A DNA stretch of 64,000 nt from Yuukianura sp. NJ FZ-2021 (GCA_046563655.1 CM102286.1:1178001-1242000); one strand, 5' to 3'; counted from the stretch's first letter, positions 1 through 64,000 are shown. Translations and numbers: made by a program. The notes: generated by a model from the sequence alone, not told the origin.

Positions 1-3000
1 GGCTTTTTGGCAAATGGAAAAAACTGGTCTTAAACCTCTAAATTCCATTACACTTTTTTGAACTTTCGCGTTCAGTTCAATATGACTTTCTCTTTTCATG
101 AGAAAAGAAAGTGAGAGGAAAAAATTTCATTCAAAATGGAAATTCCAGTCACTTCAAATCCAAATTTAAACTTCCCGCGTCTCTCCAGATTTCAAATCAC
201 AGACCAATGTCTCTAGTTTTCAAAAAAAAAAGAGAAAGTGGAAACGGACATAAAAACTTTTATAGTTTTTTTTGGACAAATTGACTTGGGCTTGCTTTTA
301 GCCTAACGTAAACCTAAATTTACCGTTGCTTGACTCTAGATTAGGGTAGGTTAACCTAACATGTTAGGCTAACAAGTGATGGTTGACGCCAATTTGGGTT
401 AAGTTTTAGCCAAACTGTTTTGAATTTTGAGCCTCATTTCCCTCCGTTCAGCACCTCACTTCCCTTTGAATTTTAAATTAAAGAGTCTCAGGTTACCCCA
501 AAATGAGTTTCGGAATTATTCAAAGAAGGGGGCTTTTAAGGACCAAAATTTAATCAAAATTTAGCTGAAGCGAGTGAACTTTTTTGCATTCTCGAAAGTA
601 GAATGCAAAAGAAAGTAGAGGAGCTCAATTACTGAAAATTACTCTGAGAGAGGCCTCTGGCTTCATGCTACAACAAAAAGAGAAAATTTCTACTTTCGTT
701 TTAGGCTATAGACTGAAAAAAAATCAAAAAACTTAGAAAGTTATTCCACTTTTGCAACTTTCTTCAAAACGCCCGCGCTTTCATTCAAAATGCAAATCTG
801 GTTCAGCACAAAAGTTTTCGAAAAAATAATTTCCGGAGAGACTGCGTCAATTTAAAAAATTAAAAAAAAGCAAGCAAGTTTGTGAATTATTAACAAAATG
901 TATGCAGTTTCAGTAGCACCAAAAATTGTTCAAATACGAGAATTCGAAATTTTTAGTTTCAAAGATTTTGAAATTTTCCTTTCTTAAATTGGCCGTTTTT
1001 GTGACGTTTTTTTAAAATGGAAAATTTTGGAAAATGTGGCACATTATCTTATGTAGTTTTTGTGGTAAATATGTTACGGTTACTGCTACTGCAAAATTTA
1101 GTTCAAATGCACAGAAGCTTCCAGTAAAAAATTGTACGATTTTATCGTTATCTTTGTTAGTGCCATTTCAAAAGACTTTTTTGAATCGTTAGACGTCCTG
1201 AATTTTAAGTTGCTTTAAATTGTGATGTGTAATCTCTAAAGAGGCACTGTTGCATAAATTGTCAAGCAAAAACTAGGCAAATGGTTACAAAAGAGATACG
1301 GGTGGTTATGACCCCTACGATGGTTACGATGGTTACGATGGTTACTCCTACAGAAGCCCCGGTGGTTACTTAGACTTCCAACTGGGAGTCAATGATGCAA
1401 GGAACATTTTTCCTTTTCGAATCATCTCCAGAGATCCGAATTTTCCTGAATCCAGCTCAAATCTACTTCGTTTTTGGCACTGGCTTTCTCCACAAAAAAA
1501 AATCAAAAAACTGAATGAAAAAAATCGAAAGGCTCTCGGCTTATGGTAAATCCTCTATTTGAAGTTGTAACTTTGACTTTTACAATCTCCAACTGTCACC
1601 AGAATAAAATCAAAGTCAACTAGAAATCCATTACTTTTCCAAATTTTCAAAAAATCGAATTCCAAAAAACCTCAGACGGATTTTGCTAAAAAAATCGGAG
1701 CGAAATTAGACTTCCGCTATGCCGGTTTTTGCAAAAGTGGAAACTGGTTTTCACTTAATCCAAAAATTGAAATTTTGAAATCAAATTACAAAAAAAGTTA
1801 CCTAGATATCATGGGTCAATGGACGCATTGTGAATGTTACTTTCTCTTTTTATCTCAAAATTTCATTTTTTTTTGTTACGCAATAACTTTTTTCCGGAAA
1901 AACGGAAAAAAATCAGGCGTATTTTGGGAGTGGCTGAAACATAGATGGACGAAATTTTTTTGTCCTCTTTGCCTCGTGTGACTGCGCGACAAAGGCTGAA
2001 AGTATTATTTGAGATCAGATGCGAAGTGTGATATGAATCTTTTGTTGTCTGTTGGATGATGTGGAATGTGATGGAACTTTTTCTGATAAGTTTTTTATGA
2101 TTGACGTCACTCTGGCATTCACTAAGTATTATTTTCCAGCCTATTTTTGTTCATTCCAACTGGATTATTGGAGAAAGTCCTCTGGAGAAAACCACACTAT
2201 TCCTATGACAGACAGACACGACAGGATAAACATTACTCATGAAATACACAGAGTCTACAACACTAAGCTAGGAACACCTTTCATTTGACTCACTTATCCA
2301 TTTTGAATCCATTGTTTCCAAAGTAAGGTTCGTATACAAAGAAAATGTTTTTTCGACACCAGGTTGTCCAATTACTTGGGTTTTTCAATTTGTTGGCAAA
2401 ATTGCCAGACCAGATGGGATTTAAACTTTGCCTACATTTCTTATAACAATTTTTGAATTTTTTTTTACTTCTATTTTATTCCTATGCAATTTGAAGTTTT
2501 GAAAGTTTGAAAAAATGGAGAAAATGTATTTTAAAAAAATTGGCGCTAAATTGGTGCTAACAGTTGTTTGACTTTGAAGCAAGATTTTTGAAAAACCCTG
2601 AGTTATTAGAGAACCCGTTGTAGGAAATACAATTCCGTGGTCAAGGAACCTTGAGAATAAGTTTTCTATAAGTAACACTTTTCCGAGTTTCCTCTAAAGT
2701 ATACTTGACCATAATTGGAAAACTAACGTTATTTTGAAAATTGAGTTTCAAAATTGCGACGCTCACTTTCACGAAAACTGGAAAACTAGCTAACTTGAAT
2801 TCTAATTTACAAGTTTCCAAAATAATCATGTCAAGGGTTTACTTTTTATTTCGAAATTTGGAATTGTGGGAATTGGAATGTCAGAACTTTTAGAATTTTG
2901 AACTCTGATGAAAACTAAATGTCAGCAAAGTTCATGACTTGTTTGATTGTTATACTTTACCTGAATTGCTAAGATGAATGTATCAAGATGATTTTGAATA

Positions 3001-5995
3001 TAAAGTTAGTAAAGAGAAAGTAAAACTTTCACAGCTGTTTTGAGTCTTGCGCAAAAGAAAGTCTTCGATTTGTGAAAGTCAACCGATGTCAATTGTCCTT
3101 GGACTAACAAACTAACAACACACTCAACAAGAAACCAATTTTTATACAACAAATGACAGCAAATGCTGAATTGAAAAGCAAATCTAAGCACAGTAAAAGT
3201 TCAGAGAAAGTTTCCGGATTGAACTGAAATTTGGCTGGAAAATTTCGAGGAATTTGAAAAAGAGAAAGTCCCGCCTTTCAGAATCTCAGTCCCGAATTCG
3301 GAGAAAAAGAAGAAAGGACGATTCAATGGTTACTTTAATTTTTTTTTACTGACTTTTCTATTCAAAATCTTTTCAAAAAGTTTCTGCCTTTCACTATTTT
3401 CCTTCATGTTGTTCAACTTTTTCTCAAACCGATTCCATTTTCGCCAATAACACTAAAAATTTCAAACAAATTTTTTCCGAAACGTGCTTCTTTTATACAC
3501 GGGCAATTAGGACTAGAAAAAATCAATTCCAAATTCCGCACAACTTTCTACACTTTATCATTCCTTTCCCATCTTCTGCCAAAAGTGTCTGAGTTTCCAC
3601 TTTTCCAAAAATCAATTTTCCTGGAAAGAAAGTTGAAACAACTTTTTAGAGGAATTGATATTAAATAAAAACATATAATAATTATACGTTATTATTCTAA
3701 AAATAATTAATATGTTTTTGTTTCAAAATGGCATATTTTGGAAAAATCCAAAGTTTTGACAGTGATAAACTGTTGTGAATCTGTGCATTTGTTGGACGGA
3801 AGGCTGACTGATGTGTTTTGGTTGCCGTAGAAGGCTGGAGAGGCTTTTGTCGAAAGTAGAAATTCGTCTGCTGTCCCATTTTCACATCTTGAACGAGAGT
3901 TGTGCTAAAAAGCGGTGTGCTGGAAGCAGGGAGGATAACAAAAGAGAAAGTGTTTAGCAGTCTGTGACTCTCTCTTGAAAAGAGCGCCTAAATTCCTTCC
4001 TTCTGCATTCTGCTCGTCAGTTGGCTCCAGAACGACCTCCGTCTCGGTCGCAAGTTGGCAAAGAACGCAATTTAACACACGACTTTCACTCGCTTTCACT
4101 CTCACCTCCAACAGTTCAATTATTCCCTTTCTTCTATTCTTCAACTCCACTTAAGAACTTCTCTCCTGAGTCAGTGGAATGCAATAGGCAAAGTCATTGC
4201 ATTAGTTCAAATTTTACTTCAACTTTAAACATCAAACGAAATGAAAATTTTAAAAAGTGAGTGAAAGTGTAACTGAAGCGTCGCTGGAACAAAAGTCTTA
4301 CGGATTTCAAGGAAAACCGCAAAAAAAACACTTTGAAAAATCCTGGTACTACTTTTTTTTTAACTTTTTAAATTAAAAGTTCAACTTCAATTTAGTGTCC
4401 ATTTTGATGGAATTTTGGCAGAACCTGTTGAAATCATAGTGAAAACTACGGTTAAAACTTAGGTTAAAACGAAAGTTAGTTAGTATAGCTTAGTGTCAAG
4501 TGTCAATTTACTTCATTATGGAATGCTGTCAAGTGTTAAGACTGTTTGTGGCAAAAGTTGTTTAGAAATTGTAGAACAAAGGGCATTGTCCTTTTAGTGG
4601 GAACACCACAGGTAGGCGGGAAAGGTAAACTTTAGTTGAACACAGTTTAATTACAGTTCCCGCTTTCAAAATTTTAAACCAAACTTCTACTTTTCCATTC
4701 CGAACACAAACAACAATTATTTAAACAAAGTTATTAACTTTCGTTTTTGCAAACAAAGCAATAACAGCGGGAGTTTGTTTAAAAAAAAAGAAACTTTTCA
4801 TTTTTCAAATAGTTCAATTTTTGGAGCTGCGCATGCGTGTTTTCCGTAATAAGTTTCCTTGGAATTGGACACTTGACACTTGAGAGACCTTAAATGAAAG
4901 ACTATAGAGTGACATTGACAAGTTGACATTTGAGTGACATTGTAGGTCACTTTCAGTCTAACATCACAAGACAGCGTATTTTAAGAAAATAATAGGATAT
5001 TGTCACCTTTGACCTTTCAATACCTCGGGTAACCCAAAACCTATCGTTAGTCGCTTGGTGACTCTGAACCTATCTTTAGCCTTTTCAAAAGACCAACAAA
5101 ATCGTTAGTCTCCATATCCAACTTTAGTCTCTGCTAACGTTAGACACGTCATAGCGTTTTTGTCTTTTTAGTTTCTAAGTTTTTCCGGGTCGCTACTTTT
5201 TCTCGGTTGTCGTCATTAGTTAAAATGTCACTCGGTTTCCAAATTTTGACAAAATGTTTACTACTTTTGTTGAACTTTCCTCCCGAAAACTTGAAACTTT
5301 TCAACGTTTTTAGTTTTAAATCTTGGAAAAAACTTGAAACTTTTTGAAGCAGTGTGATGTATGGGTTAGTTCGCATAAGAGTCAAACTTGTTAGACAAAG
5401 TTTTTGTTTGTTAGTTTCTAAGCACCGTGACAAGTAATCATTCTTATGAAACTTTACGTCGAGTGTCAAATTGGTGTGTTATAGAAGAAAACGTTTTAAC
5501 TTCGTGTTTTGAGCTTCCGAAAAAACGTATGTTGTTTTCAAAGTTTTGAAATTTCCCGCGTACGCCCAGACTCTTCCCGCATCCCGTGGGAGTTTCAACT
5601 CGTGTCTCAAATCTCCAAACCTTTTTACTAGGAAATTGAACACGGCCGGGTTCAATTTAAAACAAGAAAACTTTTTTGAACTAAAAGGTTTCCAGTGTGT
5701 TCTAAATTGTGTTTTCTTTTGTTCTGAACAGACATCAAAACTTGTTCTAAATTTTTAAACAACTTTTCGTCTCGTTAAACCAATTGAAGACGCGGGAATG
5801 GAAAAATTCAAATCCAACAAGTAAACAAAACTTTCTTTTTTCACTCCACGTGCTGCTGCTCATCTGTCATCAATTTGTTTAGTTTGACGTTGTTTACTAA
5901 ACAAAAGTTGTTTACATTTTGAAAACCAATTTGGCGGGAAGATACAAAACAGGAAGTGTACAATAATCTAATCAGCGTTCAAGATCAGACTCTGG

Positions 5996-8900
5996 ATGTC
6001 ATCAGACAACAACGGCGGGCATTGTGTGGACTCTGTACCGAATTCGTCTGTAGTATCCATGGCCTCTTCACTGGAGTCATCCAATGACGTTGGCGGAATT
6101 GGAAAAGGCGGGGGCGGTGGGGCTGGGTGGGATCAAATTATGTGTGGTGACGGGATGCCGGTAGAAGAAGATCATAAGAATGGTGGCTCAAGTAGCTGCA
6201 GTGGATCCGGTTCCACTACGAACGATAAAGAGCTGAGTCACCTCTCTCTGCTGGACGTAGACGTGGACGATGCCGTAGAGAACTCCGGACCCACCAACAT
6301 TGATCAAATATTCCATCGATTCTATCTCGGTAAAGTTTTCCATTACCGCCATTACGTTTTGAACCAATTATACTCAACCATTATTTTAATTCTGGGGTTA
6401 ATTACTTGCCAAATTCGTACTCTTTCTAGGCTGGCTTACTACAATCATGGAAAATTGACCAGGCAGGGACTTAATTACAGTTCGGTATTACTATTCGATT
6501 GCGCGCCGGAAAATAACTTAAAACTTCATGGTACAGTGGAACCTCGCTTGGCCCACCACCAACCACCTACGATTTCCCGGCCATCTACCACTCGGCCAAC
6601 CACCTACCACTTGGCCGACCACCTATTATTTGCACGGCCACCTAGCATTTTCCACTTCCTCGACCACCGACCACTTCCTCGAGCACATATTCCAACCCCA
6701 CGCCGCCACGCCTCTGGGAGGCACCAAAGTTTTCCTGTGCGAATGAGAGGTTCCACTGTATTTCCAAATTGCTGTTTTTTTTTTCAAGAATGTGACGATT
6801 ACTTTGGTAAAGTAGGTTCGCAGTTCGTTACAGGAAAATTTGAAGCAAGTAAACGCTGAAATTTGAGACGAACTGCGTGGAAGTCGTAAGTCTGGCTCCA
6901 CAGGATGTCGTTTGAGTCAAGTACTTAATTAGGCACTTCGACGATATTTCTAGACTCTAGAAGTAACAGCACATTTTCCGGATCCTGGCCATGTTGCATT
7001 TAAATTGTGATTAGACGTCTCTTGTGCTCTATAGTCTCCTTCTAAAGTCTGACTTGGGAAATTAGGAAATGAAAGCCCAAGATGGAACCAAGTAGCGCCA
7101 AAACTAGGATTCAGTCGGATGTTGTTTCAGGAAAAGACTTGTGGAAAGTTTTCTCAGAGAAAGTGACATTTCGCAGTATAAACTAAGATTTACATTTCGA
7201 AAAGAAGTTTTCCTCCCACCACAGTTTTTATTTCCAATATCTGTCACCGTTTTTCTGTGTTTTCATATTCACAATTCACGATTTAACAAAATCCTAAAAA
7301 ATGATTCCTCTTTTTGTTTTTTCAGTCTACTTGACAGGAATTGTCACACGAACGTTAAAACCTCGTTCGTCTTGCTTACTGGGTTAAAAGCTGGTTAAAA
7401 CGAAATGTCCATACGTACATTACTAGAATTTTCCGGTGTGTGCTAAATGCAAATCGTTGTGGGCACGCCACGCAGCAGCGGGAGTCTCTGTTTAGAAGAC
7501 ATGCAATTTTCCGTCATCCGGTAAAATCCACACGTCAGTTGTTATGAAATGTTGACGAGACTTAGGTTAGGCTTAACCTGGCAAGAATTTTAGCACAAAC
7601 GTTCTGAAAGTTCCGTTGTGGTTGAGGTTTGGGCGTTTTCAGTCATGATTACACCCTTGGTAATCGGAACTGCGAAAAACGTCAAGTTCAGTTTAAGGTT
7701 CAATTGATAGTTCAAATAATTTAGCGGGAACAGGGGAACTATTTTGAAAGTAGTGGTTAGAAAACAACCAAAAAAAAAGTACTAACGTAACTTTTTTCAT
7801 TTTCTTTTCCGTAAAAATGGCGAAAACATTTACTGTCTTGCTGCTTGGGTGAAATCCATTTTAGCCTTGTGAGTAATTCTGGTGAGGATGATTTATATTA
7901 GAGCCTTCCTGGATAATTTTATGACTCAAGTATCATAAAAACCAGATGCTGAGACGATTCACTAAACTAAAACCCAGATTTTCACAATGAATTGCTGTTC
8001 TAAGGACGAAAAAAATTGAAAACGAAGTCTCAGAATCTTTAATTACGAAGCAGAACCTGCCTAACATACTAAAATACTGCCGAAACACGTACAATAGAAG
8101 TCTATCAGAGGTTCAAAATTGAACAAAATCCAAACTTTTGTTACGACTTGGCATAAAACAGGAAGACTTAATTGAATTTCTTGTACTTTTGCGTTTGTAA
8201 GTACAAAAATTCCGACTATTCAGCGAAAAAGTTTGCAAACTCAAAATTTTGAAACTCGCGCTTTCATGTCGTAGAGGGATATCGTCCTTTTCCAAGGATT
8301 AGGTGAATTCCACAATTCTAGTTTTCTGTAGAATCATCAATTCCGACGAAACGTCAAATTTCTGTGTTCTTGCCACCATTCGTGACGGGGGAAGTGTCGC
8401 CCGGGAGAAGACGAAATTTGAAAGGCAGGAATGCTGGACAGTTGTTAAGATTTATAGGTTTAATTCAAATTCAGGAAGTTTTTGTGTGTCCTACTGCTGT
8501 CGGGTATGGCAAAAGTGAGCGTAGTTTCCTTTCATCTTACTTAAGGAGAATTCCTTTGTTGGTTCGTTGACAGGGAGAAAGTACTATAGTAATTTGGTAT
8601 AGTACTTTTACTTTAGTACTACATAGTTCGATCGTATAACTATAAATTATGGGGAAATGAAAGGAACAAGTTTTCACTTCATGTCCCACTTCACTTCCAC
8701 TTTCTTCACTATTTAACCGAAAGAAATACAGATTCTGCAAGGTTCTGTCGCTGCAGGGGATTAGGCAACCTCTCGCCTTTTTGGCAGTTTTACCCGATTT
8801 TCTCGTTTTCGGATGTCTAGTAATCAAAACAATGTTGGTTATGTCTAGTACTTCAAAATTTGTTTTGAACAGGTCAAAGGTCAGGGTTTAGTGGAATCAT

Positions 8901-11900
8901 GGACTATGGTATGACGAATCCTAAGAATAGTTTTGATTTTTACCGGTTTTTTCAGTGCTGAAACCTTGTTTTACTTGATTTTGAACTTTTTTTTTGTTCC
9001 AGAATCCCAAGGTACCTTGACAACCCAACACAACAAATTGTATTTCCTCAAGCAGGTTGCTCAATACCTCAAGGTTTCCAAAAATCTTACTTCAAACACT
9101 GCATCAATCCCATTTACATGAGATGCAAAAAATACCACAGTTTTTTTTTCACAAATTTTAAAACTTCCTGTTATTGGACAACCTCGTGTAGAAAATGTTT
9201 TTTTTTTTGTTTACAAACCTTGCAGACTCCGCTCGACCATGAAGTAGGACAATTTTGAAATTTTGGTAAAACCTGCGACAACTGCTGCTGGCGTACCACA
9301 TTGAGCGGGAAAAGAAGGAGCATGTCCCGGGAGATTTTGAAAATTGTTGGAAACTAGAGTTCACTGTACTCTCAATTCCTTTTGAGAATTGTTTCAAGTC
9401 TAATTTAATCATGTACTGAGACAGCTCGGTTCCAGAACTACTCTGTGCTTCCAAGTGTGCTTTTGAGTCAGTGGGCAGAAATATATGCCCACGGTTCCAC
9501 AAATCTTCTTCTACTTCATGAATTTTAATGGTGGTGCTGGAAGGAACGAGAGCGGAGATGGATGACTTTCTCTTTGAGTGGCGAAATGTTTGAAATGGTT
9601 CAGAAAGTGGAGCATCCGAATTCCTTCGTTTTATGTTTCATTGGAAAGTAGGTTGGTCTAACGTAACCACATTTCAGTCTAGTCGGTTAGGTTAGTCCCC
9701 AGTTGCATATCGGACACAACCAGGGTTGTCGGATGGATAAAATATTCTTTGCCTACATCAAATTAGGTCTAAGTATCCATTTCTATCCATTTTGTCCAGC
9801 CATTTCTTCCGGGTAAAACCGGATAAAATATATGATTTCCCTGGATATCCACTGGACGAAACTTAAAAAAAAATTGGATATCTAGCAACACTGTGCACAA
9901 AACACAACACCCAAGCCAAGGTTTCTATGAACAACGAAAGTTAATTTTCTTTAACAAGTTGGGTACTACCTCGCGTGTTAACAAAAAAAAAACGAAAAAA
10001 AAAATTGGTACTATTTTTTGCACCAATCCAAAAAATTGGTATTACATTGAATGTAAAATTTTAAAAAAAATGGCTGTATTGTTATGACTGCGATTCCCCG
10101 AAATGAGAAGATACATTTTTTTTTTGCAAAATCAAAAAACATGAGGTATTACCCAACCCGTTAAAGAAAAGCAAAAGTCACAAACCTTGCCCACAACGTA
10201 CTTCAGTCGCGGTGGGTTTCGGTGGCACCATGTGGCTCACAGTGGTGGATTAAGTCTACCCTCCCGCCAGAGGATAGACATAAAGGAGATTTATTTCTCT
10301 GGAAAAGTAGAGTTTGAGTTTCCCGCGCTTTTACTTTTTCTTTCAATTGGATCCACCTCAGACAATTCTTTTTGTTTGGACTAAATGTCAGGTTGCTTTC
10401 TTGTTAAATACTAAAAGTAAATCTGCCAACAAAGTAAGGAGAAAAAGAGCGGGAAAAAAGAGAGGAAACAAATCTAAACGGTTTCCTGTTTTCCCGCTGT
10501 TTTTTTTACTTTTCCGGAAAAACTTCTTTTTTGGAGAAGTCGGTTTGAATTTGTCTGTTTTTTTCTTTCAGAAGTTTCCAGGGGTAGTTAGATTCAGATT
10601 CCAATTTGAAACTTGGAAAAAGCGGAAAAAATTTTTGAATTTTTTTTCTCGAAACGTTTTCTGTCTGGAGACACTCCGTTGTCCAACACATGCACTTTAG
10701 CGCTTCAGTGGAGAGTCGATATTTAAATCTTCCGCTTCCTCAGTTCCTTCAACGTCACTCGACGAAATTCTTTTGACATTTCTGCAACTTTCACTTTTCC
10801 ACACTTTTACTTTTTTTTCGGTTTTTTGGAATTGGAACTTTTTCAATCCATGCGCAACACTTCCTCCTGTCAGGAAATATTAGAATCCTGCTGGTACGGT
10901 GCTTTCCAAAGAAGCTTCGAAGAAAGTTGGTGGTGACAGGCTGAGGTCAATGACCTTTCTGGCCCCACGTCACGCTGGTTTTAGCTTAAGGTGGCTCTTT
11001 TGAACATGAAATGTCATCTGAAGCGTGGAAAGTTGTAAGGTCATTTGTGGTTTTTGGAAATTATTCTGCCACACTTGAACTTTCGTGTCCTTTGGAAGGC
11101 CTTAGAGCGAAATATCGATTTAAATTTGGCGCGAAATGGAAAAGAGGCTTTCCTGCTGCTTGTCTAATGGATTTTCAGTGTTGGGTACACTTTTAACATT
11201 GTTTAATTTTTTTTCGTCTTTGTGAAAACAGGTAACTTGGCAGCGGCATGCGACACCTCAGTTTTGACCAAGTACAAAATCAACTACATTCTGACCATCG
11301 ACTCTTGTCCATTACCCTCCAAAATTACACATTTACCACACGTCCAAACGAAGTACATCCAAAGTAAGTGTCACAATGTGTAACATTGTAAAAACGTACA
11401 CGGTCCACTCAACTTACTTGGTTGAAGTAAGGATGAAGCTGAATTTGGATATAAGAGGGAAAGTGTCCACATGGGTACATTTTGTCGGCTAATACTTACG
11501 TCAACCACGACATTGTTTCAGAGCAAGGTTGTTTGAAATACGTCTAAAACCTTGGTTTCAGTCAAAAAACCTCGGTTTCAGAGAGTACAACTATTCGTAA
11601 GTTGGACGTTGGAAGGAAAGTGTCTATATGGATACATTTTGTCGGCTAATCCTTACATCAACCACGAAATTATTTCAGAGAGTAGAACAAGTTGGAAGTT
11701 TGAGGAGAATTATCCATGTGGGTACATTTTGGCTGTGCTAATCCTTACTTCAACCAAGGTTTTGTTTGGGTTTGGGCTTAACACAGTCTGAAACGGTGTT
11801 CTCCTAGTTCCGTGTGGTTTCAAATAAATCTAGTCGTTAAGAGATTTTGTGCCGCGAAGTAGCTACTGTTTTAAGTGGGTGGTGGGATTGTGGTTGGTGG

Positions 11901-14900
11901 TATGCGTGTGGCAGGCCACCACCGTGGTCTAATATTACTTTTTAAATCTCCCTCTTCTCCAGTTTCAGACATGCCAAGGGAGGATATTCTGTGCCATTTT
12001 GAAGAAACGTACGACTTTATTGAACAAGCTCTCAGAGAAGGGAATGAGAGTGGAGCAATCTTGGTACACTGGTGAGTTTGAAAAAAAAATAACAAACATG
12101 GTTCGGAATTTCAAATTTTAGAAAAGTTTCACAATGTGTCGTGTGACCCTGATGAGCTTCTGCTTTTTGCTACGACGTGGTTGGAATTAACAAAACAACT
12201 CTGCTTTTGTACTTCAAACAGATTCGATCAGCATAAAAAGCCAAACTTTATGTTCACACTCTAAAAAATATTTCATAGACTAACCTAACCAAAACCTAGC
12301 TTTTCGTACAACTCTTTCATCTCATTTTTGTTCATCTTTGTTCAGGGAATAGAGTGACAGAAACCATGTTTTTATTAAACAACAAAAAGAAAGTACAAAG
12401 GCTGCCACAGCCAAGTTAGCTCGCAGCGCCAAAACACAAAATTTTGAAATTCCTGTGGATTTGAAAACTTTTGGGAGAAGAGAAACAGGAAAACCATAGT
12501 TTTTCGGCTGGTGCAAAAAGTTTGACATACTTTCTCCCGCTCTTTCCCTTTCCAAGCAAGGTTTGTTGACTTTGATTTTCTTTAACAGGTTGAGTAATAC
12601 CTAATGTTTTTTCGATTTTGCAAAAGAAAAAAAAGTGTCTTTCATTTCATGGTAACGTAGTCGTAACAATGCAGAAGAATTTTTTACATTTTCTATACAA
12701 ATTGATACCAATTTTTTGGAATGGTACCAATATTTCATTTTTTTTTGTGTACAAGCGAGGTGGTACTCAACCTGTTAAAGAAAATTCAGTTTTTATTTCA
12801 AGGAACCTTGCTTTCTAAAACTTAAAACTTTTTAGGTTATGCTAAAATTCTAATTCATTTTCAGAAATTTCATAAATTTTAACAGTTTGTTTATTCCTCT
12901 CACTCCCTCTCTCTCTCTCTCTCTCGTTTTTTTTATAGTTACTTTGGTGTTTCTCGAAGTGCGACAATTACGTTGGCCTACATGATGAGGAAATGGGAAA
13001 TTTCATTAGAAGAGGCACAGGAGAGGTAAGCTTTTCACTTTTTCCTTTTAAAACTAGCATGAAGAATTGTATGGTGAAATGACTTTTGGAGTTTTCACTG
13101 CGCAGGCGTCGGAGAAAGTAAAAGTTATTGTGTAAAGAACGGCATATCTAATTAACTTTATGCTAATCCGTCATCACTTGCCGTTTCCTTTGTCCGTGAC
13201 TTTCTCTTGTCTCACTTTGCCCCAAGTCTTTCGCCACTTCTTTGTCATCTAAGAATTCAAACTTTGGAGATGCGCGCGGGATTTAAATTTTTGGTTTTTG
13301 TGGTGTACTAAACCTAAAACCTAAAATTTAAGCTGGTGGGAGACTCAAAAAACTTAAACCGCCCACAGAAAAAAGTTTTTATAGCGTTTTTTACGCTTTC
13401 GAAAATCAAAGTCGTTAGAACTTTTATGACAAAGAAACCACAAAGATTTCGGATTCAAGATTCTTAATTATAAAAAACTTAAAGTTTATCAATTTTGAAA
13501 CTTCCAAACTTTTTTAATGTATTTTTTTTAGGTTAAAAGCAAGACGAAGCATGGTTGGCCCCAACTTTGGTTTCCTGTCTCAACTGAAACTTTATGAGAA
13601 AATGAGATTTAGAATTGACAAGCGAAATCTGTTTTATCGCAGATTTAGACTGCGAGTTGCTTCCGATAAAGTAAAATCTGGTAAGTTTTATTTCAAAAAC
13701 CTAAAAAACGACTTCAAACTTTTGTGACTTGAGTATTTTATTTTGTTCAACTCAAAATGTTGTTTAAAGAAAAACTTTATTGGGTTTCTTCCAGAAGTCA
13801 AACTATTTTTTAAGGGTTCATGAATTCTAATGTTTGCTTTCTGGTAGACTGAAAGTTGAAGTCGTTTGAATTCAATTGTTATTCCAGTTTTCAGGTTAGG
13901 TTAGCCTAACTTACCCGCTTTTTTCTTTTCCCGGGTACTTTAGTGAAAATCCTGCCGCATCCTTACACAGATGTAATAAAGCCAGATCCATCATTCTCCA
14001 CTCCACGGCCTGAACCTGTCGTCTACCAGTGCAGAAAGTGCAGGCAAGAAAAAATTTCTGTTTTTTTGAAAAAAAAAAGTTTTCTCCTTTCTTCGTTTCT
14101 TTTCTTTGATCTCTTTCACTTCAACGGAAGAAAGAGAAAAATATGGTCTCTACGGAGAGACTAAATGAATCTGAAAACAAGACGAAGAAAAATACGGAAA
14201 ATGGAAGATGACTTTTGGACTTTCATTGAAATTCATTTTCATGTTTGAAATTTTCATTTTTTTAGAAGAGTATTGGCAGCAGCCAGTAATTTGCTCACTC
14301 ACTTCCCGCGCAAAACCCCGTCATGGTTTGACTTTTCGGAAGAAGAGGTCAAAGGTCCTCTTTGCACTGAGATCATCTATGTTGAACCCATCGCGTGGAT
14401 GACTGCCGTTCACAATAATTTACAAGGAAAACTGTACTGTCCTAATCAAAACTGTAAATCCAAACTTGGCTCTTTCAGTTGGATCGTGGGTAAGGAAATA
14501 CCGTAAAACTCCAAAGAGTACCCCTGGTCCTCCATCACCAAATTGCTCCATGCTTTCAGAGTTTGCAGACTGGGGCCTTATAGCTCAAGGGTTGTGGTTC
14601 CCATCCCGGATAAAAGAGATCCGGGTTCGAATCCCACTAGGTCTCTTATTTTTTCTATACTCTCGCTCTTTTTCTCACAAGCCATGTGAGCACTGAACCT
14701 CACAATATCCACTTTTTTGATGTTTCGCCCAGTGGATAATATATTTCTTCCGGTTTCACCCGGACGAAATGGCCGGATAAAATGGATAGAAATGGATACT
14801 TCCACCTAATTTGATGTAGGTGGAAGAAATATTTTGTGTATCCGACCACACTGAGCGTCGGACATTATGTGGGAGTGTACTATTTGAAGATTTACGGTAA

Positions 14901-15309
14901 CTTAGCGTAATGTTAAATTGAATTTTTATCGGTTCAGGATAAATTGAAAACATAAATCTGTCCTGGAGAGCTCTTGTATTTTCGATAGTAGAAAAAAAAT
15001 AATTTTCTTAGTGGTTTCATGACTCGATGAATTTTGGGAATGTAAAAAATAAACTTTTTCAGTTTTTTTAACTCAAGTGGCGCGGTATCTTTGAATTTTT
15101 TAGGATGCTTATGTCCATGTGGAGCTAAAGTTCAACCGGCCTTTTACTTCGTGCCATCCAAGGTATGACAAAAAAAGAAGTTATTCATAATTAAAAAAAA
15201 ATTACTAAAGAAAGTTTGTTTAGTTTTGTTTCATATGTTTTTTCTGAAATGTCTAACTTTGAAGGTTGACCGCTCAACGTCTGTGCTCAACTTGCAAATT
15301 ACCATTTGA
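5996..15309 (+). CDS. DUSP12: Dual-specificity protein phosphatase 12 / YVH1-like (DSP domain plus C-terminal Zn-binding domain), 9 exons
   Basis: Exons 5996-6329, 11232-11363, 11963-12071, 12939-13025, 13532-13680, 13944-14043, 14266-14489, 15104-15162 and 15265-15309 splice in frame. The product reads FYLGNLAAACD...ILVHCYFGVSRSATITLAYMMRK (HCxxGxSRS catalytic loop)...PNFGFLSQL...YQCRKCRRVL...GKLYCPNQNCKSKLGSFSWIVGCLCPCGAKVQPAFYFVPSKVDRS..., the typical DUSP12 architecture. Confidence 0.93.
6534..6758. mobile_element. Tc1/mariner (pogo-like) MITE in DUSP12 intron 1
   Basis: TA-CAGTGGAACCTC ... GAGGTTCCACTG-TA: 12-bp perfect TIR with TA TSD. The interior has degenerate ACCACCTACCAC repeats. 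Confidence 0.8.
9721..9893. mobile_element. Short MITE-like element, copy 1 (CAGGGTTG...CAACACTG ends)
   Basis: Imperfect terminal inverted repeats. Its reverse complement aligns over about 150 bp with 14706-14853 (shared AAAATGGATAGAAATGGATACTT and CCTAATTTGATGTAGG). Confidence 0.65.
10944..10956. promoter_or_regulatory. Perfect IR1 nuclear-receptor palindrome AGGTCA-A-TGACCT (EcR/USP-type element)
   Basis: Exact match to the AGGTCAnTGACCT consensus, located in DUSP12 intron 1. Function is inferred only. Confidence 0.45.
11417..11758. repeat. Foldback/MITE-like element with 18-bp perfect inverted ends and three internal direct repeats (DUSP12 intron 2)
   Basis: CTTGGTTGAAGTAAGGAT (11417-11434) is the reverse complement of ATCCTTACTTCAACCAAG (11741-11758). 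Three degenerate copies of an ATGGGTACATTTTGTCGGCTAAT.CTTAC.TCAACCA-like unit start at about 11470, 11627 and 11718. Confidence 0.6.
12907..12925 (+). repeat. (CT)n microsatellite in the polypyrimidine tract before DUSP12 exon 4
   Basis: Directly visible CTCTCTCT run. Confidence 0.8.
14572..14645 (+). pseudogene. Degenerate tRNA-derived sequence (tRNA pseudogene or SINE head) in DUSP12 intron 7
   Basis: Pol III A box TAGCTCAAGG and B box GGTTCGAATCCC are present, with a possible acceptor stem GGGGCCT/AGGTCTC. The T-stem is mispaired and I cannot fold a convincing anticodon arm. Confidence 0.6.
14706..14853. mobile_element. Short MITE-like element, copy 2 (inverted relative to 9721-9893)
   Basis: Similar to the reverse complement of 9721-9880. 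Confidence 0.6.
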
Positions 15310-16019
15310 GTCGAACGTGTCCAGAAGACTGAAGGCGTGCAGAGTTTATTCAAAACTTTCTTCAATCAAATCACTTCCTGTATATAATTTTTGGAATTAT
15401 GGTTTAATTTATACATAAATTAATTTATTTAATTATATTAAAATTGATTTAAGAATAACAAGTACCTGAGTACTAGCGAATTTCCCTGCTTAAGAATTTA
15501 AACTTTTGCTCTATCTATAAAATTTTTCAAAATGGACAACATATTTTTGTAAAGTACCTTTCTCTTTCTCTGGTTTCAAGCTGCAGTGGCTCCCTCTAGG
15601 TATAAACTTTTCTCAACTTTAAATTTTACAACTTCAACTGTTTTATACTTGCTTCCAAATATTTTAAAAATTATTTCATTTAACGATATTAACAAATAAT
15701 AATTATTATTAATAAATAATGAAAGAATTATTATTAATTTAAATAACTAACAGTACCTCAGTATTGTTTCAAAGGATTTGCTTGTTTTCAATTTAGTCTG
15801 ATTTATGTTAATAGGTCACATTTTCTTCATATGATTCCACTAAAATCGGATATAATTAAAAGCTCAGAAATTAATATTAAGAAAAAGTGTTTACACCTTT
15901 AAAAAAATAATCACTTCTTATTAACAGTAAACTTTCAAGTTAAATTGGTTAGGTTTTCATAAGTACTTCACACAATTCCTTCACTTCATTAGGTAATTAA
16001 TTTGACCACTTATGCTGCA

Positions 16020-17289
16020 TTATTGAAATATAAGTAGAAGTGTAAAAATGTAGTCGACAATTCCCTCGTTTACGGAAAATAACATTCCTCGATCTGCGTA
16101 GTTCAACAGTCCACAGCAAAATTTGCAAGGTTGAAGAGAAATTACAGTTTTAAAAATTGGAGTCTTATGTCTAAATCCATAGGTTTTGAGACTATCAATG
16201 ATGGATTTGGACATCCAGTAGAATTTTGCGCCATTGTATAGACAGAAATTCAGAAATACTAAAAGGCTAGTAAAACCTATCATCCCAACAAAAAATATGA
16301 GTGACATTGTATGTCTAAAACATAAAGTGAATCCAGTAGCACATCCCGCTGCAGCCACGAACGTATAAGATCCAAACGGTAACTTTATAAACTCACTCCA
16401 CAACTGTAGATTGAGTCTCATCTTTGTATAAAAGTTGACCTGCTCGTTCGCACTACTTTGTTTCTTTTTTACGTCTAGCTGACATTTGGTTAACCAACAA
16501 TATATGACATCTCCAGTCACCAACGTTATAACAATGTACAGCATGGATTTGTACATTGTTAGCTGAGTTTGGAAACATAGATATGAATACAGAACTGTGA
16601 GTATCAAAATGACAATGACATTTAAATGGTCCTGCCTCGTGTCAATATTCAATACTTTGTAGGTCACTTCCAGTAATGCTTTGCAAAGCAAGTACATGTC
16701 CACTACCAAAAATAGTGGTATAATCATGCCGCATGCCGGATACACAATTTTCAGCGCAATATAGCACGGTGCTGTAAGAAAATTGCTAATGCGCATTGCA
16801 GTTTTTGCAACATACATGGGATCCTCTGAAAATAACAAAAGGAAATATAATATATAATAAAATAATACCTGTGTGCGGTCTATACGACGTGAAATAGGGT
16901 ATTAAATAATGTTTGGTACCTGACTGATGTCTTATGGCTGGTTTTGTATATTTTGTTAACATGTTGAGTACCTGGAGACATTCTGCGTCGTTTTTGAGCA
17001 TGTTGTAGTCCATTACAACGTTATGTAGCATAATGAGTGTAAACGTTGTTATTCCAAGTGTAAGAACAACGTTCAATCCAAACGCGTAATTGGCAATTCC
17101 CATACAAATACAAGCAACAAAATTGAGAACATCGCTCCACAGAATTGCAGTGGCCCACCGGTAGTATTTTGAGGGATATTTAAGTACAAACGTATTTGCA
17201 TCTGCGTCCCAACACACTGGAGTTTGATATGTCTTATGTGCATGCTCAATTGAAAGAATCACATATTTCAACCACACTGGAATCTCCAT
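16020..17289 (-). CDS. Multi-pass chemoreceptor-like protein (GR/OR superfamily-like), array copy 1
   Basis: Exons 17289-16920 and 16825-16020 with a phase-1 GT-AG intron, about 390 aa, several hydrophobic helices. C-terminal motif SLQPCKFCCGLLNYADRGMLFSVNEGIVDYIFTLLL. The family label is inferred from size and topology. Confidence 0.7.
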
Positions 17290-18616
17290 TCCGTGCAGAT
17301 TCTTGCAATTTGTGCAGTTGCGGGTTATGAATTGAGAGAGAGAGAATGAATGCTGAATGAGCCGCTAGCTACTCCTGTACGTCCCTTATGTGTGGGTGTA
17401 CCACAATTATCATCAATTCAAAATGTTTGACTTGTCCAAATAAAGTGCTCATTGAATTGGATCTTGTGTGTTTTGGCATTTTGGTGCACAGGTACAGTAG
17501 CTATGCAATAGCTAAAATTTGTTTACACTAGCGACCTAGACACAAATAAAATGTTTATCTGTATTGACCGTTTTTGTTTTCTTAAACGTATTTAGCCTCA
17601 ATTTCTTGCAATCCATATTCAGTTCAGACATAAGTTAAAAGCGACAAAGCAGTCGTCTAACTATTTTTTGCTGTTCACCTTCATGAGTTCGCTTTCATAA
17701 AAATTTGATAACTTTGAAAAACTACGGACTTGAAATACAGAAAGTCTTTTTTTTTCAAAAACAAAGGCTTTAGATTTATTTATCATTCCCTAACTCGTTT
17801 AGTTAAAGTTGTTTTTTTCGAGAATTAAGTAAGGAGTTGAGGAGAATTCCAACTTAACTTTTCCAGTTGAACAATTTTATTCACAAATTCTTTCGATACA
17901 TAAATCTTGACATACAAATACAAATAACCTGTATATTTCACTTAAACTTGTTAAACTTGTGCTCAGTTAAGTTTCAAACAACCGGTTCAACTACCTATGC
18001 TAATTAGTTTAGGTTTAGTTAATTTATAAATTGCTTTTAATTATAATATATATATATGTATATTAAAATTGCTTTAAAAACAACGAAGTACAGTAATAGT
18101 AAAAAATTTTAATTTTTGCTGAATCCAGAATTGTCAAAAGTTCTCAAAAGAAAAAAATATTTGTCAAACCCGCTTTCTCTTTATTTGGTTTTAAGGTGAG
18201 TTGGTAATGGACTTGGTAAGTTTCTTTTTAGTTTTTAGCCTAGTTTAGGCTAGCTGACTTTTTCTTCATGCGTTTCCACTAAAATCGGATACATTTAAAA
18301 GCTCAAAAATTAACATTACCTAAATAATTTTAATCAAGTTCACATTTTAATCTACTTATAACAGTGTACTATTTAAAAGTCACAGATCAGCGTGTGTCTG
18401 CACGCGTGATCGCATTGCCTTTTTCAGTGGTCAATGATTGTTATGAACCAAATACTGGATTAGCTAATCAACCTAAAAATAAACAGAACAAAAAAAATTT
18501 TTTTTTGTTTTTTTTATGGTTTGAAATTTCGATCTTTTTTGTTTATTTTTTCTAAATTAACGCTACAGTGTTAGCATAACCACGCCCAGTGGGAGCATAA
18601 CCATTATAATGCCGTG

Positions 18617-19888
18617 TTACTTAAATATAAGTAGAAGTGTAAAAATGCAGTTAACTATTCCTTCGTTCACGGAAACTAACATTCCTCGATCAGCGTAGTT
18701 GAACGGTCCACAAGAAAATTTGCATGGTTGAAGAGAAATTACAGTTTTGTAAATTTGAGTGTCTCGTGGAAATCCATAGGTTTTGAGAAAATTAATGGTG
18801 GATTTACACATTGAGTGGAATTTGCCGCCATTATATAGAAAGAAATTTAGAAATAGCAGAAGACTACTAAAACTAATCATTCCAACAAAAAATGTCACCG
18901 ACATTGTACGTCGAAAACATAAAGTGAACCCAGTGCCACATCCCACTGCAGCCACGAATGTGTAAGACCCATACGGTAACTTTATAAATTCACTCCACAA
19001 CTGCACACCGAGTTTCATCTTTGTATAGAAGTTTACCTGCTTACCCACACTACTCTCCTTCCTTTTTACTTCCAACTCGCATTTAGTTAACCAACAATAT
19101 ATGACATCCGCAACTGGTAGCGTTATGATTGCATACATCGTAAATTTGTACATTGTTAGCCTGCTTTGGAAACACACATATAAATATATCACTACGAACA
19201 TCAAAATGACAATGACAAAGAAATGATTCTGCCCCGCGTTAAAATTTAATGCATTGTAGGTCACCTTCAGTAAAGCTGTGCAAAGGATGAATATGTCCAT
19301 TGCAAATAATAGTAGCATAATCATGAAGCATGCCGGAAATATAATTTTCAGTGCAATATAGCATGGTCCTGCTAGAAGATTGCTAATGCGCATTTCAATT
19401 CTTGGAACATACAGTGGATCCTCTGAAAACAAGAGAGCAAAAATAAGGGAATAAAATGAAATCACACAAGAGTGCAGTGCATACGACTAGAAATAGGGTA
19501 TTAAGAAACGTCTGCTACCTGACTGATGACTTTTTGCTGGTTTTGTATACTTTGTTAACATGTTGAGTACATGGAGCCATTCTGTGTCCTTGTTGAGCAT
19601 GTTGTAGTCCAGTACAACATTTTGCAGCATGATGAGTGTAAACGTTGTTATTCCAAGTGTAAGAACAACGTTTAGTCCAAATGCGTAGTTGGCAATTCCC
19701 AGAAATATACAACCGAAGACATTAAACACATCGCCCCAGAGAATTGCAGCTGCCAACCAGTAGTATCTTTTAGGATATTTAAGTGCAAACCTTTTCATGC
19801 TTACGTCCCAACACACTGAACTTTGATATGTCTTATATGCATTTTCATTAGCCAGGATCACAAATTTCAACCACATTGGAGTCTCCAT
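18617..19888 (-). CDS. Chemoreceptor-like protein, array copy 2
   Basis: Exons 19888-19519 and 19422-18617; paralogous to copy 1. Confidence 0.7.
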
Positions 19889-20655
19889 TTGACCTAAATT
19901 CCAGGAATTTTGGTTTGCCGCTCCTTGTCAAGAACTACAGTTTTCAACTGAGGTGCTTCTACCTATTGTATGTAAAAAATATTTTTTTTTCAAAGTAAAT
20001 GGGAGTGGTTCCCTTTTTCATTTTATATAAAACCTCTTTAGATAAAAGTTTTTAAAATTAACTTTTATTCAAGTGCAAATGGAAAAATTTTTTGGAAATG
20101 GCAATTTTACTACTTTTCTTCATTAAAATACATATTTCCCCTACGCCTATTTAATGTCAACCTTCAACATATTTCTTTGTAATCCCATATCCATTTCATA
20201 CTAAATTTAAAATCCACAGACTGTCGTATAGTTATTTTGCCGTTCGGCTTTATGAGTTCTTAAAAAGTTGTCAATTTTGAAAAAAATATACACTTAGTGG
20301 AGCCCGAAAAAATTTCTTGGCCCTAATTTTTTTTGCAAAGACACTAACTTCACATTGACTTACATACCGACTCGTTTTCGTACATGTTTGTTGAGAAAAT
20401 AGTACAAAAATGCATTGTTAAAAAAATCTGCAACATAGTATCTAACATTTCTAGCAAAAAAATTTTCTCCCCAAATAAAATTTGGTTCACATATGTTGAA
20501 ATAATTTGACTTATTAACAGTAAAACTTAAAGTTAAGGTCTAATAAGCTGGATTAAATTTTTTTTTTTGAATTTTCAATTTTTTTTGTGTTGTTTTTTAA
20601 TTTCCTATGCATGATGTTAACCATTTCCAGTAGTAATATAACCTTTACTATGGTG

Positions 20656-21899
20656 CTACTTAAATATAAGTAGAAGTGTAAAAATGTAGTTAACTATTCC
20701 TTCGTTTACTGTTAGTAACATTCCTCGATCTGCGAAGTTCAACGGTCCACAGTAGAATTTGCATGGTTGAAGAGAAATTATAGTTTTGTACACCTCAGTG
20801 TCACGTGGAAATCCATAGGCTTTGAGACAATCAATGGCGGATTTGGACATCGAGTGGAATTTCCCTCCATTGTATAGACATGAATTCAGAAACACCAGAA
20901 GACCAGTAAAAACTACCAACCCAGTAAAAAATATGAACGACATTGGATGTCTTAAACATAATGTGAATCCAGTCGCACATCCCGCTGAAGCCACAAATGT
21001 ATAAGACCCATATGGTAACCTTATAAATTCGGAAAATAATTGTACTCCCAGTGCCGTCTTTCTATGGTAGTTCACAAGAGCCTGCGCACTGTTCTCTTTT
21101 CTGCTGACCTCTAACTGACCTTTGGTTAACCAACAATATATGACATCCCAAACTGCCAACGTTATCACTACATACATTATGAATTTGTACATTGTTAGCT
21201 GACATTGGAAACACATATACAAATATAATATTATAAGCATCAAAATGACAATAAGAAAATGGTCAACATTTAATACTTTGCTATTCACTTCCAGTATGGC
21301 TTTCCAAAGAATGTACATATCCTTTGCGAAGACTAACGGTGCAATCATGCCGTATGCCGGAAACACAATTTTCAGTGCAATACAGCACTGTTCTGTAAGT
21401 AGATTGCTAATGCGCATTGCAACAGTTGGAACATGGAGTGGATCTCCTGAAAAAAGCGAAAGCAAAAATAATAAAATAATACCCGGTCTATACGACGGGA
21501 AATATGGTATAAAAATAATACAAAGGTACCTGACAGGCGACTGTTGGTTTGATTTGTATATTTTGTTAACATGTTGAGTAGCTGGAGGCATTCTGTGTCG
21601 TTATTGAGTATATTATAGTCCAATACAATGTTCTGCAGCATAATGAGCGCAACCGTTGTTATTGTAAGTGTAACAACAACGTTCAATCCAAAAGCGTAGT
21701 TGTTAATTGCCATAAAACTACAAATGAGGACATTAAGAACATCGCCCCATAGAATTGCAGTGGCCAACCTGTAGTATCCCGTAGAATATTTAAGTACAAA
21801 CGTCCTTGTAGTTGACGACCAACACAATGGAATTTGATATGTCTTATGCGCATTCTCAACAGCCAGAATCACACACTTCAACCATGCTGGATTCTCCAT
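20656..21899 (-). CDS. Chemoreceptor-like protein, array copy 3
   Basis: Exons 21899-21530 and 21446-20656. Start MENPAWLK is homologous to MEIPVWLK, and there is a short in-frame deletion (NVDHFL). Confidence 0.7.
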
Positions 21900-21948
21900 T
21901 TGGTTCAAATTCCAAATTTGGTTCAAATTCCTAAATTTGGTTCAAATT
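21898..21948. repeat. Three tandem copies of ATTTGGTTCAAATT(CC) at the start of receptor copy 3
   Basis: Directly visible, period 18-19 bp. Confidence 0.75.
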
Positions 21949-22697
21949 TTTGTCAAACTCAGAGTGAGCATTGACTTTATCGAAAGAATATCCAGCTACT
22001 GAGTCGCTAACAAACTTTTGTCCGTCTCTACCGTGTGGGTGTATCACAATTTTCACAATTGTCATCAATTTAATATCTTTTACTTGACCAAATAAAGTGC
22101 TCATAAAATTGGATCTTTTGTGTGTTTTACCATTTTGGTTCTTTCCCACATTTGTTTCAATTGCTCCACTGTGTTTACACTAGTGATCCAGTCACAAATA
22201 AGATGTTTATCTGTCTTGACTATTTGTATTCAACTGTATTCCGTTATACAGTTTTATCATCAACCTATTTCTATGTAATCCACATTCAGTTCATGCTTAG
22301 CAGGTAATTTGCAAGTGACAAAGACGGCCGCTTTTTTATGTGTTCACTTCACACTCTCGAGTTTGTAAAAATGTGTCTTCACTTATTTTAAAGTCACAGT
22401 GTTGGAATTGTAAAATTGTCTATTTTTATTGGTAAATACGCTTCACATGCTTGCTCATGTTTAATGCCAACCTTCAACACATTGCCTTGTGATCCAAATC
22501 CATGCTTAATTATAAAATGAGAAACCCGAGCCTGTATTTTTTTTTGAAAAAATTTCAATACTTATTAAAAGTTAAATTTTAAGGTAACACTAGAGGTTGT
22601 GTCCACTTGATTTTACATCGAGTACAGAGGAATGAAAACTACCTTTAAAAAAAATTATTTTTTAAATTTCTTATTATTCTACTACTATTACGCTGTG

Positions 22698-23998
22698 CTA
22701 CTTAAATATAATTAGCAGTGTAAAAATGTAGTTAACTATTCCTGCGTTTACTGTAAGTAACATTCCTCGATCGGCGTAGTTCAATGGCCCACAGCAAAAT
22801 TTGCATGGTTGAAGAGAAATTATAGTTTTGTAGATTTGATTGTCACGTCGAAATCCATAGGTTTTGAGACTTTCAATAGTGGATTTGGACATAGAGTGGA
22901 ATTTTCCGCCATTGTATAGACACAAATTCAAAAATAATAAAAGACCACTAAAAGTTATCATCCCAATGAAAAATATGAGCGACATCGTATGTCTTACACA
23001 CAAAGTGAATCCAGTGGCACATATTGCTGCAGCTACAAATGTGTAAGATCCAAATGGTAACTTTATGAATTCGCTCCACAACTTTATACCAAGTGCCATC
23101 TTTCTATAGTAGTTGACCTGAGCCTGCGCACTGTACTTTTTTCTCTTGACCTCCAGCCGACCTTTGGTTAACCAACAATTTATGACATCCCAAACTGCCA
23201 ACGTTATGACTGAATACATCATAAGTTTGTACATTGTTAGCCAACACTGGAAACACATATATACGTATAGTACTACAAGAATCAGAATAAGAATGACAAG
23301 AGAATTGTGCTGCACCGCGTTAACAGTAAATACTTTGTAGGTCAGTTCCAGTAATGCTTTGCAAAGGATGTACATGTCCACTGCGAAGAGTAGCGGCGCA
23401 ATCATGCCGCATGCCGGACACATAATTTTCAGTCCAACATAGCTTAGTCTTGCAAGAAAATTGCTATTTCGCATTGCAGCTTTCGGAACATAAAGTGGAT
23501 CCACTAAAAAAAGAGACCAAAAAATCTGAACGTTTTTTTTAATGTTGCGTTATCTGCATCGGCGTTATTCTAGTGCGGACTATACGCCATGAAATAGGGT
23601 ATTAAAATAATTTGACTGGTTTAAATACCTGATTGATGAATTCGGGCTTGTTTTGTATGCTTTGTTAGTACGTTGAGTACCTGGACACATTCCGTGTCGT
23701 TTATGAGTGTATTGTAGTCCAGTACAACGTTCTGTAGCATAATGAGAGCACATGATGCTATTGCAAGTGTAAGAACAACGTTTAATCCAAATGCGTAGTT
23801 GACAATTCCCATAAACGCACAAGCGAGGACATTGAAAACATCGCCCCAGAGTATTGCAGTGGCCCAATAGTAGTATTTTGGAGGAAATTTAAGCACAAAA
23901 GTCTTTGTACTTGCGTCCCAACAAACTGGAGCTTGATATGTCTTATGCGCATGCTCAATACACAAAATCAGGTATTTCAACCAATTTGGAATGCCCAT
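22698..23998 (-). CDS. Chemoreceptor-like protein, array copy 4
   Basis: Exons 23998-23629 and 23503-22698; paralogous. Confidence 0.7.
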
Positions 23999-24593
23999 TT
24001 TTGTTTAAATTCCAGCAACTTTGCTATGCCGGTAGCCTCCGCGAGTCGCAGTTGTCAACTGATGTTGCCTGGTTGCAATTTTCTCCTGTATGCAAAAATA
24101 CTTCTTCCTATTCATGTAAATGAAAGTTGGCTCCGCCTTTCTGTTGTATACAAAACATGAATTTTGACATGTTAGAAGTAAGATTATGCATTTGATATTG
24201 AAACCTTGCAAACGTTTTTAAAAACCAGTTTCATTCGATTGCATATTGTGTAGAAAATTTTAAATTGAATAGTTCTTCTTCACATCATTTTTATAAACGT
24301 ATTCTTATGAACTTTCATTTAAAGCATTTTTTATTAACCTATATTGTAAATGGTTTGGAAATTGAACCTTTTCTATGTTTACAGATAAATATTTGCGATA
24401 CTGTTACATTTGTTAGACCGCCCACAAATCCTCTCCATATCAGTTGTCATCAACTTAACATCTTTGACTTGAACAAATATATTGTTTACACTAGTGACCA
24501 TGTCACAAAAAGATGTTTATCTGTATTGACTATTTATTATGCTGACTATTTAGTGACTATTTGACTTTTTATTGACTGCATAATTATGCGGTT

Positions 24594-25871
24594 CTACTCA
24601 AATAGAAGTAGAAGTGTAAAAATGTAGTCAACTATTCTTTGGTTTACGGTACCTAACATTCCTAGATCTGCGTAATTCAACGGTCCACAAGCAAACTTGC
24701 ATGGCTGAAGAGAAATTACAGTTTTGTAAATTTGAGTGTGACGTCGAAATCCATAGGCTTTGAGACGATCAATGTTGGATATGGACATCGAGTAGAATTT
24801 CCCGGCTTCGTATAGACAGTAATTCAGGAATAGCAGAAGAAAAGTAACAGTTATCATCCCAATAAAAAATGTGAGCGACATTGTATGCGTTAAGCATAAG
24901 GTGAATACGGAGGCACATCCCCCTGCGGCAAGAAATGCATAAGACCCAAACGGTAACTTTATGAACTCACTCCAAATCTGTACACCAAGTTTCACTTTGG
25001 TATAATAGTCTACCTGTCGCTTCGCACTACTCTGTTTCCTTTTTACTTCCAGCTTACCTTTGGTTAACCAACAATATACGACATTCGTAGTTCCCAGCGT
25101 TATGACAACATACAGTATAAATTTGTACATTGTTAGTTGACTTTGGAAACATACATATAAATACAGTACTACAATAATCGAAATGAAAATGACGTAGAAA
25201 TGATCATGCTCCGCGTCAACATTCAATACTTTGTAGGTCACTCCCAGTAAGGTTTTCAAAAGGATGTACACGTCCACTGCCAACAATAGCGGCATAATCA
25301 TGCCGCATGCCGGAAATATTATTTTCAGTGCATGATAGCACGGTCCTGCGAGAAAATTGCTAATGCGCATTGAACGTTTTGCAACATGAAGTGAATCCGC
25401 TAAAAAAGCGAGAGTAAAAATAAGTTTTAGTATTACAAAAAAAGTGATACCCGAGTGAGGTCTAAACGACGTGAAATAGGGTATTACAGAATATTAGGTA
25501 CCTGACTGTTGACTTTTGGCTGGTTTTGTATACTTTGTTAACATATTGAGTAACTGGAGACATTCTGTGTCGTAGTTGAGCATGTTGTAGTCTAGTACAA
25601 CATTGTGTAGCATAACGAGGGCAATCGATGCCAATCCAAGTGTAAGAACAAGGTTTAAGCCAAATGCATAGTTGACGATTCCAAAAAAAACACAAGCGAG
25701 GAAATTAACTACATCACCCCAGAGAATTGCTTTGGCCAACCAGTAGTATTTTGGAGGATATTTACGTACAAACGTCTTCGTACTTGCTTCCCAGCACAAT
25801 GGGGTTTGATACGTCTTATGCGCATGCTCAATAGCCAAAATCATGTATTTCAACCACCCTTGTATTTCCAT
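24594..25871 (-). CDS. Chemoreceptor-like protein, array copy 5
   Basis: Exons 25871 (or 25880)-25502 and 25399-24594; paralogous. Confidence 0.7.
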
Positions 25872-26586
25872 TCGGTGCATTTTCCAGCAATTCTTGTTTG
25901 TCGGTAGTGTTAGCCAGCAGTAGTTGTCAACTGAGCTTATTTTTCCTGGTGTATGTAAAAAATATTTTTTGTTTCAAATGAGAGTTTAGTCCGCCTTTCC
26001 ATTATATGTAGAACCGCTTCGCCTAAAAGTTTTTAATAATTACTTTCCGTCGATTGGAAAATGCCTTAGAGATTGTGGAAATTGATATTTGAAATGGAAA
26101 TATTTCTGCTTTTATTACTTATTACCGTTCTTTAAAAATCGTGAAATTTTAAAGCATAGTGACTTATTGGAATCCAAGAAAACAATTTTTTTTTCAAAAA
26201 CACCAGTTTTATATTGATTTATCATTTCGACTCATTTAGAGTAGTTAGGTCACAATTTTGACAAGGGGACATGGGCCCTTCACTGCTGAAAGCTAAAGTA
26301 CTTACGGATTTTCACCTCAGAATCTTAAGTTTCTTGGTTTTTTTTTCTAAAATTTTCTGCTAAAGTTTTTTTCCTACTTAGTAGCACAACTATTAGTACT
26401 TTGCACAACTGCTTCACTTCGCTGTGCCATTTTTTAATCATTATTAACGCAAATTTTCTAATAGTACAGCGTAGTTAGTTAGTACACCTTCCCTTAATAG
26501 CACACCGACTCCTCATTATGCGGAAGTTAAAAACAAAATTAGTATGCCGGGTGTACTATTTGGAGATTTACGGTATTCTGTTAAGC

Positions 26587-27862
26587 TTACTTAAATATAA
26601 TTAGAAGTGTAAATATGTAGTTAACTATTCCTTCGTTTACTGTCAGTAACATTCCTTGATCTGCGTAGTTCAATGGCCCACAGCAAAATTTGCATGGTTG
26701 AAGAGAAATTACGGTTTTGTAAATTTGAGTGTCACGTGGAAATCCATAGGTTTTGAGCCAATTAATGGTGGATTTGGACATCGAATAGAAATTTGCTGCA
26801 TTGTATAGACAGAAATTCTGAAATACCAGCAGACTTGTAACACTTATCATCCCAACCAAAAATGTGACCGACGTTGTATGCCTGAAACATAATGTGAACC
26901 CAGTGGCACATCCCGCTGAAGCAACGAATGTGTGACACCCAAATGGCAACTTTATGAACTCACTCCAGAGCTGTACACAGAGTTTTATCTTTGCATAATA
27001 GTTGACCTGTTCATGCGCACAACTCTGTTTCCTTTTTACGTCCAACTGACCTTTGGTTAACCAACAATATACGACATTGGTAGTTGCCAGCGTTATGACT
27101 AAATACATTATAAATTTGTACATTGTTAGCCAACTTTGGAAACATACATATAAATAGAGTACTACGAGAATCAAAATAACAATGACAAAGAAGTGGTCCT
27201 GCTCTGTGTCAACATTCAATACTTTGTACATGACTTCCAGGATGGCTTTGAAAAGGATGTACATGTCGACTGACAACAACAGCGGCGCAATCATGCCGCA
27301 TGCCGGAAATATAATTTTGAGTGCAATGCAGCATGGTCCTGCCAGGAGATTACTAAGGCGCATTTCAACATTTGGAACATACAGTGGATCTTCTGAAAGA
27401 AAAACGACAGCAAAGATACAGTATAGATTATAAAATGATACCGGAGTGAGGTCTATACGCTAGGAAATAGCGTATTAATGAAATTTTTGTACCTGACTCG
27501 TGTACTTTAGCTTGTTTTGTATTCTTTGTTAACATGTTGAGTACCTGGAGACATTCTGTATTGTTGTTGACCATGCTGGTGTCCAGTACAACGTTTTGTA
27601 GCATAATGACTGCATATGATGTTACTGCAAGTGTAACAACAACGCTCAATCCAAATGCGTAGTTGGCAATTCCCATAAAAATGCAAGCGAGGAAATTGAA
27701 AACATCACCCAAGAGAATTGCTTTAGCCCACCAGTAGTATTTTGAAGAATAATGAAATACAAACGTCTTTTTATTTGCGTCCCAACACACTGGAGTTTGA
27801 TAAGTCCTATGCGCATGCTCAATACCAAGAATCAAGTATTTCAACCAGTCTGGGATCTCCAT
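26587..27862 (-). CDS. Chemoreceptor-like protein, array copy 6
   Basis: Exons 27862-27493 and 27392-26587; closest to copy 7. Confidence 0.7.
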
Positions 27863-29210
27863 TGGTAGAATTTTTTTTTCGCAAGCTGAAGTTGCCAACT
27901 AAAGTTGTTTGTCTTGTTATAAGTAGAGAGTTTCGTATACATTCACTATTCGTGAGTCAGCTTGGCAACTAACGTTGTTTCTACCTGGAACTTTCTGCTA
28001 TCGTAGAAACACCTTTTTTTCTGTCAATGTTAGTGAAAATTGGTTCCGCCTTTCCATTGTAATAAAACCTGAGCGTGTGGGTTATTCCGTAAGATAATAT
28101 GTGCGTAAGATAATGGATTCGGTATTAAAAAGTTACAGACGTATTTAACATCTCTTTTACGATCACAGTTATATACGATATTGATACATTTTTGTAATGC
28201 ATAGAAAATGATTGTGGTCTGGTTGATTTGTGATCTGCCTTTGATTCACTTTAGAAGTAACTCAAATGCTTCAATAAAACGAGACGTCAAGCTCAAAGTG
28301 ACCTTTGACCTTGGCGTGGACAAGCCTTGGCTTATCCTGGACTTGTCTCCGGAGGCTTGTACTAAAGAAAGAGACTGTCCAACTACTACCAACAACTCCT
28401 GTTCGTACTACCTCATGTGTGGACAATTGTCATCAATTCAAAATTTTACATTTGAACAACTAAAGTACTCATGAAATTGAACCTTTTGGGTGTTTTGTGA
28501 TTTTGGTGCCTAACCTAGCCTAACCTTTCTAGAATAGCTTTTTGTTTACAGTACTGACCAAGTCGCAAACAAGGTTGGTGAATTTCGACTACTTCTGTTT
28601 ATTTTATACATACTTAACTTCAACGTATTTCTTGTAAACAGTATTCAGTTTAAATTATAAAAGACAAAGACGGTCGTCTAGATTTTGTTCGTGTTTACCT
28701 TCACGAGTTCATACAAATTTCATATCCTAAACACGAACTTGTTGAAGCACAGAAAGATGTTTTTTTGAAAAACAATAACTTTAAAAGTACTTATCATTCC
28801 AAATCGTTTTGGTTATTTTCTTTTCGAGAACAAAATAAAAAAAAATTGTTGCTAAGAAGGATTCCAACTTAACCATCCAGTAGATCACTTTTATTCCAAA
28901 AATTTTTGATACATAAATGTCATCAAAACAATGTCACTATGTAGTAATTATTTGTGAAATCGACAATTCGCATTTCCCGCTAATTTTTCCGATTCGAATG
29001 AAAATTTGGGGAATGGTAGTCTCCTACGGGTTAAGAAATCCATATTTTTTAAAATTGTCAAATTCTTATTATAACTCATGTTAATTGAAGTTTCAGAAAA
29101 AAATTACACGACGGTTTTTGCCGTTCTTAAATAAAGGATGAAAGGGATTAGAAGAAGGATGTTGAGGTTAAATAATTGGTACTATTTGGATATTTATGGT
29201 AAGCTGTGCG

Positions 29211-30489
29211 TTACTTAAATATAATTAGAAGTGTAAATGTGTAGTTAACTATTACTCCGTTTACTGTTAGTAACATTCCTTGATCTGCGTAGTTCAGCGG
29301 TCCACAGCAAAATTTACATGGCTGAAGAGAAGTTGCGGTTTTGTAAATTTGAGTGTCACGTGGAAATCCGTAGGTTTTGAGATAATCAATGGTGGATTTG
29401 GACATCGAGTAGAAATTTGCTGCACGGTATAGACAGAAATTCTGAAATACCAACAGACTTGTAACACTTATCATCCCAACAAAAAATGCCACCGACGTTG
29501 TATGCTTGAAACATAATGTGAACCCAGTGGCACATCCCGCTGAAGCAACGAATGTATAACACCCGAACGGCAACTTTATGAACTCACTCCAGAGCTGTAC
29601 GCAGAGTTTTGTCTTTGTGTAATACTTTACCTGCCCCTCCGCACTACTCTCCTTCCTTTTTACTTCCAGTTGACTTTTGCTTAACCAACAAAATACGACA
29701 TCTCCAGTTGCCAGCGTTATGACTAAATACATTATAAATTTGTACATTGTTAGCCTACTTTGGAAACAGACATATAAATAGAGTACTACGAGAATCAAAA
29801 TAACAATGACAAAGAAGTGGTCCTGCTCTGTGTCAACATTCAATACTTTGAACATGACTTCGAGTAAGGCTTTGAAAAGGATGTACATTTCAGCTGACAA
29901 CAATAGAGGCGCAATCATGCCGCATGCTGGAAATATAATTTTTAGTGCAATACAGCACGGTCCTGCGAGGAGATTGCTAATCCGCATTTCAGCATTTGGA
30001 ACATAGAGTGGTTCTTCTAAAAGAAAAACGACAGCAAAAATAAGATTCACATAATAAAATAATATCCGAGTGAGGTCTATACGCCGGGAAATAGAGTATT
30101 AAAGAAAGTTTCGTACCTGACCCGCCGTGTCCTTTAGCTTGTTTTGTACTCTTCGTTAACATGTTGAGTACCTGGAGACATTCTGTATTGTTGTTGACCA
30201 TGCTGGTGTCCAGTACAACGTTTTGTAGCATAATGACTGCATATGATGTTACTGCAAGTGTAACAACAACGCTAAATCCAAATGCGTAGTTGGCAATTCC
30301 CATAAAAATGCAGGCGAAGAAATTGAGAACATCGCCCCAGAAAATTGCAGTGGCCCACCAGTAGTATCTTTTGTGATATTTAAGTACAAACGTCTTTGTA
30401 CTTGTGTCCCAACACACTGGAGTTTGATATGTCTTATGCGCATGCTCAATAGCCAAAATAAGATATTTCAACCAGTCTGGAATCTCCAT
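29211..30489 (-). CDS. Chemoreceptor-like protein, array copy 7
   Basis: Exons 30489-30117 and 30016-29211; closest to copy 6. Confidence 0.7.
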
Positions 30490-31489
30490 TTCTTCCAAAT
30501 TCCGGCAATTGTTTTCGCGAACCGCGGTTGTCAAATGACTTAGTTTTTCCTGTTAGAAGTAGAAAATTTTGTTTATTTCAAAGTGTAAGCTGGAGTTGAC
30601 TCCGCCTTTCCATTTTATATAATACCTCTTTACATACAAGTTTTAAAAAATTTACTGTTATTTGAGTGCAAATGTTTTAGAAACTTTGGAAATGGAAATT
30701 TGAAATGCATATGGAAATTTTTCGATTTTTATTGACTAATACATTTACATAGCGCATTTAAGCAAAGGAAAGACGGCCGCCTAATTTTTTTCGGTGCACA
30801 TCTTTACGAGGTCATCAAAATTTGTCAATTTTCAAAAAAAAAATGGACTCGTTAGTCCATATTCCAAAGAATTTTTTTCTAAATTTAAAAAAAAAATGAC
30901 TGCAACATAATAGTACCTGAGGTTTCCAGCAGAAAATTTTCATCCCAAATTATTTGGTGCTTAGATTAGCTTTTGAACTTCTTTTTAATTTCGATGTTTT
31001 TTTTTGTCTACTTTTTTCTTGCAATGTTTTGTTGCCAGCAGTCTTCGCGGGTTAGGTTGTCAACTGACGTTATTTTTGGTTTAAATTTTCTGCTGCACCT
31101 AGAAGTACTTTTTCTTTATCAATGTAAGTGAAAATTGGTTCCGCCTTTCCATTGTATATAAAACCGAAGTGTGGGGGTTCTTACATGTAAGATTATGCAC
31201 TTGGAATTGAAAATTTGCAGACGTTTTTGCAATTTCTTTTATCAGATCGCAAATGCTTCCAAATTTTTAATTTTCAAAATCAAATCATTTACTAATTTAT
31301 CAGATCGCAATTTTGTGAATTAAGACTTTTGTATCTTTACAGAAGTATTCTTTTTCTTCTTGATGTTTCAATGACTCAATGTCAAAGTTTTCATCATACC
31401 AATTTTATTTATAAATTTTTGGATGCATAAATATTGAAAACTACGTCACTTAACCCTTTTAACTTTTAGTAAAGAAGTTAAACTCGAAC

Positions 31490-32784
31490 TTATCTAAAAG
31501 TAAGCAGTAAATTCATTGTAGTTTCAGTAATTACAGACCCGTATGTTCTTAAACAAAAGTTTCTACAACTAACAGTCATTACGGAACCAACGCTAAAAAC
31601 AATTGGTTTGCAAGATTTATAAAATTTGTTGCTAATAGTTTTCTTAGAAAATCGTAAACACTGACTTCTAATATACTTTTCCGAAATTACTCTTATTTTG
31701 ATAGCAAAATTCAAAAAAATGAAACTCAAAATTGTCAGGCTTGCTCCAAATCCTATGAAAAAAGTTAGAACAAGATGGTTTAGGTCACCCCAGTGTTTAA
31801 CTAAAGTAAAAGTCAATGAAATTGAAATCAATAGAATAGAAAAGTAGGAAACTGCAACCCAAACTGAAAAAACATCTTCCGCAGCGGCATGTAAAACTTC
31901 AAATTTCCGGTATAGTAGTTTCTCATGTTTTTGATTTCGAAACCAATATTTTGAATTCACCACAAACCTAAAACAAAGTTTTTTTTTTTTAAACTGTCGA
32001 TATATTTTTTAAAAGATTTTTCGATTACCTCTGCAATGCTGTCAACCACACCCAATGATCATATGCATGAATCAAAATTATACTAAAAAATAATCCGGTC
32101 CAGAATGCCGCTACGTTTATAGAAGACAATAGCAAAATGGCGGCAAAAATTTCAAAAATGATTTGATCCGGAACAACTTTGTGCAAAATAGCTTTGAAAT
32201 GTTCCGTGACATAAAAATTGTTTACGTCCATTATGATTAGTACAACGGGCAAAGTTAAGATAACTATTTTACAAAAAGCAACCAGTATCCACAGTATTTT
32301 TTCTACAAACCGGTCACTGTCCAATCTTCCAACATTCAACAAAGATCCTGTAAAATAAAAAGAAGTTTTTGCCATAAAGCTACTCCTCAAAACAAAATTT
32401 CAAAATTTTGAAAATTTGTTAAAACTTACTTGCAAGTGAATTAAGCTTTAGGTGATTTTCGATAACTTTTTTGAGGTCATCTGCTCTGCCCATGACCAAA
32501 CTCTGCGTGTATTTGATATGAACTAATACACATGTACAAGCAATGGAAAATGCTAATGCTGCAGGATTACTGAATTCTTGGAAAATTAGAATCACTTGGA
32601 TTAGTATGGTCACGTAAACTATCAATCCAGACAAATTATTCAAAAAACGAGTCAATTTTAACACTTTTTTGTTTGAACAATACGCCAAGCTCCAATGTGG
32701 ATTCAAAAACTGGAATTCAAATGGACAAATTTTGAAATAATTTGCTATTGAAACATAGCTCGCTACGCAACTAAGGTCCATCAT
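31490..32784 (-). CDS. Divergent three-exon chemoreceptor-like multi-TM protein
   Basis: Exons approx. 32784-32430, 32347-32029 and 31967-31490 with GT-AG junctions. Hydrophobic, ending KSCKPIVFSVGS...TETTMNLLL, which has the same general pattern as the array copies. The start codon is uncertain. Confidence 0.6.
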
Positions 32785-33935
32785 GGCCAGAATTTGGTTT
32801 TTGAATACATCAAATTTTTTGCCAAAATAAAGTTTTCCTTTTTGCAAGGCTGTCCAATAAACCATGTTGAATGTTTTTGGCATATTTGTAGAGAAAAGAC
32901 ATAAAAAGAGGCTGAACAAGCAGTAAGAACGAAGTATTTTTTTTTTAAATTCGGGAAACTGGCAAAGCCCAATTTTTTTTTAATTCTAAGTGAAATATGT
33001 GCCAAAAAGTAGTTTTTTTTCAAATTACATTTTCTACTGAAATAAAAACACCATTTTTGCCATGTTTTACTGCTAATGTTTCATAAAAACTGTTAACAGA
33101 TTTTTCTTATCAATTGTTGCTCGAAGTTGTAAAAACGTGTTCTTTTTTGAAAATTTTTTTCAATGTAGAAACACCGACTTTGGCAAATGTGATATTATAT
33201 CAAAAAAAAATTGATAGACATGATGTAAATCATGTATTTTTTAGTTATTTTAAATGAAGCTGCTTTTTGAATTTTAAATGCAGATTTGTCTTTCTGGCCA
33301 ATTAAAAGTGTTTATGAAATTTAAAATTCTGTTTTAAATGTGACTTTCTGCTTTTCGACAAACGGCCCACATAGCCACAGAATTTTGGGAGTTTGTTGGG
33401 CCAAATAAAATTTTAGATGTTTGGGAAAAAAAGTGTTTTGTATTCAATCCCAAGTGCGGCCCGAGTGGGACTTCCCACACTTCTCCCAACAATGTGTGAA
33501 GTTGGTCCAGTACAGTGCCACACTTCACAACTCATCTCTGGCCCTTATCCGGATTTGAGATGAGGCCCTAATATTGAAAAAATATTCGTCCGGACTTAGG
33601 TCCCTTTAATATTTGTTGATGTGGCCCATTAAATTTTTATCTTTTGGGCCAATTATTGTCTTTTCGCATATCAAAATAAATAATTGATACTCGCAGGAAA
33701 ATTTTACATGGAGATACTTTTATTTCACAATAATGTAATAAATGGGATAAAGACATAATTAATTCGTGTTCTTGAGTTCTTATGGCTAGGCAACATAACA
33801 CATTTTCTGTTTAACATACTTAAAGTACCTGTGCCTAGCTTTTTAAATCCAGCGACTTTGAAAATCTCTAACTCAGAACTTTTTACAGAATAATTTTAAA
33901 AATTTTTAGCAATTGCTAACTTATAGTGTATTATA

Positions 33936-34141
33936 CAGTGAGTGCCACGAAAACCTGCACACCCCAAATTTGCTTCCCTGGCAACAACTAAAATTATGGA
34001 GGCGAAAACGTAACTTTTGCTCTGACAACCTTGATTCTGTTGCAAAACTATCATTTCGGCTGTTTTCATTTTCCCCCCACAATTTAGCAAAATAAACAAA
34101 AAACTGCTTTTGAGGTGTGCAGGTTTTCGTGGCACTCACTG
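33936..34141. mobile_element. Tc1/mariner-type MITE nested inside the EnSpm-like element
   Basis: TA-CAGTGAGTGCCACGAAAACCTGCACACC ... GGTGTGCAGGTTTTCGTGGCACTCACTG-TA: 28-bp perfect TIR with TA TSD. Confidence 0.9.
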
Positions 34142-34389
34142 TATATGTAATTGGAATTACTTTAAACCTCGAAATTCTTCCACAAATCCGGCAAACTCAG
34201 CCCATGTTGCAATGATGCATGCAGAGGTAATTACTTCAATGTTTCCAGTGAGGGAAGTTTCTGTAAATACAATCGGGTTTAGTTATTAGACAATTCTTGC
34301 AGCAAAGGATATAATATTTCGGACGAATTCGGAGTTAATTGTGATATCAAACAAAATACATTTATGATATTTCCTTTTGTCACCTTGTT

Positions 34390-34805
34390 CTGGTTCCTCT
34401 AAACTTGTATGTGGTCCACGATTACGAATATCGTTTTCGATATCACTGCGTTCACTTAAAAGTCATCCGTTTCGAGCGCTCGCTTTGCCAAACGGACTGC
34501 TTCTTTCCTGGTTTCTAAAAAAAAGTGACACAACTGATTAGTTATTGCTGAATATTTACATTTAACATTAAATCTAAATAACCCTGTTGAAAAGTATAAA
34601 AATTGTACTTACTGCCTCCTGTTAGTTCAATACAAGGATGTACTGGCCATGAATCCAATGGAAGAGCGCACTTCTTTATCAATTGCTGAGCAGTTGGACC
34701 AGTTGGAAAGCGGCACAAGGTTCTGTCGTCTGACAACCAGCTAGAAGGAACTGCTTCCACCACATTTTCTAACGGAAAACTGACAACCGAATATAATCGA
34801 TCCAT
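34390..34805 (-). pseudogene. Decayed transposon accessory gene fragment (resembles the N-terminus of DUF4806-type proteins)
   Basis: MDRLYSVVSFPLENVVEAVPSSWLSDDRTLCRFPTG...IKKCALPLDSWPVHPC, then a second exon ETRKEAVRLAKRALETDDF that is interrupted by a stop/frameshift. Family recognised from memory of the V.F....VEAVP..W....C..P pattern. Confidence 0.5.
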
Positions 34806-35282
34806 GACTGTTAGACTAAAGAATCTACCAAAAACACTGAAATGAGCTCCTAACGGAAAAAGTTTGGAGTGTGAGCACGAGGAAGGTGGATGTTGCGTCA
34901 TCTCTGCATTTCATTTTTTGGTGATTCCCGCACTTGGCCCAAACAAGTGTCATTTCACTCAAAAAATATCGGCATAGTTTAAATGGCCCAAACTTCCCAT
35001 GCCGTAATACACCCAGGAGTACTCACACCAAACTTGGGCCAAATACTAGTTTTGGAATATAACCCAGAACAGTATTTACCAGACAAATATCGCAAGTGGC
35101 CCATACTAGTTCGCAAATTTTCTCCCAAAATATCGAATGATCCCAGACTTGTAAATGGCCCGGACATTATCCGGTTAAAAATGTCCTCAAATATCCGTAA
35201 AAGTTATTTCCCCGAACAATACTATATTTCCCAAAACTCTCCCAAATTATGCTGGCTATGTGGGGGTGTTATATTTTACAGT

Positions 35283-37063
35283 TTAGCGCGGCAGTTCTAT
35301 GCTCAGATCGGCTAAGACATAGGCACTCACTGCCCAAACGGCGGTGCAGAAGTCCAACTCACGTGAATTTTCAACTGTCATTGTATCTCCCTCTGTATGA
35401 TGAAAGTAGTAGTAATTGGAGGCTTCGGCGTTTAGAGAAATCGAGGGAATTCCAATGTCAATGATTTTTTGTAAGTCCGTTTCGTCTCCTGCATTTGGTT
35501 TTCTAAGCCGAGTGGCCTTGATCGGTTTCAAAAGTTTCAAAATTTCCCGCACAATGCAACCAGCTTCGTTTTTCCCCAAAAGTCAAATCCAAGGGGCCGG
35601 TTTGTTCCAGTGTCGGATGATAAAACAGTTTTGATATTGTCCAACTCTTTTGCATGTTTGGCCAAATACGATATCATGCCCTGGTACAAGCCTACCTCAT
35701 CACCAGTTGTCAAAAGAGCGCGAATTGTGCGCCGCGGTTGCAAGTTCAAAAATTTTAAAACCGCCAAAGCCTCTTTTGCTATCATAACACCGCCGCCGTC
35801 ATCCATCGCTCCTTGTCCTACGTCCCAACTATAAAAATTCCACTTTTTCAATTTAAGTTTAATTTTTTGAAAACTTTTTTGAACAAAAAAGCGTACGAAT
35901 CTATATGTCCAGTGAGGATAACAAAGTCTTTGGGTAACTCGCTTCCTTTGATGTCACCAATTGCATTTCTGGAGGTCACAGGAGGAAGATTTTTGGCGCC
36001 CATTTTTAAGTTGACTACAATGTTCCAACCTTGAAGTTTGTCAAAATTTAAAACCAGAGTAAGTTTGCTTGAAAATTGCTTTTTTTCTGAAAACTTTTCA
36101 AGTTTACCGCGCTTTTGCATCCGGTCCATCATTTCAACGTCTTCAACAGTGATACAAGCTACCGGAATTTTCGTTACGTTTTCAATGTAGGTTTGGTAAC
36201 CAGTGTGGGGACTGTAAATAGATAACGGTGTAACCGACCGGATTAAGGCCGCGACGGCACCGAATTTTGCTGCTTCAGAGGCGCCATTCAGGCGGTAAAG
36301 TGCAGCTGTGGCGTCATAACCCTCATAGCGTTGATTAAAAACAACTATTTTGCCAGGAACCTCATTTAAATCAACCAGAAATGTCAGAAATGTCAGAATT
36401 TGTTAGAATTTAGAAATTAAAATTTCGACAAAATTGTTCAGAAAAATCTCTCATTTTTGCTAAAAGTTAGGTTTCAAATTTTTTTAAGCAGACTCACTTC
36501 ATTTGCTCGTGCTTTTAGCTCATCAAAAGTTTTGACTACGATGACGTTAGCCTGAACTCCCTTAGGCGGTGTTCCGATTGACGATCCAAGTCCAAGTATT
36601 GCCAATTTCTTTTTTCGCGGCAAAATCATCTCGGCACTTTCCTTACCTCTGTTGCAAATTTCAAAAAAACTTCAAAATTTCTACTTTCTATAGTTTTAGT
36701 TTATGAAATTTACCTAACCCAATGTGAAACAGTTACATCTTCGCTTCCAACATTTTCTAGTCCATCTTTTCTCATTTTTTCCAACATAAAGTCAATTGCT
36801 TTTTCTAAACTTTCTGATCCGACTTCTCTGCTTCCAAATTTGTCTGCCATGTAACTGAGTTCGTCGTACGTTTTTCCTTTAAAAGATCCTCGTAAAACTT
36901 CATCTATAATTTGATTTGCAATTCCCTGGTAAGAAGCAATTTCTAGCTTTAGTATGGGTGACAAAAAGCAATAATGCGATGGACCCAGTAAACCCCCAAC
37001 TGCAATTTCAAAAGTTAGCACCAAAACTATCCATGCACCAGAAATCGCCACCATTTTGACCAT
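35283..37063 (-). pseudogene. CPQ: Carboxypeptidase Q (M28) paralog 1 with a 1-nt frameshift (pseudogene or assembly error)
   Basis: Five exons with [38 protein letters not shown] and YFHHTEGDTMT. One base is missing at about 35575 (TTTTGGGGAAAAAC, 14 nt versus 15 in the paralogs), and the EE motif reads GDE. Confidence 0.75.
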
Positions 37064-37305
37064 TCTGAAAATTTTACACGTTTTTAAGAATTTTAGAAAA
37101 AAAGTGGAAGACTTGCTTTGTTATGTCAATCACAATGTCACGAATGTTCGTATTTTGTTGAAAAAAATTAGAACGGGGTCTGTCGTATTATAAAACTTTT
37201 ATGTCATACATCAAAAGTCTCAAAATTGTGAGTTCAAAAACTCCAATGAATTAGCCATTTTTTTTTTCAAAAATTTTTCTTTATGAAAATTTTAAAGAAA
37301 AAATG

Positions 37306-39448
37306 TTATCTGGATTTGGCGGTCGTAGAAAGTTGTTCATTTTTGGAGCAACACTTTTGCGGGAGTTCGACACTCAAATCTGCCAGTACATAGGCCGCTG
37401 CTGCCCAAAAGGCGGTGCACAAGTCTAATTCGTCACTATTTTGTACTGTCATGGTGTCTCCCTTGGTGTGATGAAAGTAATAGTACTTGGAGTCGTCGTT
37501 GCTCAAACTTAGACCAGTTACTCCCCGTTCAACAAAAACGTCAATGTCAGATCCATGTTGTGAAACGGGATTCAAGGCAGTGGTGTTGATACGTTCAAAT
37601 AATTTTAAAATTTCTTGAACAATACATCCAGCTTCAGAAGTTCCTGTAAAGTCAAAGCCCAAAGGTCGAAACGTTCCATCGTCAGATTCCATAAAAGTTT
37701 TGATTTTGTCCAATTCATGTTCATGTTCTTTCAAGTAGGCTCTGGCTCCTTGCTTCCCTGTTTCCTCCGCTGTCCACAGAATGGCGCGAAGTGTGCGCCG
37801 TGGCGTCAACTTCAAGTATTTCAGGACAAGCAAGGCTTCAAGTGAAACGAAAACGCCACCGCCGTCGTCCACCGCTCCTTGACCAACATCCCACCTTAAA
37901 TTTTTCAAATCACGCCAAATAAAAAAATAAAAAGCTCAAAAAATCTATGAGGGGAGATCATAAGCAAAAATATTCAAAAAATCTTCAACGGATTTTTTTT
38001 GCTACACCAACTCAAGTGGTGGTGAAAAAACCTTAGCGACCAAAACCGATTTTTGAAAACTAAACAACATGACGTCACTGCAAAAGAAATAGACGTTTAT
38101 TTCCGCTAGTGGCGGTTTACAATGGTAACTAATGGCAACGCAAAAAAAAATTAAAATCCGTGACGTCACCAAGGGGAATACAGTGAGATTTTTAGGATTT
38201 CTAGTGTACGGAAAAGTTTTCAATGAAGGTGTTAACACGGAAACAGAGAAAAAAACTCGTTGCAGATTTTTTAAAGGATTTTTGCAGGGGATCTCCCCAC
38301 ATAACAATTATTGTTTTCTTACGAATCGATGTGTCCTGATACAATAATGACGTCATCCGGCAGCTTACTGCCCTTGATTTCACCAACTACATTTCTGGAT
38401 GTTGCAGGAGGACGAGATTTGGCCTCCATTTTTAAATTGACGTAAATTTTCCTACCTGAAATTTTTAAAATCAATTTTTTTCAAAACTACACAGGTTTAG
38501 ACATTTTTTTTAAATTTTGAAGCATTCTTTTTAAACTTTGAAGCGTTTTTAAGCATTTTACTGCGGTTTTGCATTCGTTCCAACATATCAGCGTCTTCGA
38601 CTGTGATACAAGCCGCTGGAATTTTTCGTTCACCGTCTGCATACACTTGTTGACCGGTATGTGGACTGTAGACGGAAAACGGTGTAATTGAGCGAACCAA
38701 AACTGCGACGGCGCCAAATTTCGAAGCTTTGCTTGCACCAGCCGTACGGTACTCGACTGTTGCTCCGTACTCTTCAAAAACTGGATTCAAAACGACTATC
38801 TTGCCACGTACCTATCAGCCAAAAAAAAATTACACCAGAATTTTTTTTTTCAAAAAAAATATAACTGACTTCTTCTGCTCGGTTACGAAGTTCGTCAAAA
38901 GTTGTTACGACGATGACCTCTGCTTGGATGCCCTCAGGCGGCGTTCCGACTGACCCACCAAGGCCAAGCATCGCCAGTTTCACGGGTCTTGGTTCAAGCA
39001 GTTCTAAACTTTCTGCACCTCTGTTTTCAAAAAAAGATATCAAATTTTTGAGTTAAAACTCTTTTTCTAAAAGGTTTAACAGTTTCACTTTAGTTTTTTC
39101 TGTGTTTCAACTTTACCTGACCCAGTGTGAAACTGTTGCGTTTTCACCATGTACATTCTCCAGTCCTTCCGCTTTCATTTTCTGAATCATAAAATCAATT
39201 ACTTTTTCCAAAGTTTCGGATCCAGCAAGTCGATTTCCATACTTGTCCACCATGTAACTGAGCTCGTTGTACGTTTTTCCTTTGAAAGAACCTGCAACAA
39301 CTTCGTCAATGATTTTATCAACCACGGTCTGGTAGGATGCAATTTCAGATTTCAACTCGGGTGACAACTTGCAGTCATCCGAAATACCCGCGAAAACAAT
39401 TTGAAAAATTGGGGCCAAAATAATTAGTAAAACACAAGTTTTTGACAT
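37306..39448 (-). CDS. CPQ: Carboxypeptidase Q / plasma glutamate carboxypeptidase (M28) paralog 2
   Basis: Signal peptide [20 protein letters not shown], then SHWVRG, PA-domain [43 protein letters not shown] and [11 protein letters not shown]. Same five-exon layout as the other paralogs. Confidence 0.9.
37951..38298. mobile_element. MITE-like insertion in the last intron of CPQ paralog 2
   Basis: Ends GGGGAGATC ... GATCTCCCC with about 50 bp of imperfect inverted repeat. It explains why this intron is much longer than the equivalent introns in the paralogs. No clear TSD. Confidence 0.5.
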
Positions 39449-39662
39449 TTTGGAAAACTGAATAGTACTCAAAATGAAAAGTAAAGTGAGCCATTTCTTG
39501 AGTTTTTGCTTACGCAAATCACCCTTTATTGAGAGTATTTTTTTAACAATGGAACAATACTAGCGTGCGTAAGATTTATTGTTAGACTAAAAAAAAAACA
39601 AGTTAATTTTATTTAATGTAACAATAAAAAGCTATTTATAACTGCTTTTTGTTTTTTGGAAA

Positions 39663-41540
39663 CTAAATTTTTGAAACTTTCCGCGGAAGCTCGACGCTTA
39701 AATCTGCAAGGACGTAGGCAGAGGCTGCCCAGACAGCGGTGCACAGGTCTAATTCGGCACTATTTTCTACCGTCATGGTGTCACCTTCTGAATGATGAAA
39801 GTAAAAGTACTTGGAGTTGGCATTGTTCAAACTTAGGCCAGGCACTCCTTGTTGTATGAAAAATCCAATGTCAGATCCAACTTCTGGATCTGCTCTGAAC
39901 ATCGTGGCATTGATTGGTTCAAATAATTTTAAAACTTCTTGAATTATACAGCCAGCTTCAAAAGTTCCTGAAAAATCTAAACCAAGTGGACGGAAAGTGC
40001 CAATGTCTGACTCAAAAACGGCTTTGAAGTGGTCCATTTCATGCATATGCTTTTTGACGTAGTCTTGAACACCAATCAACCCCATTTCTTCTGATGTCCA
40101 CAAAATGGCGCGAAGTGTGCGTCGTGGCGTTAAATTCAAAAATCGGAGTAACGCCAACGCCTCAACTGAAATAAAAGCTCCGCCTCCATCGTCCATTGCT
40201 CCATCTCCGACGTCCCACCTAAAATTTCACATAAACCAGCGAAAAAAACTACTTAGCGAAACTTTTTAACACTTTTAACATATAACTTAATGTTTTAACA
40301 GTTTAACATGCAAGATATTTTAACATTTTAACACTTACGAATCGATGTGGCCAGAAACAACGACGACATCTTGCGGTAAAGTTTTTCCTTTGATTTCTCC
40401 AATGGCATTTCGTGACGTCACTGGCGGCAGATTTTTGGCTTCCATTTTTAACAAAATTTCAATTTTCCATCCTAAAAGGAATTTCAAAAAGTAAACTCGT
40501 AGTTTTTTTTTATAAGTTTTTGAAAAATTTGTTTAAACTTGCCGCGTTTTTGAAATCGATGAAGCATTTGAGCATCTTCGACGGTTATACATGCAGATGG
40601 AATTTGTGTAACGTTGTCCTCGTAGTCTAACATTCCCGTGTGTGGACTGTTAATAGAAAACGGTGTTACGGAACGCACGAGAGCTGCGAGGCCGCCGAGT
40701 TTTGCCACTTCTGAAGCTCCAGCACCGCGATACTTAACACTGGAGCCATAAGTCTTATATTTTTCGTTAAAAACGACAATTTTCCCGCGTACCTAAAATT
40801 TTAAACAGAAATCTGAATTCCACAAATTCAAAAATTTTGTACTTTTTAACAACTTACCTCGTGTGCTCGTAATTGCAATTCCGTAAAATTTCTAACTACA
40901 ATAACTTCTGCTCGAATTCCTTCTGGAGGCGTTCCAACGGAGTATCCAAGTCCAAGCAGCGCCAATTTTTTTCGTCTTGGCAAAATCATTTCAGCACTTT
41001 CGGAGCCTCTGTTAAAACAATTTTTTTAAAAATTTGTACAAAAAATAGTTTTTTTTTAATTTACATTATTATTTTTTTTACTAACCTGACCCAGTGTGGA
41101 ATTGTTACATTTTCTCCATGAACATTTTCCAAACCATCTCGTTCCATTTTTCTTAACATGAAATCAATCGAATTTTCCAAATTTTGAGTTCCCGCTTGTC
41201 GACTGCCAAATTGATCCACAAAATAAGCAAGGTCATTATACGTTTTTCCACGAAACGCTCCACTAACTGCTGCTTGTATTATTCGATTTGTGATGTTTTG
41301 GTATGAAGCAATTTCTCGTTTCAGACTACTCGAAACTGAGCAACTTTGACGTGAGATGAATTCAGTTGGTTTTTGAAATTTCAAAGCTTCAAATTCCTCT
41401 TTACCCAAAATTTGATTTGTTTCAATTTCACGTTGGGCTAAAACCTCCTCATCGAAGTTCTTTTGCACTTTAGAATTCAAGCAGTTTGAAAATTCAAGAA
41501 CTATGAACAACAAAACACAAGTAAAAGTTAAGAAATTCAT
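39663..41540 (-). CDS. CPQ: Carboxypeptidase Q (M28) paralog 3
   Basis: Signal peptide [20 protein letters not shown], then [49 protein letters not shown] and [11 protein letters not shown]. Confidence 0.9.
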
Positions 41541-42301
41541 CTTTTTGTTTCAAAATTTATGAATCAGAAATTCAACTAATAGTAGAAATTTGGTTTGATT
41601 ATAACCGGGAGACGTTATGGACAAAAAGCATAAAGAGTAACTAATTTGTATAAGTTTGAAGCCACTTTGTGTTCTACGGAGCGGATGGACTTAAGTTTTT
41701 TGTTTGTTCTGCTATCATTTCTAACAAAAGTTTATTTATAAACATTTTTTTTTACTTTGAACTCAAAAGAAGTTAATCTTTGACAAGTTGAAAAAGAACA
41801 ATGAAAACATAAAGCAAACAACGATAAATGGCATGTAGAATGAAGAAAAGATTGAAACATTTCATTTCTGGGCTAAGCATCCACATAAACTGCCAAATCA
41901 ATTGTTCAAATTGTTGTTATTAAATAGTTTTGTGAGGCCACTTTATTATTATAAGTTAGTTACACGTAGTAATTTACATAATTAAACATTTTGAATACTC
42001 TTCAATAATAATTTACCCTCAAAGTACCGAGTTTATCTCCGAATCGGAATTCAATATGTTCATATAAAGTAGAACGTATTATTTAAGATGTATGTTAGGT
42101 TAAAATTACAACTTATGTTCCAGGAACTCCAAAAACCAAGAACATTCAATTTAAAACCTGTTTCATCTTTTACCGAGTTTCAATGGTTGAACATTTGCAT
42201 GAAGCAGAAAACTCGTAGCTTTGCTGTTTGTTGTTCCTCACGACTTTCAATTTATTGTTCAAACCAATTTATTCCAAATTTTACACAATTCAGAAAAATT
42301 T

Positions 42302-42852
42302 TTATTTTTGCAGAGACTGGATCCATGCCGTCATCTCCTGAATGTCAACCTAAATAAAAAAAAAAATTTTTTTTTCGAAAATGTTTCAGCCTGAAGTTAG
42401 GAAAAAATCAAAATTACGTCTCCAGAGCGATCCGTGTCTGTCTCGCACACAAAGTCTTCGAAAGTTTTTCCCTTCATTTTCGGATACTGCGTTGAAATCA
42501 GTTCAAAAATGCTCTCAAATTCTTCTTTGCTAATAATCCCATCTTCGTTTGTATCAGCCATTTTTGCATACCATTGAGCCTCAAGCTCAGGCAAATGTAA
42601 AAGGCGCAGAATCTGATCCAGGTAGGCCATTTTAAGGCGTCCTTCATCGAACCTCAGATAGAAGTTTGTGTACGCTTGCAATTGGGTTTCCGTACGTTTG
42701 TATCCCAATGCCTGCAGTATGTTCCGATTTTCAACCTGCGTGTCGACACTGTCCGTTTCTGGATCGTAGGATCCAAAAGTACGAAATTTTGCAACTATTT
42801 TAGCTATTTCTTCTTCCGTGTATGGAACAGACATATCACGATCCGATTCCAT
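42302..42852 (-). CDS. Small EF-hand calcium-binding protein (calmodulin-like fold, degenerate N-lobe)
   Basis: Exons 42852-42418 and 42349-42302. EF loops are DTNEDGIISKEE and, across the splice junction, DTDRSGDVDIQE. Confidence 0.8.
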
Positions 42853-43075
42853 TTTTTTTCTTCAAAATTTAAAGCTTGCAGTTAAGAGTCTCAACCGTTT
42901 CGCTTGAAAATATATGCGTGACTGATGGTCCGGAAAAAAATTTCACTTCCAATTACATGGGTTTTAGATTGCATTCCCACTAACGACTGGCTTGTGTTTT
43001 TAATTGATTTATCAAAATTAATTTAAAGACAAAAAAATTAAAGACATTAAAGAACCGCAGTCACGGCAGCACGCC

Positions 43076-43182
43076 ATTGGTCCGAATGAATTGGTCCGAA
43101 ACCAATTGGTCCGAAACATCATTCGTCCGAAACTAAATGCTCCGAATTGTACACTGCTCCGAATGATTAATTGGTCCGAAAG
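43076..43182. repeat. Minisatellite of about 7 degenerate 14-17 bp units with core (TTGG)TCCGAA
   Basis: Directly visible: ATTGGTCCGAATGA ATTGGTCCGAAACCA ATTGGTCCGAAAC... Possibly the internal repeat of a non-autonomous TE. Confidence 0.7.
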
Positions 43183-43465
43183 ATTATTTGCTCGGTGTGG
43201 TGGTTCTAGAGTGAGCAGCAGACGGACAGAGAGACAGGCTGGACGAAAAACATAAAGTAGCCAGCTACTTTCCCAACTTATAATTATGTCAATTATCATT
43301 TTAAGCAGATTTGAAATTATACAGGCACAAGTTAACATATTATTTAAAATAATGTATTTAATTATTGGCCGGCTAATTCCAGTTTGTAGTTAGTACAAAA
43401 GAGAAAGCGCCTGTTGTTTTTTTTGGCAATTCAACAAATAAGCAAAAGCTCTAAAAAAAATCAGG

Positions 43466-44834
43466 ATGTTGAGCACCAACGAAGTCATCGTATTTAAATT
43501 TTTCCTAAATTTCGTTTCTGCGTTTAAATTTTTTGAACTGAGGTATGATTCTGTTACGGGCAGAGTTGAATCTAAAGTCAAAGGTCAACTGCTAACAAAA
43601 TTTCTTGGAAGCATTGCAATTTTTATGCAATGCTTAGCCCTTGTTCTCAACACTATTCAAATTCTGGATGAAAGAAATTCCCTTACACTCAAAGGAAGTT
43701 TGATGATGGTTGTCCTGGCTTGCGCAAGTGCAATATGGAAACGCCTAACGTTAGTTTGTTACCATTCCGAAATGGCTAACCTCATCAACAACATTCTAAC
43801 ACTCGACAAAGTGCTGGGTAAAATTATTTTAAAATAATTAATTGTAAAAGACAATTAAATCTGCCATAAAATTAAGTTTAAGCTAAGAAAACAATGTTTT
43901 TGAACTTGCTTATTTTAGTTGCACGGTTCAACGAATCGTACGATTTCAAAATGACTTGTAACAAAAATCGGGGAAGATTTTATGGACTTCTTGTTGCTTC
44001 AATGGGAGTTTGTATTATTTTACTTCAACTTCAAAATTTCATTTTCAATTGTACATTTTTCAAAAATCCTTGGACTTTTGGACTGTATACACTTTTGACT
44101 GGATTTGCGACGACTCAGCATTTGGTTGACTATACAACAATTTCATCCGTTTTCATTCCATCCATTTGGACTTGTGCCTACTGGCTCAAAAAATCTTGGT
44201 AGGTTTTCAATTTAAAAAAAACTCGTACTAACCAAAATTAAAAAAAAATTCTTTCCAGTGTGGAGTGGCCATCAAAAAATTGTTTCAAAACGGACTCAAT
44301 TTTTGTGTATCGTTCAATGCAACTTTTGAATCAATTGCACAATATAACTTTTGGTTCGTTCTTTTTGCCTGCCAGTAAGTTCGGTACCCTTGTGGGTTTG
44401 TTTATCGTTGCTTATTGCCTCACACGCTTGCGAAATATGCTGGACGCTACTGGTTTTGCTATGTTTGGATTCTATATGGCAATTGTGTTTTCCGTGTTGA
44501 CTCCTGGAGCAATGTTGATGTCCATGGTGTACAACATTTCAAGCAAATTTCACCAAAATTTGCAACAACAAAAAACTACAAAGATGTCTGGTGCTGAAGT
44601 TCTTTACACTGAAAAAACGCTGAAAAGTGTTCCAGTGCTCAAATGCACAATTGGGACATTCTATCACATGGAAGGCGTAAGAGACTGTTTCATTTCCAAA
44701 TAAACAAATATTTAACTTTTAATTATTTTTTTTAATTTAAAAAAAAACTTTATTAACTTATTTTTCAGAGAGCCAAATTAACACTGATGGACAATATGGT
44801 GCGGATAATTGCATATACTCTTACGATTCGCTAA
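43466..44834 (+). CDS. Chemoreceptor-like multi-TM protein, 4 exons
   Basis: Exons approx. 43466-43817, 43919-44198, 44259-44676 and 44769-44834. Hydrophobic helices; ends KSVPVLKCTIGTFYHMEG|RAKLTLMDNMVRIIAYTLTIR*. Confidence 0.65.
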
Positions 44835-45071
44835 AAATTTTACACTTATTTGGCAGGTTGGCTAAATTGTCAAATTTGTCACACATTACAAAAAAAATAG
44901 TAAAACAGTAGTGAGTGACTGACGCAAAATGTTGAAGTGAACAAAATCAACCTTTGTTGTGTTGATGAAGCGTCTTCATGTAAAACAAAACATGTAATTT
45001 TGTATAGTACAATAGTAATTAAATAATATTTCAATTCACAAAATAAACTTTTAGAAAAATTAGTAATATGA

Positions 45072-47064
45072 TTAAGACACAGTGTTATTTTTAGTTGGTA
45101 GAACAATTGGAAGTGAAAGTTGCGTTACAAAAAAGTTGGTTGGATCCCATTTCCGTTTTTGTTCAACCAATTTGTTCAAATTTTGTCCATAATTTCGAAT
45201 GAGATGATCTTTGACGTCCAAATCTGGATAATTTTGGTACGTTTCTCCTCCGTCCATGAATTGCACAGTGTCCCAAAGTTCATAGAGGAAGTTCATGCCT
45301 TGGTGGACTTGCGCAGGGTCAGAAGAGCCTTCGTAGTGAATCGTGATGTCCAGAAGTGAGTCTCTGTGGACATAGGACATGTCTGTCTTCTGGAAGTCAT
45401 GGATCGCACCCTGCTCAGAGTTGCACAGAATCCAAATGTTGTTTTGGGGAATTCTCTCCAGAACGGCAGCAACTGCGTCCATTTGAGCCCTTGTGAAGTA
45501 CTTTTTAATGAAGAAGGATTTGGCCTTGAAGTAGCGTGGAGCTGCAAGGTCTTTGCGCATGCTCTTCAAATAGGTCAGAAATAAATCGCCGTTTAACAAA
45601 TCAATCATTTGCGTTCCAAGATTTTTGGACGGGACTTCTTCCGTTTTTGGAGAAATTATTGGGGCGTAACTGTTCATGACAACGAACTGAATGTAAGAGG
45701 GAGAAGATTGAACAATTTTGAACGGTTTTGGAAAAGTTTGAAAAAGAACTTTCAAAAATTCGGTACTGTTTTTGGGTTGAACTTTTGAATCTTGAATATG
45801 AACAGCAGCAAATTCAATTCCAGAAGAAATCGGAGGAAGCAACGAGTTGTAATTGTCTGCAAAAAAAAAAAAAACTTAAAGTAACTCAAAATTTCAAACT
45901 ATATTGATACTCGATTTTTTTTTTAAATTGTGAATTTTTTGTTGTTTTGTTGTTGTTGTTTTTTTGTTTTGGTTTCTTACCACTTGTAATAGTAAATCCA
46001 AGAAAAATTGTGGGTTCATTGACCCTGATCCATTTGAGCATATTTTGAAAAGCGATGTAAGACGTGCCAAAATCTTTCAGTTTATAACGCAGTTTCACAA
46101 AAGTCATTTTCATTTTGCTGGCTTCAAACAATTTGATCTTGAATCTTGTCACAATTCCAATGTATCCCGGACCATGTCCACGCAAAGCCCAAAACAAATC
46201 CGAATTCTCCCGCTCATTTGCCACCACAATTTGACCACGCCCATCAACCATTTCAAATTCAATGACATTGTCAACTGCCAAGCCATACACATGTGAAAAG
46301 TATCCAACTGCCCCGCCAATAATGTGGCCGCCGATTCCCACCGTCAGACAATTGCCCATTGGAATTGCATAGCCACCATTTTCCCAAAAGTAAGCATGTA
46401 CTGGCCCCACCAAAGCTCCCGGCTCCACCAGCCCCACCGCGTTGGCCCCACTTCCTTCCACACTCATTTTCTGCATGTTCCTGAAGTCCACCACGAGAGT
46501 GTGGTTGGTGCCCCACCCAATGCTTTCGTAAGAGTGACCACCACTGTTCGGCACAACGTGAATCCTCGTCTGCAGTCCACATTTGACGGCAGTCGCCACG
46601 TCATGCGCAGACGTCGGCAGCAAATAAGCCACTGGGTAAACTTTTTGTATGCGCAGATTCCATTGAAGATTGAGGTGATTGTAGTAGTCGGAAGTGAGGT
46701 CACGAAGTACGAACTTTTCTGAATTGAATTCATGTATTTGTAAACATCTTCTGTAAGCTTCGATTTTGTCATTCTGCCCCGGAAAAGCGGCGACTTTTGT
46801 CCGCTGCGTCGAAAAGTTCTGAATTTTTTGAAAGAGACTTGACTGCGTTGAACAAAAATTTGATTCGTTTCTGAGTTTGTAAATTTCGAAATTTGCGATG
46901 CAGGTATTTAACCGGTGAGTTTGAATATATCCAAACTTGAAACTTGACAGAACTGAAATTCAAAATTTTGAAAATATTTTAAACTAGGAATTGAAAACGA
47001 CAAACCGTTTGACAAAATACGAGTAGTACTTACTAGTAAAAAGAAAGATGCAAAAAATATTCAT
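45072..47064 (-). CDS. Secreted BBE-like FAD-linked oxidase, copy A (no vitellogenin domain)
   Basis: Exons 47064-47034, 46952-45981 and 45856-45072. Signal peptide; FAD_binding_4 motifs NSGGHSYE, GNCLTVGIGGH and SDLFWALRG; BBE C-terminal motif YQNYPDLD...YGQNLNKLVEQKRKWDPTNFF. Confidence 0.88.
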
Positions 47065-48005
47065 TGTGTGGAAATTAAAAGTTTAAAAAAATGGAAATGT
47101 TATAAAAACTTTCTTGTCAAACTGAAATTAAAAATTTTTGATAAAAAAAAATTGTCTTGTTCAACTGTTAAATGACTTCTGATTTTAAAATTTCAAAATT
47201 GACTTTCCAGTTGGAACTAAAGATTTTGAATACACAGAATTAAGAGTGATGCTGTTGCGATTGAGTCATTTTTAGGCTTGACGAGTCTAGAAGAGATTGC
47301 TAGTTAGCGTGAATTTACGAAAGTTGATAAAACGAGATTATTTTGACACTTTGTGTAAAAAGTACAACAAAAAATAATAAGCTGCTAAATATACATACCA
47401 AAATCAAATTTTTTGGGACAATAAGCCGAAAAAATGAAGCATGCTGCAGTCAAAAAAAAAACAACATTCATAAATTGAACAAACAGAAAACGTTTATGCA
47501 AACGTCGCAAGTTGTTGACCTTCATTTTTTTCTGGATTGAACTTTCAATGAACTTTGACAATTCTTAGAAAAAATTTCAAAATAACTTGTGCCATGCGTC
47601 AATTATGGTTAACAGGGTCGCATTAGGTCACGGCAAGCATGACAATCTTCCAAGAAAACATGCCGCTTTACACTGAAACTACAGTGACAATACAAAACTG
47701 ACATAATCAGCAGCATAGTCTAGTTTACCAAAGATTATGTCAAAAAGTTCCAGGAAAAATGTTTCTCTTTGTCCATAATACTAAAAAAAATATCAAATTG
47801 AAATGATTTTTTTTAATTACATCGAATTTTGTCTTTGTTTAATTTACAAATGAAATTATGTATCAGCATACAACTGTCCAAATTTAGAAATTCTAAAGAA
47901 AATCACTTAAATTTTAATTGTTGTTGAAATCAAAACTACATTTTGCATTTATATAGTTCAAAAATCATTCAAATGTTGCACCATTTTACAGAACTTTGAC
48001 AAATT

Positions 48006-51000
48006 CTAGTACTCAACAGTGCTGTTAATTCTTCTCCTCGGTGGAACAATTCTTGGAAGTGAAAGTGGCGTGACAAAAAAGTTGGTTGGATCCCACTTCT
48101 GTTTTTGCAGTTGCAAACGGATCAAATTTTGGCCATAATTTCGAATGAGATGATCTTTGACGTCCAAATCGGGATAATTTTGGTACGTTTCTCCTCCGTC
48201 CATGAATTGCACAGTGTCCCAAAGTTCATAGAGGAAGTTCATGCCTTGGTGGACTTGCGCAGGGTCAGAAGAGCCTTCGTAGTGAATCGTGATGTCCAGA
48301 AGTGAGTCTCTGTGGACATAGGACATGTCTGTTTTCTGGAAATCATGGATTGCACCCTGCTCAGAGTTGCACAGAATCCAAATGTTGTTTTGGGGAATTC
48401 TCTCCAGAACGGTAGCTACTGCGTCCATTTGAGCCCTTGTGAAGTACTTTTTAATGAAGAAGGACTTGGCCTTGAAGTAGCGTGGAGCTGCAAGGTCTTT
48501 GTGCATGCTGTTTAGAAAAGCAATGATTTCCTGGTCGGCTGGAAGATCCATGAACCTTGTTGTGTGACTGTTGAAGTAGAGGTCAGCATCGGTCAACTTG
48601 CCAACGGTCATGAGCTGACCAGTCTTTGCATGTGGAATGACAATGGGTGCATAGCCGGTCATGACCACAAATTGAATGTAGTTGGGAAAAGATTGAATAA
48701 TTTCGGCCGGTTGTGGAAATTTTTCGAGCAGAACGCGAACAAATTCTGAGTAGTTTTTTGGTTGGACGTTTGGATCTTGAATGTGGACAGCAGAAAATTC
48801 AATTCCAGGAGAAACAGGAGGATACGTAGAGTTGTAAGTGTCTAAAGAACAATTTTAAGTTTGAAAATTTTGAAATTTTTGAAATAAAATAAAATTTCTT
48901 GAAAGTTTTTTTTGAAAATTTCTTTGAAATTCATACCGCTTGCCATCATAAATCCGATGAACGCTGTAGGCTCATTGGCCTTTATCCACTCCATCATATT
49001 TTGAAAGCCGATAAAAGCCGGCGCGAATTGTTTGACTTGATAGCGCAGTCGCACAAGCGTTATATTGATTTTGCTGGCTTCAAATAGCTTGACCTTGAAA
49101 CTAGTCACGATTCCGATGTACCCTGGACCATGACCACGCAGAGCCCAAAACAAATCCGAATTCTCCCGCTCATTTGCCACCACAATTTGGCCACGCCCAT
49201 CAACCATCTCAAATTCCACGACATTGTCAACTGCCAAGCCATACTGTGTCGAAAAGTATCCCACGCCACCACCAATTGCATGTCCACCCATGCCCACCGT
49301 CAGGCAATTGCCCATTGGCATGGCATAGCCACCGTTTTCCCAAAAGTAAGCATTCACTGGCCCCACCAAAGCTCCTGGTTCGAGTCGCCCCACCGCATTG
49401 GCCCCACTTCCTTCAATGCTGATGTTCCTCATGTTCCTGAAGTCGACCACTAGCGTTTCGTTGGTGCCCCACCCAATGCCTTCATAAGAGTGACCACCAC
49501 TGTTTGGTACCAAATGAATGTTGGTCTCCAGACCGCATTTGACGGCACTCGAAACATCCTGCGCAGAAGTCGGCAAGAAATAAGCAAGTGGGTAAACTTT
49601 TTGTTTGCGCAGATTCCATTGAAGGTTGAGGTGGTTGTAGTAGTCGGAGTTGAGGTCACGGCTAACGAATTTGTTTGTCTTGATCCCGTTGCTTTCTATG
49701 CATTTTCTGTACCGATTAATTCTATCTCCGTTTGTCTAAAAACAGTTATGTTTTTAAACCGACCTTTTGAAAAAAATTTTCATTCATTTTTAAAACTTTG
49801 TAAAAGAAAATATTTTGCCTTGTTCCTTCTCCAAAACGCTGCTTGCTCTGGTGCAATTTCATCTTCAAAGTATGAAGCAAGATTGAATTCAGCTTGAAGA
49901 TTGTTAAATGTAAAATCAGAAATTTGTATGGACGAAGCGGGAAAAGTTTGAAATTGGCTCCTTTCGAATGGATCAATTCCAACAAGTACTGCTTTCTGAG
50001 CTACTGTGGTGTCACGTGAGCGAAAATTTGTGGAAACTTCCAAGTAAATGACAAATTTTCGTTCTGGTCCACAAGTAACAAACTGCGTAGTGAAAATTCC
50101 CTTTGAAAAAAAAAGTTAACAATTCCAAAAAAAAATTACAGTAAAATTCAAAAAAGTGTAAATTTTTAGTTACTGTTTGATTCAATGATCGTCCTTGTTT
50201 TTGACAGTATCGAAGGTCATTTGATTTTCGGAATTCAAACATTTTGGAATTCGCACCACAGAATGCCCGTAGTTCATTCAAATGTGTTTCATCCTAAAAT
50301 TACAATTTGAAAATAGTAAAATCTCAAAACAAATTCTGGTTTTCAAGAAATATGAAATCCAAATTTTGAAAAATTTTACTTTTTCCTCAGAACTCCACTG
50401 TCCAGGTTCAGTTCCAGAGTTTTGATTTTCCAAATCCTCATCTGAGTTTGTGTCTTCCGAACTGAGGTCATCCGATGACCTTTGACCTGCTGAACTTTGA
50501 CTCAAACTACCTTCCTCTACAGTGTACTTGGCCTCACATTGACCAAAACTCGACTTTTCCTGGACAGAGTACTGAATTTGAGTGGCGCCATCTACGTTTG
50601 TACTGATTCTGCGTGAAGTACTTCCAGTATTGAGAATGAACATAGAAACTAGAGATTTTTTGATGTTGAGTGCCCAATCAGGATGCTGGAATTGCAATTT
50701 CATTGAAATTGGTTGTGCAGAGGAGTCAACCGTCACTTCACCCGGAGCTTCAAAGTACTTCCGAATTTCTTCGGGAGGCAAAATTTCAGCCAGCGGCTCT
50801 TTTTGAAAAACTCGCAACTTTTCACACTGAAAGTTTAAGTTTCAAATTGTTAATGTGGATTTACAATGTAAGGTATATAGGGGTCAAAGGTCATTGACCT
50901 CGGAAGGTGACTGACCTGAAAGCGGATCTTGTTGGTTCCAACAGGTGCTGACTTTAGTTCGTATTGTATTGAGTAGTTATCTAATGCATCGCTGGGAAGC

Positions 51001-51203
51001 GTCCATGCTGGAGACGCGAATGCAGTTGAGTGAATGTCGTACGTGTAAGTTTTTCCTGGTCGAAAACCGTGAAGTTGACCATTTCCAGGGGTCAAAGTTA
51101 ACGAAACTGAAAATCAAAATTTGGCAATGTCAATCTTTTGAAAAAGTTATACTTTTTGAAAATAAATCTTACATATCAAAACGAGGACGCTGGAGATCCT
51201 CAT
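48006..51203 (-). CDS. Vitellogenin_N-like domain fused to BBE-like FAD oxidase, copy B
   Basis: 31-nt signal exon 51203-51173. LLTP-like exons read GFRPGKTYTYDI, PDWALNIKKSLVS, YSVQEKSSFGQCEAKY and FRKSNDLRYC. The FAD exon (about 49735-48938) has NSGGHSYE and GNCLTVG, followed by the BBE exon (about 48841-48006). The junction into the oxidase probably needs a GC donor near 49818. Confidence 0.75.
50888..50900. promoter_or_regulatory. Perfect IR1 palindrome AGGTCA-T-TGACCT overlapping a DR1 (GGGTCA-A-AGGTCA) in intron 2 of copy B
   Basis: Exact EcR/USP-type consensus inside the 89-nt intron 50827-50915. Function is inferred only. Confidence 0.5.
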
Positions 51204-51862
51204 GTTGATGTTGGTATTGATGCCAAGCTAGAGTGTAACTGATTGACTTGTAGAAAATTTTATTTCAGCAAAACCGTTCAAAAATTTAAATTGAAATTTC
51301 ATTTTGTAAAGGACGAGCTATTTATAACCTTTGCTAATCCAGAAATTGCACCAACACAACATTTTCAGCTTGGCTAATCAAATTAATGAATTAATTACTC
51401 AAGTTAGCTTAGCTAATGAAATTATGTTTATTCATTTCATCATTTTTGCATAACAGTAACAAAAATTTATCTCCTGCATAAAGTCAATACTAAAAGTTGA
51501 AGTTCCAAAGCTCAGGATTGAAACTTTTGCAGCCTCATAAAGCAGAGTTGACAGTTTTTTTTGTTTGCAAAATTTTCGTTTTTTGCATAAAGGCAAAATC
51601 CAAAATCTTGCCTCATGCTTCCTACGACTGCAGAAAAACTGCAATACAAAAAAATTCTACTTGAATAAGCTCAAGATAATGTTCAAAAGTAAAATACAAC
51701 GGCTTAAACTTACAACTTTTTTCAATCCAAAAATATAAAGATAAAACTTACTGGTAATAAGAAAAAAGTTCAGCACAAATTATCTAAGTATAGTTTATGA
51801 ATAATTCCAAAATTTTAACAAAAATTAAAAATCTTAAAAAAAGAACAAAATCTTAGAAATTA

Positions 51863-54800
51863 TTAACCGCTACTCTGCGTGGAATTGACAGGAAGTGACA
51901 ATTGAGTGACAAAATAGTTGGTTGGATCCCATTTCGTCTTTTGTTGAATCAATCTGTTCAAATTTTCACCATAATATCGAACATGATTATCCTGGATATC
52001 CAAATCAGGATAATTTTGATACGATTGACCTCCGTCCATGAATTGAATAGTGTCCCACAGTTCATACAAATATTTCATTCCTTCTTCAACTTGCGCAGGA
52101 TCAGAAGAACCTTCGTAGTGAATCACAAGTTCCAAAAGTACATCGCGATGAACATAAGCTGTTTCGTTTTTTCGCAAATTTTGAATTGCTCCAAGTTCAG
52201 TGTTGCAAAAAAGCCAAATATTTCTGTTTGGGATTCTCTGCAGAACTTGAGCAACTCGTTGCAGTTCGGCCGCTGTGAAAAATCTTTTGATAAAAAATGC
52301 TTTTGCTTTGAAGTAACGCAGAGCAGCGTTTTCTTTGCGCAGACTCTTCATGAACGCAATTCTTTTAGCGTCTGGTTGCGGAATGCCGTTGCGAATTCTC
52401 AAAATGTCGTCACCGGGAGATAAAATATTGGTTTGATTTTGATTTGGATTTGGCGGTTTGACGGTAATTGGGTAATATCCGGTCGAATCTACAAAGTGAA
52501 TGTAACTTGGAAAAGTAGTAAAGGAACGAAGTGGTGGTGGGAATATTTCAGACAAAATTTTCAAAAATGTTGAGCTTCCTTTCGGTTGAACATTTGGATC
52601 TTGAATGTGCACAAAAATGAAATTGATGCCACCAAGAGCTGGAGGGAGCGTTGACAAGTGGCGTTCTTTTAAAACAAAAAATTTCATCAATGTATAAAAT
52701 TTTTAAATTCAAAGTTTGAAAAACTTACCGCTGGCAATGTAGAAGTTCATAAAAACGGGTTCGTTCACTTTACTCCATCGTATCATTTTTTGAAAAGCAA
52801 CGTACGTTGGAACAAAATCTTTGACGGCATAACCTAGTCGAACGAACGTAATTTTCATCTTGCTGGCTTCAAACAATTTGATTTTAAATCTTGTCACGAT
52901 TCCGATGTACCCTGGACCACTACCACGCAAAGCCCAAAACAAATCCGAATTCTCCCGCTCATTTGCCACCACAATTTGGCCACGCCCATCAACCATTTCA
53001 AATTCAATGACATTGTCAATTGCCAAGCCATAAACTGAGGAGAAGAATCCCAACCCACCTCCAATCGCATGGCCACCCATTCCCACCGTCAGACAATTTC
53101 CAACTGAAACACCGTAGCCACCATTTTCCCAAAAGTAAGCAAAAACATGCCCCAGCAAAGCTCCCGGCTCCACCAGCCCCACCGCATTGGCCCCACTTCC
53201 TTCCACACTCATTTTCTGCATGTTCCTGAAGTCCACCACGAGAGTGTGGTTGGTGCCCCACCCAATGCTTTCGTAAGAGTGACCACCACTGTTCGGCACA
53301 ACGTGAATCCTGGTCTGCAGTCCACATTTGACGGCAGTCGCCACGTCCTGCGCAGACGTCGGCAGGAAATAAGCCACTGGGTAAACTTTCTGTTTGCGCA
53401 GATTCCATTGGACGTTGAGGCGATTGTAGCGGTTGGAATTGGAGTCACGTGGAACGAATTTACTGCGCATGACTCCGTTTCTCTCCAAACAGGTTTGGTA
53501 CCTTCTCAGTCGACTAGTTTCCTGAAATGAAAACATTTAATTTCTTGGCTAACTTTGCTATTCCAAAGTTAAATGAGCTTTTCTTCCGTTTTTTTTACAG
53601 TTGTTGCATTATTGGTTGGATTTCTGGAGTTCGGTTTTGCATTTGCGGAATTTCCAAAATGTAGTCCATGTCGTGCTGGTTTGTAAGTAAAATCGGTTAG
53701 TTCTTGCACAGGCGCTGGAATTCCATGATACTGCAGTGCTTTAGTGTAGCTGATGTCCACTAACAGCATACTCTCCACATCATGCTGTGATCCGTTACGA
53801 ATCATCTTGTGCGAAATTTCAAGAAGGCTAACGTTTTTCGGATGTTGTCCACAAGCCATGATTTGCATTTCAGAGACACCCTGTTTAAAAAAATGGATTT
53901 TGGCAAATTTTCTATAAAAAATGCCTTTTTGTTCTGTAAAAAGCAGCTTACAGTTCGACGTGTTTTTGGGCTCACATTTCCAAAATTTGTTTGGCAGTGA
54001 TGTAAGTCAGTCGTTTTTCGAAATCCGTACAACTTCGTACCAGTTTCGCAAAAACGCGACAACTCCTGAAAATGTTCGTTTTCCTAAAAAATGTTGACAT
54101 GCCGACAAACAGATAGGGAAAAAATATAAAGTAGCGAATTACTTCCGCTACTTATGAATTGCTTTTTGTCTTACTGGATTTCGATTCGGTTTCACTTCAT
54201 GTTCGTAAGAATTCCAACGCGTTGGAATTCCGTTTTTGAACTCTTGTGCGACTTGTTGACTTATCCAATCAAAATCGTTCTGAACCGGAGCATGAACGGG
54301 ATCTTTGAGCCATGCTTCGTAGTTCCATGAGTCCAGGAAATCTTCATCTTGAGGTAGACCATGACGCTTGAATGGCCAAGTATTGTCGACATACACTGTA
54401 TTCTGTTGAGATTCAGCTGGTAAAACTTCTTGCATGTCATAGGTCACCGGACACTGCCCAAGTATTGACCTCTCCTGGACAGAGTATTGCTGTGAAGTAG
54501 GATGTGCTTGAGTGATGCTGTTCATACTTTGTGAAGCAGTGTTTGAATTTCCCAAGAAAGTGAACCTAGAAACTTGTGTTTTCTTTAAATTCAAAGCCCA
54601 TTCGGGTAAGTTTGCTTGAACTTTCATAGAAACCGGTTGACCCAAACCATCCATCGTCACCTCCATCGGAGATTCAAGAAAACTTCGGATTCTGTCCGAC
54701 ATTTTCAACTCTCGATTCGCTCCATTCCGTTTTTCATACTTGAATATCCGAAAGTCTTGAGGCTAAAAATAAAAAACAGTTTTCTATCAAAATTTTCAAA

Positions 54801-55173
54801 GTTCATAAAATTACAAAGTATTCAAACTTTTAGTGTAAAAAGTCAAATGTCACTGACTTGTATGAGCAGCATGTTCTTCCCAACAGCGGTGACTTTCAGA
54901 AAGTACTGCGCAGAAGCTGTTTCTTCAAAGTTGTCACTCGGAAATCCAGGCGGCGACATAAAAGAATTGATGTCGCCATGTACTGCATAAGTGTACATCC
55001 GACCAAGGGCAAAGTAATTCGTCTGTGCTCCGACGTACTGGAAACTAAATACATCTGAAAAGCCAAGTTCAAAATAATTCTTAAAAACTTCTAAATGATA
55101 GAGAATTTTAGAATTTTTGGCAAATGAAAAGATGGAACTTGCAAGTAAAACAGAACACGATGACCGCCCTCAT
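51863..55173 (-). CDS. Vitellogenin_N-like domain fused to BBE-like FAD oxidase, copy C
   Basis: Signal exon 55173-55143 (GC donor). Then FALGRMYTYAVHG, PEWALNLKKTQVS, YSVQERSILGQCPVTY and FRKTTDLHHC. A phase-0 intron joins ...NNATT to ETSRLRRYQTC; NSGGHSYE, GNCLTVG and YQNYPDLD...KWDPTNYF follow. Confidence 0.82.
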
Positions 55174-55756
55174 TTTTCTAGAAAAAAAAATCACCAGAAA
55201 TTACAACTTTACATTTGGAACACTTTTTGATTCGAAGTGAAATTGGCAAGTGATTTTGGTATAAGGAGGTTGAGCACCTAACTTTTCCTTTCTGCGAGTT
55301 GATGCATAGTTTTCAACAAATTGAAACGTTTCACCTACAGTGAATAATACGCCAATCCAAAAAATTACAAAACGAAACTGCTTAACTAGCCAACAAAAAG
55401 GCTGAATGTTTTGTTTGTGCGCAACAAAAAGAAGAAAGTGAAGAGAATAGCAATTAACATCATGAAAAGTCAATCAGCGAATCAAAAAATAACATGAAAC
55501 GGATACGCATCAAAATATACTTCAACAGAGAAATTCTTCCTACCTTTAGCTAATTTTTGGCAATGGTAAAATCAGATGGCATTTTTTGTACTTCATGTTT
55601 TTGAAAACCTAACAACTGCTGAAAAAAAGTAAAATAGTTTACAGCTATACATATATATTTGGATCGTCACGAAACTTTTTAATATTAAACCAAAAGTTCA
55701 AATTGCTTATAAAATATCACAAACCAATCAGTATTAACACAAAATTCCAAAAATTT

Positions 55757-58700
55757 TCAAAATTGGTAGCCGTTACTCCTCGTGACAGGAAGTGACAATT
55801 GAGTGACAAAATAGTTGGTTGGATCCCATTTCGTTTTTTGTTGAATCAATCTGTTCAAATTTTCACCGTAATATCGAACATGATTATCCGGGATATCCAA
55901 ATCAGGATAATTTTGATACGATTGTCCTCCGTCCATGAATTGAATAGTATCCCACAGTTCATACAGATATTTCATTCCTTCTTCAACTTGCTCAGGATCA
56001 GAAGAACCTTCGTAGTGAATAGTAAAATCCAAAAGTACATCGCGATGAACATAAGCTGTTTCGTTGTTTTTAAACTTTTGAATTGCTGCAAGTTCAGTGT
56101 TGCACAAAATCCAAATATTTCTGTTTGGAATTCTCTGCAGAACTCGAGCAACTCGTTCCAGTTCAGACGCTGTGAAAAATCTTCTGATAAAAAATCCCTT
56201 CCCTTTGAAGTATCGCAGAGCAGCATTTTCTTTGGTCACACTCTTCATAAATGCAATTCTTTCGACGTCGGGTTGTGGATTTCTGAAGCGAGTTCTTAAA
56301 ATGTCGTCTTCTGGAGAGAAATCACTGGTTTGATTTTGATTGGGATTTGGCGGTTGGACGGTAATTGGGGAATATCCGGTGTAATCTGCCATTTGAATGA
56401 GATTTGGAAAAATAGTTATGGAACGAGCTGGTGGCGGGAAAGTTTCAAAAAGGACTTTCAAAAACGTTGAGTTTCCTCTCGGTTGAACTTTCGGATCTTG
56501 AATGTGATGAAAGCCGTAGGTAAAACCTGCACCGATTGTAGGGAGAGTTGAGACGTAGCCATCTTCAAAATCCAAATTAAAACAAAGTTAAGGTTAGTCC
56601 AATATTGGCAAACTGAAATTGGAAATTATTTACTTTCTTCAAAAATTTTCAATCTCTGATCAAAAACATACCGCCAGCGAGGGAGAAGCTCATAATAACG
56701 GGTTCATTGACCTTAGTCCATTGAATCATCTTTTGTAAAGCGAGATACGTTGGAACAAAATCTTTGACGGGGTAACTTAGTCGCACAAACGTCAGTTTAA
56801 TGTTTTTGGCATCGAACAATTTGAATTTGAATCTCGTCACGATTCCGATGTACCCAGGACCATGACCACGCAGAGCCCAAAACAAATCCGAATTCTCCCG
56901 CTCATTTGCCACCACAATTTGGCCACGCCCATCAACCATTTCAAATTCAATGACATTGTCCACTGCTAAGCCGTACAGTGATGAGAAGTATCCCACACCA
57001 CCACCAATTGCATGCCCACCCATTGCCACTGTCATACAATTTCCAACTGGTATGCCATAGCCACCATTTTCCCAAAAGTAAGCAAAAACATGCGCCAGCA
57101 AAGCTCCTGGCTCCACCAGCCCCACCGCATTGGCCCCACTTCCTTCCACACTCATGTTCTGCATGTTCCTGAAGTCCACCACGAGAGTGTGGTTGGTGCC
57201 CCACCCAATGCTTTCGTAAGAGTGACCACCACTGTTCGGCACAACGTGAATCCTGGTCTGCAGTCCACATTTGACGGCAGTCGCCACGTCATGCGCAGAC
57301 GTCGGCAGGAAATAAGCCACTGGGTAAACTTTCTGTTTGCGCAGATTCCATTGGACGTTGAGGCGATTGTAGCGGTTGGAATTGGAGTCACGTGGAACGA
57401 ATTTACTGCGCATGACTCCGTTTCTCTCCAAACAGGTTTGATACCATTTGAGTCGACTAGTTTCCTGTAATGAACACATGAAATTCTTGCTCAACTTTGC
57501 TATTTCAAACTTATATGACACTTTTTTCCGTCTTATTTTTACCGTTGTTGCAGTATTAGTTGGATTTCTGAAGTTCGGATTTTCGGAATTTCCAAAATGC
57601 AGTCCATCTCGTGCTGGTTTGTAAGTAAAATCGGTTACCTCTTGCCATGGCGCTGGAAATCCGTGATACTGCATTGCCATTGCATAGCTGATGTCGACTA
57701 ACAGCATATTCTCCACATCATGCTGCGATCCGTCACGAATCATCTTATGCGAAATTTCAAGAAGGCTGACATTGTTTGGATGTTGACTGCAAGCCATTAT
57801 TTCCATTTCTGCTACAGCCTTTGTAAGAAAAAACAGTGAATTTTGGAAACTTTTCAAATGAAATGCCTATTTGTTTTGAGTACAACAAAGGATTTACAGC
57901 TCGAGGTTCTTCCGAGTTCACATTTTCAAAATTTGTTTGACAGTGTTGTAGCTCAGTCGTCTTTCGAAATTTGTACAATTTGGCTTCACTTTCGCAGAAA
58001 CGATATAACTCACGAACATGTTCAGTTTCCTGAAAAGAAAAAGTGTTCAGAAAGTTTCAAGTAATAATTCTTTTTAAAGTCTTTACTGTATTGCGGATTG
58101 AGTTCACTTTGACTTCATTTCCAAAAGAATTCCAATGCGTTGAAATTCCGTTTGTGAATTCCTGCGAAACTTGTTGACTTATCCAATCAAAATCGTTCTC
58201 AACCGGATTGTGCCCAGGATCTTCTTTGGGCCATGCGTCGTAGTTCCAGGAGTCATCATCATGTTGAGGCATACCACTGCGTTTAAATCGCAAAGTGTGG
58301 TCGACATACACTGGATTATGTTGAGATTCAGTTGGAAATACAATGTGTTGCATGTCATAGGTCACCGGACACTGCCCAAGTATTGACCTCTCCTGGACAG
58401 AGTATTGCTGTGAAGTAGGATGTGCTGGAGTGATGCTGTTCACACTTTGTGAAGCAGTGTTTGAATTTCCCAAGAAAGTGAACCTAGAAACTTGTGTTTT
58501 CTTTAAATTCAAAGCCCATTCGGGCAAGTTTGCTTGAACTTTCATAGAAACCGGTTGACCCCAACCATCCATCGTCACCTCCATCGGAGATTCAAGAAAA
58601 CTTCGGATTCTGTCCGACATTTTCAACTCTCGATTCGCTCCATTCCGTTTTTCATACTCGAATATCCGAAAGTCTTGAGGCTAAGAATAAAAAAAATAGT

Positions 58701-59090
58701 TTTCTATCAAAATTTTCAAAGTTCATAAAATTACAAAATATTCAAACTTTTTGTGTAAAAAGTCAAATGTCACTGACTTGTATGAGCAACATGTTTTTCC
58801 CAACAGCGGTGACTTTCAGAAAGTACTGCGCAGATGCCGTTTCTTCCAAGTTGTCGCTAAGAAATCCAGGCGGCGACATGAAAGAATTGACGTCGCCATG
58901 TACTGCATAAGTGTACATCCGACCAAGGGCAAAGGAATTAGTTTGTGCTTCAGCGACATTGAAGCTGCGCGCGTCTGAAATAACAAATTCAAAATTATTC
59001 TTACGGAATAGTTTAGATTTGTTGAACTTTTTGAAAATACAAAAAAATATGCAACTTGCAAATGAAACAGAACACGATGAACTCCCGCAT
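55757..59090 (-). CDS. Vitellogenin_N-like domain fused to BBE-like FAD oxidase, copy D
   Basis: Same exon plan as copy C. ORF 56649-57857 reads open from the last LLTP-side exon straight into the FAD domain. Motifs NSGGHSYE, GNCMTVA and YQNYPDLD. Confidence 0.82.
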
Positions 59091-59989
59091 TCTCGAATAG
59101 AGTAAAACAAAACTCTGCACAAACATCAACTTTTATTTGTAAAACTCTTGAATGCGACGCGAAGTGAAAATAGGAACTGATTTTGGTTCGGGGATTCTGC
59201 ACACCAACTTATCCTTACTTAGTTTTCAATTTGAAACCTAGCCAATGTGCCTTTCGGTTTCACCTTACAGTGAAAAATTTAACACATTTTGGCAATTAAA
59301 AAATACAAATCGAAAGCTTGTACTAATTACCAAAAAAAATGTTTATTTTTATGTTCATGTAACGAAAGGAACAAAGTGAAAAGAATAGAAATTAACTTAA
59401 GGAAAAGCGAATAAGTAAATCAAAAAAATAACACAAAACGGATACACATCCAAAAATTTCTTTAAAATTGGATTACGTACTACACAAATATTAGGCAAAA
59501 TCTAACCTTTGAATCATATGTGAAACGAATCGCATCGTCTTCGAAGTCCTCAAGCGTGCAAACTACGTTAACAGAGAGATTTTTCCCACTTTTTAGTTTT
59601 TTGGTAAAATCATTTTTGTAGTTATTAATTTTGTAATTTGGAAGTACTAAAAAAATCATAATGAATGCCTGTGTGTTGTTACGCTTATAGATCAGAGGTC
59701 AGTAACCCCAATCCGTTGAAATTGAAAAAATACGCAGAACTACATCTGAAAATTGAGATTTTCATTTCATTTTTTTTTTACTAAATTTCATGTTTTTGAA
59801 AAACAAAGACATAAGTAAAATAGTTTAAAGATGTACTTATTTTTGATTGTTAACAATTTTTGTTATGCTTAGGAGGGATTTTGACTTAACCTAAAATTGT
59901 AATCTTAATCCTAATTCTAAATCTATAAATCTAAAAAACCAAAATTCTAAACTAATCCTAACATAAAATTGTAAACTTTAAATTCTAAA

Positions 59990-62900
59990 CTATCCGTTAC
60001 TTCGCGTGGAATTGACAGGCAATGAAAGTTGAGTGACAAAATAGTTGGTTGGATCCCATTTCGTTTTTTGTTGAATCAATCTGTTCAAATTTTCACCGTA
60101 ATATCGAACATGATTATCCGAGATATCCAAATCAGGACTATTTTGATACGATTGACCTCCGTCCATGAATTGAATAGTGTCCCACAGTTCATACAGATAT
60201 TTCATTCCTTCTTCAACTTGCTCAGGATCAGAAGAACCTTCGTAGTTAATCGTAATGACCCAAAGCGAGTCTCGGTGGACAAAAGCTGTTTCGTTTTTTC
60301 GAATTTTTTGAATTGCTCCAATTTCAGTGCCACACAAAATCCAAATATTTCTGTTTGGAATTTTCTGCAGAACTTGAGCAACTTGTTGCAGTTGAGCCAT
60401 TGTGAAAAATCTTTTGATAAAAAATGATTTTGCTTTGAAGTAGCGCAGAGCAGCATTTTCTTTGCGCAGACTCTTTAGAAATGCGATTCTCTCGGCGTCT
60501 GGTTGTGAACGAAAGGCGCGAGTTCTCAAAACGAGGTCAGCGGGTGACAAAATGCTGGTTTGATTTTGAAATGGATTTGGCGGTTTTACGGTAATTGGCG
60601 AATTGCCGGTCAAATCTACAAATTGAATGAAATTTGGAAAAGTAGTTGAGGAACTAACTGGTGGCGGGAAAGTTTCAAACAAGATTTTCAAAAATGTTGA
60701 GTTTCCTTTTGGTTGAATTTTGGGATCTTGAATGTGCACAAAGCCAAAGGTAATACCGCCCCCAACTTCAGGGTTAGGTGACACGAGTCCATCTTTAACA
60801 AAGAGTTTAACAATGGATTCAACGTTAGAAAATTTTGAAAATGTCATTTTGAAATTCAAATTTTGAAAAAGTGGAACTTACCGCCTGCGAGGAAAATGTT
60901 CACATAAATGGGTTCATTGACCTTGCTCCATCGAATCATATTTTGTAAAGCGAGATACGTTGGAACAAAATCTTTGACGGCATAACTCATTCTCACAAAA
61001 GTAATTTTCATTTTGGTGGCATCGAATAATTTGAATTTGAATTTCGTCACGATTCCGATATACCCTGGACCACTTCCACGCAGAGCCCAAAACAAATCCG
61101 AATTCTGCCGCTCATTTGCCACCACAATTTGGCCACGCCCATCCACCATCTCAAATTCAACGGCATTGTCAATTGCCAAGCCATAATGTGCTGAGAATAA
61201 TCCCACGCCACCACCAATTGCATGACCACCCATCCCTACCGTCAAACAACTCCCGAGTGGTATCCCATAGCCACCATTTTCCCAAAAGTAAGCAAAAATA
61301 GGCCCCAGCAAAGCTCCCGGCTCCACCAGCCCCACCGCATTGGCCCCACTTCCCTCTACACTCATTTTCTGCATGTTCCTGAAGTCCACCACGAGAGTGT
61401 GGTTGGTGCCCCACCCAATGCTTTCGTAAGAGTGACCACCACTGTTCGGCACAACGTGAATCCTGGTCTGCAGTCCACATTTGACGGCAGTCGCCACGTC
61501 ATGCGCAGACGTCGGCAGCAAATAAGCCACTGGGTAAACTTTCTGTTTGCGCAGATTCCATTGGACGTTGAGGCGATTGTAACGGTTGGAACTGGAGTCA
61601 CGTGGAACGAATTTACTGCGCATGACTCCGTTTCTATTCAAACAGGTTTGATACATTCTCAGTCGACTAGTTTCCTGAAATGAAAACAATTAAATTCTTG
61701 GTTAACTGTGGTATTTCAAAATTATATGAAACTTTTTTCTGTTTTTTTTACCGTAGTTGCATTATGAGTTGGATTTCCGTAGTTCGGTTTCGGATTTGTG
61801 TAATTTCCAAAATGTAGTCCATGTCTTGCCGGTTTGTAAGCAAAATCGGTTACTTGTTGCACTGGCCCAGGAATTCCGTGATACTGCATTGCTTTAGCGT
61901 AGCTGATGTCGACTAGCATCATACTGTCCACATCACGCTGTGATCCGTCACGAATCATCTTGTGCGAAACTTCAAGAAGGCTAACATTTTTAGCATGTTT
62001 GCCACAAGCCATTATTTGCATTTCCGCTACACCCTGTGTAAACCACAATGAATTTTGGCAAATTTTAAAATGAATTTAAAAAACTTACTACAACCTAAAA
62101 CACTTACAGTTCTTGGTGTTTTTGGTTCTAGATTTCCAAAATTTGTTTGACAGTGTTGTAGGTCAGTCGTTTTTCGAAATCCGTACAACTTCCACCCGGT
62201 TTCGCACAAACGCAGCAACTCCCAAAAATGTTCGGTTTCCTAAAAAAAGAAACTTGTTTTAAATGCCGACAGACTAGGGAAAATCATAATGCAGCAAACT
62301 ACTTTCGCTACTTAATAACTGCGTTTTATCTAACTGGGTGACGAGTCGGTTTCACTTCATTTTCATAAGGGCGCCAACTTGTCGGAATTCCATTTTTGAA
62401 CTCCTGCGCAACCTGTTGACTTATCCAGTCGAAATCGTGCTCAACCGGAGTGTGACCAGGATCTTTGAGCCAAGCGTCGTAGTTCCAGGACTCCAGGAAA
62501 TCATCATGTTGAGCCATACCACTGCGTTTGAATCGCAAAGTGTGGTCGACATACACTGGATTATGTTGAGATTCAGTTGGAAATACAATGTGTTGCATGT
62601 CATAGGTCACCGGACACTGCCCAAGTATTGACCTCTCCTGGACAGAGTATTGCTGTGAAGTAGGATGTGCTTGAGTGATGCTGTTGGCACTTTCTGAAGC
62701 AGTGTTTGAATTTCCCAAGAAAGTGAACCTAGAAACTTGTGTTTTCTTTAAATTCAAAGCCCATTCGGGTAAGTTTGCTTGAACTTTCATAGAAACCGGT
62801 TGACCCAAACCATCCATCGTCACCTCCATCGGAGATTCAAGAAAACTTCGGATTCTGTCCGACATTTTCAACTCTCGATTCGCTCCATTCCGTTTTTGAT

Positions 62901-63331
62901 ACTCGAATATCCGAAAGTCTTGAGGCTAAGAATAAAAAACAGTTTTCCATAATTTATTAGAAATTTAGAAAATACTAAACATTCAAGCTTTTTAGTTTAA
63001 AAAGTCAAATGTCACTGACTTGTATGAGCAGCATGTTCTTCCCAACTGCCGTGACTTTTAGAAAATACTGCGCAGACGCTGTTTCTTCAATGCTATCATT
63101 CGGGAATCCAGGCGGCGACATGAAAGAATTGACGTCGCCATGTACTGCATAAGTGTACATCCGACCAAGGGCAAAGGAATTAGTTTGTGCTTCAGCGACA
63201 TTGAAGCTGTGCGCGTCTGAAATAACAAATTCAAAATTATTCTTACGGAATAGTTTAGACTTCTTGAACTTTTTGAAAATACAAAAAATATGCAACTTGC
63301 AAATGAAACAGAACACGATGAACTCCCGCAT
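59990..63331 (-). CDS. Vitellogenin_N-like domain fused to BBE-like FAD oxidase, copy E
   Basis: Same exon plan, with signal exon 63331-63301. Motifs NSGGHSYE, GSCLTVG and YQNSPDLD...KWDPTNYF. Confidence 0.82.
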
Positions 63332-64000
63332 TCTCGAATAGAGTAGAACAAAAATCAGCACAAACATCAACTTTTTATTTGTAAAACTCTTGAATGCGAA
63401 GCGAAGTGAAAATAGGAACTGATTTTGGTTCGGGGATTCTGCACACCAACTTATCCTTACTTAGTTTTCAATTTGAAACCTAGCCAAAATGTTCCTTTCG
63501 GTTTCACCTTACAGTGAAAAATTTAACACATTTGGCAATTAAAAAATACAAATCGAAAGCTTGTACTAATTACCAGAAAAAATGTTTATTTTTATGTTCA
63601 TGTAACGAAAGGAACAAAGTGAAAAGAATAGAAATTAACTTACGGAAAAGTCCATCAGTAAATCAAAAAATAACACAAAACTGATATCCATCCAAAAATT
63701 TCTTTAAAATTGGATTACGTACTACACAAATATTAGGCAAAATCTAACCCATGAATCATATGTGAAACGAATCGTATCATCTTCAAAGTGCTCAAGCGTG
63801 CAAACTACGTTAAGAGAGAGATTTTTCACACTTTTTAGTTTTTTGGTAAAATCATTTTTGTAGTTATTAATTTTGTAATTTGGAAGTACACAAAAAATCA
63901 TAATGAATGCCTGTGTGTTGTTACGCTTATAGATCAGAGGTCAGTAACCCCAATCCGTTGAAATTGAAAAAAAAAATACGCAGAACTACATCTGAAGATT
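62560..64000. repeat. Recent tandem segmental duplication: near-identical to about 58300-59750, including intergenic DNA
   Basis: The upstream non-coding sequence of copy E (63331-64000) closely matches that of copy D (59090-59750). The repeat unit is about 4.2 kb. Confidence 0.85.

Follow-up and report, generated by a model that had tools for sequence, protein, structure and literature searches.

Tandem BBE-like oxidase genes in a springtail genome: a probable microbial acquisition joined to an LLTP-like part

How does a family of BBE-like flavoprotein oxidases come to stand in a row in an animal genome, and does it descend from a microbial gene? This question is raised by a 64,000-nucleotide stretch of the genome of Yuukianura sp. 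NJ FZ-2021 (GCA_046563655.1 CM102286.1:1178001-1242000), hereafter called the window. As an earlier note on this DNA had observed, the window holds five tandem BBE-like oxidase genes. Here, we describe their anatomy, the part that precedes the oxidase in most of them, and their probable history.

The array and its gene models

The five genes (c1 to c5) form a tandem array on the minus strand, on which all exons, introns and codons given below also lie. The array covers positions 45072-63331; the span of 45072..61689 proposed earlier is too short. Each copy possesses a FAD exon of ~265 aa and a BBE exon of ~265-280 aa (stop-to-stop ORFs, 5/5 copies), and an independent repeat search returned direct-repeat families with five copies, whose start-to-start distances are ~2.95, 3.8, 3.9 and 4.2 kb. 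The duplication unit takes in the upstream flank: the segment 5′ of c4 at 59423..59722 (no strand assigned) is 96% identical to 63665-63964 upstream of c5 (repeat family D17).

Three copies, c3, c4 and c5, have a complete in-frame coding sequence of seven exons (A to G) and 938-940 aa. In agreement with the earlier description of the LLTP part as intron-rich, five of their six introns lie within the first ~410 codons. Copy c5 (59990..63331, 940 aa; gene model and Pfam) is composed of exons A 63331-63297 (signal peptide), B 63206-63020, C 62925-62335 (Vitellogenin_N piece), D 62239-62108, E 62033-61752, F 61674-60882 (FAD_binding_4) and G 60792-59990 (BBE), with introns of 74-95 nt that are all GT..AG. 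Copy c4 (55757..59090, about 940 aa; gene model and Pfam) comprises exons A 59090-59056, B 58964-58778, C 58680-58087, D 58029-57898, E 57818-57543, F 57464-56672 and G 56562-55757. Copy c3 (51863..55173, 939 aa, in frame with one terminal stop) comprises exons A 55173-55139, B 55044-54858, C 54762-54175, D 54083-53952, E 53880-53599, F 53521-52729 and G 52665-51863, again with GT..AG introns throughout (63-95 nt). The first exon is uncertain in these models: the donor that looks strongest works in c5 alone, and an in-frame reading of all three copies relies on the weak donors GTTGCA and GTTCCA. The c3-c5 proteins begin with a hydrophobic stretch, after which no TM-like segment follows, and are predicted to be secreted.

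Copy c2 (48006..51203; Pfam and junction search) is a divergent fused gene with exons A 51203-51173 (MRISSVLVLI, donor GTAAGA), B 51106-50916, C 50826-about 50380 (Vitellogenin_N match), D 50293-about 50177, E starting at 50100, F ending at 48937 and G 48841-48006; its E/F junction is ambiguous, with two in-frame candidates that both have weak donors. Finally, c1 (45072..47064; ORFs, Pfam and tblastn) has three exons only: a signal-peptide exon at 47064-47034 (MNIFCIFLFT, donor GTAAGT, phase 1), a linker and FAD_binding_4 exon at 46952-45981, and a substrate/BBE exon at 45856-45072 that includes the stop. Thus, while c2-c5 carry five extra exons with short introns 5′ of the oxidase, encoding the signal peptide and a Vitellogenin_N-like piece, c1 carries only the signal-peptide exon. 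Indeed, N-terminal queries from c3 and c5 matched the interval 46700-48010 only at E > 0.1 (tblastn), so that no LLTP exons were detected in c1. The LLTP part that the earlier note ascribed to these genes is thus present in c2-c5 and missing from c1.

The oxidase module

The Pfam scan covered c1, c2, c4 and c5, and in all four it found FAD_binding_4 (PF01565; E 4e-19 to 5e-24, 69-85 bits, cutoff 26.4) and, at the C-terminal end, BBE (PF08031; E 2.5e-11 to 2.5e-13, 43.8-50.2 bits, cutoff 20.6). A second run on c1 gave FAD_binding_4 at 79.9 bits. The c3 protein is 82% identical to c4 and c5 and has a tblastn match to P0247, a Folsomia protein discussed below, at E 4e-128. From the pairing of PF01565 with PF08031, we assign the five genes to predicted BBE-like flavoprotein oxidases of the VAO/PCMH superfamily.

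The modules are open in 5/5 copies and interrupted by one intron each, as had been noticed before. This lone GT..AG, phase 1 intron of 63-124 nt occupies an identical site in all five (c5 60793..60881, c1 45857-45980, c2 48842-48936, c3 52666-52728, c4 56563-56671). Four environmental ORFs (P0365, P0364, P0106 and P0102) end at this site and a fifth, P0250, begins just past it.

The claim that all five copies keep the two FAD-anchor motifs was borne out by motif, spacing and alignment. The motif PNSGGHSYE(S/G) is kept in every copy and the Cys motif reads GNCLTV in c1-c3, GNCMTV in c4 and GSCLTV in c5, the distance from His to Cys being 62 residues in 5/5. The His codon of c5 (61432..61434; equivalents in c1 46534-46536, c2 49490-49492, c3 53279-53281 and c4 57222-57224) aligns with the His of GGGHSY in glucooligosaccharide oxidase 1zr6, and the Cys codon of c5 (61246..61248; equivalents in c1 46348-46350, c2 49304-49306, c3 53093-53095 and c4 57036-57038) with the Cys of HGTCPAVG. 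In the phmmer alignment they land on H76 and C136 of the 1zr6 chain, which we take to be the FAD-linking His70 and Cys130 of the mature numbering, the 6-residue offset being consistent for both. The SGGHSYE region is identical across copies and sits within a gene-conversion tract, so the five His motifs should not be counted as independent of one another. At Cys+3, all five copies have Val, presumably the oxidase-type gatekeeper described in work on Phl p 4 and BBE. FAD would be bound covalently by the conserved His (8-alpha) and Cys (6-S).

For the FAD half, the best solved relatives are PpBBE-like 1 (6eo4, E 8e-41), glucooligosaccharide oxidase (1zr6, 4.8e-33) and chitooligosaccharide oxidase (6y0r, 1e-32), all of which we take to be CAZy AA7 enzymes. 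The window genes have in common with them the FAD_binding_4 and BBE architecture and the aligned His and Cys of the bicovalent link, but the three enzymes are devoid of the LLTP domain found in c2-c5. In the substrate domain the similarity is weak (E 6e-14 to 5e-4 against the three entries), with matches of the substrate half at E 5e-4 for GOOX and 1.7e-5 for ChitO. The first Tyr of the Y-x-N-Y motif is kept in 5/5 copies, while the second is replaced by Ser in c5 (YQNS versus YQNY), and the residue altered in the D396N entry of PpBBE-like 1 is Ile in the window. Because of this Ile and of the YQNS of c5, the substrate and chemistry of the window enzymes may differ from those of oligosaccharide oxidases. 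A carbohydrate-like hydroxyl would be oxidised and the electrons passed to O2 to give H2O2, oligosaccharides being our leading guess for the substrate.

The LLTP-like part and its junction with the oxidase

LLTPs (vitellogenin, apolipophorin, apoB, MTP) are an animal family, and the window genes share with them the first part of Vitellogenin_N (PF01347). The match is carried by exon C in 4/4 fused copies (30.5-34.7 bits, cutoff 24; E 7e-8 in c3 and 1.9e-7 in c4) and covers about 68-156 of the 590 profile positions. Exons B, D and E gave no Pfam match at E <= 1, and neither the helical half of PF01347, nor DUF1943, nor the lipid-cavity domain was matched by Pfam on the N-terminal exons. With a profile of the N-terminal part, the top PDB sequence match was honey-bee vitellogenin, residues 116-185, and is weak (E 0.052). 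The AlphaFold model of this part is poor (mean pLDDT 50.3, pTM 0.33); with this low-confidence model, Foldseek placed vitellogenin, lipovitellin and apoB at the top, though with E 0.025-0.33 and nothing at E <= 0.001, and no LLTP stands among the 50 VIA matches listed for it. In contrast to LLTPs, the window genes have only ~400 residues ahead of the oxidase and no helical half. Since ~410 residues precede the oxidase and exons B, D and E have no Pfam match, the window genes are best read not as LLTPs but as carriers of an LLTP fragment, at most the N-sheet.

In the c3-c5 models, a phase-0 intron joins the LLTP-like part to the oxidase, and we infer the splice from exon E to exon F. The two sets of exons might instead belong to two adjacent, unfused genes. 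Indeed, the oxidase of c1 stands alone behind its own signal-peptide exon, and unfused secreted relatives are common (P0003, P0102, P0107 and P0108). However, the FAD exon of c3-c5 lacks a start codon and signal peptide of its own, the linking intron is canonical (phase 0, GT..AG, 77-78 nt) and connects exon E within one frame of ~940 codons, and the LLTP block precedes the oxidase at equal spacing in 4/5 units. Moreover, both parts share the same dN/dS (LLTP part 0.31-0.33, oxidase part 0.27-0.48), and the NCBI model of a Folsomia gene has both parts in one protein. We therefore consider two separate genes to be unlikely and presume that the fused form is transcribed.

This Folsomia candida protein (XP_021961662.1 / OXA45260.1; P0247, 1474 aa) is the closest named relative and carries the same fusion: a signal peptide, an LLTP-like N-terminal part, then a BBE-like oxidase. 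Its N-terminal part is 31% identical to that of the window genes (E 2e-12), with the motifs LPEWALN(I/L)K and G(E/Q)C..(S/T)Y in common, and its oxidase is ~50% identical to the window modules. It differs by having two oxidase modules in one reading frame, where the window genes have one each, and its N-terminal part gave no Pfam Vitellogenin_N match at E <= 0.01. The source names of P0247 are "uncharacterized protein LOC110857375" and "6-hydroxy-D-nicotine oxidase". The fusion is older than the tandem amplification in the window. Of the earlier proposal of capture by exon shuffling followed by amplification, the fusion and the tandem copies are observed, and exon shuffling is suggested by the gene anatomy.

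Origin and proposed history

Contamination or misassembly, in which a fungal or bacterial contig would have been joined to animal DNA, could be suspected for a family described as typical of microbes and plants (PMC4898691). It is, however, hardly conceivable here: the spliceosomal introns are as short as those of neighbouring genes, the oxidase is fused in frame to an animal-type domain, the five copies are embedded between other multi-exon genes, and homologues are found in Folsomia on contigs of 3.5 and 4.4 Mb. The oxidase part has the same GC and GC3 (0.44 and 0.42-0.43) as the LLTP part and the CPQ-like neighbours; introns are at 0.26. The dN/dS values show that the window genes are under purifying selection. 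Together, this neighbour-like composition and a dN/dS of 0.27-0.48 point to an old, domesticated transfer rather than to contamination, against which the earlier note had argued too. Of the typical animal neighbours that it named, the CPQ-like genes are present (Peptidase_M28, PA), while DUSP12 was not found: scans of 42 + 17 ORFs gave no DSPc match, and the motif HCxxGxxR[ST] is absent from all six frames.

The homologue set comprises 101 proteins, in which the animals named are limited to Folsomia candida, Bradysia coprophila (2) and Patella vulgata; organism names were obtained for 7 of the 30 top representative clusters (Folsomia, Pseudolycoriella, Actinomortierella, Diplonema, Conidiobolus (2) and Entomophthora). 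In the ML tree, built from 38 labelled rows, one clade (95/92) unites the window copies with Folsomia and the fungus gnats. This arthropod clade groups with Conidiobolus and Entomophthora (92/93, moderate), then with Nocardia ninae (92/79). Sequences from Dikarya, Mortierella, chytrids, plants and other bacteria branch outside it, and the limpet (Patella) homologue is placed elsewhere. A tree constrained to unite all 12 labelled animal rows was worse by 28.1 lnL (p-AU 0.025), the group having been defined once the tree had been seen. A clade of arthropods and Nocardia was not rejected (p-AU 0.41), so a fungal and an actinobacterial donor are not separable. Since unlabelled sequences sit near the arthropod clade, animal or fungal lineages hidden among them could alter these conclusions.

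These trees support the horizontal origin proposed earlier, and the oxidases do not fall into a broad, vertically inherited metazoan clade among the labelled rows. Alternatively, a BBE-like gene of an ancestral opisthokont or early animal might have come down vertically, surviving in springtails and a handful of further animals after almost all other lineages had lost it. Such descent would fit the labelled relatives that come closest outside the animals, since these are fungi and thus opisthokonts too; a large, paralogue-rich family can mimic transfer, and many close relatives are unlabelled. We nonetheless hold it to be very improbable. The closest neighbours of the arthropod clade are one fungal subgroup and Nocardia, to the exclusion of the other fungal, plant and bacterial sequences, animal monophyly including the limpet is rejected, and named animal matches are limited to Collembola, Sciaridae and Patella.

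A single microbial transfer might also have taken place in another soil arthropod (springtails, fungus gnats or mites), from which the window lineage then received the gene. The Pseudolycoriella sequence P0103, together with P0003, is sister to the springtail-type group (96-100 support), and P0106, an environmental ORF of the fungus-gnat-type subgroup, stops at the intron site of the window genes. Collembola and Sciaridae, the odd pair to which the closest relatives of the window oxidases belong, recur in other genes of patchy distribution. For canonical terpene synthases, a different enzyme family that occurs patchily in springtails, mites and fungus gnats, PMC11665903 proposes transfer among exactly these arthropods, as PMC13389597 does for one HGT-chimera cluster. 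The 'alien' P450s of Bradysia are reportedly a further case of patchily shared genes. The direction is, however, not readable from the present trees, which hold only two labelled springtail-type genomes and no mites, and such a relay seems to us possible but doubtful.

The explanation that we favour, and regard as probable as a whole, is that of a domesticated microbial oxidase, fused to an LLTP part in the springtail lineage and tandemly amplified. The catalytic module would have entered an arthropod lineage horizontally, long ago, from a microbe whose closest labelled relatives are entomophthoralean fungi and Nocardia-like actinobacteria. It would then have gained one spliceosomal intron and taken on host composition. 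In the springtail lineage, it would have been joined at an intron behind exons for a signal peptide and an LLTP N-terminal beta-sheet of the vitellogenin/apolipophorin type, yielding an "HGT-chimera" that was then duplicated in tandem, with copies homogenised patchwise by gene conversion and one copy losing its LLTP exons. The product would be a family of secreted, AA7-type oxidases in which the LLTP piece, without a lipid cavity of its own, may serve as a module for binding or for addressing.

In yolk proteins, it is the vitellogenin-type N-sheet that makes contact with the receptor. One can imagine that the N-sheet is an address tag that takes a foreign, H2O2-producing oxidase into the lipoprotein/yolk uptake route, and that the intron-bearing family moved between springtails and fungus gnats. 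This is a long shot; if true, springtail eggs or haemolymph would have a built-in antimicrobial or antifungal enzyme.

The Folsomia genome paper lists AA7 enzymes, in aggregate, among the horizontally acquired genes (PMC5490193). The transfer of an AA7-type oxidase into springtails has thus been reported already, the fused form apparently not. HGT-chimeras of arthropods are a described class, in which Folsomia candida is the richest species (Kapoor et al. 2026, PMC13389597); flavoproteins, oxidases and vitellogenins do not occur among the chimeras named in its main text. In the window, the oxidase interval is of non-metazoan descent according to the trees and the AU test, and the Vitellogenin_N piece is in frame with it in the c3-c5 models. 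The window genes thereby resemble the chimeras described in that text, which likewise combine non-metazoan and metazoan parts in one frame under purifying selection.

Five tandem copies of a BBE-like oxidase

The oxidase genes form a head-to-tail array of five copies on the reverse strand between 45072 and 63331 (copies 1 to 5 at 45072-47064, 48006-51203, 51863-55173, 55757-59090 and 59990-63331), each copy having two large exons that are apparent as stop-to-stop ORFs. Independently, a repeat search delineated the array as five-copy direct-repeat families with spacings of about 2.95, 3.8, 3.9 and 4.2 kb. FAD_binding_4 and BBE were both detected, far over the curated Pfam cutoffs, in the four copies scanned (4/4 for each domain); copy 3, which was not among them, is 82% identical to copies 4 and 5 and matches a Folsomia candida protein (P0247, XP_021961662.1) with an E-value of 4e-128. 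A single phase-1 GT..AG intron of 63-124 nt splits the module at the identical site in all five copies, and the spliced oxidase modules are open in every one of them.

As claimed in the earlier note, the FAD-anchoring motifs PNSGGHSYE and G(N/S)C(L/M)TV are kept in 5/5 copies, with a distance of 62 residues between the His and the Cys. In a phmmer alignment, these residues fall on H76 and C136 of the chain of the glucooligosaccharide oxidase 1zr6. We take H76 and C136 to be the 8-alpha-histidyl and 6-S-cysteinyl FAD links, which would be His70 and Cys130 of the mature protein; in both cases the offset is six. Two environmental relatives are built differently: P0102 has GGLSFE and VNQLTAG, and thus neither the flavin-linking His nor the Cys, and P0365 has GASSYE, without the His. 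That all five copies keep both residues thus cannot be taken for granted in this clade.

The exons of copy 5 were read by eye, their bounds were transferred to the other copies via a MAFFT alignment, and the first exon was then revised. For copies 3, 4 and 5 this gives an in-frame seven-exon CDS of 938-940 codons, in which a signal-peptide exon (A) is followed by four exons of a part resembling large lipid transfer proteins (LLTP; B to E) and by the FAD_binding_4 (F) and BBE (G) exons. Each model has six introns, all GT..AG, with lengths of 57-109 nt; the first ~410 codons contain five of them, which agrees with the earlier description of an intron-rich LLTP part next to an oxidase region of ~530 codons with one intron. 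The predicted proteins have a hydrophobic N-terminus and no membrane-like segment further on. Overall, the observation made from the sequence, five copies with their domains, motifs and intron pattern, is confirmed.

The first exon is the weak point of these models. A 49-nt first exon with the best-looking donor (GTATTT) was rejected, as it puts copy 4 out of frame and has no GT in copy 3. The frame of copy 4 is broken by the T run that follows the first coding exon, which is T7 there (59041-59056) but T6 in copy 5 (63283-63297); in copy 3 the adjacent GT is lost. This homopolymer difference between copies 4 and 5 could be an assembly error. A weaker donor 35 nt past the ATG (GTTGCA or GTTCCA) keeps copies 3 to 5 in frame, and a first exon ending there would be the preferred model. 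Copy 2 is far more divergent and has the same exon series, with a clean signal-peptide exon (donor GTAAGA) and two possible readings of its E/F junction. In copy 1, the signal-peptide exon (47064-47034, donor GTAAGT) is joined directly to a short linker and the FAD domain. Searching the 1.3 kb upstream by tblastn with the N-terminal parts of copies 3 and 5 revealed no LLTP exon (E > 0.1). Copy 1 has lost the host-derived LLTP part.

The N-terminal part and the age of the fusion

Exon C matches Vitellogenin_N (PF01347) in all four fused copies, at 30.5-34.7 bits against a cutoff of 24 and over profile positions ~68-156 of 590; exons B, D and E have no Pfam match at E <= 1. Compared with PDB sequences, a profile of the N-terminal part has residues 116-185 of honey-bee vitellogenin as its top, weak match (E 0.052), in which P-x-W-x-x-N and G-x-C-x-x-x-Y motifs are aligned. 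An AlphaFold model of the 396 N-terminal residues of the Folsomia protein, built from a nine-row alignment, reached a mean pLDDT of 50.3. With this low-confidence model, nothing in Foldseek reached E <= 0.001; honey-bee vitellogenin, lipovitellin and apoB ranked best (E 0.025-0.33, TM-scores of ~0.1), and a VIA comparison gave only generic sheet/helix matches (Z <= 5.6), with an LLTP in 0 of 50 rows. Altogether, the sequence matches support a putative fragment of the LLTP N-sheet. Unlike full LLTPs, the genes described here are devoid of the defining helical and lipid-cavity parts.

P0247 (1474 aa) has a signal peptide, a part homologous to exon C (31% identity, E 2e-12) and two oxidase modules. 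Since the Folsomia protein carries a homologous N-terminal part together with the oxidase, the fusion predates the split between Yuukianura and Folsomia. The fungus-gnat proteins and several environmental relatives have a signal peptide alone ahead of the oxidase. The scenario of the earlier note, in which an oxidase gained by horizontal gene transfer (HGT) was captured and then amplified, is supported with corrections, two of which concern the fusion: it came before the local amplification, and copy 1 is without the host part.

The oxidase intron also has counterparts outside the array. Three environmental ORFs placed beside the window copies (P0364, P0365 and P0102) and one beside the fungus-gnat branch (P0106) stop at the site of this intron, and another, P0250, begins just past it; as the contigs of P0365 and P0250 agree in length and source, we infer that they are one and the same. 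These stops suggest an early origin of the intron in the clade. The oxidase part has the same GC and GC3 as the LLTP part and the neighbouring carboxypeptidase-Q-like (CPQ-like) genes, the introns being much more AT-rich. In pairwise comparisons, dN/dS ranges over 0.31-0.33 in the LLTP part and over 0.27-0.48 in the oxidase part.

Sliding identity between copies is patchy, with tracts of 300 nt. Over bases 100-400 of the FAD exon (45981-46776, 52729-53521, 56672-57464 and 60882-61674), copy 1 is 92-100% identical to copies 3 and 5, against 55-78% elsewhere. Similarly, over bases 1200-1500, in the BBE exon (45072-45856 and 48006-48841), copies 1 and 2 are 96-99% identical within sequence of 55-78% identity. 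This patchwork indicates gene conversion. The His motif falls within the tract shared by copy 1 with copies 3 and 5.

Relatives and possible donors

The FAD exon was searched exhaustively with phmmer against 1.84 billion representatives, which yielded 15,247 proteins at E <= 0.001 and 93 at E <= 1e-30. A word-indexed search for longer proteins listed 101 matches, among which the only animal names were Folsomia candida (53% identity), Bradysia coprophila (two proteins, 41%) and Patella vulgata (31%). In the clusters of the 30 top representatives, seven are named (Folsomia, Pseudolycoriella hygida, Actinomortierella, Diplonema, two from Conidiobolus coronatus, and Entomophthora muscae) and the remaining 23 are metagenome or Logan sequences. 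An alignment-based homologue search (A1) brought no further named animal protein, and with Folsomia P0002 as query the clusters obtained were all generic FAD_binding_4/BBE ones from mixed taxa. In a genome scan, the best segments of bacterial relatives were just 25-39% identical; the matches listed from a metagenome scan were mostly distant relatives. One metagenome contig, L081, the sole one recovered for a near relative without taxon label, looks eukaryotic. Its positions 1-3564 hold one intron-less gene with a signal peptide (P0126), then 1.8 kb of AT-rich non-coding DNA without ORFs.

Three trees were built. A FastTree tree of 141 rows comprised all retrieved proteins of 400-660 aa (top representatives and named hits), the five window modules and two Folsomia modules, P0001 and other multi-module proteins being left out. 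A quick IQ-TREE run under a PMSF mixture used 76 hand-picked rows, including 12 of the 24 full-length bacterial loci, and a tree from a careful search was restricted to 38 organism-labelled rows, with Streptomyces thinned to four. In all three, the window copies group with Folsomia, and Pseudolycoriella/P0003 and P0004 attach to them, with Bradysia in a neighbouring group. Next come Conidiobolus and Entomophthora, then a Nocardia group; more distant still are Dikarya, Actinomortierella, a chytrid, Diplonema, plants, Streptomyces and Patella.

In the careful tree, support is 95/92 for the arthropod clade, 92/93 with Entomophthoromycotina added and 92/79 with Nocardia ninae. If all 12 labelled animal rows are forced together, a group defined post hoc in which Patella forms a long branch, the log-likelihood drops by 28.1 units (p-AU 0.025). 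For a forced group of the arthropods and Nocardia ninae, the drop is only 2.6 units (p-AU 0.41), so that the donor could be a fungus or an actinobacterium alike. The alien index, which the earlier note had put forward as a check, gives opposite answers when taken from the E-values of the phmmer search: it is negative when fungus gnats count as animals (9.6e-70 versus 4.4e-68 for a two-module Mortierella-type protein) and at least ~40 when arthropods are excluded (Conidiobolus at 5.9e-46 versus anything below the best 150 listed, > 3.7e-28). As it depends wholly on the choice of excluded taxa, we relied on the trees.

Predicted activity, published context and neighbouring genes

Among solved structures, the FAD half is most similar to PpBBE-like 1, glucooligosaccharide oxidase and chitooligosaccharide oxidase, and the substrate half to PpBBE-like 1 (E 6e-14). 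A Val lies three residues past the Cys in 5/5 copies, which, from work on Phl p 4 and BBE, presumably marks O2-reactive oxidases. The position mutated in the D396N entry of PpBBE-like 1 is an Ile here, and copy 5 has YQNS versus YQNY in the other copies; function is graded cautiously for these two reasons. From homology, the proteins are probably bicovalent flavoprotein oxidases that would produce H2O2 from a hydroxyl-bearing, plausibly carbohydrate, substrate. That this substrate might be an oligosaccharide is a more tentative proposal.

We take AA7 to be the glucooligosaccharide-oxidase family. In the text of the Folsomia genome paper, 229 of 809 HGT genes have CAZy domains and the auxiliary-activity ones are mostly AA7 (PMC5490193). 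Vitellogenin has no mention in that text, and reticuline, berberine, FAD-binding, 6-hydroxy-D-nicotine and FAD linked are absent from two of its supplements; the orthologue from Folsomia may still be listed in other supplementary data. HGT-chimeras, as defined by Kapoor et al. 2026, join non-metazoan and metazoan parts in one frame. These authors count 274 across 319 arthropod genomes, Folsomia having the most, and describe one cluster that springtails, fungus gnats and mites may have exchanged; no chimera with an oxidase or vitellogenin is named in their main text, though their supplementary data may include the Folsomia gene (PMC13389597). In Chen et al. 2024, terpene synthases are argued to have undergone intraphylum transfer in mites, springtails and Sciaridae (PMC11665903), and PMC4898691 presents BBE-like proteins as a family of plants, fungi and bacteria. 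Our literature search found nothing relevant tying berberine bridge or reticuline oxidases to Collembola, Folsomia HGT or vitellogenin.

Both AA7-type transfer into springtails and the HGT-chimera class are published, and no new category is opened here. The array is a well-preserved case of two kinds already described, the AA7-type oxidase derived by HGT and the HGT-chimera. As an example of the fate of a transferred gene it is clean: the gene gained an intron, ameliorated in composition, was joined to a host domain at an intron, multiplied in tandem and underwent gene conversion, and one copy secondarily lost the host domain. With it, the small set of families that springtails and fungus gnats oddly have in common gains a flavoprotein oxidase; this set bears on the debated transfer of genes from arthropod to arthropod. 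Bicovalent BBE-like oxidases serve as biocatalysts. To our knowledge, no enzyme of the animal BBE-like branch that carries a lipoprotein-type appendage has been characterised so far, and such an enzyme could have practical interest.

Among the neighbours named in the earlier note, CPQ is borne out by three tandem, multi-exon carboxypeptidase-Q-type genes at 35537-41549 (reverse strand), with Peptidase_M28 (E 3e-25 and 4e-21) and a weak PA domain. DUSP12 is not: 42 ORFs of at least 70 aa at 1-16 kb and 17 elsewhere gave no dual-specificity phosphatase Pfam match, and HCxxGxxR[ST] is absent from all frames of the window. Rfam and tRNA scans found no RNA gene in the window. Between the CPQ-like genes and the oxidase array lies a reverse-strand ORF (42397-42861) whose EF-hand matches are weak (E 9e-5 to 1e-3) and stay under the Pfam cutoffs throughout. 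Finally, 16020-30552 (reverse strand) holds a tandem series of at least six paralogous genes for multi-pass membrane proteins, each apparent as a pair of adjacent ORFs. The three ORFs scanned had no Pfam match at E <= 0.01. These proteins have a common C-terminus, ...LQPCKF.CGPLNYADRGML..VNEGIVNYIFTLL.IFK, and are possibly a lineage-specific receptor family.

Follow-up and report, generated by a model that had tools for sequence, protein, structure and literature searches.

A 64,000-nt stretch of DNA from Yuukianura sp. NJ FZ-2021 (hereafter the window) carries vitellogenin-like exons directly upstream of exons for a berberine bridge enzyme (BBE)-like oxidase, repeated four times, and we asked whether each pair belongs to one gene and what the encoded protein might do. 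A first-pass annotation had proposed four such genes (B–E), each with a signal peptide, exons of a large-lipid-transfer-protein (LLTP) β-barrel and, in frame, a complete oxidase. Exon models were derived by aligning the DNA of the four copies. B–E are tandem paralogues on the minus strand with a unit spacing of 3.8–4.2 kb, and the interval previously given for the array, 48006–63331, equals the distance from the stop codon of B (48006) to the ATG of E (63331). Each copy consists of seven exons, separated by introns of 57–109 nt and ending in a single terminal stop: a 31-nt signal-peptide exon, four barrel exons (E2–E5) and two oxidase exons (E6 and E7). Copy B (48006–51203; 901 aa) has exons at 51203-51173, 51106-50916, 50826-50380, 50293-50174, 50100-49819, 49735-48937 and 48841-48006, so that its barrel exons span 49819–51106 and its oxidase exons 48006–49735. 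The exons of copy C (51863–55173; 941 aa) lie at 55173-55143, 55054-54858, 54762-54175, 54083-53952, 53880-53599, 53521-52729 and 52665-51863, those of copy D (55757–59090; 942 aa) at 59090-59060, 58974-58778, 58680-58087, 58029-57898, 57818-57543, 57464-56672 and 56562-55757, and those of copy E (59990–63331; 942 aa) at 63331-63301, 63216-63020, 62925-62335, 62239-62108, 62033-61752, 61674-60882 and 60792-59990. The exon-1 donor in C–E is GC; alternatively, a GT 4 nt downstream can be paired with a second AG acceptor. Exon lengths in B/C/D/E are 191/197/197/197 nt for E2, 447/588/594/591 for E3, 120/132/132/132 for E4 and 282/282/276/282 for E5. All differences in exon length between copies are multiples of 3, whereas those in intron length are not, and none of the four copies carries a frameshift or an internal stop across 901–942 codons. 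Together with conservation and the profile comparisons below, this gene structure bears out the four proposed genes, and a signal peptide, an LLTP β-barrel and a complete BBE-like oxidase sharing one frame probably represent a real new domain architecture.

The vitellogenin character of the N-terminal part is clearest in exon 3. Here Pfam Vitellogenin_N (PF01347) matched in all four copies, at 30.6, 35.3, 31.9 and 32.1 bits (the last three in B, C and E, respectively; cut-off 24 bits), and a profile search with exon 3 against 1.84 billion proteins returned 12 matches at E≤0.001, all of vitellogenin type. PF01347 was present in 12/12 of these matches (11 above the cut-off), three of which have long vitellogenin architectures. 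Identity of exon 3 to arthropod vitellogenins is ∼19–31%. None of seven pieces from exons 2, 4 and 5 matched PF01347 when tested singly against Pfam; the homology of these exons is therefore based on comparisons of the spliced proteins, for which the alignments were thin (four fusion and five vitellogenin sequences). A local HMM built from the five vitellogenin N-termini scored 67.2, 66.4, 60.1 and 35.4 bits against the spliced proteins (35.4 in B), with alignments that begin at the signal peptide, include the GK.Y.Y motif and continue through exon 4; in the whole window, its matches were the four exon-3 open reading frames only. Comparison of the spliced N-terminal part with the vitellogenin N-termini by hhalign in local mode gave a probability of 99.4% (E 6.8e-22, 373 columns), aligning fusion residues 1–394 with vitellogenin 1–485, including four cysteines. 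The colinear features are the signal peptide, the GK.Y.Y strand, W..N.KK, E...G.C...Y, K..D...C, the ACG strand and conserved cysteines. The motifs quoted by the first-pass annotation (F..G..YTY, WALN[IL]KK..VS, YSVQE.S..GQC...Y and RK..[DE]L..C) are present, with EL rather than DL in copy D, and the domain content that it expected, partial Vitellogenin_N followed by PF01565 and PF08031, was found. AlphaFold2 on exon 3 alone (17-row alignment) gave a model too poor for use, with a mean pLDDT of 49.2 and confident only at residues ∼20–70; the exon-3 profile matched no PDB sequence at E≤10, and the top ESM Atlas scores for exon 3 of D, 0.76 and 0.75, were under the lead level.

How much of a vitellogenin is retained? 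The PF01347 match covers profile positions ∼68–156 of 590 and never runs past 156. Position 485 of one of the vitellogenin matches, P0090, maps to approximately residue 322–335 of honey bee vitellogenin 9ENR, in which the barrel occupies residues 21–323 and is followed by a polyserine linker (PMC8727950). Because the homology stops where the honey bee protein reaches the end of its barrel, the fusion appears to keep the barrel only. The α-helical subdomain (second half of PF01347) is absent after the barrel, where oxidase residues follow, and neither PF09172 (lipid-cavity open β-sheet) nor PF00094 (VWD) was found on any scanned exon or open reading frame of B–E, whereas the vitellogenin matches P0090 and P0091 have both. 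The products of B–E are therefore not vitellogenins but contain a vitellogenin-derived module. This first module would comprise the signal peptide and a complete N-terminal β-barrel subdomain of ∼390 aa, with the variable loop that usually follows the GQC...Y strand and without the α-helical, lipid-cavity and VWD parts.

The second module belongs to an equally well-known family. The last two exons of D matched FAD_binding_4 (PF01565) at 72.5 bits (cut-off 26.4) and BBE (PF08031) at 50.2 bits (cut-off 20.6), and the FAD-binding exon has 59 solved relatives at E≤1e-10. The top matches were PpBBE-like 1 (6EO4; 137 bits), the xylooligosaccharide oxidase 5K8E (119.5 bits), glucooligosaccharide oxidase (1ZR6; 119.3 bits) and chitooligosaccharide oxidase (6Y0R; 114.1 bits). 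GGHSYE and GNC.TV..GGH align with the solved oxidases, as does YQNY.D in the BBE part; NSGGHSYE and GNCMTVAMGGHAIGGG of the array oxidase align with GGHSYE and GNCPTVGIAGHALGGG of PpBBE-like 1 and are invariant or nearly so in a 10-sequence alignment. We take the His of GGHS and the Cys of GNC.TV to be the carriers of the bicovalent FAD link, so that module 2 would be a complete BBE-like (VAO-fold) flavoprotein oxidase retaining both. These His, Cys and YQNY.D motifs are common to B–E and the four solved enzymes (114–137 bits over the FAD-binding exon), but the latter are single-module plant or fungal proteins of ∼480–500 aa, in contrast to the two-module products of B–E. By analogy with the nearest solved enzymes, the oxidase might oxidize C1 of a sugar or oligosaccharide, with release of H2O2, a proposal that we regard as about evenly balanced; the sequence distance is too great for substrate preference to be transferred from the plant and fungal oligosaccharide oxidases.

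The architecture depends on the intron between E5 and E6. This junction intron is 77–83 nt long, in phase 0 and at the same position in all four copies: 49736–49818 in B (83 nt), 53522–53598 in C (77 nt), 57465–57542 in D (78 nt) and 61675–61751 in E (77 nt), all on the minus strand, so that the junctions annotated earlier were correct to within a few bases. Introns of C, D and E are GT-AG, whereas that of B is GC-AG, its rare GC donor aligning with the GT of C–E; by eye, the last ∼29 codons before it offer no in-frame GT alternative. If the intron were retained, translation in B, C and E would stop after 9–12 codons, yielding a barrel-only protein; the intron of C contains an in-frame stop and one ATTAAA. 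In D the intron is open in frame, therefore a fusion protein would result even upon intron retention. The open frame across the D junction, previously given as 56649–57857, is real, with a stop-to-stop extent of 56649–57866. Within E6, the first in-frame Met occurs at residue 102 in B, 18 in C and D and 7 in E, and in B it sits inside the FAD domain, which starts near residue 47. In none of the four copies is this Met followed by a signal peptide, in agreement with the earlier statement that the oxidase exon begins at a splice acceptor without a signal peptide of its own. In contrast, the same conserved Y..C start is closely preceded by a hydrophobic N-terminus in copy A, an unfused paralogue in the window, and in the relatives P0005, P0006 and P0009. 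Read from this gene structure, the barrel and oxidase exons are probably spliced into one mRNA, and the two modules would be connected by a short, polar linker rich in Asn, Thr and Pro.

Selection acts on both parts. Among C, D and E, dN/dS is 0.31–0.33 in the barrel and 0.34–0.48 in the oxidase; between B and C–E it is 0.28–0.33 in the oxidase. Both halves are under purifying selection (dN/dS ∼0.3–0.5). The barrel evolves faster than the oxidase: B and C–E share 32–33% amino acid identity in the barrel, where synonymous sites are saturated, and 63–65% in the oxidase. Despite this saturation, the barrel part of B has kept an open frame of 357 codons.

These observations bear on two explanations in which no fusion protein of consequence exists. 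Each repeat unit could contain two genes, one (exons 1–5) for a small secreted protein derived from the vitellogenin barrel alone and a separate one (exons 6 and 7) for the oxidase, which would be transcribed or trans-spliced independently, the fusion being an in silico artefact. The stops reached in the unspliced junction introns of B, C and E, the ATTAAA in that of C, the in-frame Met at most 18 residues into E6 in C, D and E and the non-canonical donor of B would all fit such an arrangement, and if the join is not transcribed, the locus reduces to two kinds of neighbouring genes in an ordinary tandem array. However, the gap between the parts is just 77–83 nt, like the ordinary introns around it, and its donor, acceptor and phase are kept between B and C–E despite the saturated synonymous divergence. 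Moreover, no start codon for the oxidase is conserved: in B the first one appears only at residue 102, although the oxidase of this copy is constrained, and an oxidase begun at the E6 Mets would lack the signal peptide seen in copy A and in dipteran and environmental relatives. We therefore consider two separate genes improbable. That the array is evolutionary debris, made of recent, unexpressed or decaying chimeras from unequal crossing-over that have no function as fusions, seems more remote still. Although tandem arrays with gene conversion can carry non-functional chimeras, and searches found no relatives of the same architecture, every exon indel preserves the frame, all four copies are intact, dN/dS is well under 1 in both halves and the architecture has been kept in B and C–E through synonymous saturation of the barrel part. 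Overall, the explanation that we consider likely is that each of B–E is a single gene whose product is secreted and has two modules.

The first-pass annotation knew of no vitellogenin fused to a BBE-like oxidase, and our searches likewise found no fused relative and no publication. A search for longer proteins with the junction open reading frame gave a single match, a 950-aa fungal protein with 32% identity and PF01565 only. Among 80 matches of a close-homologue search, none covered >70% of the query, and therefore none covered the barrel part. Of the four loci that a metagenome scan returned, L001, L003 and L004 start at the oxidase match; L002 alone has upstream sequence (7 kb), in which there was no barrel-like open reading frame, and the best barrel-HMM score on these loci was 6.3 bits (E 0.099). 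Literature searches gave no relevant report of a vitellogenin fused to berberine bridge enzyme or oxidase, only fungal and poppy work for berberine bridge enzyme in arthropods by horizontal gene transfer, and nothing for reticuline oxidase of Folsomia candida. Both modules thus belong to well-known families, and their combination appears nowhere else in the searches run. Close arthropod counterparts include unfused BBE-like oxidases such as Folsomia candida ‘Reticuline oxidase’ (P0010) and Pseudolycoriella hygida ‘Xylooligosaccharide oxidase’ (P0006/P0013), with 45–54% identity over the oxidase part. They fall in the same tree clade as the array oxidases and share the mature start Y..C, but at 494–547 aa they have no vitellogenin part, and their signal peptide directly precedes the oxidase where the N-terminus is complete.

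Enzyme recruitment to yolk-protein sequence has a precedent in the superoxide dismutase (SOD)-fused vitellogenins of branchiopods, in which the SOD domain is N-terminal and which were reportedly described by Kato et al. in 2004 and Chen et al. in 2011. Like these proteins of Daphnia and Artemia, B–E would join an enzyme-type domain and vitellogenin sequence in one secreted arthropod polypeptide. However, the branchiopod proteins are whole yolk proteins of ∼190–220 kDa with an extra SOD-like domain, whereas B–E contain the barrel only and the enzyme is the larger part; and the branchiopod enzyme removes superoxide, whereas that of B–E is a BBE-like flavin oxidase predicted to form peroxide. With barrel only and another enzyme family, the resemblance is one of principle and not of family membership, and the locus would be a second, independent recruitment of an enzyme to yolk-protein sequence in arthropods. 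The SOD precedent, also invoked in the first-pass annotation, is in print as ‘VTG-SOD’ (PMC5963186).

What could the barrel do for the oxidase? The earlier annotation had taken the barrel to carry the receptor-binding region of vitellogenins and apolipophorins. This premise is less firm than it was stated: receptor binding is still discussed for the barrel, alongside pathogen binding or other roles, but the receptor-binding site of honey bee vitellogenin may lie outside the β-barrel, contrary to earlier belief (PMC8727950). By analogy with its roles in vitellogenins, we tentatively suggest that the barrel might be an address or binding module, which would recognize an LDLR-family yolk receptor or some other partner of vitellogenin (a microbial surface, for instance) and thereby take a peroxide-forming enzyme to eggs or haemolymph for defence. 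A more specific version, which we hold with considerable doubt, is that of a portable address tag: it would use the yolk-receptor pathway to bring a peroxide-generating oligosaccharide oxidase into oocytes, or would direct it to microbial or lipoprotein surfaces recognized by vitellogenin. In this scenario, eggs would be provisioned by the mother with an antimicrobial enzyme, and an arms race over targets or substrates would explain why the four paralogues diverge. If the address-tag reading is true, the locus is a natural experiment on what the barrel does alone, and a barrel-only protein together with an enzyme that has an easy H2O2 read-out would offer a direct way to test barrel function. 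A role in chemical-defence biosynthesis, also raised earlier, is no better supported than delivery to eggs or haemolymph, because the nearest solved enzymes are oligosaccharide oxidases and not alkaloid-forming ones.

The genes may equally be fused without the barrel being an address, as it could serve as an N-terminal pro-domain or secretion/folding helper that is cleaved off, or as a dimerization module; the free oxidase would then work like its unfused relatives. Honey bee vitellogenin is cut into fragments of 40 and 150 kDa at the boundary of barrel and polyserine linker, and its 40-kDa fragment is the same subdomain, with the same end boundary, as the B–E barrel and a separate unit after cleavage (PMC8727950). 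The fusion point thus coincides with a known cleavage boundary, although the bee fragment arises by proteolysis of full vitellogenin, whereas the B–E barrel is encoded without the remainder and continues into the enzyme. The short, polar linker, the occurrence of the oxidase without barrel in copy A and relatives, and the faster divergence of the barrel between B and C–E (32% versus 63–65% amino acid identity) also fit this reading. On the other hand, the linker has no dibasic convertase motif, the sole R-x-K-R being found in D and E within the loop of exon 3, and the barrel is kept intact at dN/dS ∼0.32 in four paralogues, suggesting that it has its own function. We regard a barrel that assists the oxidase as rather unlikely, on a par with the address reading.

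For the fused genes favoured here, the family would have arisen within this lineage and spread by tandem amplification, with partial uniformity through gene conversion. BBE-like oxidases occur sporadically in animals; here, fusion of exons, duplication in tandem and gene conversion would all have helped to expand and reshape the family within a single lineage. A carboxypeptidase-Q exon elsewhere in the window matched other proteins at 49–58% identity only, in mites, ticks, insects, a crustacean and fishes. The tree of the copies is (B,(A,(C,(D,E)))). We rejected this tree as a guide to the order of events, namely whether A lost the barrel or B–E gained it, because the copies are mosaics of gene conversion. 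Copy A (45072–47064, minus strand) lies just outside the range of the first-pass annotation. Its 31-nt signal-peptide exon (47064-47034), in phase 1 as in B–E, is followed by an 81-nt intron and is spliced straight to an oxidase exon starting at 46952, with no barrel exons between them. This exon encodes a linker of ∼65 aa, whose candidacy as a remnant of exon 5 was rejected (hhalign E 0.42, probability 0.14%), and then the oxidase, in which PF01565 and PF08031 are both present.

The oxidase gene is present in five tandem minus-strand copies that occupy the final 19 kb of the window, with start-to-start spacings of 2.9, 3.8, 3.9 and 4.2 kb in a repeat search. For copies B–E (48006–63331), splice sites from copy D were transferred to B, C and E through a DNA alignment of the units. 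The resulting models each have seven exons, introns of 57–109 nt and one terminal stop, giving predicted products of 901 (B), 941 (C), 942 (D) and 942 aa (E). All splice sites are GT-AG with two exceptions. The exon-1 donor of C–E is GC (context GCAAGT), with an alternative GT donor 4 nt downstream that, together with a second AG, also preserves the frame; in B, it is the exon-5 donor that is GC, aligned with the GT of C–E. Exon-length differences between copies are all multiples of three (B/C/D/E, in nt: exon 2, 191/197/197/197; exon 3, 447/588/594/591; exon 4, 120/132/132/132; exon 5, 282/282/276/282; exon 6, 799/793/793/793; exon 7, 836/803/806/803), and intron lengths vary freely. Among C, D and E, dN/dS was 0.31–0.33 for exons 1–5 and 0.34–0.48 for exons 6–7. 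Between B and C–E, synonymous sites in exons 1–5 (32–33% identity) are saturated; the oxidase is 63–65% identical, with dN/dS of 0.28–0.33. Upstream of copy E, positions 63665–63964 repeat the D–E intergenic spacer (59423–59722) at 96% identity, so a further copy may lie past the window end.

These models predict, with good confidence, that the vitellogenin barrel exons (2–5) and the oxidase exons (6 and 7) of B–E belong to one fused gene. All four copies have an intron between exons 5 and 6 at the same position, with phase 0 at either end and, at 77–83 nt, of ordinary length for these genes. Exon 6 starts a few residues ahead of the conserved Y..C at which the mature oxidase begins; that start is preceded by a hydrophobic N-terminus in copy A and in three unfused relatives (P0005, P0006 and P0009). 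As the first-pass annotation had claimed, the oxidase exon brings no signal peptide of its own: exon 6 of B–E shows no hydrophobic N-terminus, and the earliest in-frame Met of exon 6 in copy B, residue 102, falls within the FAD domain. Both the conserved intron and the missing N-terminus argue against each unit being two genes, one barrel-only and one a separate oxidase, which we consider unlikely. Such an arrangement is favoured by the GC that must serve as exon-5 donor in B, by the barrel-only protein that B, C and E would yield if the junction intron were retained, ending 9–12 codons into it, and by one ATTAAA in the junction intron of C. In copy D, the frame runs open through this intron, in agreement with the earlier reading of an uninterrupted ORF there.

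All three Pfam domains proposed earlier as a check on the fusion were found: a partial Vitellogenin_N (PF01347), above cut-off on exon 3 in 4/4 copies, and FAD_binding_4 (PF01565) plus BBE (PF08031) on exons 6 and 7. None of seven pieces from exons 2, 4 and 5, tested singly, matched Pfam. A signal peptide is read from exon 1 and the start of exon 2 (9-residue hydropathy maxima 2.6–2.9; for example, MRAVIVFCFTYVFSFQYVGA|QT). An exon-3 profile built from all four copies, searched against 1.84 billion representative proteins, returned 12 matches at E≤0.001, all with Vitellogenin_N (above cut-off in 11) and none with an oxidase domain. The open beta-sheet domain is present as well in three of the 12, two of which have VWD; all three are true vitellogenin architectures. 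A local HMM of the first 520 residues of five vitellogenins among these matches scored 67.2 (C), 66.4 (D), 60.1 (E) and 35.4 bits (B) against the spliced proteins, with an alignment in C and D that starts at the signal peptide and GK.Y.Y strand and extends to include exon 4. With hhalign in local mode, the four spliced N-terminal parts matched the five vitellogenin N-termini (probability 99.4%, E 6.8e-22, 373 columns) over fusion residues 1–394 and vitellogenin 1–485, a range that takes in exon 5 and every one of the four conserved cysteines. Position 485 of P0090, a match of long vitellogenin architecture, aligns with about residue 322–335 of honey bee vitellogenin (9ENR), in which, according to PMC8727950, the beta-barrel spans residues 21–323 and is followed by a polyserine linker. 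Because the homology ends at this boundary, the N-terminal module of B–E is, judged by alignment, a complete barrel subdomain and nothing beyond; it has no alpha-helical subdomain, lipid cavity or VWD. The variable loop after GQC...Y corresponds to Ser/Gln/acid-rich inserts of related vitellogenin fragments, and copy B retains an acidic Ser-rich stretch there. The exon-3 variable loop contains R-F-K-R in D (58279–58290, minus strand) and E (62524–62535, minus strand), P-F-K-R at that position in C and neither in B; we take R-F-K-R to be a possible convertase-type cleavage site.

Among solved structures, exon 6 matched PpBBE-like 1 best (137 bits), followed by 5K8E (119.5), glucooligosaccharide oxidase (119.3) and chitooligosaccharide oxidase (114.1 bits); alkaloid and cannabinoid enzymes ranked below the oligosaccharide oxidases, at ~105 bits or lower. 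The GGHS histidine and GNC.TV cysteine align with solved relatives, as does YQNY.D in the BBE part, residues that presumably serve bicovalent flavin attachment and catalysis. The closest sequences overall are exon-sized ORFs (51–63% identity), then named proteins from a springtail, Folsomia candida (54%), and from a fungus gnat, Pseudolycoriella hygida (45–51%), and, after a large gap, fungal and bacterial proteins at ~26–48% over shorter stretches. An old horizontal acquisition of this BBE-like clade is possible; the springtail and the fungus gnat fall in two of the three arthropod groups with reported transferred terpene synthases (PMC11665903). The clade (P0002–P0021, including P0006 and P0013 of P. 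hygida and P0010 of F. candida, and metagenome loci L001–L003) comprises springtail, fungus gnat and environmental sequences, and is separated from fungal and bacterial relatives by E ~1e-63 versus ~1e-26.

Most likely, the B–E product would be a secreted oxidase that holds its flavin bicovalently and forms H2O2 from a sugar-type substrate, with the barrel as a binding or address module. The most attractive version of the address role would be egg provisioning via the yolk receptor; the receptor role of the vitellogenin barrel is contested (PMC8727950). An equally simple reading is that the barrel is a cleaved pro-domain rather than an address module. The precedent cited by the first-pass annotation, SOD-fused vitellogenin in branchiopods, is in print for Daphnia and Artemia (PMC5963186); there a whole yolk protein carries an added domain, whereas in B–E the barrel is predicted to be joined to an enzyme. 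A literature search on vitellogenin/BBE-type oxidase fusions and arthropod BBE-like oxidases found nothing relevant. Fused relatives were absent from protein searches for longer proteins and for near relatives, from the 12 matches to the barrel profile and from the sole metagenome locus with upstream sequence; this is weak evidence because eukaryotic genomes are represented in the databases mainly by exon-sized ORFs.

Copy A (45072–47064, minus strand) is an unfused paralogue that lacks barrel exons: a signal-peptide exon leads directly to an exon of linker plus oxidase. Its first exon (31 nt, phase 1) has the size and phase seen in B–E, and an 81-nt intron precedes an exon with ~65 unrelated residues leading into the oxidase. 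Comparison of this linker with exon 5 revealed no resemblance (E 0.42). In a FAD-exon tree the five copies form one group (support 100/97) with the branching order (B,(A,(C,(D,E)))), with environmental sequences as nearest outgroups and the Folsomia protein inside the wider clade (95/83). The oxidase parts of A–E (45072–61674, minus strand) were aligned as DNA over 1794 columns. At columns 200–300 (FAD exon), the identity of copy A is 99% with C, D and E versus 83% with B; at columns 1300–1600 (~300 nt, BBE exon), it is 97–100% with B versus 62–80% with C–E. A ~100-nt FAD-exon stretch is 100% identical among C, D and E and 99% identical in A. By these patterns the oxidase copies A–E are gene-conversion mosaics, which blurs the order of events, that is, barrel loss in A versus gain in B–E.

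Elsewhere in the window, about seven two-exon genes arrayed in tandem (~16000–30600, minus strand; ORF pairs of ~290 and 150–190 aa) encode multi-pass membrane proteins that may be lineage-specific receptors; neither of two ORFs tested matched Pfam. Three carboxypeptidase-Q-like genes, also in tandem (Peptidase_M28; ~35500–41600, minus strand), have nearest named proteins 49–58% identical across mites, ticks, insects, a crustacean and fishes, and an EF-hand gene lies at 42397–42861.
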